Source: Ruditapes philippinarum
Lineage: Eukaryota
Length of the DNA stretch: 64,000 nucleotides
Assembly: GCF_026571515.1 (NCBI RefSeq)
Contig: NW_026853862.1
Coordinates: 1-64,000, forward strand
Reading direction: 5' to 3'
The position numbers were made by a program, and so were the translations under genes. Position 1 is the first letter of the stretch; each line of letters begins with the position of its first letter. This document shows positions 1 through 64,000 of the stretch, one piece after another. Below the pieces are notes generated by a model, which searched no databases, had not been told where the DNA came from, and was given only the letters and a program-made list of their open reading frames with translations.

Positions 1-931
1 AACCGTTGGTCAATTTCTCGTTTCCGGATGATAACTAGAGTTCCTTTTGACCTACAGCCCTCAAACTTCATAGGATGATTGGTCTGATAGAGCTGATGAT
101 CCCTATTATTTTTGGGGTCAGTAGGTCAAAGGTCAAGGTCACACTGACCGTTGGTCAATTTCTCGTTTCCGGATGATAACTAGAGTTCCTTTAGACCTAC
201 AGACCTCAAACTTCATAGGATGATTGGTCTTATTGAGTAGATGATCCCTATTGTTTTTGGGGTCAGTAGTTCAAAGGTCAAGGTCACACTGACCGTTGGT
301 CAATTTCTCGTTTCCGGATGATAACTAGAGTTCCTTTAGACCTACAGACCTCAAACTTCATAGGATGATTGGTCTTATAGAGCAGATGATCCCTATTGTT
401 TTTGGGGTCAGTAGGTCAAAGGTCAAGGTCCACAGTGACCGTTGGTCAATTTCTCATTTCCGGATGATAACTAGAGTTCCTTTTGACCTACAACCCTCAA
501 ACTTCATAGGATGATTGGTCTTATTAATCAAATGATCCCTATTGTTTTAATGGTCAGTAGGTCAAAGGTCAAGGTCACAGCGACCGTTGGTTAATTTCTC
601 CTTTCCGGATGATATCTAGAGTTCCTTTAGACCTACAACCCTCAAACTTCATAGGATGATTGGTCTTATTGAGCAGATGATCCCTCTTGTTTATGGGGTC
701 AGTAGGTCAAAGGTTAAGGTCACAGTGACCATTGGTCATTTTCTCATTTCCGGATGATAACTAGAGTTCTTATCAGTGAGGACATTTAACTATTATTGAT
801 ATATCAGTGATATATCAGTTGTCTGGTTTTATATACTCTGTTCTTTTATCTCCATTTCCATTCCTGTTTCCATTCACAGTTATTCTCAGCAGTGGGGGAG
901 ACATGCGCTTTTTTACAAAAGCATCCTCTAG
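1..931 (+). mobile_element. Helentron-associated (HINE/pearl-type) non-autonomous element with internal 145-bp tandem repeat; 3' part only
   Basis: About 5.3 copies of a 145-bp unit (starts at 1, 146, 291, 437, 582, 727; motif GGTCAAAGGTCAAGGTCAC). It ends with GGGGGAGACAT, a hairpin GCTTTTTTACAAAAGC and CTAG at 931. The paralogous NEMF intron at 34280-34300 lacks the element, showing insertion into a T run. Confidence 0.8.
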
Positions 932-1308
932 TTTATTCTTTATCCTGCTGAAAGACTTTGCCACCATCATCATTTCAGTCTGACAGGCTCTACAATTTTG
1001 ACTGGCTGACTTTAAATTTTCTTACTCAGTGTTGATAATGGACAATCCATGAAATGGAAGCTAAATCCATTTAGGATGTCGAATAGGTTTAGGGTTAAAC
1101 TAAGTTGTTAGCATTGTTGTATATGTCATGTTTCATTAAGAATAATTCAGTACCAGCTGTACAGTAAACATATGCACTTTTTGGTATGATGTAACTTTGG
1201 ATGAAATCTACACCTACAAAACTAGTCTATATTTCATCATAGTCAGAAGTCATACTAGAAAATACAAATTAACCACAAAAAATATTTATATATATATTGT
1301 TACTTCAG

Positions 1309-4300
1309 GCCAAGATGAAGAAATTGAAGGACAAATATAAAGATCAGGATGAGGAAGAGAGACAACTCCGTATGGAAATTCTTGCTGTGAGTTTCATTGT
1401 TTGTTTGCTATGCTAACAGGGCAACTGAGTATTAATTGTAAATAGTTAATTTAGAATTTTGAAAGGTAATTAAAGCTACAGATTTTTCCTTGAATTTCAC
1501 AAATTTTCTGTGATGTTCAGGTTTACATTAAAAAGTGATGAGAAAACAAAATTACTACAATGTTTTACAAGTACAAATGTACATTTGTATACCAAAGCAA
1601 TCTTTCTATGGCAAATATGAAGAAAACTATTCAGCTGAAATTTTTGGATTTAATTATATGAGAGCACACTGTACATAAATCAAACTTATGATTCATGATT
1701 GATCAAGGCCAGCTCACCAGAATATGTAGTTTAACTGTTTGATTAGTAAATCTGTTTACCTTGATATCCGAGGAATATGGAAAATGAAACTACACTTTTT
1801 ATTTTGAGATGATTGATACTTTTCTTTATCTACAGTCTGCTGGCAGTAAAAAGGAAGATAAAAAGAAGAAAGGAAAGAAGGATGAAAAAGGACGTCCACA
1901 ATCTGCAGTGGAGAAAAAACCCCAACAACAACAGAGAAAGAAGCCAGAACTTGTTGATATCATTATTAAAGATGTTGAAAACACAGCAATTACAGGTATG
2001 TTGTCCCAACTTTTTTCAGATTTAGATTTTTTGTGAAAAATAATGAGCATGTGTAAAGGTTTCTATATTGAATTTTGATATGCATTCCTTTAGTAAATTG
2101 TAAATTCTGCTCTGGTGGCACATAAATCAGATTATCATAGAGCTGTAATCTTTATGTTACCCTGTATTTAACAGTAAATTCTCTGACAATGTTTTTCTTA
2201 TTAGAAAATGTCTTATTTTTTTTATTGGCATATGGGGAGGCTCAGCTTTCATGGCCAAGTGGTTATGGTTAGTTGTTCACTAATACTTGTAATATTGAGT
2301 GGAGTTTTCCTACACCAGTAAAGCTTGAAAGACATATGACATTTATAGTGCTTTTGTCACTAAGGTTGTTGACTTGAAAACCATTTGCCCCTCACGCCTG
2401 TGGGTTAGATTCTCGTCAGGAACTTCAGATTGTTTTCATGTTGAAAAGCTATCCAGCTAGCTTATGGTAAGTTGTTGGTTCTACTCAGGTGCCCCTTATG
2501 CCTGAAAAATGCACAGAGGGGTACCAGTAAAGCTGGAAAGTCGTCATAAAAAAGAGAAGAAAAAACAAAATTGATCATGACAATTAAAAGTGATACTTGA
2601 ATATGATTTCAGAGGATCCTACAAACAATAAAGAGATTGTAGAAGCTCAGGTCAATGACGATGATGAGAAGTTAGAAGATGACACACAAACTACTGATGT
2701 AAGTCTTCATAATATAACAGTGACAATAAAAAGCAATAGAAGACTGTATAACTAGTATTATGTCATGTGAAAACATAAAGTCTATGTCAAATAAATGAAA
2801 TAGGAGATTTGAATTTTAAGAGAATTAAAATCAGTATAAGTTTTGACATTATTGTTAACTTTTTTTGCCCATTGGATAGTTCTCTTGAAAATTACATGAT
2901 TGAATTATGCAGTCATTTTCTGTTTCTTTGTTCCAGGAAAAATGATTAAATGTTTTCTGACATGATTTTCTTTCTTTTAATACACACATTGCAGAAAATT
3001 TGCCCATGACACTCATGATTGAACATTTTTTACCCTTTAAATAGTCCACTAGGAAATTGTGTGATTGCATTGTGTTGTCATTTTCCTTTTCTCTGTTCCA
3101 GAAAAAATAATTTAATACAAGATCATTTTACCATGGCTTTATACTATTTCAACTTATCTATTTTTTCAGGACCAGCAGATTTTGAATTCTTTGACTGGCA
3201 TACCAAATATTGAGGATGAGTTGCTGTTTGCTCTGCCAGTCTGTGCTCCATACAATGCACTGACAAATTATAAGTAAGTGACAAATTGTTAGCAAGTTTT
3301 ACAAATTGAATGCAAGTCTAGTAATTTGTAAGTTAAGTATGACAATTAGAAGTGTCTGACAAATAATATTTAAGTTTCGCAAATTTCATTTAAGACTGAT
3401 ATATGTTAAATGTTAAGTAATTCTGAGTCTAAAAAGTTATAATTATGTTTCATTAATTATAGATAAATCTGACATATTGTAAGGAAGAAGTTTTACACAT
3501 AATAAATTATAATGTCACTTATTTGGTGTAATGATAATGAATTTAAGCCAAACCATATTTTAAGTCCTACACTATTTCTATAAAGACTTGAAAAATGACC
3601 CCCTTCTGATGATTTTGTTCAGCTTTTATGTTTAAAGCGTATATCAATTTGTATGAATTTGAAAATTAAAACAATAACCTCTCAAAATGTTTGGTCATGC
3701 AGCTCTAATGACATGACTAAAAGTGAAATTTTGGTAATATTTTTATTGTCTTACGTATAATTTTCACCATTCATATTAAATCTTTCAGGTACAAGGTTAA
3801 GCTGCTGCCAGGGTCAACAAAAAGAGGAAAAGGTACAAAATTAATTAGACTATTATTTGATCATTTTAGACATAGAAAGTCTTACAAACACTTGATTGAC
3901 AAAGCCATTGATTGACTAGTTAAATTTAGCCTGTGTGTTTTCTAAAGATACTATAAATGGTACCTAGTGTACTTAACTTTTCAACCAACTTAATCTTAGC
4001 CTATAGGTTACTCACTTGGGGAGAGCCAGCATTAATGTTAAAAACAGCATTTGGCCCAAGCCTTTCATATGTTGTGTTAAAAGTATAAGCGTGTTTGAAG
4101 TCAGTAAATTTATGCAACAAAATATAATGAAAACAATAATTAGGCCAGTTTAAAACTGTTGATAATATTTAGTCAGTTAGTTAATAAAATTTAATGACTA
4201 GTACTCATGCAAGATTGATAAACCAACTGTCTTGCTGGTTTATTAAACCGTAACCTGCTAAATTTCTCAAATGCAATCGACCGGCTTCCATTTTTCATCA

Positions 4301-4864
4301 TGCAAAATAATTGATCAAACATTCAATCTGTTTGTGTAAAAATGAAATGTTTGTTTTCTTTTTAGCTGCAAAAATTGCCATTAACATGTTCCAGTATGAT
4401 AAAACTATAACACCAAGAGAAAGAGACCTTGTAAAAATATCAAAGGTGAGCTTTATGTTATAATATTGGCATGAATAGCTCAATAAGGAGAGCATTGTGT
4501 TTGTAAACCAGGGGATGCTGGCTAGATCATTGGGCAAGGCGTAATTTCTCCATGTCAATTGATATGACAATAATATGTGTTAAATCGGCTTAAAAAACCA
4601 ACAGAAAAATTGGTTATAAAGGTTACTGGTGGTATAGCCTGAATGAATTTGAGCTAAGATGCTTGCTGAGAGTTATAAAGATCTTAAAAAGGGCAATAAG
4701 AGAAGTTTATAATAATGCAAACCTTTTCCAAAATTGCAAAAAATTAAACATTAGTAATAAGATATCTTATACCTTATATTTTTCAGGATGTGAACATATC
4801 ACGGAACATTCCAGGAAAAGTGAAGGTCACAGCCCCAAACATTAGCAAGGTGAAGAGGAAGTGA
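1309..4864 (+). CDS. NEMF: NEMF/Rqc2 (ribosome quality control complex subunit), last 7 coding exons; the 5' part lies upstream of the window
   Basis: GT-AG exons with consistent phases: 1309-1386, 1836-1995, 2613-2698, 3170-3273, 3789-3832, 4366-4445, 4787-4864. They translate to AKMKKLKDKYKDQDEEERQLRMEILA|SAGSKKEDKKKKGKK...[48 protein letters not shown]...DVNISRNIPGKVKVTAPNISKVKRK*, matching the NEMF C-terminus (NFACT-C). No lesions seen. Confidence 0.95.
2254..2547 (+). mobile_element. Degenerate tRNA-derived SINE in NEMF intron
   Basis: A-box-like GGCCAAGTGGTTA and the core GCTATCCAGCTAGCTTA...GGTTCTACTCAGGTGCCC...CCAGTAAAGCTGGAAAGTCG. The same core recurs at ~32895, ~35680, 39443 and ~55240. 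Confidence 0.65.
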
Positions 4865-6762
4865 ATTCAAAATCAGACAATAAAATCTAATTGTGCAATT
4901 GAATATTATAATGATAAATAATTATTATAAGACTATGATAAAAGAAAGATTATTTCTTTTCAAATAATTGTTGAATAAATACTTAATTTCTTTTATCATT
5001 TAGACATGGTATTTAGTACTTTTTCTGAAAAGGTGAGTTCTTGCTTTGTTTGCTCAAGGATTTTATTTAATTATGTAACAAAAAATGCTATAGCTCAAGG
5101 ATAAAATTTGTGTATGAATATATTTATCTTAGAGTCCTTCCCCTCTATTGTTAAGTTTTATCATTTCTTGATGCAGCAATGTGAAATAAAAAAAAGATAA
5201 TGGCTGTTATAAAGACAATTGTTGTTTGGTGATGTACATAATAATAAATTCTCAAAAACCATTTTACACTATGTTGATTTATGTAATGCAATATTGCAGG
5301 CAAATGATAGAAGTCAATTATTATACACTTTTAAACCTAAAATAGAATTGTGGCATGTATTGGGTGGCAGAGGGAAAAGAAACAGGGGTTTCCTTTATAA
5401 ATGAACAATACACAATGAAACATTATCAAAAAGATGTTATTTGCAGGACATGCCCCTGGAAAGGAAAATTTATTTTAATTTACCTTTTTGTAATATACAA
5501 ACCTGACCTAGACCAATGCATGTAGAAGTACGCACCTACATTCCCTTTTCAACTGCAATGAGGCATTGTACACTTTGACCTTTATAGTGTTTATAGGGTG
5601 GAAACGAAAACCAAAGCAACTAAAAGTTGATTTATACCAATGTACTAAGGTATATTTTGCATCAATTAAATTACATCTCATCACTTGAATGCTTAGCATA
5701 CAGTCGTAGGAACATAAATGTACAAATATATATACTGTATATATAAATTACTATTTTTGGCGGTAAATTTTTAATGAATTGATAGGTGTTTGTGTTATAG
5801 ATAAACGTTTATAAAAATGGCGGGTAGCCGGTCATGAAGGGAAGTCATGAAGTACCTATGAGAGAGACTTGATAAGAGTCAGCTGTAATTGCTGAAACAT
5901 TACTTTTGTATTCATTTTGTATTCATTTTGTACACAATCATTTTGTTAACGGCCATTTTGAAAACGACCATGTACTATGGTCCTGTTGGGGTACAAGCAC
6001 TCAAAACCTTTTTTAAATCGGGTTCTGATAAAAAACGCTCATTATGAGATCAGATTGTTGACAAGCAAAAATTCACCATATTACTGTGCCACTATGATAA
6101 TTTGAGTTCTGAAATACCACGGGGGAGAATCGTGCCGTTTGTTACCCAAACAAACAAGATGGCGGATGCAGTCGAAAAGTAAGTTTTTCCCTTTTTTCTC
6201 TGAAATTCGTAATGTTCTAGTGTAAATGTACATATAACAACCTTCTCCACAATTTTTCGAGCACACAGGATTTATTTCATGATGTTTTGTCCCGTACTTC
6301 TTCTGAAATGCACGTCACCAGAATCGAAGCGAGAGAATTTTCCACCGGTTTGATCGTGGTAACGTACGGCTTCTCTAAAATTCACTGTTTCGTTTACAAA
6401 ATGTATGGCTTTAAAAAGTTGCACAAATATGAATGATTACGTACGGCGCATTTTTCTGCTTATTAGAATTTCTATATATTAGTTTGTATCGGATAGAAAA
6501 GTTACGTTTCTTGCTTGGGTCTTTCCTGACATAAAAGGATGTGTAGAACCAAACAAAGGAACTGAATATTAATTAGTGTTTGTATAATAATATTTGTCTG
6601 GATAGAAATATCTAAATCCGATATGTAAACACAAAGAATTTTTAAGAAATACAGCGTTTTCATTGGATGACAAATAAAGCTGGACACTAAATAAAATTAG
6701 TGTCCAAATGTATTTGTCATGAATGGAAACCTGTCTTTTTTTCAAAATTATTTGTGTTAATT

Positions 6763-7115
6763 CAAGTGGGTCATACTATGCGCGCGCATCCTCAAAATTC
6801 TGATACCGCGAACACTTTTTCAGCAAAAAAAAAAACAACAAAAACAAAAAACGAGTCATGCAAAGCAATCAGAATAGATTTGAATTAAATTCTACTATAA
6901 ACTAACTTCCAGTTGTGTTTAATCAGCAATTTCTCAATTTCTGTAACATTTCAACGCCGGGTGTATGCAGTATCCAGAATCAAAATCGCACTCAACTCGA
7001 AATACTGACGAGAAAGGGAAGACTTGTGTCAAGGCATTTGGATTATTAAAACTAGAAGTAAGGCTATCTTTTTTCCAAAAAAAATTAAATTGCGCGCGCA
7101 TGGTATGACCCCTTG
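6763..7115. mobile_element. Nested MITE
   Basis: Terminal inverted repeats GGGTCATACTATGCGCGCGCA (6768-6788) and TGCGCGCGCATGGTATGACCC (7091-7111). Confidence 0.6.
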
Positions 7116-7456
7116 TAATTTTCATAGAAGAACAAAAGTCAATACTTCATAGTCTCCTTCTATTTGTCATATACAGTGCTTCATAGAACCGCGTTTGTAA
7201 AAATAGTCATTTGCATTAATTTGCACATGCACTTTCGTGGGCCGCTTTTAAATATTAATTAAGTAAAAATTACGCCTGAAGGCCAACCTATATTAGTTTT
7301 GTATATATACATGCAGTTCAGATTTAAATCCACGTCTTCGCGAAAAAGATACTGCACGTGTTAAAGTAAAAACCAAGACAAAATGTCAAGTAATATATAT
7401 TTATTACAAATGTAGGAAAAAGTCTAAGTTTCTAATTTCTGTAGAATAGCACGGAT

Positions 7457-8910
7457 ATAGAGGATATTGAATGAGTGTAAGTTCAATACTGAATTTATTG
7501 CACGAGTTGGATAAAATTATTTTATGAGAGCCTTTGGCAAGCATAATATTATTTTATTCAACGAGTTCAATAAATTCAGTAATGAATTTACACGAATTTA
7601 ATATTCTATTTATCACATACCCAAAATCACGACCGTTTAAAGTGAAAAAGAGTCACTGTTCATTGACGCGCCTATAGTATAACGCTAACAATTACGGTAT
7701 GTTTGTGTAACGCTAATGACGTCACGTCAAAATATATGCACGGTCGTACATACCATTTTTACGGATTTTTTTTCGCAAAATCGACACAGGCGTGTGATCA
7801 TTCGGAACTGCCTCGGCTATTATCTATAATAACCTCGGAAACAATACGGATTGAAAGTAGTTCTACCACGTGGTTTCAGATGTAAACAGAAACAGAGATA
7901 ATGTAAAACGAATGTATATATTTGACATCTAATGTATGTCCCGGTACTCTTATGCTTGAAAATATGTCTGACAACAATTTACAATTTAAGTATGCCCACT
8001 GATGTTCAATTTTAAACAAATCCAGGTTGTTTTTTTGTACTTTCGGTTTCTACAACCATTTAATAATAAATATATAAATAATGTATTATTTGCTATTGTA
8101 CCTATGAATTCACTTATTTTAGGTGGACTTTTACTACATATATTGGAAATAAACTTGTCAACAACTCCAAGCATTAAATTACTATTTGTTAACATGTTTA
8201 GTTTCTTAGCGTAGGTTAGACCGAAATACCGCATCCGTTCTGTGTATTCATACTATTGTGTTCGAGGTCCTTATCCGAAGACTGACGGAAAGGGCCGAGT
8301 AGTTGCGATTGGCGTGTGATAAGAACACTAACATGTGCTTCGTAAATACTATTTTCATTGTAGCGTAGAATTTTTTATAACCGTTCTTTCATAAAGATAA
8401 TGACGTCATAAGGGCGCATGAGTTGTCTGGCATTAAAGGTAACAGACGCGTTTTCCGGCATGAAAAAAAAATACATCGGAATCCAAATCCGATTAGAAAC
8501 TTATATTTCATTGTCGGTAAAATGTTTACCACTTGAAATTAATAAGCAAATTTTAAAGTCACTCTTTTATTGCTGATAACTACAATACTTTTTATAAAAA
8601 AATTGATTGTTCGGGAATTTGTGGGGAAAAAAACGCCAGAATATGAAAGGCAAATTCATGTAACAGTTTTGATCAAATTATCATGTTCCTTTCATTCATA
8701 ATTAAAACACTGTATGGTTAGGTCGTGCAAATATCTGACGTCATAGTGATGCAACGACACGCTAAGTGGTAGAGTTTAAATATTGACCGCCAGTCAAATG
8801 AATAGGAAATTTCTTATTTGCTAAATTTATTAAACTTTTTGTCATGATATTATTTTTTAACGCATGCAATAAATTCAATATAGAACCTACACTCATTCAT
8901 TATTCTCTGT
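7457..8910. mobile_element. Nested non-autonomous TIR element
   Basis: AGAGGATATTGAATGAGTGTAAGTTCAATACTGAATTTATTGCA at ~7458 has an imperfect inverted copy TGCAATAAATTCAATATAGAACCTACACTCATTCATTATTCTCT at ~8865-8908. Confidence 0.55.
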
Positions 8911-9558
8911 TATGTACATGTTTTTTTCTTTCAATGAGCGACCAGATTGAATAAACACAGACTCATTTCATCTGGATGTAAGCTAGTCGCAATCACTTTT
9001 AGACAACAATACACACTATTTCCTGGAAGTGGAGGCTGCAATTTATACAAAAAATCTCATGTGAGTTTAATTGGAAGATTAATAACAACGAATATCTATT
9101 ATGCCACCAGCTAGAAAGATATTCATACCCGATGGGGCAGCATTGTCCAATTATTTATTGCTGAACTGACAAACATTTTTTTCCAGATATATATCATATC
9201 CTACATACAAATAATTCATTATCAGCTGACAATCCACCAAGTAGAAAAATGCGCCGTACGTTATCATTGATATTTTGCGCGCTATACGTTATCATTTCCG
9301 GAAAATGCCCCGATATTAATATTTAAAGCAGTAAATTTAGCCAGAATAGGTATGGATGCTAAGACGACAACCTACTACAACTTTTTAAAGTCAGCGGTTT
9401 CAGTTAATATACATATTTGAAAAAGAAACTAAATTTGTGAGAAGAAGCCGTACGTTATATCACGATCAAACCGGTGGAAAATTCTCTCGCTTCGATTCTT
9501 GTGACGCGCATTTCAAAAGAAGTACGGGACGAAACATCATGAAATAAAATCTTATGTG

Positions 9559-9702
9559 NNNNNNNNNNNNNNNNNNNNNNNNNNNNNNNNNNNNNNNNNN
9601 NNNNNNNNNNNNNNNNNNNNNNNNNNNNNNNNNNNNNNNNNNNNNNNNNNNNNNNNNNNNNNNNNNNNNNNNNNNNNNNNNNNNNNNNNNNNNNNNNNNN
9701 NN
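9559..9702. other. Assembly gap (144 N)
   Basis: Run of N inside the right-hand inverted repeat. The matching stretch in the left copy is only ~55 bp. Confidence 0.99.
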
Positions 9703-11760
9703 CGAATTTCAGAGAAAAAAGGGAAAAACTTACTTTTCGACTGCATCCGCCATCTTGTTTGTTTGGTAACGAACGGCATGATACTCCCCGTGTTGGTGTT
9801 ATCAAAAAAGTTTGAGAGCTGTCTGATCAACATGTCAAAATGAACAAAATGTGGGGATAAACCCATTGCGTAAGAGCGTTATACGTAGGTTATATTTTAA
9901 TTAACAGGAAGGTGCACTAGAACGGGGTGTTATAAATAAATGTATCAAAAATGTTAAGTTGCAAACAATACTGATAAAAGATGGGGAAACAGAATAAAGT
10001 GATTCCTTTTCTGATTTATATTGCAATTTTTATTATCTAAAGTTTGATAATAATCATTTGCACAGGTGCAAACCCGGTTTATAGCATTGTGAATGTCGGG
10101 CGGATGGGCTGTTGGTAGGGCAGGCGCCGGATTGGCGGGGAAAATTTTTGTAACAGTTTTCGTATTAACTACTTATCACAGCCAAGTGATATTTTACTGT
10201 GTGCTCACATACGGTGGGATTCAACTTCAGGTCTTTGGCTTATCCACTTCCAGTTTACCAACTTAGATAACTTTTCGCTAGGAATGGCCAACGGTAGGAA
10301 ATTTCAGTAACATTTTTCTCAGCAGCTACTTATCACAGCCTCTTGATATTTAGTGTACAGCATTAAAACGTGTTCTCATACCTCGGGACTCGACTTCAGG
10401 TCTTTGGCTCATCCTCTTCCTACTTACCAACTTCAAATTTTCGACATTATTGTTCAATGGAAGAAAATTTTCGTAGCATCACAGCTTCATGATGTTTGGA
10501 ATTCAAATACAACCCGGCCATTTCTGTCTTTTACTAATTTTTCTATGATTTTTTATTATATTTGTGTAAAAAAAAACTACATGATTGTGATGAAAATCAG
10601 AGAAATCATTCTTGTGAATATTAAGATATAATGCTAACCTTCGGCGTCTTATTATTATTAAGGGTCATAATATATATAGTGGGGATATCTGTGTTCTTAA
10701 GACACATTTCATTTCTAGTTGGAATTTAATTCAAGGTCACTTTCCAAGACCCATAACTATGGCATGGATTTTGAACAAAATCAGGCCCTTCCTGAATTGA
10801 ACAAACGTCTTTGGTCAATATCCAAGACACATAACTATATATCATGTACATATACATTATTTGTATTTTTGGAATGAAATCTTCCTGTTTGCTGATTCTA
10901 ACATTATCCAGGCTATTTTACTATCAAACACTAAAAATGATTACACTAATTGTCACACTGGCAGCTCTTCTGTAAACATGTAAACTCTGATTGCATATTT
11001 CTGCCTGTAAATGGTAACAGTTGAAGAAATTGAATCTTTTTCTTGTATACTATTGTCTTAAATTCAGGTCATAAACAATTTACAGTGTTTTGGCAAGCAA
11101 AGCAAACATTTTTTTCTTAAATAACTATGACTGCATTAAAAGCTGAACATTTTCTAACACATCAAATATTTTATTCGTTATTCAAGTATTTATGATCAGG
11201 TTGTACAGTAAAATATATACATAGTAAATTTGCACCCAACATAGTTAATTACATCTTATGAAAATGGCACAGTATAACCAGTAATGTGTCAGTATCACGG
11301 TTAAACCCAAACAGACAACTAACCTAACATTAACATTATATTCTGTTGAATATGACATTTCAAGGTTTCTCTTGCTGGGTCGTGTGAAGGTTGCGTTCAT
11401 TGAACGGCACCTTTCCTTGTTGATTTTGTTTATCATATCGTATGTTGCCATGTGGGCAAGTAGTTATACCATGTTTAATTAGTAATCCAAGGATTGCTGA
11501 CCTCATGATTTTAAACTCCGCCAGTTGTAAGCCTTTAATTCCTTAAGCAAGAAACTTATGGCTTATTACTTGTTGGTGTTAGGAACAGATTCAAGAATTC
11601 CGAGTGTGAATATAAGCTTATAGCTTCCTTCACAATGAAACTAAAATAAATTTTGTATAAACTAAGATTTATGTCAAGTGTTAAAGATTCTTATTCTACT
11701 GCAACCTTTGCTGTAGTATGACCGATTGTTGATGAGCTTCAGTGTAAGCGTTGTTATGGT

Positions 11761-11932
11761 TTATTCTACTAGTGACACATTAAAACTTATTTTGTTTGGC
11801 ATTCCCACAAACAATCTCTTGGTATTTGGGCAGTATGCAACACTTTTGGTTGATTTAATCCATGACTTTTATCTTTCAAGATCTTCACTTAAGTGAGGTC
11901 ACACGATAATTGATGGATATTATCGGATGTAA
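11761..11932 (-). pseudogene. 3'-terminal fragment of a TRIM-like/NHL paralog
   Basis: The minus strand reads SDNIHQLSCDLT*VKILKDKSHGLNQPK/VAYCPNTKRLFVGMPNKI...VE*, homologous to the last blade of the 597-aa paralogs. It contains a stop and a frameshift. Confidence 0.8.
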
Positions 11933-12115
11933 ATCAGATTCAAGAATTCAGAGTGTGTTTATAAGCTTATAGCTTCCTTCACTTTTAAACTTAGATAATT
12001 TATAAACTGTGATATATTTAAGTCAAGCGTTAAAGATTACGACCCTTATTCTACCTAAATATGAGCAGTAGTATGACTGCTTGTTGATGAGTCTCTGTGT
12101 AAGGGTTGTTATTGC

Positions 12116-13903
12116 TTATTCTACCAACACTTTGAAAACTTTTATTTTATTTGGCATTCCCACAAACAATCTCTTAGTGACTGGGCAGTATGCAACTCTC
12201 TCTGGCTTATCTAAGCCATCATTTTTATCTATCAAAATCTTCACTTTAGTGAGGTCACTTGATACTTGATGGATATTTCCAGAGTGAAAACCACAAACAT
12301 ATACTGATCCATATTCATCAACAGCAAGTTGATAAGGTGTTTTCAATTGATCATCCTTGTAGACAGCCTTCACCTTACCATCAGGTTAAACAGGTGTGTG
12401 TTTTTTGCGATCAGAAACATATATCATAGTATTGTCAGGACTGACAGTTAAGTAGCAAGGTTCAATAAACAGATTTTGACCATTATCATCTTTGCCAAAT
12501 GTTTTCACTATTTCACCTGACATACTTAGAATCTTAACAATAGCTGGATTCCAATATGAAACTACAAGATAGGGATTCCTATAGGCAATACCAGTACAAA
12601 GACCATTTACTGGTATTTCAGTGATATCTAAAACTTTCATATCTTCTGAAAATGTTATAAATCTGATCATGCTTTCATTTGGAAATGTTACAGCAACTTT
12701 ATAATCTGAAACTTTTGTAATATCAAATGGATTTGAACAAAATTTTACGTCATCCATACGATTTGCCTGTGAATTTTCTAGTTTGTATATGACTAGGCTA
12801 CACTTTTTATAATCTGATATAAGAAGTGTATGTTCAGATAGGACAAATAAAGAGGATATGAGGTCAATGTGACAGTTGATATCAAAATTAAATACAACCT
12901 TCCTTACTACAGCTGATGCATCTACATTTTCAAATGTGAAAAACCTTGTTTCACTTTCAAGAGATAGTTCTGTTGGTTGAATGTCTGAGGTTTTGAGTTT
13001 GTAGTGCTGTATGTAGGCTTGTTGTATTTGTTCAATATTTTGGTGAAGTTGTTCACACAGTGGTTTTGTAGATTTCAATTTTATAAAAAGTTTACAGTTT
13101 TCACCTAATTTCTGGGCTTGTTCTAGATCAACAGTAAGAACCTTCAAGTTTTCAACCAAATTCAAATGTTCTGACTTGAGTACCTTAAATTCTGTGTTAG
13201 TGCTCAGAACCTTTTCTTTCATATCTGTTTCAGCTTTTGTTATCTTGTTTTTAACCATTCTCTCCTTTTCAGACAACACTTGAACTAGATCTAACTTTTC
13301 TTGCTTCAACTTTGCAATGGCCTCTTCCATCATTTTATCAAAGTCATCAATAAGATCTTGATGTTGTTGTTTTTAGGCTTCTATCAGTTTATCTTTGTGC
13401 TCCTTACATGCTTCTATTGCCTGTTCTTCTTGTTTGTGAACCACTTTACTATTGTCATTTAACAGCTTTTCTGTGTCTTTTATGTAAACAGTCATTTTAT
13501 CCAATTTCTGTTGAAGGTCTTTTAGTTCATCACTATTTTGTATGCCTGAAGCAACGGTTGGTAAATGGTTCACGTCACTACATTTAACATGCTCATTATC
13601 CTTGCATTTTTTGCAGGCTTCTTTGCTACACTCAGAGCAGTAAAACTTGATCAGCTGTTGAGGATGATTGTAACACTTTTCTAAATAAAAATCTTGTGGC
13701 ATACTGTCACTATCTTGAATTTTGTGAGTTTTTGATTGTCTCTTATGATATTTTTGACAGGTCACACATTTATATTCCACACAATCCACACAGAAAGCTA
13801 CAGCGGGTGTATAGCCATCACCATGTTTTTCACATTCTTCACAGTACATTTCCTTAACTTCATCTGAGTCAAATGTTGTTGATGCACCGTCATCAGTAGC
13901 CAT
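12116..13903 (-). pseudogene. RING-less TRIM-like gene (B-box x2, coiled coil, NHL-like beta-propeller), copy A, disrupted
   Basis: Three collinear ORFs (13373-13903, 12386-13333, 12116-12373) homologous to the intact 597-aa copies. There is an in-frame TAA at 13373-13375 and small deletions near 12385-12395. Confidence 0.88.
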
Positions 13904-14729
13904 TTCTTTCTCTTTTTTTTAGGAAGTTTAGAAAATTCCTGATTTTCTGAATTTCTTTTAATGTATCCTTTCCCTTGAAGTAAAGTACAATGTATTCGAG
14001 TTTGAAAGGTTTTCTTTAAGAGATTTTTTCGATTGTTTTGAAAGTTATAACATAGGCCATATAATTATATACATGTAATGATATGTGATCATATGAGGGA
14101 CCAAAGGTTTTGTTTAATTTTATGATATGGTAGTTTGATAAGCCTGTATCAGTTTTATAATGTTTAAAGTTAAAATCTGTGTTCTTGTTATCAAAATAAT
14201 ATCAGTTCACTCTTGTTGTAAAATCGTTCTACCTTTGACTTTTCTTGATAATACATGTATCTAAGGCAGTTATAATGTAAAGGTATGATACTGGATCAAG
14301 CAGTGCATGTCTAGATAAAAGAATAAAATGAGATCTTTTAAAAGAGTTGAAATTAAAGACATTCTGCATTTCTGCATGCCTGTACTTTTGATATCTGGAA
14401 AATATATGTGAACAATGTGGTTTTGTTTGGACTACAAAAGTTATATAAACCATAGCCTTAGGATAAACATTGGCTATGCCCTGAATATCACTTAGTTTTT
14501 ATGCCCGTCATGATGATAAGAGGTTACATGCGTTTGAAAACCTTGTACTTCTCATAACTCTGTCATGCTTCAAGGGATTTTGAAATAATTTGGCACAAAT
14601 GTGTAGCATGATAGACGGTGTTTAATGGGCATGGCCTATATCCCTTTTCTTTAATACAATTATTCTTATTCAAAATTCAAACAGTGATTTTGTAAACTTT
14701 AGGATGTAGATATATAGCTTTATACATTC

Positions 14730-15090
14730 TAAAATATAGCAGTACAGCAACTTAAAAATATAACATTCCCGACAATTAAGTAAGCATTCCAGGGACTTAG
14801 AGAATAGCATTCCAGAAACTTAAAGTATAGCAGTCGTGAAAATAATTTTAGTATCACATGAGTATTTCATGCATTCCAGATACTCAAAAGTAAAGCATTC
14901 CAGAGACTTCATGGTAAAGCATTTCAGAGACATAAAATATAGCATTCCTATTCCATAGACCGAAAGTAAAGCATTTCAGAGACTCAAAAGTAAAGCATTC
15001 CAGAGACAGAAAAGTATTACATTCCAGGGACCTAAAAGTATAGCATTGAATGGACCAGAAACTTAAAAGCATAGCATGCCTGAGACTTGT
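14730..15090. repeat. Degenerate 23-24 bp tandem repeat (TAGCATTCCAGAGACTTAAAGTA)
   Basis: Repeated AGCATTCCAGAGACT units immediately upstream of the NEMF pseudo-exon. The same repeat occurs at ~46540-46700, ~52200-52640 and ~53755. Confidence 0.8.
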
Positions 15091-15996
15091 GAACATGTAA
15101 ATAGATATATTTTTTCAATTATTTTATAATATTATTAATAGGAGATGTGTATGTGCATATTGACCTTCATGGTGCTAGCAGTGTGATTATCAAGCATGAC
15201 ACTGGGGGAACCAATACCACCAAAGACTCTGAATGAAGTTGGAACCATGGCTATATTTAACAGTGCAGCCTGGGATGCTGAAGTGGTAACCAGTGCCTGG
15301 TGGGTGTATCCTAGTCAGGTATCAAAGACTGCGTCCTCTGGGGAGTATCTCGCCACTGGTAGTTTCATGATCAGAGGTTGGTAAATGAAAAATATGACAT
15401 TCTTTCACTTGAATATTTTAGATTTTTTCCATAGAAATAGTCTTTAAATTATAGCTTTTAATCCGAATTGCTGGAACATTTGCAAAATTGTTGCTTTATG
15501 ATTGGGAAGATTTTGAATAAATTGGCACAAATAATCACGAGACTATGTGCTTATGATATGCATGGTACAACATCAAGGTCGTGGTTGGTTAAAGGTAAAA
15601 AAATACACATTTATGTCCATGCGGAAGGGGATTTAGCTGTTCTTTAGACTGCCTTTTTCTGTGTTAATAGGCAAGAAATTCAAAATATTTGTTTTCTGCT
15701 TAAGAAAGGATAGGTATAGTTTTTGGAATCTGATTAAGTGGTATGCCAAAATATAAATTAGTCTTTAATACCATGCATATTGAAAGTAATTATAATTGTT
15801 AAAACCGCACACCTTTAGATTCATGCTAATTTTCATCCAACTTACAATCCATGTGAATTACCAAAAAGAATTCAAAATAATCATCTGATGATGAGCAAAC
15901 AAATAATGATAAAAGTGATGATACTGATAGAGAAAATGCCAAAAATGACTCAAAGAATGACGAAAAAGCAGATAATAGTGCAAGTACTAAAGTAAA

Positions 15997-16158
15997 AGTA
16001 ATATAGGTTATTACGCTTCTCCCCCACCCTAAAAAAAAAAAATATCATCCCGTTATACCCCCAAATTGAAAAGTACAGAAATGCTTAAATCATGATAATT
16101 ATAGTACCCGCCAAAAAAAAAAAAATTTTTATCCCCGGCGGGACTCGAACCCGCGACC
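15997..16158 (+). repeat. Polinton left terminal inverted repeat
   Basis: Reverse complement of 31733-31895; differences are mainly homopolymer lengths and a few small indels. Confidence 0.93.
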
Positions 16159-16199
16159 TCTAAACCCGAAAAAATTATATTAATAAAAAGTAAAAAAAA

Positions 16200-16846
16200 C
16201 TATATAATTTCCAAAACACAACTAATTGTTAATCCATTGTTGTTTATTTTCTGACCTTTCTCATCACAAACGCTTATACTTAATTCAGAAATATCACCAT
16301 GTGTCAATTGTTTGTATTGTGGATTACTAAAATTAATATGAACAATATCACCGAATGGTTTATTTTCAACGGGAACAACACAAAGAATATTACTAGGAGC
16401 ACCATCAAAGAAATTGTAAGAACTATTTATCTGCTCAAGATGAACATATAGTTGTTTATAAGGTGCAAAATCTATTGTTCTTTCACCGTAGTGCGTTTCA
16501 TTAGCAGTAAATCCTTTCTTATTTTTTAAACCCTAATATTTGTTTTTAAACCTTTACTTATATTCAAATTATCTGAAGTAATTAAAGAGGCAATACCATT
16601 TGTTTCATTTACAGTTAATGTAATATTATAATTGTCAAATATATCTACTATTTGTTGAAAACTGTAATAACCATTTGTAATCTTGTTAGGACTATCAAAA
16701 TACTTTGTATATATTCATCAATTAAATTATACCAACCTATAGTATAAGTAAAAACTCTTTAATCCGATTCTCTTATTTCCACATTTGTTATCTATATATT
16801 GTAGCAAATTTATAGTGTTTTCAATGTTTGAAATTGTTTGATACAT
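16200..16846 (-). pseudogene. Minor capsid (penton-like) protein, frameshifted as assembled
   Basis: Pieced translation MYQTISNIENTINL...GWYN...ITNGYYSFQQIVDIF...VNETNGIASL...PYKQLYVHLEQINSSYNFFDGAPSNILCVVPVENKPFGDIVHINFSNPQYKQLTHGDISELSISVCDEKGQKINNNGLTISCVLEII* fits the single jelly-roll minor capsid pattern of Polintons. Confidence 0.7.
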
Positions 16847-16862
16847 TTTTTAATGAATAAAA

Positions 16863-18220
16863 ATGACAGTACATAATTTCAAATACAACAAAGAAGTAGT
16901 TTATAATACAGGAGGAATATACCTTTAAAAACCTATAAATATAATAAAACAATCCGTTATTATTTCATCAGATAAATAAAAGTTTTAATGCGGATTTCCC
17001 AAATATATTTGAAAATTACCTATTACCAAAAATATCATCAAATGAAATAGTTAATAGATGGAATGCAGACTGGTTATCGTTTTTGGCAAAATCAATTAAA
17101 CTTTGCTATATGGGTGTGCTACTATACAGGTTGTGGTATAGATGTTAACAACCATTTAAAAGCAGGAGGGTTGACCGGTTCACTATTCTTATTTCACGTT
17201 TACTACCAAACAAGAAGAATATTATTTGAATTATCTATTGCCCTACCACAAGATAAAAGTTGGAATGCATTTAACAACAGTTATGACCGTGGTGCTTACG
17301 AAAGAATATGTAAAGAGTTTAATGTAGACCCTCATTCAGATTGGAGACAAAAAATGTATCCGAGTGGTGATGGTTTAGGATTAGTTCACACAACTAGTCA
17401 CTCTGCATGGAAACGAACTGATTTTAGACATGATTATTCTTCAAAACATATTTCTAGCAGCACATCATCTGATTTAGATTTAACAAAAATGACATTCGGA
17501 CCAGAAGTTCCAGGTGGAAGAAAATGTGGTATTTCATCATGCGAATATCTTCCACCAAAGAAAATTCATATTGATTATATTCAACAAGAAGATGATGTTA
17601 AGCGATGTTTGGATCTAATCTTATTCTCGATACTGCAGAAGGTTCTCGCGAGAGCAGGCGGCGTTCACGGATTGAACGAACAATATAGAACTATGCTGGC
17701 TATTCTTGTTCCACCAAATCTCAAACAAGAACTGATTAACCGGAAACAGGAACAGCTTTTGATGCGCGCAAAAGAAAAGTTTCTTGCAATGTTGAACGAT
17801 GCTATCAATACCCTTAGATTTACAGTATCCTAAATAACCGATGATCAAAACCACATTCAAAATTGCAGAAGTAAAGTGACTATTTTACGGAATTGGCTTT
17901 GTACATGTTCCTCCTCAATCCTGGAATAAAATTGGAGAAATACAAACTCTAATAATAAAATTAAACAAAATGATATCAAAAAGCTCGGATTGAATAATGA
18001 TGTTAATATTCAACCAATTCCAACAATTATACATACAGAAATTAAAGGAACGCCAACAAAGAAATCTTTACCAGAACCTAAAGAAATAGCTAAATCTTTA
18101 GTTAAAGTGTCAGATGTAATAGAAAAAAATATATCAATAGAACACGAAGATAAAAGAGCAGCATTAATCGTTGGTAGTATAGTAATAGGTATTATTACAT
18201 TTTACTTTTTACGAATATAA
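16863..18220 (+). pseudogene. Polinton hypothetical protein with C-terminal transmembrane segment, frameshifted as assembled
   Basis: ATG at 16863, core ORF 17063-17833 (FWQNQLNFAIW...FHVYYQTRRILFEL...AYERICKEFNV...DWRQK) and tail ORF 17990-18220 (HEDKRAALIVGSIVIGIITFYFLRI). Confidence 0.6.
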
Positions 18221-19513
18221 TTATTAGCAGTTGCATACAACATTCCGACAACAAGAACAACTACAGCCCATAAATGTTCACCAAACCAGGATACAACTTT
18301 ACCCGCGGAAGAAAGCAACCAAGAAACAATAGCACCGATAATACCGGGCAATGCTTCTGCAGCTTTACCAGCTAGAGTAGCTAACAGTTTACCAAGATTT
18401 GATAATTGTTTTTTTATCCAGTCTTTTACACCACTTCCATCTTTTGGAGGAGGCTTAGGTGTTGTAGTTCCACCACCGGTAGTAGGAATTAAAGTCTCAA
18501 CAATAACACCAATAATCATTCCAAAAGCAGTTAAAACACTAACAATTGTAATTCCTTGTTCTCTAAATAATGTTTTTATTCTCTGAGCTAATGTAGTGTC
18601 TTCTTTTAATACTTTATTTATTGTTTCCTTTATCCTATTTACCTGACTACGTAATTTATCTCTATAACATTAATTACTTCCAGTCTTGCACTTTTTTTTC
18701 AAACTCCAAATCTCTTATTCGACTACTTATCCTTTCTCTATTTGGAATTCATCATTATCTGATTTGGCTTGTTCTAATTTATGTTTTTCTTTTTTCTATG
18801 TCTTTATTTGTTTCATTCAATTTAGTCAATTCATTTGCAATCTCTTCTTTTACAGTAGTCATTGCTTTGAGGACACCATCCATTTCTCTCTTTGTCATAT
18901 CTGTTTGTGTTTCTTGTTCGTCAGTAAATGATGTTTCTATTACTTTCACTGCAGTTTCAGCTGCATTAGGTAAATCAGTCATTTCTATATTATCAACATT
19001 AGGTAGATCATCTTTCACCTTTTGCAAGCTTTTAGCCGCTTGTGCTGATAATCGTTTTAGTTGTAGATCTATAATCAGGTAAGCTTAATAAGTCTCTAAT
19101 TTTATTTTGCTCCACCACTACCAATTCTACTCGACAAAGAACCCAAGTTTATAAAACTACCACCTTTTTTGGTAGTAATTTGAATATCTATATCACCTAA
19201 CTTTAAAAATAGTGTTTTATTATCAGGACCAAGTTCAAAGTTTGAATAATCAATAAATACTGGGTCTAACCCATACTTTTTCTTTTATCAACTTGTAATA
19301 TTCTTTAACTACATATTGTTTCTGTTTTTACTATTAATTGTGTTCTTGTATCAACATCATCACCGATATCCTAACGCAATATGAGCACTTTGGTTTTGTA
19401 TAGTTCTATTAAATTCATAATCATCATCTACAATTAATTATTATCCTCATCATAGTCATCTTTATTATCAAACGCAGAATTATCAAATTTCAAATTCGCC
19501 TTGTCAAGCCCAT
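18202..19513 (-). pseudogene. Coiled-coil protein with hydrophobic/amphipathic C-terminal helices (putative membrane-active virion protein), frameshifted as assembled
   Basis: ATG at 19513, acidic N-terminus, coiled-coil ORF 18779-19027 and C-terminal ORF 18202-18519 (KDWIKKQLSNLGKLLATLAGKAAEALPGIIGAIVSWLLSSAGKVVSWFGEHLWAVVVLVVGMLY). Confidence 0.6.
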
Positions 19514-19560
19514 TTTAATGTCACTTAAAAAATATCCTTCAAAAATTGTCCCTTCTAAAA

Positions 19561-20873
19561 ATGTCGGCTTTTGGAGAAGAAAATTACTAACCCCGTACAC
19601 TGAAAATTCAATAAGAGAACCACGTGGTTATATCCCCACAGAGGAATTCGTCAGCAGTGTTGTTATAACCAATAATCATTTCAACTATTGACCAAAAATC
19701 AAGAACGACATCCACAGGTCGAGATTTCCTAATCTAAGTAGCAATCGCATTTATTGTTCCCGGATCAGTCAGATTAAGCATTTGAAATTTGAACGAAACT
19801 CTAACAAGATGTAAATGCAACAGTATATCATGAACATAGGGACCAGAGGCAGATAATTAAGAAAACAACAATTAGAATAAGTGGAGCAAAGTTATGTCTA
19901 TTGATGATAGCGATATTTACCATTGTTATATCGATTTATGGAAGTCTCCCCCTGAACGTTTAAATATGGCCTATCAAGGTATCGGTAAAAATAATATGTT
20001 AAAACATAGGATTGGTGCTGCAGATGCTTCATCAGACAAAGAAGACGAGGCTGTAGCAAAAGCATACAAGAACAGATTTTGCATCCCACTTGATTTTGAA
20101 CTATTAGAAACTCATATGCCATTTTATCAAGCTGGTCTTGGTGACAGACTCGAATATGAACTTACTTTCAATGATTATGAAAAAGTAATTAAATCAACAG
20201 ATGCTACTTCAAGTTATACAATCAAAAACATATGTTTGGAATTCGATATGGTGTCTGACCCAGAACTTGCAAGACAAATAAGACAACAGGTAGATGGTAA
20301 AATGGTTATTTTATATGACAGAATACTAAGACACAGAAAAATAACTAAAAATAAATCTGATACGCTTTGGAATATTAATCTAAATGTTCCTGCTAGAAAA
20401 GTATGAAAGGTATTCTAATGTTAATCGAAGACCCGGAAAGAACATCAACTGAAACTTATTACAATCCGAATATAACAAAGCTAGAAATGACAATAGAAGG
20501 CAGTCCCGAATCAACTCATACAGTCAAGGAATGAAATCTTATCAACAGTGGGATGAGATAAATAAATCCCTTGCTTTTAAATTCAAAACGAAATAAAGAA
20601 ACAAGTATGATTGTAAAAGATTTATGTTTCACTAGTACAAACATTAAGAAAATATCTAACAAACAATTATGCATTATGGTTAGATTTACGTTCAACGGAT
20701 GAGAAACACCATGGTCTTCCGGAGAAGAATGAAAAGTGCAATCAGAAGGGTATAACAAACAAATCGAGAAAGAAGCAGGAGCATGAACTACTAAATTTTA
20801 CTTTATATATTATACAAGATGCACAATTAGATTTTGAAGAGGGTAGATCTTAAAAAAGAAATTAGTGTATTGA
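19561..20873 (+). pseudogene. Major capsid protein (double jelly-roll, hexon-like), frameshifted as assembled
   Basis: Core ORF 19894-20406 (NRFCIPLDFELLETHMPFYQAGLGDRLEYELTFNDY...YTIKNICLEFDMV...WNINLNVPAR) continues out of frame with MKGILMLIEDP...YYNPNITKLEMTIEG and ends YIIQDAQLDFEEGR. Size (~430 codons) and position next to the ATPase are typical. Confidence 0.8.
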
Positions 20874-20916
20874 AGTCGATAAGTAGAATTATCTTTTTTT
20901 TTGCGAGTTATTAAAA

Positions 20917-21536
20917 ATGACTACGCAAAATACATCCCCACTGCTGAATTATTTGCGGTCAAAACGGTTGCGGAAAGACTGAATTCGTTTAGACTTACTG
21001 TGAAAATCGAATATGCGGGTGTATTAAATAATTGTTATACTTTGTCCAACATTCACTGGAGCAACAGCATCAGCAAAAATCGTGAGTGGTATTGGTGACG
21101 TCGGAAACCGCAAAATCAAAAAATTCTATAATCGTGCAAATCCGTATCCCTCAATGGTGAAGAGAAATTAACAAGAACTATTAAAATGATTCTTCAAAAA
21201 AGACGCTGGTTCTCCTACTTTAATACACTCATGTGATCGATGCAGTCGCTGACAAAAAGATAACGAGAAAAAAGATATGCTTTGGAAATGCTTTTAAAGA
21301 ACAATAGTAATCGCGAGTTAATACAAAGAACAATTCATCTCTTAACACCCAGATGTCCAGAACGAACCAAACAACCGTACCTGTTTTACACAAACCGCAC
21401 CAGAGATAGCTTTGAAAATGTCTACAAATGATGTCATTCCACATCGAAGAAAGGCAAAGAATAAAAAAAGGAGACAGCATCGTAAATTATTCTTGAAAAC
21501 TGACCACCATACTAAAATTTATGGGTAGTTGATTAA
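20917..21536 (+). pseudogene. A32/FtsK-like genome packaging ATPase, heavily frameshifted as assembled
   Basis: Walker A ICGQNGCGKT at 20951-20980 directly downstream of the MCP gene, with a degenerate Walker B-like region near 21225-21250. Confidence 0.75.
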
Positions 21537-21552
21537 GTTATTTTTTATTAAT

Positions 21553-21860
21553 CTAATGCTATTAGTAATGCTTTAGAAATGTTTTAGTAATGCTTTAGGG
21601 CAATGCTTTAGTAATGCTAAAATCATATAAAATAAAAATAAAATTTTTACTTAAGTATGCTTAAGTAATGGCTTTAGTAATGCTATAGTAATGCTTAAGT
21701 AATGCTGAAAGTAATGCTACTAGTAATCGCTATAGGTTTTTACATAATGTTTTTTAAGTAATCGCTTTAGTAAATGCTATAGTAATGCTATAGTAATGGC
21801 TTTAGTAATGCTTAAGTAATGCTTTTAGTAATGCTTTAGTATGCTTTAGCCAATGGCTTA
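21553..21860. repeat. Internal 11-bp tandem repeat array (AGTAATGCTWW) in two blocks
   Basis: About 20 degenerate copies of AGTAATGCTTT/AGTAATGCTAT/AGTAATGCTTA, separated by an AT-rich spacer at ~21621-21650. Confidence 0.88.
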
Positions 21861-21896
21861 GATTTTTAATATTACTTAAAATAGAATAAAAATAAA

Positions 21897-22950
21897 ATGA
21901 TACCCTGAAATACTTCAAATACTAACAATTATAAACAACACCTGCAGCTTATTCGAGTAGTTCGCAAACTATTCGCGTATTTAATTATTATAAAATAAAA
22001 AAAATCTTAAAAATATACCTAATTGAAAATGATGCTCGAAAAAATACTCAAGAAAACCATACATGTTGATGAAGAATAATGAATTAGTATGAAATGAAAC
22101 TTGATAGATAGTGCATCAAATGTTATTGCTGGTGGAGGAAGTAAGACAACTATCTTGAAAAGAATACCAAATGTCAGGACATTGATACAATTGACAACCA
22201 GAACAAATAAATAAACCTATACTCGCAGATATGAAGGCTAGATTAGGTAGGAAGTAGTGACTAGACATTGGGAAAACTCTTTTATTATTTATATGTTATG
22301 GGTGTATCAAAATATGGTTAATGTTGTGGATCCCCCAAAATTAATACAAGATTTTAGAAGAAGATCCATTTGTAAATAATGCTCTGAATAGTTCATGTTG
22401 TAAACTTTATTATAATACGGAATGTATCTTGCTCCTTTTACTGGCTATGTTAACAACAGCAAAACATATTGATTTTAATAAACCTCCTGATGAAATTACT
22501 ACAGATAATGAATTAGAAAATATTACTATAAAAAAATGACGAGTGAAAAAGTTGAAATTATTATGACCGGATGAAAAAGAAAAAACTAAAGAAAAAACGA
22601 AAAACCAAAAAGAGTATCTGCAGGTAAAAGAATTGCAGAAGCTAAAAAATAAAAGCAGAATTAAAAAGAAAAGAAATAGGAAAATATTGATAAAGAAAAT
22701 AAACAATCTAAATCCACAGGAATAACAAAGATGATGATGATGATGAAGTTAAAAAAGTTAAAGAAGTTTAAATACATACAAAAATTATATACCTTTATGT
22801 CTAATTGGAGTTGGATTGGGAATATATATTTATAAGTCTTAACCTATTATAAAACATCAACATGTGATACAAAAGCAACCTGTTCTACAAAAAAAAGAAA
22901 TTGAGTCAAAAGAAAATAGTATAGGAAGTTGGTAAAAAAAAATTGTTTAA
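21897..22950 (+). pseudogene. Cluster of small Polinton hypothetical genes, heavily frameshifted as assembled
   Basis: TAAAATG-type starts at 21897 and 22536. Fragments include VVDPPKLIQD/EEDPFVNNALNSSCCKLYY and a Lys-rich KTKNQKRVSAGKRIAEAKK followed by hydrophobic YIPLCLIGVGLGIYIYK. Confidence 0.45.
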
Positions 22951-22965
22951 ATTTAATATATAAAA

Positions 22966-23211
22966 ATGGCGACACAAATTGATGGGAAAACAAATAGCGA
23001 ACATGTTATATCATGCTGGAGTGGAAACTGTATTAACAATTGGGTATTCAGAACTAGGAAGAAAACTATTGAAAAAACGCAGCACCAAAAGTAGATTTTA
23101 ATATGGGTGATATTGGAATGTTATCTATTGATATATTACTCGCAATGGCAAAACAAAAGGATATGTTGGTTAAGCCAGGGTATTATACCTAGCAGATATT
23201 AGATGAAGTAA
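22966..23211 (+). pseudogene. Small Polinton hypothetical protein (~80 aa), frameshifted as assembled
   Basis: MATQIDGKT/IANMLYHAGVETVLTIGYSELGRKLLK...PKVDFNMGDIGMLSIDILLAMA/KDMLVK... Confidence 0.55.
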
Positions 23212-23236
23212 TTATTTTATTTTATTTATTTCAAAA

Positions 23237-23670
23237 ATGGCTAAGTGCAGTAATATGATGATTTGGGTGCAGCGGGTTAATGCTTTACGCCTTTTCGGGG
23301 TAGTAATTATTTGTTTTCGCATATGGTAAAAATATGATATAGAGAGAAAAAGACAATGATAAACGCGATGGAAAAATTATCCAAGAAGAACAACTGCATG
23401 GAAATGAAAAGAGAACAGAACAGATTAGATTTTTATTAATGAAACAAATGAAAAAGGAACGTCATGCTACGGAAGAATTTGATAATGCTGATACAGCATG
23501 AAAGAATATTATTATATTACTGGTAAAACAATTACCGGCTTTACCTCCTAAAACCCGTATTAAGTGATTTCTACACTCCGTCAGAAGACGCAGAAAAAAT
23601 AGAGAGATTGCATTTATTATTGGTGGTATGGCATTAACATAACTGGTTTCTTGTATATAAAATTAAGTAA
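23237..23670 (+). pseudogene. Small Polinton protein with hydrophobic N- and C-termini, frameshifted as assembled
   Basis: Fragments GSNYLFSHM, MKKERHATEEFDNADTA, MKEYYYITGKTIT/LPALPP, VLSDFYTPSED and REIAFIIGGMALT. Confidence 0.55.
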
Positions 23671-26600
23671 AATAACCATAAGGTAAAGTATCTATTATCC
23701 ATTATCACATATATATCTTTTATCATCAAAAGTAGATAAACCTATTTTAAATCGATTCATTTAAATATATATTTATGTTTTTTATGTACTAAATTATTCA
23801 TTTTTTTATGAATTACTTTTTTCTTTAATAAACAATCTTCATATGATTCAGTATTAAATTCTTTTTTAGTTGTTTTATTAACACCTTTTGCAGTACATTT
23901 TGAATATAACATTAGAATCTTCTAAATATTCAAAACTATACATTTTACTTCTTATTCCAATGAAATTTGTCATTACATTCCTCTCCTAATTCATCTTTAA
24001 ATTTTCCAAAATTCAACTTTTTTATTTTTATTTGAAAACAATGGATGCTCCTTAGGATAATTAGACAAGTATCTAAATTTTCATTTATTTTTCTAAATCA
24101 GAATATAAATCTTCTGTATACTATATATTTAATACCATGCTGTCAGTATTCTTGATATAAAAGTTCATTATTTGGAAAATACTTTTCAATTGTGTCATAA
24201 TAAAACTTGTACATTACTAATTTAGAATAATCTAAAAACACACATTCCTAAATAAATAGGTTTTAGTAAAGTACATTGATTTATAATTTAATAACACTGC
24301 TTTAAAATTATTATTAAAATCTATAATTATCTTTGAAAATTATCGTTTAGAAGCTAATCGTTTTAAGTCTTCGGGTTTATTTATTAATTCAACTATACAT
24401 CTATTAGAAATATTTTCCAAAGTTTTTCCATAGAAAGAATTATTAATTAATTTCCAGAAATCTTTTTCAAAATCATTTGTTGCTTTTGCTTCTCAATCAA
24501 TATATGGTTTAACCAAGCTTTATGATTAAAGGATATTATACTATGAATCTTTGATACTTTTATTCCAAGATATATGTAATATTTTAGAATATCATAATGT
24601 ACAATATACTCTTTTTTATCATGAAGATCTAATATTAATTTTTCAACTTTTCCTAATTTATTATTATTTTGTTTTAAAGAAATCTCTTTGAATAATCTGA
24701 TATTCATTTTCATTAATTTTTCTTGATAAAGGCATAGTAGGAAACTTTCTTAATTTAATTTTTGTTATTTTATCATATTCTAAATCTACTTTAAAAATCA
24801 TTCCAACATCTTCATTACATTTATCTAAATAATATTTATTTCCTGATTTTCTACTTCTTCCCATTTAAAATTTTTATAAGGTAATTTTGCTGATAATCAC
24901 ACACCCATATAAATTATTTGCATCGGTATACCATAAATAATTAGGTTTATCTATTTTCTCATTTTTATTTGTATATTTATTAAAAGCTTTAACATATCTT
25001 GAACCTAATACTCCTGAAAATCCTCCTCTTGTTCCTCTTCAATCATAATCTTTCATATCTTTGTCTGTTAACAAATCTAATTCAATACCAGTATACTTTA
25101 ATCCTGCATTCCATGATAAACCAGGAGCAGAATAACAATAAGCTGGATCTATTTCATAATGTTTTAAACATATATCTCTAAAATTTTCAAATACATCTGC
25201 TAATATTAAAACATCAAGTTTCTGATATATCATTAAGTAATCTTCAAATGTTTTACAATATTTATTAAATATCTTTTTACCATGATTATATTCTTTTTCA
25301 GAAATATCTTTTTGATATAATATAGAATAAAATTCTTTTTTATCAGGAAAATTTTCTAGTTTTAATTTATCAAAAGAATCAAAATAATCATAAGGAAATA
25401 TTCCTTTAAAACTTCTTTCATTATTTTCAATATATTTTAAATCTTCAAATAAAGTATCATCCGATAATTCCCTTTTAAGTATTTTATATTTATCATCTTC
25501 TAATGTTTTTGATAAATTATCTATACTACTTAGTAAAAATCTCATACTATCTTTAAAAAACTAACTTAAAATATTTATCTCCGAATGTTATTGATATATA
25601 ATTTTCACTATCCTTTGGTAAAACTTTTACTTTATTATATTCAGTTTCATGTTTTAATAGTTCTTCTGTTAGGAAATGGAAATCATACCCACTTCCATTA
25701 TGAAAAAAGATTGGAAATTGTTTCCCATCTCTAGATTCTTTACTATTACAACTGGAACATGAAATTCCTCTAAATTCACCTGATAAATGATCATGTTCTA
25801 TTATCTTTTCCTTTCTTTCTAATTTCTTTTTACACATATAACAACAATCAGAAGTATTATATAGTTCTTCTTTTTCCTTTTTAAAATTTTTTCTGCATGA
25901 TAATAAGCCCACTTGATTTATCATTATACTTTAAACATGTTTTTATAAAATCTTCTTCGGCATTTTCACTAGGTGCATAGTTAATATTTTTATTCGGTAT
26001 GATATCCGGATAATCAGAAACTAATTGTAAATTATATGAAACTACTTTCTGTTGTTGTAAATTTATTGTATTATCTTTAAATGATAGTTTGATATTTTCT
26101 CTTTTTATTTTATTTCGTAGATTATCACTAATTTCGCTAATATCTTTTTTAATTTTTACTTTATTATTTTCACAATATTTTTCTTTTTCATATTCTGATA
26201 TTTCTATATGTCTACCGTCCTTCAATCCATTTATCAAAAATGTTGTCTATTAATTTGTTCAAAATATTTTTTTAATACAATTTTCTTTAATTTTATCCAA
26301 ATATATTTTAGTTCTTTCATCAGATATTTTATTATTAACATAATTATGATAAATTCTTTTAGCTTCTTTTTTAGATATTTTCTTCTTCTTTCATTATTTT
26401 ACCGATAATAATATTCTTTACTTTAGAATTAACATTATGAGATTTACTTTTTATTTTTAATTTATTTATTTGTTTTCGTAGGTCTACGTCAATATAACTT
26501 AATTTTATATTAATCGCTTCAAAGTCTGCATATCCGACAAATGGTAGTTTTAATTTAAAATGATGATTTTCAAATTTACATTTACTTCCTTCTGGTGGCA

Positions 26601-27589
26601 TTATAAATTTAAACGGTTCATTTTTTTGCAATCTTTCATATGTTTTTCTAAAGCTTTTTCAGTAGTATATGAAGCAGTAATACAATTTCTACAATGATAT
26701 CTTTTATTATGATTATGATAAGATAAGCATTAAAATCTTTAATTAAGCAATAATGTTTTTTGTCATTTAGAGTGACATGTAATAAATCTATAACATATTT
26801 TCTATCTTTAAATTTACTTATGTACATTGGATAAATATCACGTAAATTTTTTTCTTGTTGTGGTTTTTTAAAATCTTTATTTTCAGGATCTAAAAGTTCC
26901 TTTTCAATTCCGAATACATTAATAGCTACATTTTCATTTTGTTTTTCAAATGTTCCAATTGAATCTATACTTACTGGGAATTTAATATTTTCCATATTAA
27001 TATGATCTAGAAAAGGTTTATAAATTGATACTCTTGCTGGGTTTTTATTCATTTTTTTAAATATATCTGAATATTTTTTTTATCTTCAGGTTTCTCTTTT
27101 AATTTATATAGCATTCCAGCAATTACACTATAAGCAAAACAGTGATTATCATTGTTTTGAATATTTAATAAACTATTGAATTTTATTCCTAGATCAAAAT
27201 AAGAAGATCCATTTAGACTTCTTACTCTTACAACTTTAACTTCCGTATTTTCTATTTCATTAAATATTAATCCAGATTCTTTTCCCTGATGTTCTTCTTC
27301 CCATACTTTATACTTTTCAATAATAGAATTATATACTTCATTAAATTCATTTTGAGCATATGAAGTTTTATAAATCCGCTATTATAATGTCTCTCTATTT
27401 TTTCATCCATTGCTATAGGCTTTGAATAAATAGTTTTATTATTAGATTAAATTTAACATTAGGAAATGATGAAACTAATCTTTTAATATCTGGTTTAATA
27501 TTTCTAAAATAATTATTTATATTAATACCACTTTTATTAATAACTTCCTTAACATAGTTTTTATTGCTACCGGATTTTTTGAATCCCAT
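23663..27589 (-). pseudogene. Protein-primed family B DNA polymerase (pPolB), frameshifted as assembled
   Basis: Motifs in order: ExoI GYADFEA; EndoVII-like Zn motif CYMC...EHDHLSGEFRGISCSSCN; ExoII FHNGSGYDFHFL; KGIFPYDYFDS; ExoIII YQKLDVLILADVFENFR; GTRGG; YTDANNLYG; KLINNSFYGKTLEN; disrupted YxDTDS near 24140-24160; C-terminal LSTFDDKRY...TLPYGY. Confidence 0.93.
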
Positions 27590-27614
27590 TTTATTAGAAA
27601 ACAATTTGAATAAG

Positions 27615-27833
27615 CTATAATTTTTTATCGTGATAATAATTAGGATTTCTTGTCATAAATTCTTGAAAAGCCTGTTTATATTTTTCTTTGTTTTTTTGAT
27701 AATGTTTTTGTTTCATAGGTTTATTACATTGTATACATGCAGATTTAACTCCCATCGCAAAACCTTTTGCTTTATGATATTCGCTTAGTAATTTGTATTC
27801 ATTACATTTTGTACAGATTTTTCCTTCTGTCAT
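27615..27833 (-). CDS. Small Zn-binding protein (CxxC...CxxC, basic tail), 72 aa
   Basis: MTEGKICTKCNEYKLLSEYHK...SACIQCNK...; intact ORF with TAAAAAATG start, divergent from the integrase. Confidence 0.7.
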   Translation of the reverse strand: MTEGKICTKCNEYKLLSEYHKAKGFAMGVKSACIQCNKPMKQKHYQKNKEKYKQAFQEFMTRNPNYYHDKKL

Positions 27834-27849
27834 TTTTTATGTTTTAAAA

Positions 27850-28801
27850 ATGGAGCATCCGAAAATATATTGTTTACGTTGTAAAAAACATACCGATAAT
27901 GATTCAGTAGAGCAAGTAACAACAACTAATAATAGACAAATGCTAAAAGCTAAATGTTCTGAATGCGGATCTAAAAAAAGTAGATTTATAGCTGGTTTAA
28001 CAAATAAATTAGCAGATGAATTACATCATAGAGTTATAAAAAAAATTCCTAAAAGACGCATTTATGTTCATTCAGTAGATCAGACATGGGCAGTTGATTT
28101 GGCAGATGTGCAACAATATTCGAAACAAAATAAACACTATAAATATTTATTAGCAGTTATAGATGTTTTTAGTAAATACGGTTGGCTAATTCCCTTAAAA
28201 AATAAAACAGGAGTAACGGTAAGTGAAGCATTTAAAACATTATTTGAAGAAAGAAAACCAATGTATATTTGGTCAGATAAAGGTTCTGAATTTTATAACC
28301 GGCAAGTAAAAGAATTGTTAAAAGAGAATAACATAAAGTTATATTCAACTGAGAATGAAGAAAAATCTAGTGTAGTAGAACGCTGGATAGGAACAATGAA
28401 ACAACGTATGTTTAAATATTTTACTGCTCACGAAACTAATAAATATTATGATGTATTAGATGATTTAGTTAAAGATTATAACAATACAGTTCATTCTTCT
28501 ATTAAAATGACACCTGTTGAAGCAATTAAAAAAGAGAATGAATCAACAGTGTATGAACATTTATATCCGGAAAAAGAAGAAGTAATTAAAAAACCTAAAT
28601 TCAAAGTTGGAGATAGAGTAAGAATTGCAAAAATGAAAGGTAAATTTGAAAAAGGTTATACAAACCCGTTGGAGAAGAGAAATATTTGTAATTGATGAAG
28701 TTTTAAATACAGATCCTGTTACTTATAAAATAAAAGATTTAAAAGATGAAGAAATTAAAGGAAGTTTTTATGAACAAGAATTACAGAATACTGATTTTTA
28801 G
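27850..28801 (+). CDS. Retroviral-type (rve) DDE integrase with N-terminal Zn ribbon; one frameshift near 28665
   Basis: MEHPKIYCLRCKK...AKCSECG Zn ribbon; catalytic WAVDLAD, WSDKGSEF and ENEEKSSVVER; YNNTVHSSIKMTP; PKFKVGDRVRI. The C-terminus continues in another frame as EIFVIDEVLNTDPVTYKIKDLKDEEIKGSFYEQELQNTDF* (TAG 28799-28801). Confidence 0.92.
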
Positions 28802-28810
28802 AATATAAAA

Positions 28811-30201
28811 ATGAGTATCTTTGGAATCAAAAAACATAAAAGAAACAACTCTGAACTTGGTAATAAAATGAATATACCATTAGATATGAGCGGTAACTCT
28901 ATAATTAATTTAGGAAATCCAGAAAAACCAAGTGATGCTGTTAGCAAAAGATTTGTTTTTAGGAAAATTAAAAGTGTAATAGACGACTATGAATTGGAAG
29001 ATATAAAAAACATTAAAGACTTACTTCAAACAGAAAAGTCAGACATTGATCAACTTTCTGAAAGTATTAAAAATAATGAAGAAGCAATAATCACACTGCA
29101 CGGTCAACTCCAGAAAGAAATGGCAATCTTATCAGAATCACTTAGTAAAACAGATGATGAAATAAAAGTTGCATTAAGGCAAAACATTCTTTTAATCGCA
29201 AACCGAATTGATAACATAAAGAATAGCATGATTAAACACAACGAACTTAAGAACAAATTTGCTGAAGCTGAGAAAAAGCTACAAAATATGTATAAGTTAG
29301 AAATAAAAGAAGAAATAAAAACGTTAAAAGATGACTCAACGGAATTGTTTAATACATTTTCTGAAAAGTTTGATGAATTCAAAGCACAACTAGAACAATC
29401 TGCTTCACAAAGAAACGATGCTCAAGATGGAGAAATTAATAATTTAAAAGTTAAATTAAATCAAATGAAAGATTTGCTTACTAATAATCTGCAGAAAGAA
29501 ATTACCAGACTTGATGTGGATGTTAAGAAAAATGCAGATGATACTAGAGATGCAGTTAACAAAATAGATACAAAAATAGAAAGTCTCGAAGAGGTTCAAA
29601 CAAAACGTGTTAATGATTTAGGTAAAACAATACTTGATACAGTCTCAGACCTTTCAGAGGCGAAAAGGGCGATTTCTGATATTATTAACAACAAAATATA
29701 TCATGTTCCTTTATTACATATGCGGAATGATTCTACTCTAGAAGTTAAAGTTTTACCTACTACTTACGAAATCGGTAAAAATAATCGTTATATTAAAACT
29801 CATAATCTATTTAAGTTTTTTAATTATCATTATTCACCTGTTGTAAATTATAATGATTATATAGAAGAGGAACTTGATATGAATATAGGTGACTTTAGAA
29901 ACGTGAGTGGTTTTACAACTAAAAAAGATGGAACATACTACATTAATATAAAACTTATAATAAAGGGTAAAAGCGACTTTTTATTGATATGGCAGGAAAA
30001 TTACAGATCTGAAAACGAAGACAGGACTCATGAAGTACTTTTAAAAAGATCAACAGTACTGATGAAAAATTTTTTGAAGACGTTATAAAGCAACAGTTTT
30101 TAAAGAATACATCAATTGCAATTATTCCAGTCTCGGTTACTGACCAATTATTTACTATTGAAAAAGGCAGCTACATTAGATTTACATATTCTTGGGAATA
30201 A
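28811..30201 (+). CDS. Putative fibre/receptor-binding protein (neck motif, long coiled coil, beta-rich head); ORF 28811-30088 plus frameshifted tail to 30201
   Basis: N-terminal LDMSGNSIINLGNPEKPSDAVSKRFV fibre-neck-like motif, ~240 aa of heptad coiled coil and a C-terminal GFTTKKDGTYYINIKL. The alternative frame continues KINSTDEKFFEDVIKQ...GSYIRFTYSWE*. Confidence 0.7.
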
Positions 30202-30228
30202 ATTATATTCAAAAAATTACCTTTAAAA

Positions 30229-30872
30229 ATGAAGACACCAACAGCTCCGGATCCTTTATATCCAGAATTACCAGTAGAAGATGGACAAAATTATAGATTA
30301 CAGAAGATATCAGAAATAGAAAAAAAATTAATTAATGAGAGGGATACTCGTAAATCATTATACAAGAAATATAAACGCGGAATTAATATAACTGACGGTG
30401 TTGATACTGGTTTAATATCAACATCCGTTATTTTAGCCGGTACTAGCTTAGCTATTCCTTTTATGTTACCTTTAGGAATTGCAGCCGCTGTATGCGGAAG
30501 TTTAGGAGTATGTGTTAAATTTATTAGACGTAAATTACAATCAAAAACAAAAAAAAACATTATGAGATTAAAACTATTGCTGATAGTAAATTAAATAGTA
30601 TAAAAGATTTGACTTCAAAAGCTTTAACAGACGGACAAATATCTGAAAATGAATTTAAATTGATTTTAGATGAATTAGATAAATATAATAAATTGAAAGA
30701 TAGCATACATTCAAAACAAACAGGATTGAGTGAGACAGAAAGAAAAAAGTTAATAGAAAAGGGAAAAGCACAGGCTTTAAACGAGTTAAAAAAAAAAGGT
30801 AAATGTATAATTTTATTCACTAAAGTTACAATAGTAAATGATCCTCCACCTATTTATTCAAGCATAAACTAA
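30229..30872 (+). CDS. Polinton membrane protein with central hydrophobic hairpin and ESCRT late-domain-like motifs; one frameshift in the A-run near 30550
   Basis: ORFs 30229-30594 and 30609-30872 join across an A10 run: MKTPTAPDPLYPELP...YRLQKISE...LYKKYKR...(hydrophobic)...KHYEIKTIADSKLNSIKDLTSKALTDGQISENEFKLILDE...NDPPPIYSSIN*. Confidence 0.75.
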
Positions 30873-30893
30873 TATTTTAATTCCTTGTACAAT

Positions 30894-30907
30894 AAAAAAC
30901 TGCAAAA
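30894..30907 (-). terminator. Putative Pol III oligo-T terminator of the structured RNA
   Basis: Minus strand TTTTGCAGTTTTTT (T4 at 30907-30904, T6 at 30899-30894) immediately after the terminal stem. It overlaps a plus-strand AATAAA (30891-30896) of the convergent gene. Confidence 0.6.
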
Positions 30908-31276
30908 TCCTTCAACCGCCTAATCCTTTAGCCTTAGGACTGAGTTATTCTTTATTTGTGTGCACCCTAGCCCTAAGACTTGTTGGTTTCGGCACTTTTC
31001 TTAAGCTATTCACCTGGAAGCTATCCTGCTCGGGTTATTACTTCGCTTGTTAGGTCACCTTTAACCCCGTTTGATAACCTCTCGAAACCTAAACCAGAGA
31101 TCATCAGAGGTAAGGCAACCATTCTGTAAATCCATACTTGGTAAAGAATTCTTTTCAGTGCACACAAACCCAAGTATGAATATACAGGTAGCGAACTTTT
31201 CCGAACACTATCTTCCCTAGCAGCGAATAGAGTCATACACAGTGCCTACACCCAGACTAGAACGGCATTCAGACAT
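30900..31276 (-). ncRNA. Candidate ~375-nt highly structured Polinton-encoded ncRNA (probable Pol III transcript)
   Basis: Nested helices found by eye: 31266-31254/30926-30915, 31246-31241/30996-30991, 31230-31222/31014-31006, 31216-31209/31023-31016, 31207-31201/31033-31027, 31195-31190/31047-31042. Hairpins: 31187-31170/31141-31124, 31120-31113/31060-31053 with 31106-31096/31082-31072, and 30980-30969/30941-30930. About 15 G.U pairs, valid only on the minus strand; GC content is above the flanks. Confidence 0.75.
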
Positions 31277-31294
31277 TAATGTAATATGAAATCT

Positions 31295-31310
31295 ACCTAT
31301 ATATATAGGT
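31295..31310 (-). promoter_or_regulatory. Palindromic TATA element (ACCTATATATATAGGT) about 25-30 nt upstream of the structured RNA
   Basis: Perfect 16-bp palindrome containing TATATATATA (31298-31307), at U6-like spacing from the first paired nucleotides. Confidence 0.55.
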
Positions 31311-31732
31311 GTATTTTTCTTCCGACAAATTGACTGGTTTTAAAATTGCATAATTTACAATATATTTCTCGTTCATACCAAGATGTTATTTAGACATGAT
31401 AATAAAACATAAAATTTAAATATATATTTATATGTATATGTGTATATGTGAATTTTACATTGTTTTAATTTGTTAAAGGGAGGTAATGTTATCGGAAAAC
31501 AGTATTAAAAATAGATATTATGTTTAAGTTATCAGACCATAAAGTTAACCACAAAGAGCAGTCAGTCGTTTCAATGTGTTTACATAAAGTACATTAATAA
31601 ACCACAGGCATTTATAAATTTAAATGTAGTATTTTAAGTGCATAGATTTAAACGTTAGTGAATTTTCGTTTTATAAAATTTTAATGTTTTCAAGGGATCC
31701 CTCTAGAGGTTAATTTTTTTTTATTTTTTATG

Positions 31733-31895
31733 GGTCGATGGTTCGAGTCCCGCCGGGGATAAAATTTTTTTTTAGGGCGGGTACTATAATCATGATTTAA
31801 GCATTTCTGTACTTTTCAATTTGGGGGTATAACGGGATGATATTTTTTTTTTTTTTTTTTTAGGGTGGGGGAGAAGCGTAATAACCTATATTACT
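31733..31895 (-). repeat. Polinton right terminal inverted repeat
   Basis: Reverse complement of 15997-16158, ending ...CCTATATTACT and followed by the TSD AGTAAA. Confidence 0.93.
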
Positions 31896-32894
31896 AGTAA
31901 AGTCAAAAGATACAAATGAATCAGACAGTTGTGAAACAAGTGGTAAAACTGAAGATGATATGGATGACAAAGGCTGTGATAATACAAAAAGTGATATGAT
32001 TTGAGATGGTGTTGACACCAGTAAAGGAGAAGTTGATAATGATGGGAAAAATATATCAATGTGAAACCAAAAAAAAAAAAAAAACAACAGAAAATGTGGT
32101 AGAGTTCACAGATACGGAAATTAGTCTGCATCATGTGAAAGGAGATAAGTAAGTTTTATTTTCTGATCATTTTACCTCATATATATGCGATTCAACGCAT
32201 TTTTGACCCTCCCCCTTTGTTTAAAAAAGTGATCTTTTTTTTCCTTCATCGCCAAAGAAATTTTGGACTTGTTAGAGGCTAAAAATGGCCTTAGGTCAAT
32301 CGTAAGGTAACGAGCAACCAACACTGAAAAGCCTTTGACTTAATCTCAATCCATTGAAAAGTGGCAGCACTCTGAAATCAGTTTTGATGGGAAAGATAAG
32401 CGCAAAATAATGATTTTTGGCAATTTTGAGATGCCCCTTCATGGCAATGGTAACCCTTCGTTACCCTTACAAAGGCTATGGTCCAGTTAACATTTGTGCC
32501 ATGTTTGGTCAGCATTAAATCATTTTTCACAGTTTCATAGCAATTTGAACTTGTAACAGGAGGCTTTTCAATGAAAACAGCCATTTTTCACAAAATGATT
32601 ATGAAGTTATGGGTTTACGACATTTTGTTAACCTCTTTTGGATGTAGTTGATTATATTTTATCCAATTAAGATATGCACAGATCTGTTAAACGTTTCTGC
32701 TATTATGAGTTTGTTCAAAGACCACAAACCTTCAAGAAAATTTAAGAAGATTGGTACCAAGCTTGGTTTTGAGTTATCCTGATCCAGTTCAGCAGTGATA
32801 TTTTATTTAAGTTCTAACTTATTTCAACTAAGCTTTTTTATGAGGAAGATATATTAATTAAAAAAAATGCACTTAGAAGTAATAATGATTAAGA

Positions 32895-33062
32895 GTCTCT
32901 GTGGCTGAGCAATCAAGTTAGTCAACTTTAAGTCACTTGCCCCTCACTACTGTGGGTTTAAATTCCATTATACGAGGAAGCTATCTAGGTAGCCTGCAAA
33001 AGGTTGGTTGTTTTACTCAGGTGCCCACTTGTGTTGTATTGTGTGACATAAAATCCAACAAA
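32895..33062 (+). mobile_element. Degenerate tRNA-derived SINE
   Basis: GTGGCTGAGC...CACTTGCCCCTCAC...GAGGAAGCTATC...TACTCAGGTGCCC, same family as 39443. Confidence 0.55.
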
Positions 33063-33182
33063 ACATAGCCTTGCCAACCTAAAAAGGTAAGAAGGAAAGG
33101 AACATAAGAAGGAAAAGGTCCATGCACAGATTTAGAAGGATTAATGACATGCAGTCTAATCATTATGAAAACTTCTATTTCT

Positions 33183-33560
33183 TATTATGCCCCCCTTCCA
33201 AGAAGAGTGAGTATATTGTTTTGCACATGTTGGTCTATCCGTCTGTCAGACCACATGGTTTCCGCTAATTATCTTGAGAACTATTGATAATAAAGTCTTC
33301 ATATTTCACATATTGATTGGTCATAACTAATTGATGATCCTTATTGTTTTTGGGGTCAAAGGTCAAGGTCACAGGAGCCTTAAATGTCAGAATGGTTTCC
33401 GCTCAATATCTTGAAAACTATCACAAAAGTCTATTTTACTTTTTTCCATAACTGAACACTTCCATGTTCCAATTTATGGCAAGTTTCTATAACAAAATAA
33501 CCAATCATGTGAGTCAAGGGCTAGAAAGGGGGGCATATGTGTTGTTCGACATTTCTTGTT
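33183..33560 (+). mobile_element. HINE/pearl-type non-autonomous element
   Basis: TTATGCCCCCC start, GTCTATCCGTCTGTC microsatellite, GGTCAAAGGTCAAGGTCAC core and GGGGGGCATA...TCTTGTT end. Confidence 0.6.
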
Positions 33561-36500
33561 TAATATTGCACTGAATGATTATTATTCTTTTTTATTTAAT
33601 GACAGAAATAAGTTAGCAAGAAGTTTTTCCACTCAGAGTACAGTGATCAGATCTTCTTAGGTGATGATGAGGCTGTTACCTATGAGAACAGGTTGGCGTT
33701 ATTTTCAGATTGTTTTCAATCCGACTTCCTTTTTGAGATTCTTAGCTGTGTTTAACAGTGTTAAACGCTTTTCATTTTTGGGTCATTTTGCACACTTTTG
33801 TTCTGGAAATTTTGAAAGTTGTTGGGTCAGATCAATTGGTATATAAAATCTTGCAAAGATTATCCTGTCCTAATGTCATAAAACCTCAGTAGAGTCCCTT
33901 TAAGCTATTGGCAATTTCTATAATAGGCATTGAGGGCTAATTTAGGAGTATATACCACATAATAGATACTAAATGCGTATAATATGCTTTCCTGGATTGT
34001 ACCATAGGATGGCAAAGATATTATCAAACAATTGTAAGCATGTACAAAATATTTTAGAAATCAACTGGTGGGCCAAGGTTATCGGCCAAACAAAGGCGAG
34101 AAATGAAGAAGGCTAAGAAACAAGGACAGCAGTCACAGTTACCAACACAGACTGAAGGTGAGGAAGAGGAGGAGAAATCATGGCTGCCAGAAGATAACCA
34201 GGGACGAGGACGGAACAAGGGGAAAAAAGAAAACAAAGAACAAACTGAAATACAGCAGCAACCTAAGAGGGGACAAAAGGTAGATAATTTATTCTTTATC
34301 CTGCTGAAAGACTTTGCCACCATCATCATTTCAGTCTGACAGGCTCTACAATTTTGACTGGCTGACTTTAAATTTTCTTACTCAGTGTTGATAATGGACA
34401 ATCCCAGAAATGGAAGCTGAATAAGTCCATTTAACAAATCCAGTAGTTTAGGTTAAACTAAGTTGTTAGCATTGTTGTATATGTATCATGTTTCATTAAG
34501 AATAATTCAGTAACAGCTGTTCAGTAAACATATGCATTATTAGTATGATGTAAGTTTGGATGAAATCTACAACTACAAAACTAGTCTATATTTCGTCACA
34601 GTCAGAAGTCATATAAGAAAATACAAATTAACCAGAAATAAATATTTATATATATTGTTACTTCAGGCCAAGATGAAGAAATTGAAGGACAAATATAAAA
34701 ATCAGGATGAGTAAGAGAGACAACTCCGTATGGAAATTCTTGCTGTGAGTTTCATTGTTTGTTTGCTATGCTAACAGGGCAACTATGTGTTAATTGTAAA
34801 TAGTTACTTTAAAAGTTTGAAAGGTAATTGAAGCTACAAATTTATTCTTGAATTTCACAAACTTTCTGTGATGTTCAGGTTTACATTAAAAAACGATGAG
34901 AAAACAAAATTACTTCAATAATTTAAGTACATGTTTTACAACTACAAATGTACATTTGTATACCAAAGCAATCAATCTATGGCAAATAGGAAGAAAACTC
35001 TTCAGCTGAATGTTTGTATTTAATTTTACGAGAGCACACTGTACATAAATCAAACTTATGATTGATGATTGATCAAGGCCGGAATATGTAGTTTCACTGT
35101 TTGATTAGTAAATCATTCTACCTTGAATACCCAGGGAAATGGCAAATGATTAAAACTACACTTTTTATTCTGAGATGATCAGATAGTTTTCTTAATCTAC
35201 AGTCTGCTGGCAGTAAAAAAGAAGATAAAAAGAAGAAAGGAAAGAAGGATGAAAAAGGACGTCCACAATCTGCAGTGGAGAAGTAACATCATCAACAACA
35301 ATAACAACAGAGAAACAAGCCAGAACTTGTTGATATCATTATTAAAGATGTAGCAAATACAGCAATCAAAGGTATGTTATGTACATGTAATTTTTGTAAA
35401 GATATTTTTTTTTAAATAATGAGTTGTTATCTACCCGTGAAATATTTTGAGCTTTCATGTATAAAGGTTTTCATATTGAATTTTGAGGTGCATTCCTTCC
35501 ATAAATGTAAAGTCTGCTCTGACAACACATAAATCTGATTGTCCCAGAGCTGTGATATTTATGTTGGCCTGTATTTATTCTCAGATAAATTATTTCTGAG
35601 ACAGTTTTATAATAGAAAATGTGTTGTCATATATTTATTAAAAATGGCTTAATTTACATATTGGAAGGTTCGGTTTTCATGGCCAAGCGGTTATGGTTAA
35701 TGGCTCATTAATACTTGTAATAATGCGAGCCAGTAAATCTTGAAAGTAGCCATAGTACCTTTGTCACTTAGTTAGTTAATTTCAAACCACTTGACCCTCA
35801 CCCCTGTGGCTAAAATCATGTCAGGGACTTGAGTTATATCATGTGAAAAAGCTATCCAGCTAGCTGATTCTTTTCAGGTACCCCTCATGCCTGAAATTAT
35901 GATAAGAGGAGTACCTGAGGTCTTCCACCTCCAGTACGTTAGGCTGTAAATTAAAATGAATTTATAAATATGATTTCAGATGTCTCCACAAACAATATAG
36001 AGATAGTAGAAGCTCAAGTCAATGACGATGATGAGAAGTTAGCAGAGGGCACACAAGTAAGTCCAGCAGATTTGAATTCTTTGACTGGTATACCAAATAT
36101 TGAGGATGAGTTGCTGTTTGCTCTGCCAGTCTGTGCTCCTTACAATGCTCTGACAAATTATAAGTAAGTGACAAATTAAAAGTAAATTTGACAAATTATA
36201 AGCAAAGCTGTCAAATTATTTTTGATCTGACAAATTATTCTTAAGACAGAAAAAGTGTAAATAAGACTGTGGCAAATAGTAATTTAATCTTAAAAATTGT
36301 AAGTTTTTATATTTTTAACCCTTGTTAAATTATTTTGTTACATGTTTGACACTTTGAGAGTAAGATACTGCTCTCGTTCTGTATTTTAGTACAGACAAAT
36401 AACTTCTGCTGATTTTGTGTAAAGATTAAAGTTCATGTAGATGTTGTGGTGTATTTCCTTTCTATATGACTTTTGAAAATAACGTCACTTCTCAAAATAT

Positions 36501-39442
36501 GTGGTCATGTAACTTTAATCAAGGAAAATGAGCTTTAAATCATAATGTATTTATTTCGTTATTCTCAAAGTTGGAAATAATCTTTCAAATACAAGGTCAA
36601 ATTGCTGCAAGGATCAACAAAAAGCGGAAAAGGTATAGAATTAATTAGATTATTAAGTCAATCGTTCTAAGATGTAAAAACTAAATACATTGAACATTAA
36701 ACTTAACAATGCACTTGTTAATGAATTTAGCAAGATTTTACTTGTGTATCAAAATATTACATCTGAAATAAATCTATGTATTGTTTTAGTACATGGAGGG
36801 GTTTGGAGCCTATATATCTTAACCACTGGTTGAATGTTTGGCCTAACCTTTTTGTGTTTGATACTGACCTAGCAATGAATAAAAACATGGGGAAGGGGTT
36901 AAATTTTTCAATGCTTGACTTCTGTAAAGACATATTAAAATTTGTTCAAAAGATAAACATGTTTGTAAAAAGGAACTGTTTTCTTGTCAGCTGCAAAAAT
37001 TGCCATCAACATGTTCCAGTATGATAAAACTATAACACCAAGAGAAAGAGACCTTGTAAAAATATTAAAGGTGAGCTTTATGTTATTATATTGCTTATAA
37101 CCAGTAAGTTTCTGATGGGTTATACTTGTGGGAGAATATAGCCATAGAATAAACTATATGATGTGAGATGCTTTCTGAGCGTTATAGAGATCTTAAAAAA
37201 GCTATTTAAATAATGAAAAATATTGCAAACTTTTTTAAAAAAATAAAAGAAAAACGCGAGTACATGGTGTAAATGTTGGTTATTTCTCTGTTAGATTCCA
37301 ATTGTATGCCTTGCAAAATGTTGTATTATTTTGTATCGGCCTAATATTCAAGTAAAAGTAAATTCAATATATTTTATGTTCGATGCTTTACTTTAATTTA
37401 AGAGGAATCAGAATTCTACTGTGTAGATACTTTTACTAAATGAAAGCTTTCAAAATAATAAATCTGTTGATTCATGTTCATTGTCAGCAAAAATGTTAAA
37501 ATTATTCAAGTTATTATCAATAAATAACTGATAAAAAGGATTTAAAAATGCAAATACTTGTTGAATAAAAACTTAATGCGACAAATAAAAACATGATTAG
37601 CCTGTAACCATTTTGAAATTAACATATATATATTGGAGAAAATTAGGGCACATTAAGGGGAAAATTGCTGATGGTACATGTATATATACAAGTGTCGTCC
37701 ATAGCTAATGTGAATATCTGCGTGTCACAAGTTGGCACAAACTATATATAATTAAATGTCAAAATATGGTGTGTCTCAGAATATGGACGGTAGGTTATTC
37801 GACTTTTTGCCTAAATAATTTCAAATAATTTAAGAAGGGGCTTCATAGGTTTTTCTCGCACAAATTTAGTTGAAAAATCACTATTTAAAGTTAAATCTTC
37901 TGTGATCTAAATAAGAAATAAGTTTAAGAAAACATTTAAGAAATGTCATTTGTTTGTAATGTTTAATAAATATATTTTCTAAAAGATATATCTTATAACT
38001 TATATATTTTGCAGGATGTGGATATATCACGGAACATTCCGGGAAAAGTAAAGGTCACAGCCCCAAACATTAGTAAAGTGAAGAGAAAGTGAATGAAAAT
38101 TGCAAAAAAGTGATTAAATCAGAGCAAGAAAGTGATTAAATCAGACAATAAAACCTAATTGTGCAATTGAATATTATAATGATAAATCAATACTTACATT
38201 TAAAATGGATTATAAAACTATGATAAAAGAAAGATGATTTCTTTTCAAATAGTTGTTGAATAAATACTTAATTTCTTCTATCATTTAGACATGGTATTTA
38301 GTACTTTTTCTGAAACTCTGAATTTTCTAGAACTTTAAAATGTAGGAACTAAACAGAGTGAAAATGTAAATATTTAATAGCTCATAAAAATTAATTATCA
38401 GGATAGTTTTGTGAAGAAAACTTTGAGCTTACTTGAAACATTCTTGAGTTGACCAAAACATAGAACATTATACGTAAAAAAAGACCATAGACTAAAGGTG
38501 AGATCTTGGTTGTTTACTCAATGGTTTTTCATGAATTGTATATCAAAAATTGCTATAACTCAAGAGTAAAAGTGAGTGTATGAATATATTTTTCTCTTCT
38601 TTTGTTAAGTTTTATAATATCTTGATGCAGCAATGTGAAATAAAGAAATAATGGCTTTTTAAAAGACAAATATTTGTTTTGTTGATGTTCATAATCGTTA
38701 ATTTTCAAATACCATTATGCGTCATGTTGATTTATGTAATGCAATGTTGTAGGCAAATGATGAACAGAAGTCAATTATTATACACTTTTAAACTTGAAAT
38801 ATATTTTATTTGTGGTAAAGGGGCATGTATTGGGTGACAGAGGGAAAAGAAACGGAGGCTTTTTTCATAAATAAACAACATGAACAATGAGACATTATCA
38901 AAAAGATGTTATTATTATACGCAAATATCTCCATACAGGACATGCCCCTGGAAAGGAAACTTAATTTTAATTTACCTTTTTGCAATACACAAATCTGACC
39001 TAAACTAATCCATGTAAGGGCGGGCACATAAAGTCCTTTTCAACTGCAATGAGGCCAATGATCTTACAGTGTTTGGTTTGACTAAAAGCTAAAAAAGGAT
39101 GTGGGGGAAACAAAAATAAAAGTAACTAAAAGTTGATTTATACAAATTGATTCAATAAATTATATATTGCATCAATTCACTTTCAATTTAATGCTTAACA
39201 TATAAACAGAGGAACATAGATGTACATACATTGGACAGTTTACAATATATTGTAAAACAGCATTTGGCAAACACGTGAAATGAAAAGACTTGTATGGAAA
39301 GAAAATGTAGTGCATCAGTCACAGTCTCTTACGCCTGATTGTGTAACGATTTAAAATCAACTGGTGACTGGTCTCCAATATCCAATCTTTGATTTGAAAG
39401 TTTGGCATTTAATAAGCTGGCAGTTACAATGGTGAACGAAAA

Positions 39443-39712
39443 GGGGCGCCCTTGGACAAGTGGTTAAGGTCGTTGATTTCAAACCACTTGCCGCTCACCT
39501 CCGTGGGTTCGAATCCCGACAAGGACTTTGAATGCTGTCATGTGAGGAAGCTATCCAGATAGCATACAGGTCGTAGGCGGTTCTACTCAGGTGCCCTTTC
39601 GTGCACGGCACCTGTGGTCTTCCTCCACCAGTAAAGTCGGAACGTCGCCACATGGCCATACTGTGTCAGTGCGACTTTAAACACAAATAAACATAAAAAC
39701 AAACGAAATAAA
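39443..39712 (+). mobile_element. tRNA-derived SINE, well preserved
   Basis: A box TGGACAAGTGG, B box GGTTCGAATCC (39507-39517), conserved core TGTGAGGAAGCTATCCAG...GGTTCTACTCAGGTGCCC and an A-rich tail. Confidence 0.8.
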
Positions 39713-40270
39713 AAACCAGTCTTTAATCATATATTTGTGTTTATGCATTTTATAAGTATGAAACATTTACAGATATCAGATGTTTTATTGAAAGCAGACA
39801 CGCAAAATTACAAAGATAGAAATGTAAAAAAAATGAACTACTATCAATTGAAACTAGCAGGCAATTACACACATATGTTAACAATATTTTCATTTCTTGT
39901 TTTATCATGTACTAGCTGAATATTGCATTTCAAGATTTCATGTTGTATGGCTTTGTTATTATCAGGTTCAGCTAGTTATCTGATGATTGCTGGCCACATG
40001 AGGTCAAACTCCATGTGGGGCAAGTCGTTGAAACTTATTATTATATTTTGTGCTTATTAATGGTTTAGTTTAGGAGTGGATTAAGGAATACAGTGTGTCT
40101 TTAAGGTGATAGCTTCCTTCACAGTCAAAGTTAAATAAAATCTGTATAAATGAAGATTACATGTGTCATATTTCAGTTAAGTGTATTTAGGATTATGACC
40201 CTTATTCTACTGCAATAAAGCAGTAGGATAAATGCTTGTGATGAGTCTTTTTGTCAATGTCTGTTTTTGT

Positions 40271-42068
40271 TTATTCTTGTAACACTTTGAAAACTTTAAC
40301 TTTATTTGGCATCCCAACTAACAATCCCTTGGTATAAGCGCAATATGCAAGACTGCTTGGTTTATCTAATCCATCATTTTTATCTATTAAGATCTTCACT
40401 TTAGTGAGGTATCTCGATAATTGATGGATATTATCAGAAGCAGCTCCACACACATATACTGATCCATAATCATCAATAGCAAGTTGACGAGGCATTTTCA
40501 AATCATCATCCATGTAAATGGCCTTCTTCTTACCAGCAAATGTCAAACAGGTCACGGTGTGTTTGTTCGGATCAGAAACATATATCATAGTATTGTCAGG
40601 ACTGACAATCAAGCGCCAAGGAGTAATAAACAGTTCCTGACCATTATCATCTTGTTTAAATGTTTTCTGTATTGTTCCTGTCATACTTAGAATCATGACA
40701 CTACCTGGATACAAATATGAAACCACAAGACAGTGATTCCTGTAGGCAATACCAGTGCAAAGACCTTTTCCTGGCATCTCGGTGATACTTGAAACTTTCA
40801 TATCTCCTGAAAATGTTATCAGTCTGATTAATCTTTCATTTGGAAATGTTACGGCAACTTTAAAGTCTGAAACTTTTGTAATGTCCCACGGACTTGTATA
40901 AAATTCTATGTTATCCATACAATTTGCCTGTGACTTTTCTATTTTGTATATGACTAGTCTACACTTTTTCCAATCTGATATCAAAAGTGTATGTTCAGAT
41001 AAGACAAGTAAAGAGGATATGACGTCAATGTAACAGTTGATATCAAAATTGAAAGCAACTTTTGTTTCTATTTTTTCAAATGTGAAAAATCTTGTTTCAC
41101 TCTCTAGAGATTGTTCTGTTGGTTGAATGTTGGAGGTTGTGTGTTTGTAGCACTGAATGCAGACTTGTCGAATTTGTTCAGTATTTTGTTGTAAGGGTTT
41201 CACACATTTGTTTTGCTAACTGTAATTTGATAAAAAGTTCACAGTTTTGACCTAATTTTTTGGCTTGGTCTAGATCAGAAGTAAGAACCTTTAAATTCTT
41301 TACCAAATATAAATGTTCTGACCTTAGAACCTTAAAGTTTGTGTTTGTGCTAGCAACCTGTTCTTTCATATCTGTTTCAGCTTTTGTTATCTTGTTTTTA
41401 AATTTTCTATCCTTTTCGGATAACTCTTCAACTAGTTCCAACCTTTCTTTCTTCAACCTTTCAATGGTCTCTTTCATCTTCATATTAAAATCTTCAATGA
41501 GATCTTGATGCAGTTGTTTAAAGGCTTTAAATAGTTTATCTTTGTGCTCCTTGCATGTTTCAGTTGCCTTTTCTTCTTGTTTATCAACCACTTCACTTTT
41601 GACATTCAAAAGCTTTTCTGTGTCTTTTATATCAGCATACAATTTATCCAAGTTCTGTTGAAGGTCTTTAAAGTCTTTACTTTTTTGTATGCCCGAAGCA
41701 AGTGTTGATAAATGGTTCACGTCTCTACAGTTTACATGCTCATTATCCTTGCATATTTGGCAGGCTTCTTTGCTACACACAGAACAGTAAAACTTGATCA
41801 GCTGTTGAGGATGTGTGGAACACTTCTCAAAATAGAACGATTGTGGCATCTTTTTACGATCTTGAATTATGTGAGTTTGTGTTTCTCTCTTATGATATTT
41901 TAGGCAGGTCACACATTTATATTCTACACAATCCACACAGAAAGCTACAGCTGTTGAATAGCCATCACCATGGTTTGCACATTCTTCACAGTACATTTCC
42001 TTAACTCTGTCATCGTGTTGTGTTACTGAAGCACTGTCATTCGCAATCATTTTATTTTGTTCAGTCAT
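40271..42068 (-). pseudogene. RING-less TRIM-like gene, copy B, with a single +1 frameshift (possibly a sequencing error)
   Basis: ORFs 41178-42068 (B-boxes CEEC...FCVDCVEYKCVTC..YH, CSTH...YCSVC...C..C...H, coiled coil) and 40271-41203 (NHL-like blades) join if one G is removed at GGG 41195-41197. Confidence 0.85.
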
Positions 42069-42818
42069 TTTAGGAATATCTTCATTGTATCGACTTTTTT
42101 GTTATTATATCCTTTCCCTTGAAGTAAAGTAAATGTAATAGAGTTTGAATGTTTTTCTTTAAGACATTGTCATGATTATTTTAAGGTTACTTTATAGGCC
42201 ATATATATAATGATAAGTGATCATATGAGTGACCAAAGTTTTTGTTTAATTTTACCATACGACAGTTTGATAAGCCAGTATCAGTTTGATAGTGATTGTA
42301 AATTGTTATCAATGAAATGTCAGTTCATTCATGTCATAAAAACTTCTACCTTTGACTTTCTTAATTATACATACCTCTTAGGCGGTTATTATATAAATAA
42401 ATAATAATAGCTCTAATGTCCTGATAAAAGAAGTAAATCAGATATATTACTTTTTATTTAGTTTTTGATATATTTTCCCCATTATTCATATAGTTAATTG
42501 TATACATAGTAAATTTAATTTAGATTTACTGATATTTCAAGATTTCATGTTGCATGACTAAGTTGTTATCACATTGAACTAGTAATCCAACGACTGCTTG
42601 GTCGCATTGGTTCGACAAGCTGTTGCTTCCTTGATAAAAAAAATGAAATATTTACTGAATACGGGTTGTTTCCTAGAACGGATTCAAGAATACAGAGTTT
42701 GTATTAAAGTTGATAGCTTCCTGGGCAATCATACTTAATAAGGACACTCATTCCATCCTAATGAGAGGAGTATTTAAATTTAGTTGTTGATGATTCTTTG
42801 TGTAATAGTTGCTATTGT

Positions 42819-44612
42819 TTATTCTAGTAACACATTGAAAACTTTAATTTTGTTATACATTCCCACAAACAATCTCTTGGTATTTGGGCAGTAGGCCACA
42901 CTCTTTGGTTGATCTAATCCATCACTTTTATCTATCAAGATCTTCACTTTTGTGAGGTCATTTGATAATTGATGGATATTTCCAGAGTGAATACCACACA
43001 CATATAGTGATCCATATTCATCAACAGCAAGTTGTTGAGGTCTTTTCAGTTGATCATTCTTGTAGACAGCCTTCACCTTACCAGCAAAGGTCAAACATGT
43101 TACAGTGTGTTTTTCCCAGCCAGAAACATAAATCACAGTATTGTCAGGACTGACAGTTAAGTACCAAGGTTCAATAAACAGATTTCGACCATTATCATCT
43201 TTGTCAAATGTTTTCACAATTTCACCTGACATACTTAGAATCTTAACACTAGCTGGATTCCAATATGAAACTACAAGATAGTTATTTTTGTAGGCAATAC
43301 CAGTACAAGGACCATTTCCTGGTATCTCTGTGATATTTAAAACTTTCATGTCTCCAAAGAATGTTATCAGTCTGATTATTCTTTCTTTTGGAAATGTTAC
43401 AGCAATTTTATAATCTGAAACCCTTATAATACCAAATGGATTTGTTTTAAAGTTCATGGAATCAATATAATTGGCTTGTGACATTCCTAGTTTGTATATG
43501 TCTAGGTAACACATTGCATAATCTGATACTAGAAGTGTATGTTCAGATAAAACAAGTAAAGAGGATATGACATCAATGTGACAGTTGATATCAAAATCAA
43601 AGACAACTCTTCTTTCTACATATGATGCATGTACCTTTGCAAATGTGAAAAATCTTCTTTCACTCACTAGAGATAGTTCTTTTGCTTGTATGTTAAAAGT
43701 TTCAATTTTGAAGCGCTGTATGTAGGCTTGTTGAATTTGTTTAATATTTCGGTGAATGTTTTCACACATTTGTTTTGTGAACTTCAATTTAATAAGAAGT
43801 TCACAGTTTTGACCTAGTTTTTGGTCCTCTTCTAGTTCAGCAATATGTGCCTTTAATTGTTTGACCAAATTTAAATGTTCTGACTTGAGAACCTTAAAAT
43901 CTTTGTTTGTGCTAACAACCTTCTCTTTAACATCATTTTCAGCTTTTGTAATTTGGTTTTTAAATTTTCTTTCGTTTTCAGATAACTCGTTAACTAGTTC
44001 TAACCCTTCTTTCTTCATTCTGGCAATTGTTTCTTCTATCTCCTTATCAAAAGCATCAATCACATCTTGATGTTGTTGTATGAAAATTTCTATTAGTTTC
44101 TCTCTATGCTCCTTAAATGCTTCAGTTGCCTCTTCCTCTTGTTTATCCACCACTTCACTTTTAGCATGCAACAGCTTTTCTGTGTCTTTTATTTCCTCTA
44201 ATAATCGATCCAAGTTCTGTTGAAGATCTTTTAAGTCATCACATTTTTGTATACCTGAAGCAAGGGTTGGTAAATGATTCACATCACCACATTTTACATG
44301 ATCATTATCTTTGCATTCTTGGCAGGCTTCTTTGCTACACTCAGAGCAGTAAAACTTGATCAACTGTAGAGGATGTGTGGAACACTTCTCAAAATAGAAA
44401 TCTTTTGGCATACTGTCACTATCTTGAATTTTGTGAGTTTTTGATTGTCTCTTATGATATTTTAGACAGGTCACACATTTATATTCCACACAATCCACAC
44501 AGAAAGCAATAGCGGGTGTAAAGCCATCACCATGATTTTCACATTCTTCACAGAACATTTCCTTCACTTCGTTAGATTCTTGTGATGATAATGCGCGGAC
44601 ATTAGCAGACAT
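42819..44612 (-). CDS. RING-less TRIM-like protein (B-box x2, coiled coil, NHL-like beta-propeller), 597 aa, copy C
   Basis: Intact single-exon ORF with B-box1 CEEC...FCVDCVEYKCVTCLKYH...H, B-box2 CSTH...YCSEC...CQEC...H, a coiled coil and propeller repeats (PWYLTVSPD...IYVS, PQQLAVDEYGSLYVCG, PKSVAYC...LFVG). Confidence 0.92.
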   Translation of the reverse strand: MSANVRALSSQESNEVKEMFCEECENHGDGFTPAIAFCVDCVEYKCVTCLKYHKRQSKTHKIQDSDSMPKDFYFEKCSTHPLQLIKFYCSECSKEACQECKDNDHVKCGDVNHLPTLASGIQKCDDLKDLQQNLDRLLEEIKDTEKLLHAKSEVVDKQEEEATEAFKEHREKLIEIFIQQHQDVIDAFDKEIEETIARMKKEGLELVNELSENERKFKNQITKAENDVKEKVVSTNKDFKVLKSEHLNLVKQLKAHIAELEEDQKLGQNCELLIKLKFTKQMCENIHRNIKQIQQAYIQRFKIETFNIQAKELSLVSERRFFTFAKVHASYVERRVVFDFDINCHIDVISSLLVLSEHTLLVSDYAMCYLDIYKLGMSQANYIDSMNFKTNPFGIIRVSDYKIAVTFPKERIIRLITFFGDMKVLNITEIPGNGPCTGIAYKNNYLVVSYWNPASVKILSMSGEIVKTFDKDDNGRNLFIEPWYLTVSPDNTVIYVSGWEKHTVTCLTFAGKVKAVYKNDQLKRPQQLAVDEYGSLYVCGIHSGNIHQLSNDLTKVKILIDKSDGLDQPKSVAYCPNTKRLFVGMYNKIKVFNVLLE

Positions 44613-45064
44613 TTCTTACTTTATTTTCCAGGAATTGATTGTCTCAATTTTTTTTTATTATATCGTTCCTCATAAAAAATGCAGTTTAGAGTTTAAATGT
44701 TTTTCTTTAAGAGATTTTCATGTTTATCATGAAGGTTATTATATAGGCAATACATATCATCATAACTGAGGGACCAAAGATTTTGTTTAGCTTTACCATA
44801 CGATAGTTTGATAAGTCTGTATCAGTTTGATAGTGTTTAAAGTTAAAATCTGTGCTCTTGTTATCAGTAAAATGTCAGTTCATTCTTGTTGTAAAATCAT
44901 TTTACAGTTGACTTATCTAGTTAATGCATGCATCTAAGGCTATCATGTTGTAGAGGAATGATACTATTGAATTTAATGCCCAGATAAAAAAGTGAATGAG
45001 ATGTACTACATTTTAAAGAGTTTTTGGTAACAACATTAACGACAGCTGATGCATGTACATGTAC

Positions 45065-45900
45065 TTTTTATACGCCCGTTTGTAAAACGTGTCGTAATAT
45101 AGTTTCAACTTGGCGGGCAGCGTCCAAATATTGTCCGGCGCATATCTCCTACACGCATGGAGGAATTTTAATTCACCACTATGAATAGCTGTGTCGCGCA
45201 CATGAAACAGGTCTATAGGTCAAAGATCAAGGTCACAATTAGAGGCCATTGAAAAGCCTTGTCCGGAGCAAAACTTCTACATTCAAATAGGGATTTAAAT
45301 ATAACTTGGCACAAATGTTTCCCATTGTAAGGCGGAGTGTCGCGTGCAAAATTAACGTCCCTGCAGCCAAGGTCAAGGTCACACATAGAAATCAAAGTTC
45401 CGATGAATATATGAAAATGTGTATTCGGATCATTTAGTCATCATTCATTAAGGAATTGAAACACAAATGATCATTACCATGTCTACTGTTGTGAAAAATA
45501 TGATTTAGGTTTATATATGCAAGTTCAAGGTCACAAAAGATGATAGTTAAGGTCACTAAAGATGATAAAATATAGAGATGTTTTCCAGAACATATCTCGT
45601 ACACATTTAGAGGTATTCTAATGAAACTTCATGCAAATGTTCACCAATATGAGAAGCACTGTCTTGCGCATGAACTAAATATCTCGCTCAAAGGTCGAGG
45701 TCACACTTAGAGGCCATTGCAAAACGCTTGGGATTGCCCGAATAATTCTTCTATATGCATAGAGGGATTTTGATGTAACTTGGTACAAAAAATCACCATT
45801 GTGAGGCTTATTGCGCACATTATCCTGGTGCATGCTACCAAAGTCAAGGTCAGATAGAGAGGTCAAAGTTTATGTACATTTAGCCATCATTTATTGCTGG
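45065..45900 (+). mobile_element. HINE-type element with degenerate internal repeats
   Basis: TTTTTATACGCCCGTTT...AAAACG start, followed by repeated GGTCAAGGTCAC units about 140-160 bp apart. Confidence 0.55.
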
Positions 45901-47734
45901 ATTGTATCACATTGAATTGATAACTATCATGACTACAAATGTGGTTACATTTTGTAATATAAATTATGGCCTAAAGGTAAACATCGGTTATGCCCTAAAT
46001 TTCTCTTAGTTTTTATGCCCCCATTATGATAATTACACGTGTTCAAAAACCTTATACTGTTGATAACTCTGTCTTGCTTCATGGGATTCTGAAATAACTT
46101 TGCACAATGTAGCATAATGAGACTGTGTTTCGTGACAGCAAGCTTAGCGTTTTGGCTACAAGTTTCAGATCACACTTCGTCACCTTAGTCCAGTAACGGG
46201 TTAACTTCTATTAAACTATTTAAGGAGTTAACTCAAAACTGCACTTAGGTCACGACTGAGAGATCATGGTCAGTAGTTTTGTCAAGCCAATTACTTTGTC
46301 ATGCATCAAGGGATTTTGAAATAACTTTGTATATGAAAGTCAATGTGCTTTACGCGGGACATATAAGCTCCAAGGTCAATGTTACACTTAACAATGACTT
46401 CGTGCTTTGCCATTCTTGCTAACGAAAAAGTACAAACATATACCTTTCAAAAAGTATTTTGGAAGTATTCTTATCAAAAATATAAACAATGATTTTATAA
46501 ACTGAAGGGTGCATATATATAGCTTTATACACTTTGAAATATAGCTACAAATTATAACATTTCAGATACTTAAAATATAGCTTTCCAGAGACTGAAAAGT
46601 ATAGCATATTATAGAGTATGAAATACAGTTCATATACAGATCCAGAGACTTAATGTATAACATTCCAGAGACTTAAGTATATAATTATAGCATTCCAGAC
46701 TTTTCAATATGAAAATAAAATGCTGTTTCCACAGCTGATGCTTTTGGACTACAAAGGTCAATGGCCTTTAAGTAAATATTGGTTATGCTCTTTTTGTACT
46801 TAATTTGTATTCACCCGCCATGATAATAATGAGGGTATATGAGTCCGAATACCTTGCACTTAAAGATCAAAGATCTACTAGAAAATCGTGTCAGGCCTAT
46901 AACTATGTAATGATTTAAAGGACATTGAAATAACCTAGCACAAACGTGTAGCATGGTAAGAAGACATTTCATGGGCAAGACCTAGTTCTAAGGTCAAGGG
47001 TACACGTCGTCACCGCAGTCACCGTAGTGCAGTGACTAGTTAAATCCTATTAAATTATTAAAGAAGTTAGCCTGTTAATGCACTAAGGTGAGGACTTAGA
47101 GATCAAAGGTCAGCAGTTAGAAAATCTTGTTCTGCCTACACCTCTATCAAACACATAGGGATTTTATTTTGAAATTGCTTAACACAAATATGTTACATGA
47201 TGAAACAATGCATCATGCACAAGACCAAGACCCCTAGCTCCAATTTTTGAAGGTCAAACGTTAGAAGTTGTCCAGTCCATACCTCTGCCATGCATCAATG
47301 GATTTGGAAGTCAGTGGGCAGAAGTGTTTTAGCATAACAAGTCCTTGTTATCCTGGCAATTCTGATAATTAATCCGTATTTGGCAATAGTAAGTGTTATT
47401 CATCTAGAAACCTATTTAACATTTATTTTTCAAGTTTAATGATCATGTACAGACTTAACTGAGAGTCCATGTGAATATTACAGTAGAAAATTGTTTTTAT
47501 CGATAGCCATTCTGTCCTGTTACTCAAAAAGGTTCATTTTTGCAGAAAGTTGTATGAAATACCAGCTATGCTGTCCTATATCCACATTATTCTCCGTCCT
47601 AAATTATTTAATGGTGGAATCCCTGTCCTTCAGACACATTACTTTTTCTAAACTTAGTTTAATTGTGTCACCTTGACAAGGTCGACATACAGGGGTTTTG
47701 TCGGCGGTGTCTGCGGCGTCCCTTACACTCCATA

Positions 47735-48471
47735 TTTTTAGCAAGAATAAGCAGAGCTATCCTAGTCACCCGAGCGTCGGTGTCGGTGTAACCACATATG
47801 CTAAAAGTTTTGTAACACCTCAAATATTTTTAAAGTCCATTGACATATGGCACACTTGTTAATTATCATGACCCCAACCTGTAGACAGGAGATAGTAACA
47901 CTACAGAATTATACCCATTTTTCTACTTAGAATTTACGTAAAAAGTTTTGTAAAACCTCAAATATTTTCAAAGTTCATTGACATATGGCTTTGAAACCTT
48001 GCACACTTGTTCATTATCATGACCTCAACTTGTAAAGAGAAGGAGGGAACTCTATAAAGGGTTTTGACCGAATTATGCCCCTTTTGCGATTTAGAATTTA
48101 CGTTAAAGTTTACGTACTACCTGTAATATTTTCCAAAGTCCATGACATATGGCTTTGAAACTTTGCACTCTTTTTCACCATCATGACCCCAACCTGTAGA
48201 CAGGAGTAGGTAACTCTATCAAGCTTTCTGATAGAATTATGCCCCTTGTTCGACTTAGAATTTACGTTTAAGTTTGCATACCACCTCAGATATTTTCATA
48301 TTCCATTGACATCTGGCTTTGAAACAAGATTAATTGTTTACACTTCTTTCCAAGGCCTATAACTGTAACATGGTTTTGAAGAAAAATTTTCCCTTTTGTT
48401 AACTTAGAAAATTTTACATTATCAAGCACTAAGAATAGTCGAGCGTTGCTGTCCTGCCGACAGCTCTTGTT
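47735..48471 (+). mobile_element. HINE-type element with ~149-bp internal tandem repeat
   Basis: TTTTAGC...GAGCTAT...GCGTCGGTGTCGG start, about 4 copies of AAAGTCCATTGACATATGGCTTTGAAAC...CATGACCCCAACCTGTAGACAGGAG, and an end AGTCGAGCG, hairpin GCTGTC..GACAGC, TCTTGTT. Confidence 0.7.
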
Positions 48472-48679
48472 TGAGTTATTGCCATTTGTTAATTTTCAGT
48501 TTATGTACCAGTTCATGTTATATGTTGAATTCTGCTAAAGCCGGTGCTAGGGGGCAATGACGGTTGTTTGCATTTGACAGTAACGTCCATGAACAGGCTC
48601 AATCAGACCAAGCCTGCAACATTTTCAATTTTGTTGTGTTGGGCTTTCTTTAGGGATTATTATTTTCCCTATTTCATAC

Positions 48680-49450
48680 TTTATTTTTGTCAGGGCCATT
48701 TCTCTTAACTATAAAAGCTATGTACTTGAAACTTCCTAGGGTGATAGATCATATTAAGAAAAGATGCAGAGCACAAAATCCAGTACTTTGCACTTCATGA
48801 TTTTTGAGTTATTGCCCTTTATTAATTTTCATACTTTTTGTCCGGAGAATAACCCAGTCACTTTAGGTCGGATTGACTATAAACTTGGTATGCATGCTTC
48901 TTTCAATGACCCAAAGTGCAGTGCACTAAAATCGTTACTTTGCACTTCTTATTTTTGAGTTATTGCCCTTTGATAATTTTCATACTTTATTTTAGTCAGG
49001 ACCAATTCTCGTAAAGAGCTATTGACTTGAATCTTCATAGGATGATGGGTCTCATTGAGAAGAAGTGCTTGTACCCTGCATTTCATGATTTTTGAGTTAT
49101 TGGCCTTTGTTAATATTCATATTTAATAGGCTTGTCCAGTGAGTTATAGCCTTTTGTTAATTTTCATAATTCATTTTTGTCCGGGCCATTTCTCCTATAC
49201 TATAAAAGCTATGGTCTTGAAACTTTAGATGATGATGAATCTCATTGAAAAGAAGTGTAGTGTACAAGAAGTACTTTGTACTTCATGATTTTTTAGTTAT
49301 TGCCCTTCGTTAATTTTCATACTTAATAGGCTTGTCCAGAGGATAAATTGGTCACTATCAGTTTAATTGACTCCATTTTTGGTATGCAAGGTGTTTTATT
49401 GACCTGAAATTCAGTGCAAAGAATCCATTACAGAGTCCTCCATTTGATCT
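48680..49450. repeat. Degenerate tandem repeat (satellite-like, TE-derived)
   Basis: Recurrent TTTTTGAGTTATTGCCCTTTGTTAATTTTCATACTT units roughly 140-160 bp apart. Confidence 0.6.
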
Positions 49451-49476
49451 GTCAGTGTAAAACTTGTCCATGGTAT

Positions 49477-50680
49477 TTTTATTAGCTCACCTTAGGCCAT
49501 TGTCTTAAATGTGAGCTTTTGTGATGGTCCATTGTCCGTTGTCCATTGTCCGTCCGTGCGTCAACAATTTCTTTAAACAACCTCTCCTCCTAAATCACAT
49601 TGCCAAATTTGTTGAAACTTTGATATTCCATACATGTATATGGTAAAGATTAAAAAAATCTTTTTGTGACAATCCCAAATAGCTAAAGCTGAGATATTTG
49701 GCATAAACAATCTTCTAGTAAATGTCTACCAAGTTTGTTCTAATAAAAGCCTTAGGGACAAAATTGGCCCCGCCCCAGGGGTCATTGATTTTCCATATAT
49801 GTATATATTTAAAACTTAAAAAAAATCTTCTTGTGAAAATGTAAATAAGCTTAGATATTTGGCATGAAACATCTTCTAGAAGATGTCTACCAAGTGTGTT
49901 CAAATAAAACCCATAGGGTCAAAATTGACCCCACAGGGTGTCATTGGTTTTCCTTACATGCATTTATACTAAAACATAAAAATTCTTTTGTGACAATCCA
50001 AAACCGCTATAGATTAGATACTTAGCATGAAACATTTTCTAATGGATGTCTACCAAGTTTGTTCAAATAAATGCCCCAGGATTAAAATTGGCCAGGCGCC
50101 AGGGTCATTGATTTTCTTATATATAGATAGATAGTAAAAAATAAAAATACCTTTGTTTGTTCAAATAAAAGCCCTAGGGTCAAAATTGTAATATATACAT
50201 GTTATTGATCATGTATATATTAACAACTAACTAAAGACCTAAAGCTTAGATATCTGGCATGGAACATGTTCTAGTGTATGTCTACTATGTTGAAATAAAA
50301 CCCCTATGGTCCAAATTGGCCCCGCCCCAGGGGATCGAGCACGACAGATCAATCCCCAGCCAGGTCAAATGTTTGTTTTTCCTCTCTTTTTCTATCATCT
50401 TTTTATTAACTCACCTCTCACTTAATGACAGTCTGAACTGTTATATAAAATGGTAGCCAGAGTTAGAATTAGAAAACAACAACACCTAAAAAACATCTTA
50501 ACCACTGGTTCAATTTTGAAATAATTTCACACAAAATTTCATTGGTGACAGTGTACAAAAATGGTTCATATTAAGTTTTCCCTTTTTTTCCAATTGTGCT
50601 TCTGGGGTGAAAAGGGGTTCACATTGTCCTTTTGGTCTATTTCTCAGGTGAGCGATCCAGGGCCCTGTTGGCCCTCTTGA
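49477..50680 (+). mobile_element. HINE/pearl-type element with ~180-bp internal repeats
   Basis: Subterminal IRs AGCTCACCT (49483) and AGGTGAGC (50646), GTCC microsatellite, repeats of GATATTTGGCAT...GTCTACCAAGTTTGTTCAAAT and a 3' hairpin AGGGCC..GGCCCT followed by CTTG. Confidence 0.75.
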
Positions 50681-50883
50681 TTTTGATAGTACCCCGGTAT
50701 AACAGTTTTATTAATACTTACGTAACATTGTTACAATCAGTTCAGATGCCATTAAAGTAAAGGTACGTGTACAGTGCAAGAGCAGTGTTTCTAAATAGCC
50801 TACATTTTAAACAAAATGTCTAACCGACAGCAGCCATATATTTAACAAGGCGACACATCCGACTCGCGGAGTTCTAGTATTAA

Positions 50884-51558
50884 AAACAAGAGCACCGCTA
50901 GGCGGAGCATTAAATGCCCGAAAGTACTTTTTCTTTTAGTAAGGATGAAGCATTTGTAAGACATGGGAATTAAATACAGTATTACCTCCTTCAAAAAGCA
51001 ATCCTCCTTTAAAGCTGAAGAACATTCATGTATATATACAGTTGCAGTTTTCAAAGCACCACCATCAAGTTGTTATCTTGTAAGTAAAAATGCTACAACG
51101 GATGGACGAAAAGACGTCAGGGGTATAAAGCTGTTAATCCTATACAATTTTACAGCTGTAGGTTGATTAATACTTGAGTTATTGAGCGAAAACTGTTTCC
51201 AGTTTAAAGGTGATAGTAACCTTGATCTTTGACCTTGACCTTTGATCTTTGATACTGTGGGCCAAATGGAACTTAAGTTATGCTCCGGAAACCAAATTGC
51301 TAACGGACGGACGGACGGATGTACCAATTTTTCAGGTTTATGAGCTATTTCTATTGTTCTTTTCTTTTGTTTCCTTGTGGGCTAACTATTGTTTCCTTAT
51401 GAGCTAACTATTATTTACGGAATGAAGTCCTTTGTTCTCTTTTGTCCCAGTGTATCGCTAGTTAGCTCACATACCTTAACTATTTGTGCGGACGGACGGA
51501 CAGACGGACGCCAGGGGGTATAACATAATATGTCCGAAATTCTTTCGGGCATATAAAA
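50884..51558 (-). mobile_element. HINE-type element, reverse orientation
   Basis: AACAAGAG...ATGCCCGAAAG at the left, CTTTCGGGCATATAAAAA at the right, a GGAC microsatellite and a TGACCTTGACCTTTGA core. Confidence 0.6.
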
Positions 51559-52199
51559 ATGAATCAGCTTCTTCGAAACAACTTGCCCTTAAGCATAGAT
51601 ATTTTGTGTGTAGTATTGGTCAGTGGACCTTTAAAAAAGGCATATATATCATTAACGAAGGGTAAAATTGCCCTCACTCTGGGGGCACTTAGATTATATA
51701 AACTTATATAATAAACATATCGTTAAAGATGTTTACTCCTACATTATACGAGTATAACCTAGAACTTAAGATATTTGGCATGTAGCATCAGTTTGTAGTC
51801 TTCTACAAAAGTTATATTAATCATCTTAATTATATTATAATTGATAAATGATTAAAAGAAAAGCATTCTAGAGCATTCCAGTTACTTAAAAATATAGCAT
51901 TGCAGAGACTTAACAAGTTTAAAGCAGTATGTATTGCATTATTTTTATATAATTTACAAACGACAAAGTTATGTCGCTTCCTTAACTTATGGTTGATTTT
52001 CGAAATAGTTTTGATATGAAGTGTATCTTGTTTATGCATGATTACTGTACATAAACATAATTAAATGTTTTGTAACAAAATTTTTATGCTGTTTTTTTAG
52101 AAAAGGTTAATTGCAAACATACTTTTTTTGAAATAAAGTCTTCCAGTCTTCCTTTTTAAAAAATTGTAACAATTATTTTGTAACTAGCTGCAAATATAT

Positions 52200-52640
52200 A
52201 GTTTTATACACTCCAAAATTATAACATTCAAGCAACTTAAAACTGGATTCCAGAGACTTAAAGTATAGCAATCCGCATACTTAAAATATAGCATGTCAGA
52301 GACTTAAAAATGTAAAATATTCTTGAAAGTTAATCTATAGCATTCAAAAGACTTAAAAAATATAACATTTTAAGGACTTAAAGTATGTCATTGCAGAGAG
52401 ACTTTAAGTTTAGCATAGCAGAGACTTTAAAGTAGGGCATTTCAGATACATGATGTATCGCATTCTAGAAACTGAAATGTATAGCATTTCAGAGACTTAA
52501 AGTATAAAATTCCAAAGATTTGATGTATAGCATTCCAGAAACATAAAATAATAATACTTAAGAGAATTAAATAGATATAACAATCAAAAGACTGAAAGTA
52601 AAGCATTTCCGAGACTGAAAGTTCAGAGATTTAAAAGTAA
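52200..52640. repeat. 23-24 bp tandem repeat, paralog of 14730-15090
   Basis: About 17 degenerate TAGCATTCCAGAGACTTAAAGTA units. Confidence 0.8.
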
Positions 52641-53840
52641 ATCATACCATGCAAGGACATATATGACACAGGTGAATTCGCTCAATGTTGGGGCTTTAGC
52701 GTAATATGTCCTATATACAAATGTATCAGTCTGGATCAACCTGTGGCCCGAATAATTACCGAGAAATTTCAAGCATCCTTAATAAACTTTTGTATGAAAT
52801 TGGTGAAAATAACAATAGATTTTAGGGTTTTTTTGGTTACGGTTTTTGGATAGATATTCGGCAGCTTACAATGTTTTCCGTTTTAAGCCTTTGCGCAAAA
52901 ATATTCTAAAAAGGGGTAGATTTTACTGCTTGTATATCTATTTCGAAAGGTTTTTGGTAAGATAAACCACCAGATACTTTTCAAGTTTACAAAGAAAAAG
53001 AGTTTTGTTTTTACTTAAGAAAATGTATTATTCTCTCTATTTATGCAAAATGCAAAAAATAATTCTAGAAAAAGGCCTATGTTTACTAAATTTTTTTCAA
53101 AAGTAATATATTAACCCCAAAGGGAGCCAAATAGTTTATAAATGAATTAACATAATTTTATATGCTTTACGAAATGTTACTAACATATTTTGATTACGCG
53201 AAAATTCACAATATTGTTTGCGTACGCTGATGTAGCAAGTTGCTTGGAAACAGCAGTTGAATTACAATTTCAAATTAGGTGCACAAGCACCATGATTAGT
53301 ACTTTCTTTTTGTGTATCTGGCAACACACAGAAAAAAACACCTTTTTATCAAAGGGCCATAACTCTGCCAAAAATCATTCAACCAAAAAAACCCGTGCAA
53401 TATGCGCAAGGATTTGAGCTACAGATCAATCCTGTAAAGTTTCATTGAAATTGCTTTAGTGGTATAAGAGAAGTAGTCCGGACAAACTTTTATAATTGGT
53501 CTTCAAGTGGAACAACATTTTTTGTTTGCTGATGAACTCACAAAATGAAGAGACACTATTTTAAAAATTATCTGTGTTTGTGTTTCACTTCTTGAAAAGT
53601 ACGAACTCTTGACTTCAAAATTTGATTCTAATATTATGTTGTGCAGCTACACCTATTCAATACATGTTTATCATATGGTACTTAAATTGATGTGTATTTT
53701 TGGCCGGTTGTCTTTATTTCTTAAATAAAGTTGAGTTAAGTTGGACATAAAAGGTATAGCATTTAAGCATTCGAGAGACTTAAAGTGACTTATATGTATA
53801 ATATTTCAGACACAAATTTATATTAAAATATCATTTATAG

Positions 53841-54051
53841 GAGATGTGCATGCTTGCAGTCTGATTAACAAGAATGAACTAGGGAACCAGTACCTCCGAG
53901 ATTCTGAATGGAGAGGGCACCATGGTCATATGTAACAGTGCAGCCTGGGATGCTAAAGTGGTAACCAGTGCCTGGTTGGTGTATCCTAGTCAGGTATCAA
54001 AGACTCCCCCGTCGGGAGAGTACCTCACCATTGGTAGTTTCATGATCAGAG
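53841..54051 (+). pseudogene. NEMF: Isolated NEMF NFACT-R exon (copy 3), with deletions
   Basis: Paralog of 15142-15376 ([45 protein letters not shown]) with AG/GT boundaries and homologous downstream intron to ~54170. The 5' half has deletions. Confidence 0.85.
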
Positions 54052-55234
54052 GTAGGTAAATGAAAAATATGACAGTTTTAGATTTTACAGTTAATTCTTT
54101 CATAGAAATAGTCTTTAAATTAAAGTTTTTAAACAAACTATCTGGAACATTGGCAAGAGTGTTGTTATGTAATCGAAATATAGTTTAATTATAAATTCTA
54201 GTTACCCTTCTTCAAAAATTAATGTTTCTTTAAACACTGCACATTCATCGTTAATTAAAGGAGCTCCACTGAGGTCTGACGGGTATTTTGGTGTCCAAAA
54301 AATGTAAACAATTTCCCCACAAATCGCAATATTATAACTAAAATAACAATAACTTTTTATCCAACCCTTTAACAACAATTACGCTAGAAAATGAATTTTC
54401 ACATGAGCTTTCGATGCAAAAATGAAAGTTGGGTTTATTATTAATTAAAGTACTTATTTTCTCTATTTCCCAGACATGTACAGCTGTTACCCGCAATTCA
54501 TCGGGTATGACTAAAATATGCAACAGAGATTTTTGGGGTAACGGAGTAAACAGGGCAACATGTCTGTTGATTTTTCTCCACACTCTAACCTATTGTGTTT
54601 ATATAACTAGAGTAGAGAAGTTAACAAGAACAAGAATAAAGATCAACAAGGCAAAGGCAACGTTCACAGGACGCTGCCCCCCGACACACTCAAGTAGGGC
54701 ACCCAAAAGGCACCAAACAGAAAACCAGAGTGGACAAAAGGGTTAAAGGAGTGATACATGTAATGTGAAACAATATAAACTAAAACGAGCCCAATAGGAA
54801 CCAAAGGGATAAGGGCTGTAAGGGTGAAAAGGTTGGGTAAAATGGGAGAGGGGGGGATTGAGAAAATACCTACCGTCAACGACAATCCAACAAGACAGAC
54901 ATCACAAAACATGTAAAAATCCAAAACAAGCAATAATACAGACATAAAAAACACGTGAAGGAACACAGAGGGGTACCGCCTTGGAACGGCCAGTTAAACC
55001 ACTGGGGAGTTTGTACATCAAAACAAGTCTGTTTTGATGTATATTGAAAAGTTTCATTTTCTATATTTTGAGGAATTGGATGAAGAAGAACATGGTGCAT
55101 CATATATCGGACACAATAAAATCACTCTAATAAAAGTATTTAACTCTATCTATTACGTATTTAAATCAAATACAGTTAATGATATTCCATCCTGTAAGAA
55201 ATGATAAATTTAAAAGCATGTCATGTTGATTTTT

Positions 55235-55365
55235 TGGGGATGGGTTTACGTCGCACAAAAACAGTGTACGTCAATAGGGCGACTCTTCAGCTTTACGGGT
55301 GGAGAAAGAACTCTGGTGCCCCTCTTTTCAAAATTGTTTCTGGCACAAACGGGCATCTGAGTACA
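55235..55365 (-). mobile_element. SINE 3' fragment
   Basis: Reverse complement of the 3' half of the 39443 SINE family (GGGTTTACGTCGCAC...CAGCTTTAC...GGTGCCCCT...GGGCATCTGAGTA). Confidence 0.6.
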
Positions 55366-57489
55366 ATGAGTAATGTTTCGTAGGCTATATTGATAGTATC
55401 GTACATACATGTTCCAAACACACTCATGTTTGACCATTACATCAAATTCAAGTGTACTTCTGTCATGTATTTTATTAAATGTTTATGATTCAATTAGAAA
55501 CTTGGTTAGAATTTAATGATTTTTCGGCGAAAATGATATGGTTTAGTTGTACTACAGATAAAACCAAAAGGCACTGAAAAAAAACAACTGATAAACTAGC
55601 GACTTGAAGTAACACATTTGAACTCCAGCTTCACATGTTAATGAATTCTATATGTCATGTTGTACGTCTTAATATCAGTATACCTTTGTTATTTGAGACT
55701 TCAGCTCATGAAAGTAATCTAAACGAGTAAAATAAACCCCCTTTTAGGCGGAAAATTATTCAATAAGTAGCATAGTGACCCCCGATTTCTCTTTTATAAA
55801 TTTGCTTTATCAAATTCTTTTCTATTCAGTTATTAAGAACATTCTGTCTACTGCTTCAAATCTTCCTGGGTATAAATACAAAGGTACGTTATCTTTCGGT
55901 AAAAGGAAGAAAATGACAGATTATTCATATGATCATGACTGTGCAAAATCATGTTTTGAGGACCTAGCTATCTTGCTGATAAAGATTTTGCAAGCAATTT
56001 GATGTACCTCTCTTATTTTAGTGCTTACACTTAGTATCAAATTCCAAGGAAAATTTCTAAGGATACTTTTAACGTTTTATTACTGTATATTCATTATAAC
56101 TTGAATTGTAATACCTGTAACTGTAATATTTTTCGTTCATTTGTTTAAAATACTAAGAAAGTAGCTCTTGGAATTTTCCAAACGAAATCCTGTATTTCCG
56201 AAACAATTTTCAAAGGCTTCTTATACAGTAGCTATCATATGAAAAACAAGGTCAACAAGGAATGGTAGTATTCAATGAACGTAACACCCACACGACCAAG
56301 CAATATAGGCCATAGCTAAGTTATCAATAACAAATTACCTTCAGGCTTACAAGTGGCAAAACAAACCAAAGAAAAAAAATCCACAAAAACAGTAAAAAAA
56401 GAGAGAAAGAAGATATAACAGTAGGGTTAAAAAAGACGGGAACAGAAAATATTTCAGAGTTATAGAGCAGGAAAAAAGTAGGATTCTCTTCCTTACTTAT
56501 ATATGCAATCAAATGCACCCGATTGATATTTATCCATTGCCTGTCTTGAAACCAGTCACTCGTGTCTTAACAACAAAATAATCGGAAAATGAACCTGAAC
56601 TTTGAATTTTTTTAACAAATCAAAATATTTACAAAACTTTTAACAATAGGTATGTCATGATAAAAATAGCAACTGATATTAGGAGTAAAAACCCTGGTTA
56701 AGATATGCATCGCCCCTTTTCAGTCTAGAAGTTAGAAGTGTTTTAAAACATAGTTTAAGCAATGGTTGCTGTATTAGATGAGGTTAATATTTTACTGAAT
56801 TCTTAAAGTGACTTTTACTTACCTGGCCTTCACTTTTGTCGTGCAAATATCATGATTTTGTTTGCTTGTTCGTTTATAGATCCTGTATATATGTTGTAAT
56901 CAAAAAGTAGTTACCACACTAAAGTGAAATTTTATATATGTGCAATGTATATAATTATGCTTCTCAGACAATTTTCAAACATCGAAGAATATGTAAACTA
57001 TGTTACTGCAAATATTTAACCACATTATATGTAATCATTAAGATATATGTATTTCTTATTGCAAAATTTGACTAGACTTTATAGAAAATATATTTCTTAT
57101 TACATCCCTTTATTAACATGAAATGTAAATTTGGTAATATCTTTGATGCTTTTTGGAACTTAAAATATTGATAAATCTTCATTTGAGCATTATATTTTTG
57201 ATATAAAACAATAAAAATTGTGTTACAGGATCTTTTATTTGAAAGAAGGTTTGGGTTTAAAGAACAACAACTATATAATAAGTTTTAAGTTTATTTCACA
57301 AGTCACGACAATTACCCTGCTGTGGTAGCTGGAGTGTGTCTGGGGCTGCACACTGTTAACATTGCCGTCGCCTTGTTGATCTTTTTTGTCGTCTTCTTTT
57401 ACCCTTATCCCGCTTTCAATTTCTTTTCCTCCGGGAAGCTTCAATATATCGATAACATTAAAGCAGAGATCAATTGACCCATCACTAGT

Positions 57490-57700
57490 TTGCTTGTTTG
57501 ATTTTACGCCTTTTCCCAACAGTATTTCAGTCATATAGGCGGGTAGTCTCCTAACCATCGTTCCTGGAGAGTAACACCAGTACTAGACTACCTTCCTCCG
57601 CGCTAAACTACCAAAGCATCTCCCGGGGATTAAACCCACTCCAGAGAGGTAACTGGATTAGAAGTCATCGACTCTAACCCCTCGACCACGGAGGCGGTGA
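57490..57700 (-). mobile_element. tRNA-derived SINE with 14-bp TSD
   Basis: Flanked by GACCCATCACTAGT at 57476-57489 and 57701-57714. The minus strand has a head GCCTCCGTGGTCGAGGGGTTAGAGTCG, a degenerate B box GGTTTAATCC and a CAAA-type tail. Confidence 0.8.
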
Positions 57701-59936
57701 GACCCATCACTAGTACGGAGGCGTTCCAATAATACAGAAACTGCTAAAGCATTCGTTGAAGTAAAAAAATTCAGTAATGATGATAATAATATTAACATAT
57801 CCAGATTGTTACTCTTTTCCGACCTTCTTGATAATGTTAACCATGTGCTAGTTGCATGAAACAGGCATTAATTACCTTAAGTGTTGAATGTCTAGCTCAA
57901 AAACGTAGTAATCTGCTTATCAACAAACATTCAATGCGGATAAATATGCAAGTAGGTGTGTAAAATGATAAAAGTATATCAGATCTACCTAGCAAAGGGT
58001 ATCGATTTTTTCTTGTAGATTTTTTTTATTATATGCACTAGACACACATTAAAATTTATTTACTAGTAAAGTTGATGCCTAAATGTCCTATAATGTGGCC
58101 TGATTCATTCTATTTTTAACCAGTGCTTTCAGTGCTTTGATTCGAGTTGAAGAAACATCGTAGAAAAAACGATGTCTTTTTCTTTGATCTTTTGTGTGTT
58201 TGTTTTTATGCTTACAATACTCAAGGTCTTGTTCGTTGTATAAGAGGTTAGATAAACTAAGACATAGTACCAAAGTGGCCTTTGAAATAGGACCCATCAC
58301 ACTGTCTTGATAAAAGAAATTTTTTTAGACTAGATATCTTTATATTTTAACCATAACAAAGTTTTTGCATAATATTTATTAATTACACGATAGCAAAATT
58401 CATCGTAACAGATTAAAAAAACATGCTCACAACAATATAATGCTTTGAATGTATTAAAATTGCTTTTGAATGATTTTTCTCACAAGAACAGAAGTGCCCA
58501 ACAAGAAATTTATCAAAGCAACCCATAATTTGCTCTTAAATTTATGCAATGATTGTATATTCCACTTTCGCACTTCGTTGCTACAGGTACACACATAATT
58601 TTCCGTTTCGGTTTTTAGTCATTTCAAGACTCACCACGTGACCGTTATTTATAGACTGGACATCAGATTTGCAAACTGAAAAGCTTTTCCCACGAAATTG
58701 GAGAAAATATATATATTTCAAACGAATTGCCAAGCCAAAGAACAGATATCACTGTATCACTGATTGAGTGTCTCGGTTTAAATAGCCCTAACACGCAAGT
58801 AACAATAAATATCGATTCGTGAAAATTTACATATTTTGTAACATTCGACCATACCTCAGTGGAGCACCTTTAATCGCACGGGACGTTGTAATTTGGTACC
58901 AAAATGAATGAAAATGAGTTATTTGTAGCATGTCCTTTGCAGATGTATAGTAAGTAACACGAGCAATACTTGGATACTAATTCACCCATAAACAAATATA
59001 TAGTACGTTTCAAGCATAGTTTCTAATATCGTACATATAATTAAAACTCTCAACATTTGTTTCTGACATACACATATTTCACAATTAATATTGATTTGAC
59101 CAAAAACCAATAGAGATTTACTAAAAAGAAGTTGAAATGGTAAAAAAATCAAATACAATGTATCATTTAAAAACAGTGGTTAAGAATATAGTTATAATCA
59201 ATTACATAATATACATTTATAAACAATTACATAATATACATGAGAAAAATGATATTACGTCCAAAAAAAAAGAGATTATAATAATACACCGACGGCCCTG
59301 ACGTAAAATATGATCTCGTCCATAATTTGTCTCAACTTGGTGTAAAATCCGAAAAACGTCATATTCATGTCATAAACAATGCATCAGAGTAATTAAGTAA
59401 AGATGTTAGAAAACTATTTAAAAGGCAAATATATTTTACTTTTTCAAATATCTAATATGTCTCCTTTACAAACTTTTTTCCAGCTCATCAAACAATTCTT
59501 TCATTATTCAATTAATTGTTGTAAGTTTATACATTGAATTGTATGCATAGTAAATGTGCACCTAACATTGACATAATGTTTCTGCTGAATATATTTCAAG
59601 ATTCAATGTTACATTGCTGAGTTGTTATGACGTTGAACTAGTAATCTAAAGATTGCTGGCTCCAAACTCCACCTGGGACAGGTCGTTGTTTTCTTGAGTA
59701 AGGAAATTGTAATTACTTGATAATTCCTTGTTGATTCAAGGAACGGATCCAACAAATACACTGTGCCTTTAGCTGATATCTTCCTGCACAATCAATTTTT
59801 AATGAATACTGTATATAATAAAATTTCATGTGCCATATTTAAGTCAAGTATTTAGAACTACGACCCTTATTTTACAGCAATATAAGCAGTAGGATGTCTG
59901 CTTGTGGATGAATATCCGCGTAAGAGTTGTAATTAT

Positions 59937-61730
59937 TTATTCGTGTGACACTTGGAAAACTTTAATTTTGTTTGGCATTCCTACAAACAATCTTTTAGTA
60001 TTTTGGCAGAATGCAACACTCTCTGGTTGATTTAATCCATGACTTTTATTGCTCAAGATCTGCACTTCAGTTAGGTCACTTGATAGTTGATGGATATTTT
60101 TAAATTTAGCTCCGCTAACATAAATTGATCCATATTCATCTACTGCAAGTTGACGAGGTATTTTCAGTTGATCATTTATGAAAACAGCCTTCACCTCACC
60201 CTCAATGGTCAGACAGGTCACAGTGTGTTTGTACCAATCAGACACATAAATCAGATTGTCAGGACTGACAATTATATACCAAGGTTCTATAAACATATCC
60301 TGACCATAATCCTGGTTGTCAAAAGTTTTCACTATTTCACCTGACATACTTAGAATCTTAATACTAGCTGGATTCCAATAAGAAACTACAAGATGTTGAT
60401 TCATAATGTAGGCAATACCAGTACAATATCCATTCCCTGGTATCTCAGTAATATCTAAAACTTTAATGTATTTTGAAAATGTTATGATTTTGATCATTCT
60501 TTCATTTTGAAATGTTACAGCAACTTTATTATCTAAAATTTTTGTTATATGCCATGGACTTGTATTAAATTTTATATCATCTATATATTTTGCTTGAGAC
60601 TTTTCTAGTTTGTATATGACAAGACAACATTTTGTCCAATATAATTTTATAAGTGTATGTTCAGATAAGACAAGTAACGAAGATATGTGATCAGTGGGAG
60701 AGTTGATATCAAAATTAAAGACAAATTTTCTTTCTACAGCTGATGCATGCACTTTTTTAAATGTGAAAAATCTTGTTTCACTCTCTAGAGATAGTTCTGT
60801 TGGTTGAATATTGGATGGTTTTAGTTTGAAGTACAGTATGCAGGTTTGCTGAATTTGATCCAAATTTTGACGAAGATTTTCACAAAGTTGTTCAGTAATT
60901 TTTAATTTAATAAACAATATACAGTTTTGACCTAATTTCTGGGCTTGTTCTAGATCAGCAGTAAGAGCCTTCAAATTTTCAACCAAATTAAAATGTTCTG
61001 ACCGGAGAACCTTAAATTCTTTGTTTAAGCTAACAACTTCTTCTTTCATACCTGTTTCAGCTTTTGTTATCTTGTTTTTAAATTTTCTCTCCTTTTCAGA
61101 TAACTCTTGAACTAGTTCTAACCTTTGTTTCTTCAATCTTGCAATGGTTTCTTCTATCTTCTTATCTAAAGCATGAATCACATCTTGATGATGCTGTTTG
61201 AAGGCTTCTTTCAGTTTATCTACGTGATCCTTGCATGCTTCAATTGCCTTTTCCTCTTGTTTATCTACCACTTCACTTTTGGCTTCCAACAGTTTTTCTA
61301 TGTATTTTATGTCGGTATACAATTTGTCCAAGTTCTGTTGAAGATCTTTTAAGTCATTACTGTTTTGTATGCCTGAAGCAAGGATTGGTAAATGGTTCAC
61401 GTCACTACATTTAACATGTTCATTATCCTTGCATTCTTGGCAGGCTTCTTTGCTACACACAGAACAGTAAAACTTGATCAGTTGTCGAGTATGAGTTGAA
61501 CACTTTTCGAAATAGAAATCTTGTGGCATGCTGTCATAATTTTGAATTTTGTGAGTTTTTGATTGTCTCTTATGATATTTACGACAGGTCACACATTTAT
61601 ATTCCACACAATCTACACAAAAAGCTACAGCAGGTGTATAGCCATCACCATGTTTTTCACATTCTTCGCAGTACATTTCCTTAGTTTCGTAAGAGTCTTG
61701 TGTTGTTAATGCACTGGTATTAGCAGTCAT
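59937..61730 (-). CDS. RING-less TRIM-like protein (B-box x2, coiled coil, NHL-like beta-propeller), 597 aa, copy D
   Basis: Intact single-exon ORF collinear with copy C, with the same B-box Cys/His pattern and propeller repeats. Confidence 0.92.
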   Translation of the reverse strand: MTANTSALTTQDSYETKEMYCEECEKHGDGYTPAVAFCVDCVEYKCVTCRKYHKRQSKTHKIQNYDSMPQDFYFEKCSTHTRQLIKFYCSVCSKEACQECKDNEHVKCSDVNHLPILASGIQNSNDLKDLQQNLDKLYTDIKYIEKLLEAKSEVVDKQEEKAIEACKDHVDKLKEAFKQHHQDVIHALDKKIEETIARLKKQRLELVQELSEKERKFKNKITKAETGMKEEVVSLNKEFKVLRSEHFNLVENLKALTADLEQAQKLGQNCILFIKLKITEQLCENLRQNLDQIQQTCILYFKLKPSNIQPTELSLESETRFFTFKKVHASAVERKFVFNFDINSPTDHISSLLVLSEHTLIKLYWTKCCLVIYKLEKSQAKYIDDIKFNTSPWHITKILDNKVAVTFQNERMIKIITFSKYIKVLDITEIPGNGYCTGIAYIMNQHLVVSYWNPASIKILSMSGEIVKTFDNQDYGQDMFIEPWYIIVSPDNLIYVSDWYKHTVTCLTIEGEVKAVFINDQLKIPRQLAVDEYGSIYVSGAKFKNIHQLSSDLTEVQILSNKSHGLNQPESVAFCQNTKRLFVGMPNKIKVFQVSHE

Positions 61731-64000
61731 TTCTTTTCTTTTTTCAGAGGTTTAGAAACTTTCTTATCGTCTCAATTTTTTGTTATAAGATCGTTTTCCT
61801 TGAAGTAAAGTACAATTTTTAATGTAAGGGATTTTAAAGATCGTTCGAAGGTTATTATGTAGATCATATATGTTATGATAAGTGATCATGTGAGGTAACA
61901 AAGGTTTTGTTTAATTTTGCTGCACGATAATTTGTATCAGTTTGATAACATTTTAAGTTAAAATCTGTGCCCTTGTTATCAATGACATGTTTGGACATTA
62001 ATGTGTAACATCAATCTACTTGTGGCTTTTCTTGATTATACATGACTCTTATGGACTTTGGATTCTTTCATGTGAGGTAGCAATCCGGCTAGCTTAATTA
62101 TTTGCCCGTTTGATGGAGTCACTTGCATTATGTACACCTAATATGGAAAAAATATAATCTTTTTAGGAAAACTACAATGCCAAGATCTTATATGTTTGCT
62201 TAATAACAAGAAATAAAGCAGGGCATTCCATAGACTTACCTTAAAATGAAGTTGTTTGGTGTTGTGATGTTGAAACAAACGAAAAATGTGGTACTGAATG
62301 GTAATGCAAAACATATCACCCCTAAGAAAACCTGAAAGGGGAGAAGTGACCTAAATATCAACTTAAATGTTAACTGTAAATTACAGGTGCATACAAAGAA
62401 CAAAATTAATTATGTTCTATATTGACACTTGCATTGACTTTTTCAGGTAAGATTATAAATTGGTATTAATACATTTTTTGCAGAAAAAAGTAACGTGGAC
62501 GAGTCTGTGTTGACGTTGGTTAACTTAATTTTTAAAGCTTAAAGTTGTTGATAATACTAAAATTATGTTATGTCGATTTTCTTTTTTGCCTTTATTTAAC
62601 TAAATTATCCAACATTCAGATAAGTACAGCGGAGTTAATGATTAAAAGATAGCATACTTCATTGTAGTTGTAAAGGTGTCCGTTTGGGAGCGTTAACGTC
62701 TTTGGCTTCATATACTTATGCAGTGTGTATACTACTGAAGGAAATACTAAAGAGGGTATAAAGAGATATAAACACTACATTATTACAAATCCTGATGATC
62801 TCTTTAAACTTGGCATTGTGCCAGACCTTGATGAGCTCCAGCTTCAATCATTTGTTTAGGATACATCGGAAGGTTTATCGTGCTCGGATTAAAGCGCGTC
62901 ATTGATGACTGAACTATGATAATTTACTCATCATCGACGCGTGACTGATGTGTTTCGGCTTGCTCATTCAAAATATTTAGACAAAGATATTAAGAGAGAC
63001 GAATATTGACTTACATATATGAATTAATTTCAAGATTTGTACAAAATGTTGCAAAAAAAAACAAACTTTTAAAGCGTGACTGATGTGTTTCGGCTTGCTT
63101 ATTCAAAATATTTAGACAAAGTGATTAAGAGAGACTATCATTGATTTTAAGATTTGTTCCAGATTTTAAAGATGAAGTATTTTCAAGATTTGTACAAAAA
63201 GTTGCCGAAAATATAAATTGTTGAAGCCTTTTGAAGCAACACGTACTACATTCCAATTATGAGAGAAAACAAATTGTTTAATCAAATGAAACGTTATGAA
63301 TACAGCATTTTGTGAATTAACTTTCATTTCTTATGGTAAAAATAAACGAAAGTATATCATATTTCGGTTATGAAAACTTTAATTCCACAGATCATAATAT
63401 ACATTGTTAAATATAATTCCCGAAATACGCTTAGTCGAAAACATGAAATATAGGTTTTATTTTCAAATTGCAACCTTGATTGGTTGATATATTTGTTACC
63501 TTTTCATAATGTAAGTGCCATTAAATATAAGATAATCGCAACCTCGCATTAGAGACAAGTCAATTAAGTATATAACATTATAGTAGAAATGTATAAATAT
63601 TCACCGCCAGTAAAGCATACATATGTTTCACGGGGAAGAATAAACTAATTAATTGACTGAAATTGTAAGGATGAAAAAAGCAATGCACAATTCATGCATT
63701 TTCGTTATAAACATTAATTCTTTGAAATGGGACATAATTATATGTATTATAACTGTTAAGTAAGAAATCATTAAATGAATTAAAAACAATTGTTTTTGCA
63801 TAACCTTTTCCATATTTTGTCGGATATTTTAATGAAAATAATTTGAATAAATTGTATTTCCTTTAAATTATTTCTCGGAGTATCTAACTGGCCTTCTAAC
63901 GTACAAAAGTTGATCCATATATCATAAGGAATCGAGTGTCTTACATGCGTGATTCCTGTAGGCAATACTGCTACAAAGACCTTTTCAAGGTATCTCATTT

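Follow-up and report, generated by a model that had tools for sequence, protein, structure and literature searches.

Late domains of retroviruses, filoviruses and tiger frog virus are described as sharing the same host partners for three classes of motif, P(T/S)AP, LYPXnL and PPxY, and a vertebrate iridovirus buds via ALIX, TSG101 and NEDD4 (PMC4880917). NS3/NS3A of bluetongue virus (Orbivirus) is described as having two hydrophobic segments, the first preceded by basic motifs, together with a predicted coiled coil, PSAP and PPRY motifs and two isoforms; it drives non-lytic exit of a non-enveloped capsid and is viroporin-like (PMC7409164). The adintovirus maps of Starrett et al. include a gene labelled 'SLATT', next to the entries for Hydra and Stylophora (PMC8502044, Suppl. 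Fig. S2). For Polintons themselves, a nematode fusogen (PC1) suggests enveloped particles, and Jeong et al. leave envelopment beyond nematodes for study (PMC10748475); in the sources accessible to us, envelopment was proposed only for nematode Polintons, and virions of vertebrate Mavericks have gone unseen (PMC8097293).

We found no paper linking Polintons with ESCRT in the openly accessible literature (subscription papers lay outside the scope of the search), and the papers that mention both appear unrelated. The words 'budding', 'egress' and 'envelop' were absent from PMC8502044, 'budding' and 'envelope' from PMC8097293, and 'ESCRT' and 'budding' from PMC10748475, PMC12220804 and 10.64898/2026.06.19.733378.

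Here we describe a hairpin protein of ~192 residues encoded by a Polinton, which we are inclined to read as an ESCRT-recruiting membrane-exit factor with a PPxY tail added by slippage. Like NS3, it is small, has two hydrophobic segments and late motifs, is predicted to sit in a membrane and is encoded in two forms; no homology is claimed. Unlike NS3, which belongs to an RNA virus and, as described, has a 21-aa luminal glycosylated loop, the hairpin protein has a turn of ~6 residues, LYPxL is its dominant motif, and its PPxY is located on a C-terminal alternative-frame tail. The same three motif classes, interchangeable in position, are described for HIV p6, EIAV p9, RSV, Ebola VP40 and tiger frog virus L-domain proteins (PMC4880917). 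However, retroviral and filoviral late domains are mostly found on Gag or matrix, whereas here they lie on what is predicted to be an integral membrane hairpin, encoded by a DNA virus that integrates. The protein also resembles the SLATT (SMODS/SLOG-associating 2TM) proteins of adintoviruses, PLVs and giant viruses, which are helix-hairpin-helix proteins with two hydrophobic segments. The family was probably annotated before as SLATT-like, and it is probably the adintovirus 'SLATT' of Starrett et al., compared here by label only. In contrast to the hairpin protein, published SLATT is accompanied by no mention of late-domain motifs or of a −1-frame tail in the available text, and PLV SLATT is read as an entry pore (PMC12220804). 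In the openly accessible literature we found neither the family's late domains nor its selected PPxY tail in an alternative frame. Finally, nematode PC1 is an entry fusogen, whereas the hairpin protein is a candidate exit factor, and no fusogen was recognised in the present Polinton.

The Polinton and its hairpin-protein gene

The window, meaning the whole 64-kb stretch of DNA analysed, contains a Polinton of 15.9 kb, which ends in inverted repeats and is flanked on either side by AGTAAA, its 6-bp target-site duplication. The hairpin-protein gene is located close to its right end. The features used below are as follows.

15997..16174, no strand: left terminal inverted repeat, with target-site duplication AGTAAA at 15991-15996
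16203..16849, minus strand: broken gene, likely for a minor capsid (penton) protein
19876..20406, plus strand: fragment of a double-jelly-roll major capsid gene (ESM Atlas)
24450..27652 (bounds approximate), minus strand: protein-primed DNA polymerase B in fragments, including an endonuclease-VII-like domain (Pfam)
27850..28695, plus strand: retroviral-type integrase (PF00665, rve, E 6.5e-12)
28811..30088, plus strand: long coiled-coil protein gene, adjoining the hairpin gene upstream, co-oriented with it and broken near its end here
30229..30594, plus strand: hairpin gene, first piece, departing from the family frame at the A-run 30549-30557
30238..30249, plus strand: PTAP, TSG101-type late-domain motif
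30256..30270, plus strand: LYPEL, ALIX-type late-domain motif
30406..30516, plus strand: uncharged hydrophobic hairpin tip T60-V96, with basic clusters on both flanks
30558..30872, plus strand: hairpin gene, second piece, with conserved helices 2-4, the lysine run and the tail
30776..30797, plus strand: candidate slip sites, U UUA AAC (30776-30782) and the lysine A-run (30788-30797)
30798..30872, plus strand: PPxY tail, with PPIY at 30846-30857
31717..31895, no strand: right terminal inverted repeat, with target-site duplication AGTAAA at 31896-31901

The integrase is accompanied by the protein-primed polymerase, whose fragments matched PF03175 (DNA_pol_B_2) at E 2e-4, under the curated cut-off, and PF02945 at E 2e-9. 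The capsid fragment matched an ESM Atlas DJR-like cluster at 0.98 (PF21738 on 24% of its members) and a Capsid_N cluster at 0.96, with a recognition value of 1771, below the guide value of 2300. Pfam detected neither packaging ATPase nor capsid in the 64-kb window; another Polinton copy gave a weak match to a packaging ATPase of A32 type (Pox_A32, E 0.0025, below the cut-off). The Atlas capsid fragment and this weak ATPase match agree with the Polinton gene set. Pfam scanning of 50 of the 94 window fragments gave no match to an adenovirus-like maturation protease; the copy is fragmented. We take the gene at 16203..16849 to be a likely penton gene. In the metagenome locus L031 its homologue, a penton-like gene, is followed by a coiled-coil gene and then by the hairpin gene, all co-oriented. 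The 1.4-Gb genome of the host animal, a clam, contains 51 matches to the hairpin gene.

Several further observations were made around the element. The Polinton sits within what seems to be a single acidic low-complexity open frame, possibly a host exon (15830-15996 and 31896-32000). The inner part of the terminal repeats (16118-16174 and 31717-31773) contains GGTTCGAGTCC, a sequence resembling a tRNA T-loop or Pol III B-box. An ORF piece at 18205-18669 on the minus strand, whose long C-terminus is amphipathic and hydrophobic, is a second candidate membrane-active protein, perhaps of the Cupiennin or GasderminX class named by Starrett et al.; Pfam matched nothing in it at E 0.01. The stretch separating capsid from polymerase includes a short AGTAATGCT-like unit in a degenerate tandem arrangement (21560-21860). 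Outside the Polinton, a tandem repeat with a unit of 145-146 bp occupies 2-882, and another element of ~3.6 kb with nested inverted repeats occupies 6146-9766. A TRIM/NHL-like host gene, which begins with a Cys/His-rich, B-box-like part and continues with a coiled coil and a beta-propeller-like end, is present in at least four copies (12100-14300, 40270-44970 and 59930-61930).

The original prediction was of one Polinton membrane protein carrying PTAP, LYPxL and PPxY around a central hydrophobic hairpin, and PTAP, LYPEL, PPIY and the hydrophobic stretch T60-V96 are indeed read in the sequence. A six-frame count over the whole window gave one PTAP-type, two LYPxL and two PPxY motifs, one of each within the hairpin gene. 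The gene consists here of two ORFs split at the A-run 30549-30557. The prediction came with the warning that the PPxY assignment depends on the frame through two A-runs, to be verified in reads. At the first run, the spanning contig differed from the window in all four public short-read data sets from the same organism, so the break is either an error of the assembly or a change specific to this copy. At the second run, short-read contigs had several lengths, and the variation there is real.

N-terminal motifs and the shape of the hairpin

We examined the N-terminal motifs in 120 close homologues, where P[TS]AP was found in 110, YPxL in 118 and strict LYPxL in 95. The distant set was searched with the core only, to avoid selecting for motifs; among the best 150 of 1397 representatives (50% clustering), 114 reached the core start and 85 had an arm of at least 12 aa. 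The other 29 of the 114, with arms shorter than 12 aa, were set aside and reflect either truncated gene calls or real loss. As many as 73 of the 85 distant arms contained [LIV]YPx[LIV], compared with a mean of 0.4 and a maximum of 3 in 1000 shuffles, and strict LYPxL was present in 31. P[TS]AP was also present in 31 of the 85 (mean 0.8 and maximum 5 in 1000 shuffles) and absent from 54, and every arm carrying it had YPx[LIV] as well. In the 31 arms with both motifs, PTAP came first in 16 and YPxL in 15, a swap of order like that of viral late domains. The distance from YP to the core ranged from 6 to 46 aa, and the residue before YP was L, I or V in 73 of the 77 arms with YP. A second core-only set had [LIV]YPx[LIV] in 105 and P[TS]AP in 57 of 113 arms (7 of 120 were dropped). 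N-terminal PPxY occurred in 8 of the 85 distant arms, not clearly over chance (shuffle maximum 10). Short motifs that are kept in an arm of variable length and order look like binding motifs, and their conservation in flexible terminal arms is a feature shared with late-domain proteins.

A model built from 60 diverse sequences (pLDDT 88), superseding an earlier one from 30 close sequences (pLDDT 59), consisted of helices 16-72 and 79-134, which form a hairpin with a short turn, followed by two shorter helices. The Kyte-Doolittle profile of the hairpin tip peaked near 2.0, with a median of 6 K/R per flank in the 60 sequences, and there was no hydrophobic N-terminal leader. Given the basic flanks on both sides of a hydrophobic, short-turned hairpin, both ends are predicted to be cytosolic. 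This same-side placement of the termini is likely, judged from hydropathy and charge only, with the tip modelled either as two short membrane spans or as a re-entrant hairpin.

Foldseek retrieved uncharacterised proteins of invertebrate iridoviruses, namely S6DF61 (IIV-22), A0A5B8RH66 (Liz-CrIV) and A0A068QKD3 (Armadillidium iridescent virus), at E 8e-9 to 1e-7, with 27-30% identity and TM scores of 0.60-0.66, indicating homology to the hairpin protein as judged by fold and identity. Giant-virus proteins annotated as SLATT were weak fold matches (E 0.03-0.2). The two hydrophobic helices in a helical hairpin agree with the SLATT 2TM description. NCBIfam SLATT_1 matched 4 of the 60 members (best E 6.8e-6) and SLATT_4 matched 2 (0.11), and Pfam SLATT matched none of the 60 at E 0.01. 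A sequence search of PDB with the hairpin protein returned nothing under E 0.48, and Foldseek against PDB with the weak model (pLDDT 59) returned nothing at 1e-3. A BAR-like fold is not claimed, as the best VIA-align Z to BAR-type bundles was 11.5, below the ~13 that helical bundles reach through arrangement alone. An ESCRT-III-like fold is likewise unclaimed, since CHMP3 and PspA gave Z of 8.7-9.0 and the PDB matches were generic helical bundles. As to the adintovirus GasderminX, with its gasdermin C-terminal-like fold and pX-like domain, there was no gasdermin among the PDB matches listed or the Pfam matches. IMG/VR scans with three family sequences (A1, P0250 and P0248) gave no relative.

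The PPxY tail and how it may be reached

We analysed the tail in own-genome loci together with 9 metagenome loci. Of 32 loci, 14 (10 own-genome loci and all 4 metagenome loci) had the tail in −1 relative to the last helix; it was in frame at 9 loci, in +1 at 8, and otherwise broken at 1. The window copy is one of the 9; PPIY is in frame with its second piece, and this is a minority state. Among the 120 close homologues the tail was in frame in 16, one with a degenerate motif, and the other 104 had no in-frame tail, most ending a few codons past the lysine run at a short-form stop that matches 30808-30810. Conservation in homologues therefore held for the N-terminal P(T/S)AP and YPxL but not for an in-frame PPxY, and the prediction of one protein with three motifs fits the long form only, whereas the default product lacks PPxY.

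The tail is under protein-level purifying selection in its own frame, also where it lies in −1. In 23 distinct tail versions, stops in the tail frame were found in none, while the other frames were interrupted in 20 and 22. The tail's Leu, Phe, Lys, two Pro and Tyr were invariant, five of these with silent codon changes, and the x position of PPxY varied between K, I, V and R. Pairwise counts of synonymous and nonsynonymous changes (626/171) are inflated by relatedness, and hence distinct-codon counts were preferred. A stop followed PPxY by 2-4 codons in 30 of the 32 loci, and identity behind the tail fell from 0.86 to 0.42. An antisense gene as the source of the silent-site pattern was ruled out, because the antisense frame sharing the wobble positions was closed a median of 4 codons upstream and had an ATG in none of the 32 loci. 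In a relative of 64% identity the −1 tail is retained, with PPNY and an insertion that preserves the frame; a locus of 46% identity had the tail in no frame, and at the protein level PPxY was present in only 3 of 118 distant C-terminal arms. As read from these sequences, the PPxY is in a selected −1-frame tail of one subclade.

Directly behind the tail, the sequence changed abruptly between near-identical own-genome copies (L001-L030), and an unrelated accessory gene was seen there in the metagenome loci L032 (965-1930) and L035 (580-1442). A recombination point immediately past the tail is likely.

We consider it probable that the tail is translated. As for how it is reached, slippage of ribosome or polymerase in a fraction of products is the explanation we somewhat prefer to variation of A-run length or splicing. 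At every one of the 32 loci the lysine A-run contained the heptamer A AAA AAN in phase, which has the classical X XXY YYZ form of −1 frameshift sites and is partly expected from lysine codons in AT-rich DNA. The other heptamer, U UUA AAC (30776-30782), was ruled out as the shift site of the family, as it is not conserved. Past the A-run, 5 of 5 loci folded no better than shuffles (z +1.3 to −1.2; pseudoknots are outside the model), and the missing stable RNA structure counts against classical stimulated −1 frameshifting. Note that −1 products from poly(A) lysine tracts are described as possible (PMC4552401).

It is less likely, yet conceivable, that the length of the A-run itself sets the tail in frame through phase variation of the DNA during replication, so that any one genome would produce only the short or only the long protein. 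The length truly varies among genomic copies, and the long form can therefore be directly encoded. The tail was in frame in 9 of 28 own-genome loci, two of them (L015 and L017) being open from Met to PPxY; the several lengths among short-read contigs agree with this, as do the clusters P0002 and P0038, which have short-read (Logan) sources and are long forms. However, most of the 104 close homologues without an in-frame tail have a conserved short terminus, and all 4 metagenome loci with a 7-A run, as well as L033, have the tail in −1, yet it is free of stops. Furthermore, the many homopolymer breaks in the assembly and the 8 loci in +1 suggest that part of the spread of frames is decay or error.

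It is very unlikely that the tail is instead an exon spliced onto the hairpin gene or an upstream gene with no slippage: a T-rich sequence lies just past the short-form stop with an AG in many copies, but that AG occurs in differing codon phases in the two subfamilies and is missing in L019 and L021, silent changes ahead of it leave the encoded residues conserved, and the AGs further upstream lie within purine-rich sequence. RNA contigs from mollusc metagenomes covered parts of the gene body short of the tail, and had no joints there.

Proposed role in virion exit

In the mechanism that we propose, the hairpin tip would insert into a membrane with both ends in the cytosol. LYPxL would bind host ALIX and P(T/S)AP host TSG101, and the long form, its PPxY tail added via slippage on the lysine A-run, would additionally bind a NEDD4-family ligase. 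The ESCRT machinery so recruited may bud capsids out of the cell or into vesicles, wrapped in host membrane, giving non-lytic exit. Among known systems, bluetongue NS3 offers the nearest working model. Recruitment of ESCRT via the N-terminal motifs, as predicted from sequence and model, is well supported by the conservation, order swap and variable spacing of these motifs, the predicted same-side topology and the presence of host ALIX and UEV genes. By its motifs, the hairpin protein quite likely binds ESCRT, and by analogy it may well be used in virion exit, which we hold with less confidence than the binding.

In the main rival reading, which seems rather unlikely, the ESCRT adaptors are bound for trafficking rather than for virion exit. 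The protein would then act as a viroporin or pore of SLATT type, or as an adaptor directing host membrane proteins, or itself, into multivesicular bodies. The SLATT_1 matches in 4 of 60 members and the weak matches to SLATT-annotated giant-virus proteins speak for such a role. In addition, SLATT has been proposed as an endosomal-escape pore in cryptophyte PLVs (PMC12220804), and host membrane proteins are described as sorted by the same motifs, e.g., PAR1 by YPX3L (PMC3341166). On the other hand, three motif classes in a small viral membrane protein encoded beside virion genes mirror bluetongue NS3, and late motifs have no obvious entry role.

YPEL, and YPxL in general, also fits the YxxPhi adaptor signal. 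The N-terminal YPxL could accordingly serve as an endocytic signal, or play a structural part by packing against the helices of the same protein, with only an incidental likeness to late domains, which we regard as improbable. Absence of P(T/S)AP from 54 of 85 distant arms is compatible with this idea, as is the model pLDDT of 81 for residues 11-20, which suggests that this segment may be ordered. However, L, I or V precedes YP in 73 of 77 arms, as in ALIX ligands, the spacing to the core (6-46 aa) and the order relative to PTAP vary, YPx[LIV] accompanies PTAP in 31 of 31 arms, and the tail contributes, under selection, one more motif linked to ESCRT.

Under the exit reading, a conserved membrane protein with ESCRT motifs offers a concrete, testable exit route for animal Polintons, and, if this is true, would explain their spread without killing germline or host cells. 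A function is offered for an unnamed family of at least 1397 clusters at 50% identity, together with its iridovirus homologues, and viral SLATT-like proteins receive another reading, as factors of exit rather than entry. The selected out-of-frame PPxY tail, which gene callers overlook in the majority of copies, suggests that Polintons use recoding; if true, it would be a recoding-controlled late domain in a DNA transposon-virus. More tentatively, the protein may be a widespread, dedicated ESCRT-recruiting egress protein of animal Polintons, one they share with invertebrate iridoviruses, to which one Polinton clade adds a NEDD4-binding tail by slippage on an A-run.

With respect to the host partners, ALIX-type V-domain genes and UEV genes were present in the host genome. 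An exon of host ALIX was 96% identical to a clam ALIX, and the clam ALIX retains F676, a residue with a role in LYPxL binding. UEV-domain matches were found at 11 places in the host genome, several of them paired on one contig, possibly reflecting an expanded UEV family.

What the first reader, a model, noticed from the sequence alone, without database searches (positions are those of the whole stretch)
30891..31350. U6-like Pol III transcription-unit signature around the structured RNA
Seen in the sequence: the palindromic TATA element ACCTATATATATAGGT (31295-31310) lies about 25-30 nt upstream of the folded region. The minus strand has no run of four or more T over ~370 nt (only TTT, several times), then T4 and T6 directly after the closing stem. 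T4 or longer runs are very frequent elsewhere in this element. The T6 overlaps the AATAAA of the convergent membrane-protein gene. Inference: a type-3 (gene-external) Pol III promoter and terminator, unlike the internal A/B-box promoter of adenovirus VA RNA. I could not confidently identify a PSE.
Basis: partly seen in the sequence, partly recalled or inferred. Interest (0 to 1): 0.7.

Follow-up and report, generated by a model that had tools for sequence, protein, structure and literature searches.

The report
Polinton virus-encoded folded Pol III RNA
A virus-like jumping element in a shellfish-type genome appears to carry its own gene for a 370-letter, tightly folded RNA, switched on like the cell's U6 gene, which may be an invertebrate counterpart of the small RNAs adenoviruses use to blunt host defences.

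Summary
The coordinates check out. Inside a 15.9-kb Polinton/Maverick (inverted ends, 6-bp target duplication, integrase, pPolB, jelly-roll capsid fragment), minus-strand 31274-30904 folds far better than shuffles (z -6.1) and only as minus-strand RNA (plus strand z -0.8). The TATA box ends 23 nt upstream of G31274, which pairs with the first U of the T4, so predicted start and stop coincide with the two ends of the fold. Each signal alone is weak: the T4-free body has P about 0.22 by composition, and 16-bp palindromes occur six times in the window. Together they are unlikely (rough 4e-4, post hoc), and the unit ranks first of 91 TATA-to-T4 units. New here: two hairpin loops are complementary over 11+8 Watson-Crick pairs across a junction (0 of 150 and 0 of 2000 shuffles), implying a tertiary fold. 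No Rfam family matches, no homologue could be fetched, the PSE could not be tested, and nothing shows transcription. Best reading: a U6-type Pol III gene for a novel viral RNA, most likely a VA/EBER-like decoy or scaffold.

The parts
15997..31895 (.). Host element: Polinton/Maverick (adintovirus-type endogenous virus), genes broken by frameshifts
   Evidence: Inverted terminal arms (I2, I5, I6), 6-bp target duplication AGTAAA, rve integrase, pPolB, EndoVII, double jelly-roll capsid look-alike 19894-20403, score 0.97
30904..31274 (-). Predicted 371-nt structured RNA (381 nt if read to the T6)
   Evidence: MFE -134.6, z -6.1, 0 of 100 shuffles; plus-strand RNA z -0.8; minus-strand DNA z -1.85; lowest MFE of 682 tiles
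31295..31310 (.). Palindromic TATA element; alternating TA core 31298-31307, ending 23 nt before G31274
   Evidence: wider imperfect palindrome 31289-31316
31311..31353 (-). Region where a PSE would lie (about -38 to -79); holds TTATGCAAT at 31345-31353. No PSE identified
   Evidence: no mollusc PSE reference could be read
30904..30907 (-). T4, first candidate terminator; its first U pairs with G31274, leaving a 3' UUU overhang
30894..30899 (-). T6, back-up terminator, overlapping the plus-strand AATAAA
31254..31274 (-). 5' strand of the terminal stem (pairs with 30907-30926; 4+5+7 bp, 4x4 purine-rich loop)
   Evidence: pair probabilities 0.85-0.97
31124..31187 (-). Hairpin A with 28-nt loop (31142-31169)
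   Evidence: p 0.98-0.99
31053..31120 (-). Hairpin B, about 25 bp; its loop could pair 7 bp with 30985-30991 (chance level)
30930..30980 (-). Hairpin C with 18-nt loop (30946-30963)
   Evidence: p 0.98-0.99
31158..31168 (-). Loop A segment complementary to 30955-30965 (11 Watson-Crick pairs, 13 with flanking G-U)
   Evidence: duplex -18.6 kcal/mol
31142..31149 (-). Loop A segment complementary to 30947-30954 (8 Watson-Crick pairs), continuing the loop C strand across the base of hairpin A
30229..30872 (+). Convergent membrane-protein gene, frame break near 30552-30558; relatives in Mytilus
30891..30896 (+). AATAAA of the convergent gene

Best explanation
The Polinton carries a stand-alone RNA gene read leftward by host RNA polymerase III from a gene-external, U6-like promoter. 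TBP-containing TFIIIB binds the TATA box, transcription starts at or near G31274 and stops in the T4 (T6 as back-up), giving a 371-nt non-coding RNA whose 5' G pairs with the first terminator U and leaves a UUU tail. The RNA folds into a closed terminal stem, a long G-U-rich arm, three hairpins, and a loop A-loop C pairing that locks a tertiary shape. The symmetric TATA would be unproductive rightward, where a T4 (31338-31341) follows within about 10 nt of the mirror-image start. Shown: signals, spacing, strand-specific fold, loop complementarity. Inferred: transcription, Pol III (about 0.65 overall), and function. Most likely function (about 0.3 overall): an abundant dsRNA-like decoy or scaffold, in the manner of adenovirus VA RNA and EBV EBERs, that ties up host dsRNA sensors or the Dicer/exportin-5 pathway during replication of the element.
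For: Fold z -7.1/-6.1 on the minus strand as RNA, -0.8 on the plus strand, -1.85 as DNA; 19 G-U among 117 pairs. Energy stops improving beyond about 31275 and 30905, so the fold ends where start and stop are predicted. TATA 23 nt upstream and T4 at the end meet the type-3 criteria used in PMC4287351. Rank 1 of 91 TATA-to-T4 units by fold z. Rough joint probability 3.6e-4. Loop-loop pairing: 0 of 150 full shuffles reach an 11-bp off-MFE helix; 0 of 2000 scaffold-fixed shuffles reach 9+8. No coding potential found: the 74-codon minus frame has no relative. VA-I has a terminal stem, wobble enrichment and a loop-loop pseudoknot (PMC6599070); VA and EBERs are Pol III, La-bound, abundant (PMC4378190).
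Against: One sequence only: no homologue in phages, plasmids, GTDB contigs or elsewhere in the window, so no covariation. PSE untested. T4 avoidance is weak alone (P 0.21-0.23). The joint probability is post hoc, and the tile was placed exactly on the candidate; by composition-adjusted residual it ranks second of 682, behind a DNA inverted repeat. In 150-nt windows the region is not outstanding (best z -3.1, eighth of 420): the signal is long-range. Minus-strand AATAAA sites exist. The one distant Polinton fetched (L001) shows no such unit in the part recovered, which lacks its right end. At 371 nt it is more than twice the size of VA RNA, and nothing tested bears directly on function.
Confidence: 0.6

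Rival explanations
Compatible with Pol III synthesis; differs in function.
For: 11+8 bp loop complementarity, much longer than the 3-bp VA-I pseudoknot; the order of the two segments cannot arise from one inverted duplication (read); forcing either pairing into a nested fold costs 26-34 kcal/mol, so it is an extra layer, not an alternative fold; 19 bp between two closed loops is topologically awkward in cis (inference).
Against: No Rfam match to any ribozyme or packaging RNA; no packaging ATPase was recognised in this copy with the one query tried; no RNA requirement is known to me for A32-type ATPases (recalled).
Confidence: 0.15
2. The RNA is a Pol II transcript from the same TATA box, capped and polyadenylated at a minus-strand AATAAA (30956, 30858 or 30817); the T-tracts are the downstream U-rich element or simply the complement of the neighbour's poly(A) signal.
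For: A TATA box at about -30 serves Pol II too (established knowledge); three minus-strand AATAAA near the 3' end; the T6 is explained in part by the convergent gene's AATAAA; no PSE found.
Against: The T4 is not part of the neighbour's signal and sits exactly at the base of the closing stem; cleavage after 30956 would cut hairpin C and the terminal stem, and that AATAAA lies inside the loop A-loop C pairing.
Confidence: 0.13
3. A Pol III primary microRNA cluster: hairpins A, B, C or the terminal stem are cut by Drosha/Dicer into guides.
For: Three 51-68-nt hairpins; Pol III viral pre-miRNAs are known (MHV68, BLV; PMC4378190); weak sub-threshold match of hairpin C to mir-676 (20 bits against a cut-off of 61).
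Against: Large loops that pair with each other and a closed multi-branched core are not needed for miRNA precursors; 0 of 9 unpaired or terminal segments find a better target in the element than shuffles (host targets not testable).
Confidence: 0.1
4. A captured, diverged host type-3 gene (RNase P, MRP, 7SK, SRP or telomerase RNA) that brought its promoter along.
For: Size and promoter type match that class; mollusc RNase P RNA genes have type-3 signals (PMC4287351).
Against: No Rfam hit even at E<=10; no CR-I match under 3 mismatches and no CR-V within 2 (recalled motifs); no full telomere template, only isolated 6-mers.
Confidence: 0.06
5. No functional transcript: the signals are chance in AT-rich DNA and the fold is a DNA element or an accident.
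For: Each promoter and terminator signal is common alone; the element copy is decayed.
Against: Strand- and RNA-specific stability, a GC island of 43% in a roughly 28-30% element, and loop complementarity beyond shuffles.
Confidence: 0.06

Closest known systems
Adenovirus VA RNA I/II
   Same: Encoded by a protein-primed, jelly-roll dsDNA virus of the same phylum; predicted Pol III product with paired ends and oligo-U tail, wobble-rich helices and a loop-loop pseudoknot (PMC6599070 passages; PMC4378190 passages)
   Different: 371 nt against about 160; upstream TATA and no clear internal A/B boxes; 11+8-bp loop pairing against 3 bp; no Rfam similarity; invertebrate host
EBV EBER1/EBER2
   Same: Viral, structured, Pol III, oligo-U end; upstream promoter elements contribute (recalled)
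   Different: EBERs are about VA-sized and keep internal boxes (recalled); no EBER2-like complementarity to the element's terminal repeats or genes was found
Cellular type-3 Pol III genes (U6, 7SK, RNase P, MRP, Y, plant/hymenopteran telomerase RNA)
   Same: TATA 21-27 nt upstream, T4-5 at the 3' end; size like 7SK or RNase P RNA
   Different: No family match; PSE not identified; carried on a mobile virus-like element
phi29 packaging RNA (pRNA)
   Same: Two complementary loops in an RNA of a protein-primed dsDNA virus (pRNA features recalled)
   Different: Much longer loop complementarity, eukaryotic, other ATPase class; no Rfam match
MHV68 TMERs and BLV pre-miRNAs
   Same: Viral Pol III hairpin transcripts
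   Different: Those use internal type-2 promoters and simple hairpins; no tRNA here

Membership tests
Type-3 Pol III gene | TATA box 21-27 nt upstream of the RNA | tested here: met
   23 nt between A31298 and G31274 (criterion from PMC4287351); the start itself is predicted from the fold
Type-3 Pol III gene | PSE upstream of the TATA box, shared with host U6/7SK | not testable with these tools
   No host snRNA gene in the window; the supplement with mollusc promoters is a picture; searches gave no mollusc PSE sequence
Type-3 Pol III gene | Run of 4-5+ T at the 3' end | tested here: met
   T4 30904-30907, T6 30894-30899
Type-3 Pol III gene | No terminator inside the transcribed region | tested here: met
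   No T4 in 30908-31341, but P = 0.21-0.23 by shuffling
Type-3 Pol III gene | No internal A/B-box promoter | tested here: inconclusive
   No exact box; best B-like word has 2 mismatches at 31197 (+78), best A-like words 1-2 mismatches, none well placed (recalled consensus)
Type-3 Pol III gene | Transcription by Pol III (5' ppp, oligo-U end, inhibitor sensitivity) | not testable with these tools
   No expression data
Adenovirus VA RNA | Match to the VA covariance model, about 160 nt | tested here: not met
   No match at E<=10; 371 nt
Adenovirus VA RNA | Inhibition of PKR, Dicer or exportin-5 | not testable with these tools
   Bench assay needed
RNase P / MRP RNA | CR-I and CR-V forming P4; Rfam match | tested here: not met
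   (motifs recalled)
7SK, SRP, U6, Y, vault RNA | Rfam match | tested here: not met
Telomerase RNA | Template of about 1.5 telomere repeats next to a pseudoknot | tested here: not met
   Only isolated 6-mers at 31054 and 31037
Conserved structured RNA family | Covariation among homologues | not testable with these tools
   No homologue obtained; viral and metagenome contig collections unchecked
Polinton/Maverick (carrier) | TIRs, 6-bp target duplication, integrase, pPolB, capsid | tested here: met
   packaging ATPase and protease not identified in this copy

The most novel reading that the evidence does not exclude
Probability: 0.15. Interest if true: 0.92.

Novelty: new variant of a known kind. 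Interest (0 to 1): 0.7.

Why it matters
Polintons are described as protein-only elements: none of five Polinton papers searched in full main text mentions a non-coding RNA, VA RNA or Pol III, and six library searches listed none (listings only, subscription journals and Repbase not covered). A Pol III RNA gene here would show that the relatives of adenoviruses evolved their own VA-like device with a different promoter, give a cheap marker for whether integrated Polintons are transcriptionally awake, and add an unclassified 370-nt fold with an unusual junction-spanning loop pairing. Relatives of the flanking genes are abundant (integrase up to 90-92% identical), so covariation can be tested at once by anyone with bivalve genomes.

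Tried and rejected
Rfam at gathering threshold on the window (0 hits) and at E<=10 on 30700-31500 (9 sub-threshold hits, none credible). ARAGORN: 0 genes. blastn of the unit against phages and plasmids: only short chance matches, E>=0.5. Second copy in the window: none. Spurious-frame search for homologues: none. GTDB scan with the neighbour gene: 0 of 95 candidates confirmed; with the integrase: 7 loci of 76 candidates, one 13.8-kb distant Polinton (L001) with no similar sequence and no comparable unit, right end missing (L007 left out as a doubtful hit). Guide-type pairing of 9 RNA segments to the element: none beats shuffles (8 shuffles each). ssDNA structure: z -1.85. Hammerhead, group I and H/ACA readings were considered by eye from recalled motifs and dropped: core words lack the needed stems. 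Loop B pseudoknot (7 bp) is within the shuffle range of 6-10 and is not claimed. Sigma-70 scan uninformative. Mollusc PSE: supplement S2 of PMC4287351 is an image and could not be read; it bears directly on the PSE question.

Full report
Setting. The finding lies near the right end of a 15.9-kb element, 15997-31895, with inverted terminal arms, a 6-bp target duplication, an rve integrase, pieces of a protein-primed B polymerase with an EndoVII domain and a fragment that resembles double jelly-roll capsids (atlas score 0.97, recognition value below the tool's confidence mark). This is a Polinton/Maverick. Named relatives of the convergent gene are from Mytilus and atlas clusters are mostly molluscan, so the host is probably a mollusc (inference). 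Several genes in this copy are broken by frameshifts.

Observation. The T4-free stretch on the minus strand runs 30908-31341. Taken singly the signals are modest. Shuffling the body gives no T4 in 21-23% of 20,000 trials; 38 of 1470 element windows lack T4, but 45 of 200 GC-matched windows do; a coding stretch in the same element has a longer gap (616 nt); six perfect palindromes of 16 bp or more occur in the window.

The fold. Minus-strand 30904-31274 folds at -134.6 kcal/mol, z -6.1, 0 of 100 shuffles as good (z -7.1 for 30893-31280). The plus strand gives z -0.8 and the minus strand as DNA z -1.85; 19 of 117 pairs are G-U. This asymmetry points to selection on a minus-strand RNA. It has the lowest energy of 682 tiles of 371 nt and ranks second after adjusting for composition, behind a two-stranded DNA inverted repeat at about 7400-7600; the tiling was phased on the candidate, which favours it. 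In 150-nt windows it is unremarkable (best z -3.1, eighth of 420), because much of the pairing is long-range. Anatomy: terminal stem; a multiloop giving a long interrupted arm that ends in hairpins A and B; and hairpin C before the 3' strand.

Ends match the signals. Energy ceases to improve when sequence is added beyond about 31275 or below about 30905, until unrelated flank is reached. The TA core ends at 31298, 23 nt before G31274, inside the 21-27-nt spacing used to call type-3 genes in PMC4287351 (passages). G31274 follows a T and pairs with U30907, the first U of the T4, leaving a UUU overhang; a T6 follows 4 nt later. From element-wide densities, a TATA end in a 7-nt slot (0.014), a T4 start in a 7-nt slot (0.108) and a T4-free body (0.23) multiply to 3.6e-4; this is post hoc and only indicative. 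In a blind scan of all 91 TATA-to-first-T4 units of 60-600 nt (77 in the window, 14 in loci L001-L006) this one had the best fold z (-4.8 with 8 shuffles; next -3.8). The symmetric TATA would be unproductive to the right, where a T4 lies at 31338-31341 (inference).

New feature. The loops of hairpins A and C are complementary: 31168-31158 with 30955-30965 (11 Watson-Crick pairs, 13 with G-U) and 31149-31142 with 30947-30954 (8 pairs). Loop C reads continuously across the base of hairpin A, making a three-way junction; this permuted order cannot come from a single inverted duplication. None of 150 dinucleotide shuffles had an off-MFE helix of 11 bp (maximum 10), and none of 2000 shuffles of the unpaired positions on the fixed scaffold reached the observed 9+8 (maximum 16). 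Forcing either helix into a nested fold costs 26-34 kcal/mol, so it is a tertiary or intermolecular layer. Whether all 19 pairs can form between closed loops in one molecule is doubtful on topological grounds (inference). A further 7-bp pairing from loop B is within chance.

What it is not. No Rfam family matches at the gathering threshold or at E<=10; RNase P CR-I/CR-V words and a telomerase template are absent (recalled motifs); no tRNA; the longest minus-strand frame has no protein relative; no segment is a better guide to the element than shuffles (0 of 9).

What could not be shown. No homologue was obtained: phage and plasmid collections gave chance matches, the window has one copy, GTDB gave nothing for the neighbour gene and seven integrase loci, of which L001 is a distant, differently ordered Polinton lacking its right end and without a similar sequence. 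Viral and metagenome contig collections stayed unchecked. The PSE is untested: the figure aligning oyster and snail promoters is an image and four searches gave no mollusc PSE. A B-box-like word with two mismatches at +78 is at chance level but keeps a hybrid promoter possible; minus-strand AATAAA at 30956, 30858 and 30817 keep Pol II possible.

Mechanism. I put about 0.9 on a real minus-strand structured RNA, about 0.65 on Pol III synthesis from this TATA/T-tract unit, and about 0.3 on a VA/EBER-like decoy role, the single most likely function. VA-I combines a terminal stem that engages Dicer and exportin-5, wobble-rich helices and a loop-loop pseudoknot (PMC6599070, passages); VA RNAs and EBERs are abundant, La-bound Pol III products (PMC4378190, passages); oligo-dT termination and La binding are general for Pol III (PMC10498592, passages). 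The RNA works, on this reading, like VA RNA but is not a member of that family. The long loop complementarity keeps a structural, oligomeric or catalytic role open (0.15).

Novelty. Term searches of the main text of five Polinton papers (PMC8502044, PMC8097293, 10.1101/2023.08.22.554363, 10.64898/2026.10.13.758929, PMC11071308) found no mention of non-coding RNA, VA RNA or Pol III, and six library searches listed no such report (listings only). Verdict: observation confirmed, interpretation partly supported, a new variant of viral Pol III RNA with an unclassified fold, resting on one sequence. Interest 0.7.

Noticed in passing
window 31740-31750 (+) and 16141-16151 (-): Both terminal inverted repeats hold an exact B-box word (GGTTCGAGTCC), pointing outward; in the left arm it sits in a tRNA T-arm-like context. 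Only 3 such words occur in the window. Possible TFIIIC sites or a tRNA-derived piece; no stable fold.
   Followed up: partly
window 30229-30872 (+), alignment A1: The convergent membrane protein family carries words resembling all three ESCRT late domains (motifs recalled): N-terminal P(T/S)AP, YPEL and, in many members, C-terminal PPPxY, around a hydrophobic hairpin. Possible budding or egress factor. No Pfam family.
   Followed up: partly
window 31289-31316: The TATA palindrome extends to an imperfect 28-bp palindrome, which could also be a site for a dimeric protein.
   Followed up: no
window 31201, 31156, 31000 (-): GAAAAG occurs three times in unpaired parts of the RNA; significance not tested.
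   Followed up: no
window about 39480-39560 (+): Third B-box word at 39506, outside the element, in a 562-nt T4-free unit; probably a tRNA-derived SINE.
   Followed up: no
window 6146-9766: Nested inverted repeats (6146-6361 with 9458-9766; hairpin 7454-7614), probably a foldback or MITE-like element.
   Followed up: no
window 11800-13900, 40260-44610, 59930-61730: Cluster of B-box (TRIM-like) host genes; the Polinton sits inside this cluster.
   Followed up: no
L001 (CBDDTI010000304.1) 2328-13826: A largely intact Polinton plus a neighbouring reverse-transcriptase/GIY-YIG-like fragment (read by eye) is binned in a bacterial MAG, likely eukaryotic contamination; conserved inverted words lie in its two intergenic regions 2392-2467 and 11572-11608.
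   Followed up: partly

Follow-up and report, generated by a model that had tools for sequence, protein, structure and literature searches.

The window analyzed here (64,000 nucleotides of Ruditapes philippinarum contig NW_026853862.1) harbors a decayed 15.9-kb Polinton/Maverick copy spanning positions 15997–31895. It has terminal inverted repeats (TIRs) at 15997–16174 (left) and 31717–31895 (right), a 6-bp target duplication on both sides (15991–15996 and 31896–31901), and open reading frames (ORFs) matching pieces of integrase (rve), protein-primed DNA polymerase (PolB; DNA_pol_B_2) and endonuclease VII (Endonuclease_7), which bears out the Polinton setting assigned in an earlier note on this DNA. 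The element sits inside a NEMF-like host gene, with an NFACT-R exon match at 15187–15381, and splits an exon of this gene (15187–15381, 15860–15996 and 31896–32148). A cluster of host B-box/coiled-coil/NHL (TRIM-like) genes surrounds the element (12386–13903, 40271–44612 and 59937–61730). The TIRs carry a tRNA T-arm/B-box-like word (31738–31760 and 16135–16155), which is kept in most sister elements and could recruit TFIIIC; a weak YrlA match was also obtained in the sister element L029.

Near the right end, a 190-aa membrane-type Polinton gene on the plus strand (30229–30800), with 411 database relatives and frameshifted in an A-run near 30550 in the window copy, bounds a cargo slot and lies tail to tail with the structured region described below (30900–31276, minus strand; 620–990 bases inside the Polinton right end). 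The G+C content of this region is 43%, versus 28% in the element, in line with its earlier description as a GC-enriched island in AT-rich surroundings.

Fold of the minus strand and predicted contact between two hairpin loops

When folded as RNA, the minus strand of 30900–31276 reached −135 kcal/mol (z −5.18), and none of 100 dinucleotide shuffles was as stable. This contrasted with the plus strand folded as RNA (z −0.54), for which 28 of 100 shuffles were as good. With DNA parameters, z was −1.67 for the minus strand (5 of 100 shuffles as good) and 0.92 for the plus strand, while the copy L002 folded with a z of about −7.6 (25 shuffles). The strand-specific fold previously claimed for the minus strand was thus confirmed, and all the helices named at that time (closing stem, rod, and the 18-bp, irregular and 12-bp hairpins) were found in the minimum-energy fold. 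Two details needed correction: all five rod helices are present, but the third has 5 bp rather than 8, and the richness in G.U pairs holds with 20 of 120 pairs instead of about 15. The longest uninterrupted helices measure 18, 15 and 11 bp.

In transcript order, the 5′ arm of the closing stem (31254–31266), which pairs with 30915–30926, is followed by the 5′ strand of a rod (31190–31252; 3′ strand at about 30986–31047), whose five helices, separated by purine-rich internal loops, amount to 36 bp plus four internal loops. Hairpin H1 (31124–31187) consists of an 18-bp stem, with one mismatch in the window copy, and a 28-nt loop (loop 1, 31142–31169). Hairpin H2 (31052–31120), irregular and 69 nt long, varies more than any other domain: indels occur in L003, L007, L008 and run X9, the last being a 12-nt deletion at its tip. 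Hairpin H3 (30930–30980) has a 12–15-bp stem and carries loop 2 (about 30945–30965). This is a real, element-borne and strand-specific RNA structure that was previously undescribed, and its fold energy together with its relative conservation makes it very probable that a structured non-coding RNA gene of about 370–380 nt exists at 30900–31276.

The architecture had been considered purely nested. However, when all perfect helices in the molecule were listed, the strongest one (−18.6 kcal/mol) was a 13-bp helix joining loop 1 of H1 (31157–31169) with loop 2 of H3 (30954–30966), continued by a second helix of 8 bp (30947–30954 with 31142–31149), all on the minus strand. The duplex between both loops was calculated at −20.0 kcal/mol, compared with −7.7 ± 2.3 kcal/mol for shuffled loops (2 of 5000 as good), and a perfect helix equally strong anywhere in the molecule was observed in 9 of 300 whole-molecule shuffles. 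Holding both loops unpaired cost only 4 kcal/mol, whereas forcing the loop–loop helix as a nested alternative cost 33 kcal/mol (−109 vs. −142), so the contact is best seen as a pseudoknot added to the nested fold. Because of this same penalty, the helix was rejected as an alternative switch state. An origin of the loop complementarity in the inverted repeats of a miniature inverted-repeat element (MITE) was also rejected, since H1 straddles one of them.

An intramolecular kissing contact between the H1 and H3 loops is accordingly modeled as likely, and the arm lengths (18 bp for H1, 12 bp for the kiss and 15 bp for H3), which together roughly equal the length of the rod, would fit a closed two-rod frame. 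The 13-bp helix contains the palindrome GUGCAC, which is present in both loops, so that pairing between molecules is also possible. An AAUAAA hexamer lies inside loop 2 (30951–30956, minus strand), 50 nt before the poly(A) site described below, and would be buried when the loops kiss.

Copies, conservation and the exchangeable slot

A search of the host genome with the RNA region yielded 12 matches, which corresponded to the window copy, seven near copies (91–99% identity), two 5′ halves of 75–77% identity and a 3′ fragment joined to a TIR; one near copy, split by an inserted repeat, was counted twice, and these host copy counts are lower bounds. Seven of the near copies end in a TIR, each with different flanks, and hence represent seven independent insertions in which the RNA keeps the same place, in line with the positional conservation named as a check in the earlier note. 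They are distributed over at least three Polinton backbones, one with a PolB only 70% identical and another with a different gene order. The 3′ flank of the RNA is constant among copies. Four sites distinguish the window copy from L002, and at two of them a pair is broken; all eight sequencing runs examined (see below) carry the alleles of other copies at those sites, where covered.

Several observations were made on individual copies. The sister element in G000:C9503 is a mosaic, with a right end 96% identical to that of the window, a PolB only 70% identical and inverted left genes, from which it follows that Polinton modules recombine freely. The two 5′ halves (L010, G000:C11028:13841-13993; L011, C4778:75826-75974) comprise 155 nt starting at the TATA box, belong to one duplicated region, and are truncated by other repeats with no Polinton around them; they point to an older subfamily of the structured RNA. 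Of nine near copies, five break off or are interrupted within about 25 nt of loop 2 (window 30945–30975), through a repeat insertion (L004), rearrangement joints (L008, L012) or contig ends (L005, L007), which reflects either a fragile site or an assembly effect.

With regard to selection, the compensatory covariation called for in the earlier note did not appear: double-sided changes were found in none of 128 pairs, the full-length copies being too close to each other for this test, and nine one-sided changes kept pairing. In L010, 10 of 14 transitions at paired sites keep pairing versus 50% expected (p = 0.09), and the proportion rises to 10 of 11 only if a poorly aligned stretch is left out; loop 1 is unchanged in this 77% relative. 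Comparison of the RNA with the upstream spacer in three diverged copies gave substitutions at 19/366 vs. 33/403 sites (p = 0.11), 9/325 vs. 27/407 (p = 0.016) and 2/371 vs. 16/407 (p = 0.0014), respectively. These sequence comparisons suggest, with moderate strength given an AT-rich spacer and common recombination, that the RNA is more conserved than the spacer in all three copies. An internal 71-codon ORF was discarded as protein-coding, as it shows no coding constraint (11 non-synonymous and 2 synonymous changes relative to L006).

The distribution of the RNA among sister elements was monitored by means of the 190-aa neighbor gene, a search with which retrieved 65 matches at 30 loci. Slot content was analyzed in 29 of them, L038 (the split RNA copy) being left out. 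The RNA was present downstream of the neighbor gene in 3 of the 29 sister elements. In the remaining ones the slot was either empty or filled with a 263-aa ORF or remnants of it, an additional ORF, a second structured island or spacers of other kinds. Slots devoid of the RNA were often found behind a neighbor gene 97–99% identical to that of the window. The RNA is therefore accessory cargo in an exchangeable slot near the Polinton right end, which is what speaks most strongly against an indispensable role in packaging or as an origin, including the essential function of the kind of a prohead RNA (pRNA) that had been suggested.

Regarding these other contents, the ORF of 263 aa found in L024, L030, L035 and L036 runs on the minus strand and matches DUF3102 weakly (E 0.011); L027, L033 and L034 have shortened forms of it and L040 a distant relative. 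Another ORF occupies L044, L045 and L050, and the slot of L037 is empty. A common non-coding spacer of about 300 nt with paired ACGCGT boxes, possibly an enhancer, was found in L025, L026, L028, L031, L032, L041 and L052, and it folds weakly (minus-strand z −3.0 to +0.2). In L029, positions 950–1430 of the locus (G000:C1974:25241-25721) are occupied by an island that is likewise G+C-rich and structured (z −6.8 and −3.6 for its two strands) but unrelated to the RNA of the window. It is known from four copies of 80–100% identity (including L135–L137) and has no match in Rfam. A 16-nt word in the island is identical to both ends of the RNA's closing stem joined together; kinship of the island with the RNA was rejected, as 40 of 300 shuffles score as well.

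The affiliation of the RNA to known families was also inspected. At the gathering cut-off, Rfam 15 (including SRP, 7SK, RNase P/MRP, HEARO, introns and ribozymes) gave no match in the window, with a best E value of 0.29 in the region, and was likewise negative in 20 sister loci, so the statement that the RNA belongs to no described family holds at this threshold. It also holds that it is neither a host RNA nor a passenger transposable element. A SINE or passenger repeat was rejected because the near copies all lie at Polinton ends, with only the one duplicated 155-nt fragment elsewhere (counts being lower bounds), and an rRNA origin because the similarity to host 18S was matched by 47 of 200 and 94 of 200 shuffles. 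Further candidates discarded were a hammerhead viroid-like RNA or retrozyme (one CUGAnGA without GAAA after its stem, and none on the plus strand), telomerase RNA (no TTAGGG template word on the folding strand) and a Fanzor/IscB omega RNA (absence of an ORF in the interval from the RNA to the TIR, a constant 3′ flank, and no RuvC family among the 14 element ORFs scanned).

Beyond the host genome, a protein search of viral contigs revealed no homologue, and three patterns produced 9, 27 and 1 matches therein, none of which was supported by BLAST, profile or reading. The pattern search gave no matches in metagenomes. The neighbor protein led to 11 metagenome loci, none with the RNA, many of them being too short or of a different gene order; the conservation expected in other molluscs and cnidarians was consequently not encountered among them. 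Prokaryote genomes gave no matches and phage records a 22-nt chance word. Homologues were thus found in the host genome only, among the viral contigs, metagenomes, prokaryote genomes and phages searched. The profile search covered part of the host genome with the 5′ half of the RNA, and weak host homologues may be missed.

Promoter-like elements, 3′ end and transcription

A TATA box (31298–31307, minus strand) precedes the fold and is kept in the 75–77% relatives L010 and L011. Its offset from 31276 equals that of the host U6 TATA box from the U6 start (about 31 nt before the start). Twenty-six nt after the TATA box there is an initiator-like CATT motif (31278–31281, minus strand), kept in L003, L006, L008, L010 and L011, which we interpret as a putative RNA polymerase II (Pol II) feature. 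No exact match to an A or B box was found in the RNA, only one-mismatch words that are not arranged A-then-B at the usual places, which speaks against the gene of the adenovirus VA type, transcribed by Pol III, that had been envisaged. When proximal sequence elements were compared, not even host U6 and U2 had a clear one in common, and none was seen at the matching offset here.

At the 3′ end (30894–30907, minus strand), a first U4 run (30904–30907) directly follows the closing stem, the chance of there being no internal U4 amounting to 0.23, which gives this feature little weight. It is followed by a poly(A) junction at 30900 and a U6 run (30894–30899), the latter also being the plus-strand AATAAA (30891–30896) that serves the convergent gene as poly(A) signal. 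The junction derives from one contig in one run (X4), which extends on the minus strand from 31764, within the TIR, to 30900 and ends in about 35 non-templated A, without U residues. This poly(A) tail runs counter to the non-polyadenylated RNA proposed before.

The stretch is contained in 20 of 24 public runs (12 studies), none of them recorded as RNA. Eight of these 20, chosen for containing the stretch and consisting of unstranded contigs, were examined, and the RNA region was covered in all eight. Run X5 shows splicing at the host GT donor at 32148 and so contains RNA; since it represents the uninterrupted, spliced NEMF-like form, the insertion is polymorphic or located in a paralogue. A contig of run X6 spans 30921–31292 with 25 loose letters at its 3′ end, 30 nt after AAUAAA. 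In seven of the eight runs, contigs continue upstream of the TATA box. The host intron at 32624–32926 had next to no cover in the four runs examined for it, a gap that proves nothing. The region is hence expressed in at least some runs, while plus-strand read-through or DNA could explain the coverage of runs. On the whole, we slightly favor transcription by Pol II with poly(A) addition over Pol III: we would give the former about an even chance and a type 3 Pol III gene a somewhat smaller one, and consider it rather improbable that the RNA is only part of a longer transcript.

Interpretation and comparison with known RNAs

The reading we prefer, offered tentatively and somewhat short of an even chance, is that of a TATA-driven accessory non-coding RNA of about 375 nt, folded into a closed two-rod frame, which might act as a decoy for host double-stranded RNA (dsRNA) sensors. 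Transcription would start near 31276–31281 and end at 30900–30904; H1 would fold back from the far junction and H3 would reach up from the near junction, so that the loops meet. The many G.U-rich helices, none longer than 18 bp, could then bind dsRNA-binding proteins of the PKR, ADAR, RLR or Dicer type, and given that a long perfect duplex is missing, bound sensors would not be switched on, as with adenovirus VA-I. The decoy function itself, argued by analogy and held with the same reserve, draws on the accessory terminal position, on the wobble-rich helices of limited length and on the VA-I precedent. The wobble-rich stems and pseudoknot of VA-I inhibit PKR (PMC6599070), and bivalves edit viral dsRNA with ADAR1 (PMC9044936).

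A bolder and unlikely extension is that the frame locks itself. Loop 2 would wrap around loop 1 by over a full turn, and H3 would then close behind it co-transcriptionally, leaving a topologically trapped, nuclease-resistant viral RNA, of a class undescribed in eukaryotic DNA viruses, with its poly(A) signal inside the lock. Polintons would, in this view, keep a terminal slot for interchangeable large structured RNAs (this RNA and the L029 island).

Among the alternatives, the one that survives best, although we consider it unlikely, is a cis-acting 3′-end switch in a longer, TIR-driven minus-strand transcript. Here, the kissing helix would hide AAUAAA and the closing stem would bring it near the cleavage site, thereby controlling how the transcript is polyadenylated, how stable it is or whether antisense transcription reads through into the convergent gene. 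The hexamer within loop 2, the X4 contig reaching from the TIR to its poly(A) end, the extension upstream of the TATA box in seven of eight runs and the fact that other slot cargoes are minus-strand ORFs all agree with this model; however, there is no upstream coding sequence to regulate, 370 nt far exceed what such a switch needs, and TATA and CATT, both kept in the 77% relative, lie right at the 5′ boundary of the fold.

Loop-to-loop pairing could instead take place between molecules, yielding dimers or rings as with phi29 pRNA or retroviral dimer signals; the RNA would then serve as a scaffold or assembly RNA during packaging or within viral factories. The 13 + 8 bp of loop complementarity, the palindrome shared by both loops and the position near a genome end would suit such a role, which we nevertheless regard as rather improbable: the RNA is absent from 26 of 29 sisters, several of them with 97–99% identical neighbor genes, and so cannot be essential, and the arm lengths fit an intramolecular contact.

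Somewhat less probable still is that the element has captured in its slot, without benefit to itself, a selfish or catalytic RNA resembling a ribozyme, an intron or a satellite RNA. Large ribozymes typically show complex multi-domain folds with long-range loop pairing, a feature shared by this RNA, whose G+C content is moreover unlike that of the element and whose presence is patchy; against this, no Rfam ribozyme or intron matched even at E 10, no hammerhead core occurs in order, free copies outside Polinton ends are limited to the one old duplicated fragment, and the RNA has its own TATA box.

Processing of H1 or H2 by Drosha/Dicer into viral microRNAs is very unlikely: H2, with 69 nt, has the size of a pre-miRNA, and VA RNAs yield mivaRNAs (PMC7589676), but both hairpins emerge from a tight three-way junction that leaves them no single-stranded flanks, and H2 is the domain that accumulates indels. 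Polintons are thought to replicate through single strands. A single-stranded DNA signal, namely an origin or packaging site used during strand-displacement replication, would take advantage of this and of the minus strand still folding best as DNA, and is slightly more remote yet, in view of a DNA z of only −1.67, the 20 G.U pairs, its dispensability in most sister elements, and the promoter and poly(A) evidence.

A literature search at the level of titles and abstracts found no published Polinton non-coding RNA gene. If the RNA is expressed as predicted, viral structured long non-coding RNAs would extend from adenoviruses to their endogenous invertebrate relatives, and a fixed terminal slot would emerge as the site where Polintons exchange accessory cassettes, RNA as well as protein. 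It would also provide a natural RNA of 375 nt with an unusually long loop–loop lock, small enough to be probed and solved, and a direct handle on how Polintons cope with invertebrate dsRNA immunity.

Like adenovirus VA RNA (PMC7589676, PMC6599070), the RNA described here is a non-coding RNA of a Polinton-related DNA virus, with 5′ and 3′ ends paired before a U4 run, wobble-rich helices below activating length and a loop-based pseudoknot. In contrast to VA RNA, it measures about 375 rather than about 160 nt, has an external TATA box, no A/B boxes and a poly(A) end (seen once), and carries a 13 + 8 bp kissing helix in place of a short pseudoknot. It is further distinguished by being accessory and exchangeable and by lacking sequence similarity to VA RNA; the GGGU and ACCC words of VA RNA do occur and can pair (31167–31174/31029–31036), but not in the best fold, and such 4-mers are expected by chance.

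The prohead RNA of phage phi29 is essential, has about 120–174 nt and interacts between molecules through 4-bp loop contacts. Both RNAs lie near a genome end together with a protein-primed PolB and display two complementary loops on separate hairpins; the Polinton RNA, by contrast, is missing from most sisters and its 13-bp contact is compatible with a frame formed within one molecule. Type 3 Pol III RNAs (U6, 7SK, RNase P/MRP) are similar in the TATA box at the U6 offset, the 330–370-nt size class and a terminal stem followed by U4. The Polinton RNA departs from them in having no Rfam match, no upstream element found in common with host U6 or U2 and a poly(A) junction without U residues, as well as in being virus-borne.

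Finally, polyadenylated viral long non-coding RNAs such as herpesvirus PAN are transcribed from a TATA promoter and have a 3′ region that is structured. The Polinton RNA resembles them in being presumably TATA-driven, polyadenylated (as seen once), non-coding and structured, and differs from them in that its internal loops are purine-rich rather than forming a U-rich ENE, and in that the whole molecule constitutes one compact fold.

Follow-up and report, generated by a model that had tools for sequence, protein, structure and literature searches.

A structured RNA gene was identified in the cargo slot of a Polinton/Maverick element of Ruditapes philippinarum; it appears to be real and apparently has not been described before. 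The gene is located on the minus strand of a 64,000-nt stretch of DNA (contig NW_026853862.1, positions 1 to 64,000), which is referred to here as the window. Both the gene with its fold and a long-range pairing between two of its hairpin loops are quite probably genuine. The element and its genes comprise the following features, given in window coordinates.

15997..31895, no strand assigned: Polinton/Maverick element of 15.9 kb, flanked by the two copies (15991-15996 and 31896-31901) of a 6-bp target-site duplication
left 15997-16164 and right 31727..31895, no strand assigned: terminal inverted repeats, 89% alike
19876..20406, plus strand: probable double jelly-roll capsid gene piece, a weak assignment (protein atlas look-alikes 0.98, recognition value below threshold)
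24447..27052, minus strand: protein-primed B-family DNA polymerase, fragmented (matches to Pfam Endonuclease_7 and, below cut-off, to DNA_pol_B_2)
27850..28695, plus strand: retroviral-type integrase (Pfam rve, E 6.5e-12)
30229..30811, plus strand: last protein gene of the element, not assigned to a Pfam family and running convergently to the RNA gene; the assembled copy has a broken frame
30894..31274, minus strand: predicted noncoding RNA gene, based on the fold z score and on contigs from RNA runs, with predicted ends

With its terminal inverted repeats, the 6-bp target-site duplication, an rve integrase and a protein-primed PolB, the carrier shows diagnostic features of a Polinton/Maverick. 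A packaging ATPase or a protease was not found in a non-exhaustive scan of 24 frames. Many frames of the element are fragmented and several other copies show homopolymer indels, so that assembly error may contribute to the broken frames. The RNA gene is located beside the right terminal repeat. Both terminal repeats (window 31727-31760 and 16115-16164) contain a hairpin with what we take to be a tRNA B-box-like motif, which is present in many copies. The Polinton also harbors an array of degenerate 11-12 nt repeats (window 21545-21847), and similar units occur in the end slots of two other copies (L029, L031). Four paralogous host genes of ~80% identity flank the element (window 11561-14340, 39915-45029 and 59584-62051), one of them with a match to a B-box zinc finger.

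The fold of the region 31280-30890 has a z score of about -5.9 on the minus strand vs. -1.2 on the plus strand. Across the element, 3 of 107 scanning windows had z <= -3, and two of these three lie at the RNA gene. The RNA would be 368-381 nt long, depending on which of the predicted T runs terminates it. In the predicted fold, in which 19 of 117 pairs are G-U, a terminal stem joins the ends, one branch leads to hairpin B and a long interrupted arm leads to hairpins A and M. The elements of the gene are as follows.

31298..31309, minus strand: extended TATA motif, with a 23-nt gap to G31274, the predicted first G
31254..31274, minus strand: terminal stem, 5′ strand, predicted partner 30926-30907
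31241..31246, minus strand: scaffold helix P2b, 5′ strand, partner 30996-30991, with two-sided changes in a relic family
31222..31230, minus strand: scaffold helix P3, 5′ strand, partner 31014-31006, with two double-sided changes in relic copy L054
31124..31187, minus strand: hairpin A, stem 31187-31170 with 31141-31124, 28-nt loop
31158..31168, minus strand: loop A block 1, 11 nt, complement of 30965-30955, kept in relic copy L053 and with one change in L054
31150..31157, minus strand: loop A linker, 8 nt, different in the relic family
31142..31149, minus strand: loop A block 2, 8 nt, complement of 30954-30947
31053..31120, minus strand: middle hairpin M, 68 nt, ~25 bp, bulged
30931..30979, minus strand: hairpin B, stem 30979-30966 with 30944-30931
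30945..30965, minus strand: loop B, in which an unbroken stretch of 19 nt complements block 1 and then block 2, leaving 2 nt free
30894..30899, minus strand: predicted Pol III terminator T6, the first T4 being located at 30907-30904 with no earlier T run

The TATA motif with the same 23-nt gap (within 1 nt) was found upstream of three tandem host U6 genes, and a similar motif upstream of two host RNase P RNA genes; it is absent from the three host U2 genes shown. A TATA motif ~30 nt upstream of a purine start and an oligo-T terminator, as in Pol III type 3 genes, are both present. A proximal sequence element common to U6, U2, RNase P and the RNA gene was not found in a by-eye comparison, and the RNA gene contains no internal B box. 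At the 3′ end, the T6 run overlaps the AATAAA (30891-30896, plus strand) of the convergent protein gene. The absence of earlier T4 runs is not significant, as 23% of shuffled sequences likewise have none. Transcription by Pol III and the 5′ and 3′ ends of the RNA are predicted from these motifs.

The first-pass annotation had described two hairpin loops on the minus strand which share two complementary blocks and the palindrome GUGCAC. Both loops and both blocks were found again where it had placed them. Block 1 of loop A (31168-31158) is the exact reverse complement of 30965-30955 (11 bp), and block 2 (31149-31142) that of 30954-30947 (8 bp). While the location of loop B was correct, its size had been overestimated: the loop proper spans ~19-21 nt (30965-30945), since the outer three nucleotides on each side pair on top of stem B. 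The palindrome is indeed present in both loops, yet it adds little significance of its own, because the self-complementary hexamer sits inside block 1 and is thereby a by-product of the 11-bp match; some palindromic hexamer occurs in 2.7% of the shuffles of the block 1 11-mer.

The complementarity exceeds chance. In 200,000 shuffles of the bases of both loops, the two blocks were never reached jointly, and an 11-bp block alone was reached 29 times. When the whole RNA was shuffled with its dinucleotide composition preserved, the permuted 11+8 pattern appeared once in 5,000 shuffles and any 11-bp match in 73 of 5,000. The order of the blocks is permuted: loop A consists of block 1, the linker and block 2, and loop B of the complement of block 1 followed by the complement of block 2. 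A single inverted duplication would have placed the blocks in the opposite order and cannot account for this match. The arrangement seems to fit a single geometry, in which loop B spans the base of stem A and pairs with both arms of loop A. Within their hairpin loops, which are closed by long stems, the blocks stay 76-98% unpaired in the nested ensemble, and the best nested fold in which block 1 is paired is worse by 26 kcal/mol. This penalty, together with the mostly unpaired state of the blocks, favors a tertiary lock over the alternative fold (switch) that the first-pass annotation had also considered.

Substitutions were counted in the most diverged Polinton copy (L005) against a reference copy (L002). 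Changes were found at 12 of 119 unpaired sites, at 9 of 224 stem sites and at none of the 38 loop-loop sites (p 0.014 for stem vs. unpaired sites, p about 0.03 for loop-loop vs. unpaired sites). Five of the nine stem changes preserve the pair and four break it, and part of stem B is missing from this copy. The RNA as a whole is no better conserved than the upstream spacer (24/381 vs. 24/361 mismatches), which indicates that a recent transfer of the cassette accounts for part of the similarity. Four copies (L007, L008, L109, L110) were omitted from these counts due to many homopolymer indels. In most copies the loop-loop pairs are invariant, one pair being broken in L003. Covariation between loops A and B across homologs, proposed in the first-pass annotation as a check, was not observed among the copies, none of which shows a compensatory change at a loop-loop pair. 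The long-range intramolecular pairing of the two loops is supported in that it melts no stem, exceeds chance and leaves its sites unchanged in the most diverged copy.

A relic family of two copies (L053:4874-5155 and L054; G000:C11028 and C4778), both located outside recognizable Polinton sequence, is ~77% alike over the TATA box and the 5′ part. It keeps the TATA box and its spacing, the start and block 1, and is colinear up to the start of loop B. At this point a 5′-truncated host LINE begins, which replaces the partner region of block 2; block 2 itself is different. The remainder of loop B in the relics matches block 1 no better than shuffled sequences do (1,767 and 2,995 of 5,000 as good). 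The scaffold helices show two-sided changes: in L054, P3 is paired at 12 of 12 positions via two double-sided changes, a result equalled by 13 of 5,000 shuffles, and double-sided changes likewise keep P2b paired at 7 of 7. L053 shows no significant P3 signal (2,273 of 5,000 shuffles). Stem A is kept in both relics through G-U pairs, at 10 of 12 positions in L053 and 9 of 12 in L054. The predicted RNA scaffold has some comparative support, and the proposed loop-loop pairing has statistical support but no support from covariation.

Two further ideas about the relics were pursued and dropped. An alternative pairing, between block 2 of the relics and the beginning of stem B, was not decisive (330 and 132 of 5,000 shuffles as good). 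A retron-like unit of reverse transcriptase and RNA was rejected: the reverse transcriptase belongs to a 5′-truncated copy of an abundant host LINE, and other copies of this LINE lack the RNA.

A DNA search of the 1.4-Gb genome gave 12 matches to the RNA on 11 contigs, with the current family on nine contigs, in each case within Polinton sequence, and the relic on two. The last protein gene gave 51 matches, of which 30 were retrieved and 29 had a readable slot. Five of these 29 Polinton copies carry the RNA. It is therefore regarded as an optional cargo in a variable slot, because the remaining 24 carry something else there; four copies without the RNA are 98.5% identical in the neighboring last gene. 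The cassette moves en bloc between Polinton subfamilies.

In one copy (L004, G000:C14920) a 1.06-kb repeat element is inserted in loop B, and the same repeat family occurs at window 1-937. Another Polinton copy with a 96% identical last gene (L019/L107, G000:C1974:25228-25608) contains a different GC-rich structured cassette of ~330 nt in its slot, with four genome matches, z scores down to -6.7 and no match in Rfam. The loop of its last hairpin matches an upstream segment over a perfect 10 bp, and this cassette is a candidate for a second RNA cargo. A third type of cassette, present in L014, L015 and five loci related to them, shows a strand-specific fold (z -5.6 and -7.2), yet has T runs, and is a candidate for either an RNA or a promoter. 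Other slots (L017, L018, L020, L032, L036, L037, L088) contain repeated palindromes, sites which are presumably E2F-like, or an extra open frame.

Three of four RNA runs have contigs located within the predicted gene, at 30959-31257 (X17), 30995-31250 (X19) and 30975-31181 (X20). These contigs are unstranded and have no defined ends, X19 is a single adapter-flanked fragment, and the runs had been picked by means of this very query. In the fourth run (X15) the pieces run across the TATA box and the sequence upstream of it. The neighboring protein gene had no cover in any of the four RNA runs despite its larger number of copies, although missing cover outside the RNA gene does not prove silence. 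The contigs are a weak hint of expression of the RNA. Four further runs, three presumed to be DNA and one of unspecified kind, share one common allele; four sites of the RNA distinguish it from the window. The RNA runs containing the stretch are labelled as mollusc metagenome, sediment or the same organism.

No relative of the RNA was found outside this family. At gathering score, Rfam gave no match in the whole window. Between 30800 and 31900, with E up to 10, there were 12 matches, none of them close to cut-off; 7SK, RNase P/MRP, SRP and telomerase RNA are absent among these 12, a result that very divergent forms could escape, and the host genome holds its own RNase P RNA genes. Eight other Polinton loci gave one trivial Rfam match only. 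A search with the exact pattern found nothing in viral contigs, metagenome contigs and prokaryote genomes, and a 22-nt chance match only in phage records. The route over the neighboring protein yielded 428 homologs without DNA context and no locus in the viral and prokaryote collections; among 11 metagenome loci, the RNA was absent from the nine that were compared, and all 11 were negative with a covariance model. This model, built on hairpins A and M and run against 40 sources, detected only the window copy and, weakly, relic L053; very divergent copies elsewhere in the host genome may have escaped it. When 75 Polinton-end loci were scanned for a pair of hairpin loops sharing a 10-bp match, as well as for the promoter motif, no family other than this RNA was detected. 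The collections searched contain few animal genomes. Four 18/19 genome matches to loop B are AT-rich chance sites, and the 9 nt shared with host U6 are no more than expected by chance.

In the open-access literature we found no report of this RNA or of a structured Pol III RNA native to Polintons, while supplements or repeat databases may annotate it. In the available text of the adintovirus paper the word RNA occurs once and no such gene is described (PMC8502044). Terminal-repeat ncRNAs of unknown function are noted for a transpoviron (PMC11464507). The excerpts of a survey of polinton-like viruses list only RNAs of Rfam and tRNA type (PMC12220804). Such RNAs are likewise noncoding cargo of elements from the same broad group, but whereas they were recognized by Rfam and tRNA scans as tRNAs, group I introns, snRNAs, snoRNAs or miRNAs, the Polinton RNA matches none of these classes.

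The geometry of the loops resembles the omega junction between an H/ACA guide and its substrate, in which one contiguous strand pairs with two arms flanking a stem and forms a three-way junction (PMC6800473). In this work the substrate is described as bound on one face, with no threading, and additional pairs are considered to raise the strain (PMC6800473). By analogy, loop B would reach over the base of hairpin A, pair with the two arms of loop A, form a three-way junction on stem A and thereby clamp the RNA intramolecularly. Unlike in H/ACA RNAs, the pairing in the Polinton RNA would be intramolecular, the pocket is a terminal loop, the arms comprise 11 and 8 bp, and there is neither an unpaired target U at the junction nor a 3′ ACA. 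The terminal loops, the missing 3′ ACA and the lack of an Rfam match speak against membership in the H/ACA snoRNAs. Only the pairs nearest to the stem A junction probably form, because the 19 bp correspond to about 1.7 helical turns between two closed loops. Full pairing would link the two closed loops, with both helices winding the same way, and would require the 3′ end to be threaded or a nick to be made.

Adenovirus VA RNA I, which is ~160 nt long, is exceeded in length by the Polinton RNA with its ~380 nt. VA RNA and the EBERs are described as structured viral Pol III RNAs in the text available to us (PMC4378190), and the pseudoknot of VA-I prevents activation of PKR (PMC6599070). As far as these descriptions go, the Polinton RNA is like VA RNA I a structured noncoding RNA of Pol III type (predicted here) from a linear DNA virus of the same broad lineage, with a predicted terminal stem joining the ends, long imperfect helices rich in G-U pairs and a loop-loop pseudoknot. 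It differs in the upstream TATA and the lack of an internal B box, in being optional cargo, and in up to 19 loop-loop pairs in two helices instead of 3 bp. The absence of a B box and of a match to an Rfam model argues against its being a member of the VA RNA family.

From this comparison, we tentatively propose, at somewhat less than an even chance, that the Polinton-borne Pol III RNA is locked by its loops and acts as a decoy for host sensors of double-stranded RNA. Host RNA polymerase III would make the ~380-nt RNA from the U6-like upstream TATA promoter, and the loop lock would play the part of the central pseudoknot of VA-I. The compact, bent RNA might then bind PKR-, OAS-, RIG-I- or Dicer-like sensors without activating them, which is the least certain step. 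A counter-defense decoy fits best because the RNA is optional, rich in helices, of predicted Pol III type and located in a relative of the adenoviruses.

Several other explanations were weighed against the decoy. With its 68 nt and ~25 bp, hairpin M could yield small RNAs, which would make the transcript a precursor; alternatively, the RNA could process itself, as loop B exactly complements the sequence obtained by placing the 5′ end of loop A after its 3′ end and may serve as a splint for cutting or joining, and a nick in loop A would relieve topological strain. Against such self-processing, however, no ribozyme family was found in Rfam at a useful score, and a hammerhead or twister core with the right stems was not detected by Rfam or, for permuted forms, by eye only. 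The lone CUGAUGA (31107) lacks a partner stem with GAAA and is changed in two copies, the linker of loop A is not conserved, and the contigs from the RNA runs traverse loop A without joints. A precursor or self-processing RNA is therefore considered unlikely. The RNA gene could also have been captured from the host or be a non-autonomous cassette that hitch-hikes, with no job for the Polinton and a fold that aids its own stability or spread; this is given the same low probability. The host-type promoter, the two relics outside recognizable Polinton sequence and the movement of the cassette en bloc would agree with this origin, but the current family lies within Polintons on all nine contigs, and neither an intact stand-alone host copy (by DNA or pattern search) nor an Rfam match was found. 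A role in replication or integration at the adjoining terminal repeat, like that of bocavirus BocaSR at the viral origin or of EBER2 at the terminal repeats of EBV, appears distinctly unlikely. The RNA gene does adjoin the repeat, and precedents are given in the available text of two studies (PMC11194592, PMC4378190), in the first of which BocaSR is placed in a noncoding region beside the genome end. EBER1/2 of EBV and BocaSR are, as described there, likewise virus-encoded Pol III RNAs (Pol III being predicted here); the Polinton RNA, in contrast, is more than twice as long, lacks an internal B box, does not match the terminal repeat and shows no similarity to them in sequence or Rfam. Its complementarity to either repeat or to the rest of the element is within chance, and most copies lack the RNA.

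The first-pass annotation had named intermolecular loop pairing as one outcome, with rings or dimers possibly serving the packaging ATPase or the capsid. Its models were phi29 pRNA, which is essential and uses few intermolecular pairs, and the HIV-1 dimerization loop. Loop-loop pairing would be equally possible in trans, both loops contain the palindromic hexamer, and phi29 has in common with the element a protein-primed polymerase and two distant complementary loops in its RNA. Nevertheless, the Polinton RNA has two long blocks in permuted order, and a phi29-type RNA would be expected in every packaging-competent genome, whereas this one is found in 5 of 29 copies, which may not all be competent. 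A packaging ATPase was missing from the frames scanned, and we know of no packaging RNA in this virus lineage. A role in packaging or for the capsid is unlikely, since the RNA is absent from 24 of 29 copies, including the four with a nearly identical neighboring gene. In the HIV-1 DIS, according to the available text, six self-complementary bases kiss between two genomes (PMC10730233). Although the Polinton RNA also has such a hexamer in a hairpin loop, it is part of an 11-bp match between two different and much larger loops of 28 and 21 nt instead of dominating a small one. The resemblance is superficial: self-pairing of the loops (-12.4 and -11.3 kcal/mol) is weaker than the A-B pairing of block 1 (-18.9 kcal/mol). 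Rings or dimers are accordingly rated as very unlikely. It is extremely unlikely that the region encodes a 71-residue protein (31236-31021, minus strand) or that the match between the loops is an accident of DNA duplication. The 71-codon frame is open in five of the six current-family copies read, but it shows nine amino acid vs. two silent changes and is reduced to 26 and 32 codons in the relics, a pattern that suggests no coding constraint; the permuted order excludes one inverted duplication.

Beyond the loop-locked decoy, a bolder combination of ideas is distinctly improbable as a whole. All 19 loop pairs might form and wind the two stem-closed loops about twice around each other, giving a threaded, catenane-like RNA that is mechanically locked and nuclease-resistant, or the strain might be relieved by cutting and rejoining loop A on the splint of loop B. 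Such an RNA would represent a new class of viral noncoding RNA and belong to a set of swappable RNA cargoes carried at the ends of Polintons.

Polintons, which are relatives of the adenoviruses, occur widely among animals. If confirmed, the RNA gene would represent a VA-RNA-like strategy in an integrated animal DNA virus, with a U6-type promoter and a swappable cargo slot. An intramolecular omega junction of up to 19 pairs would in addition test how far two closed RNA loops can pair.
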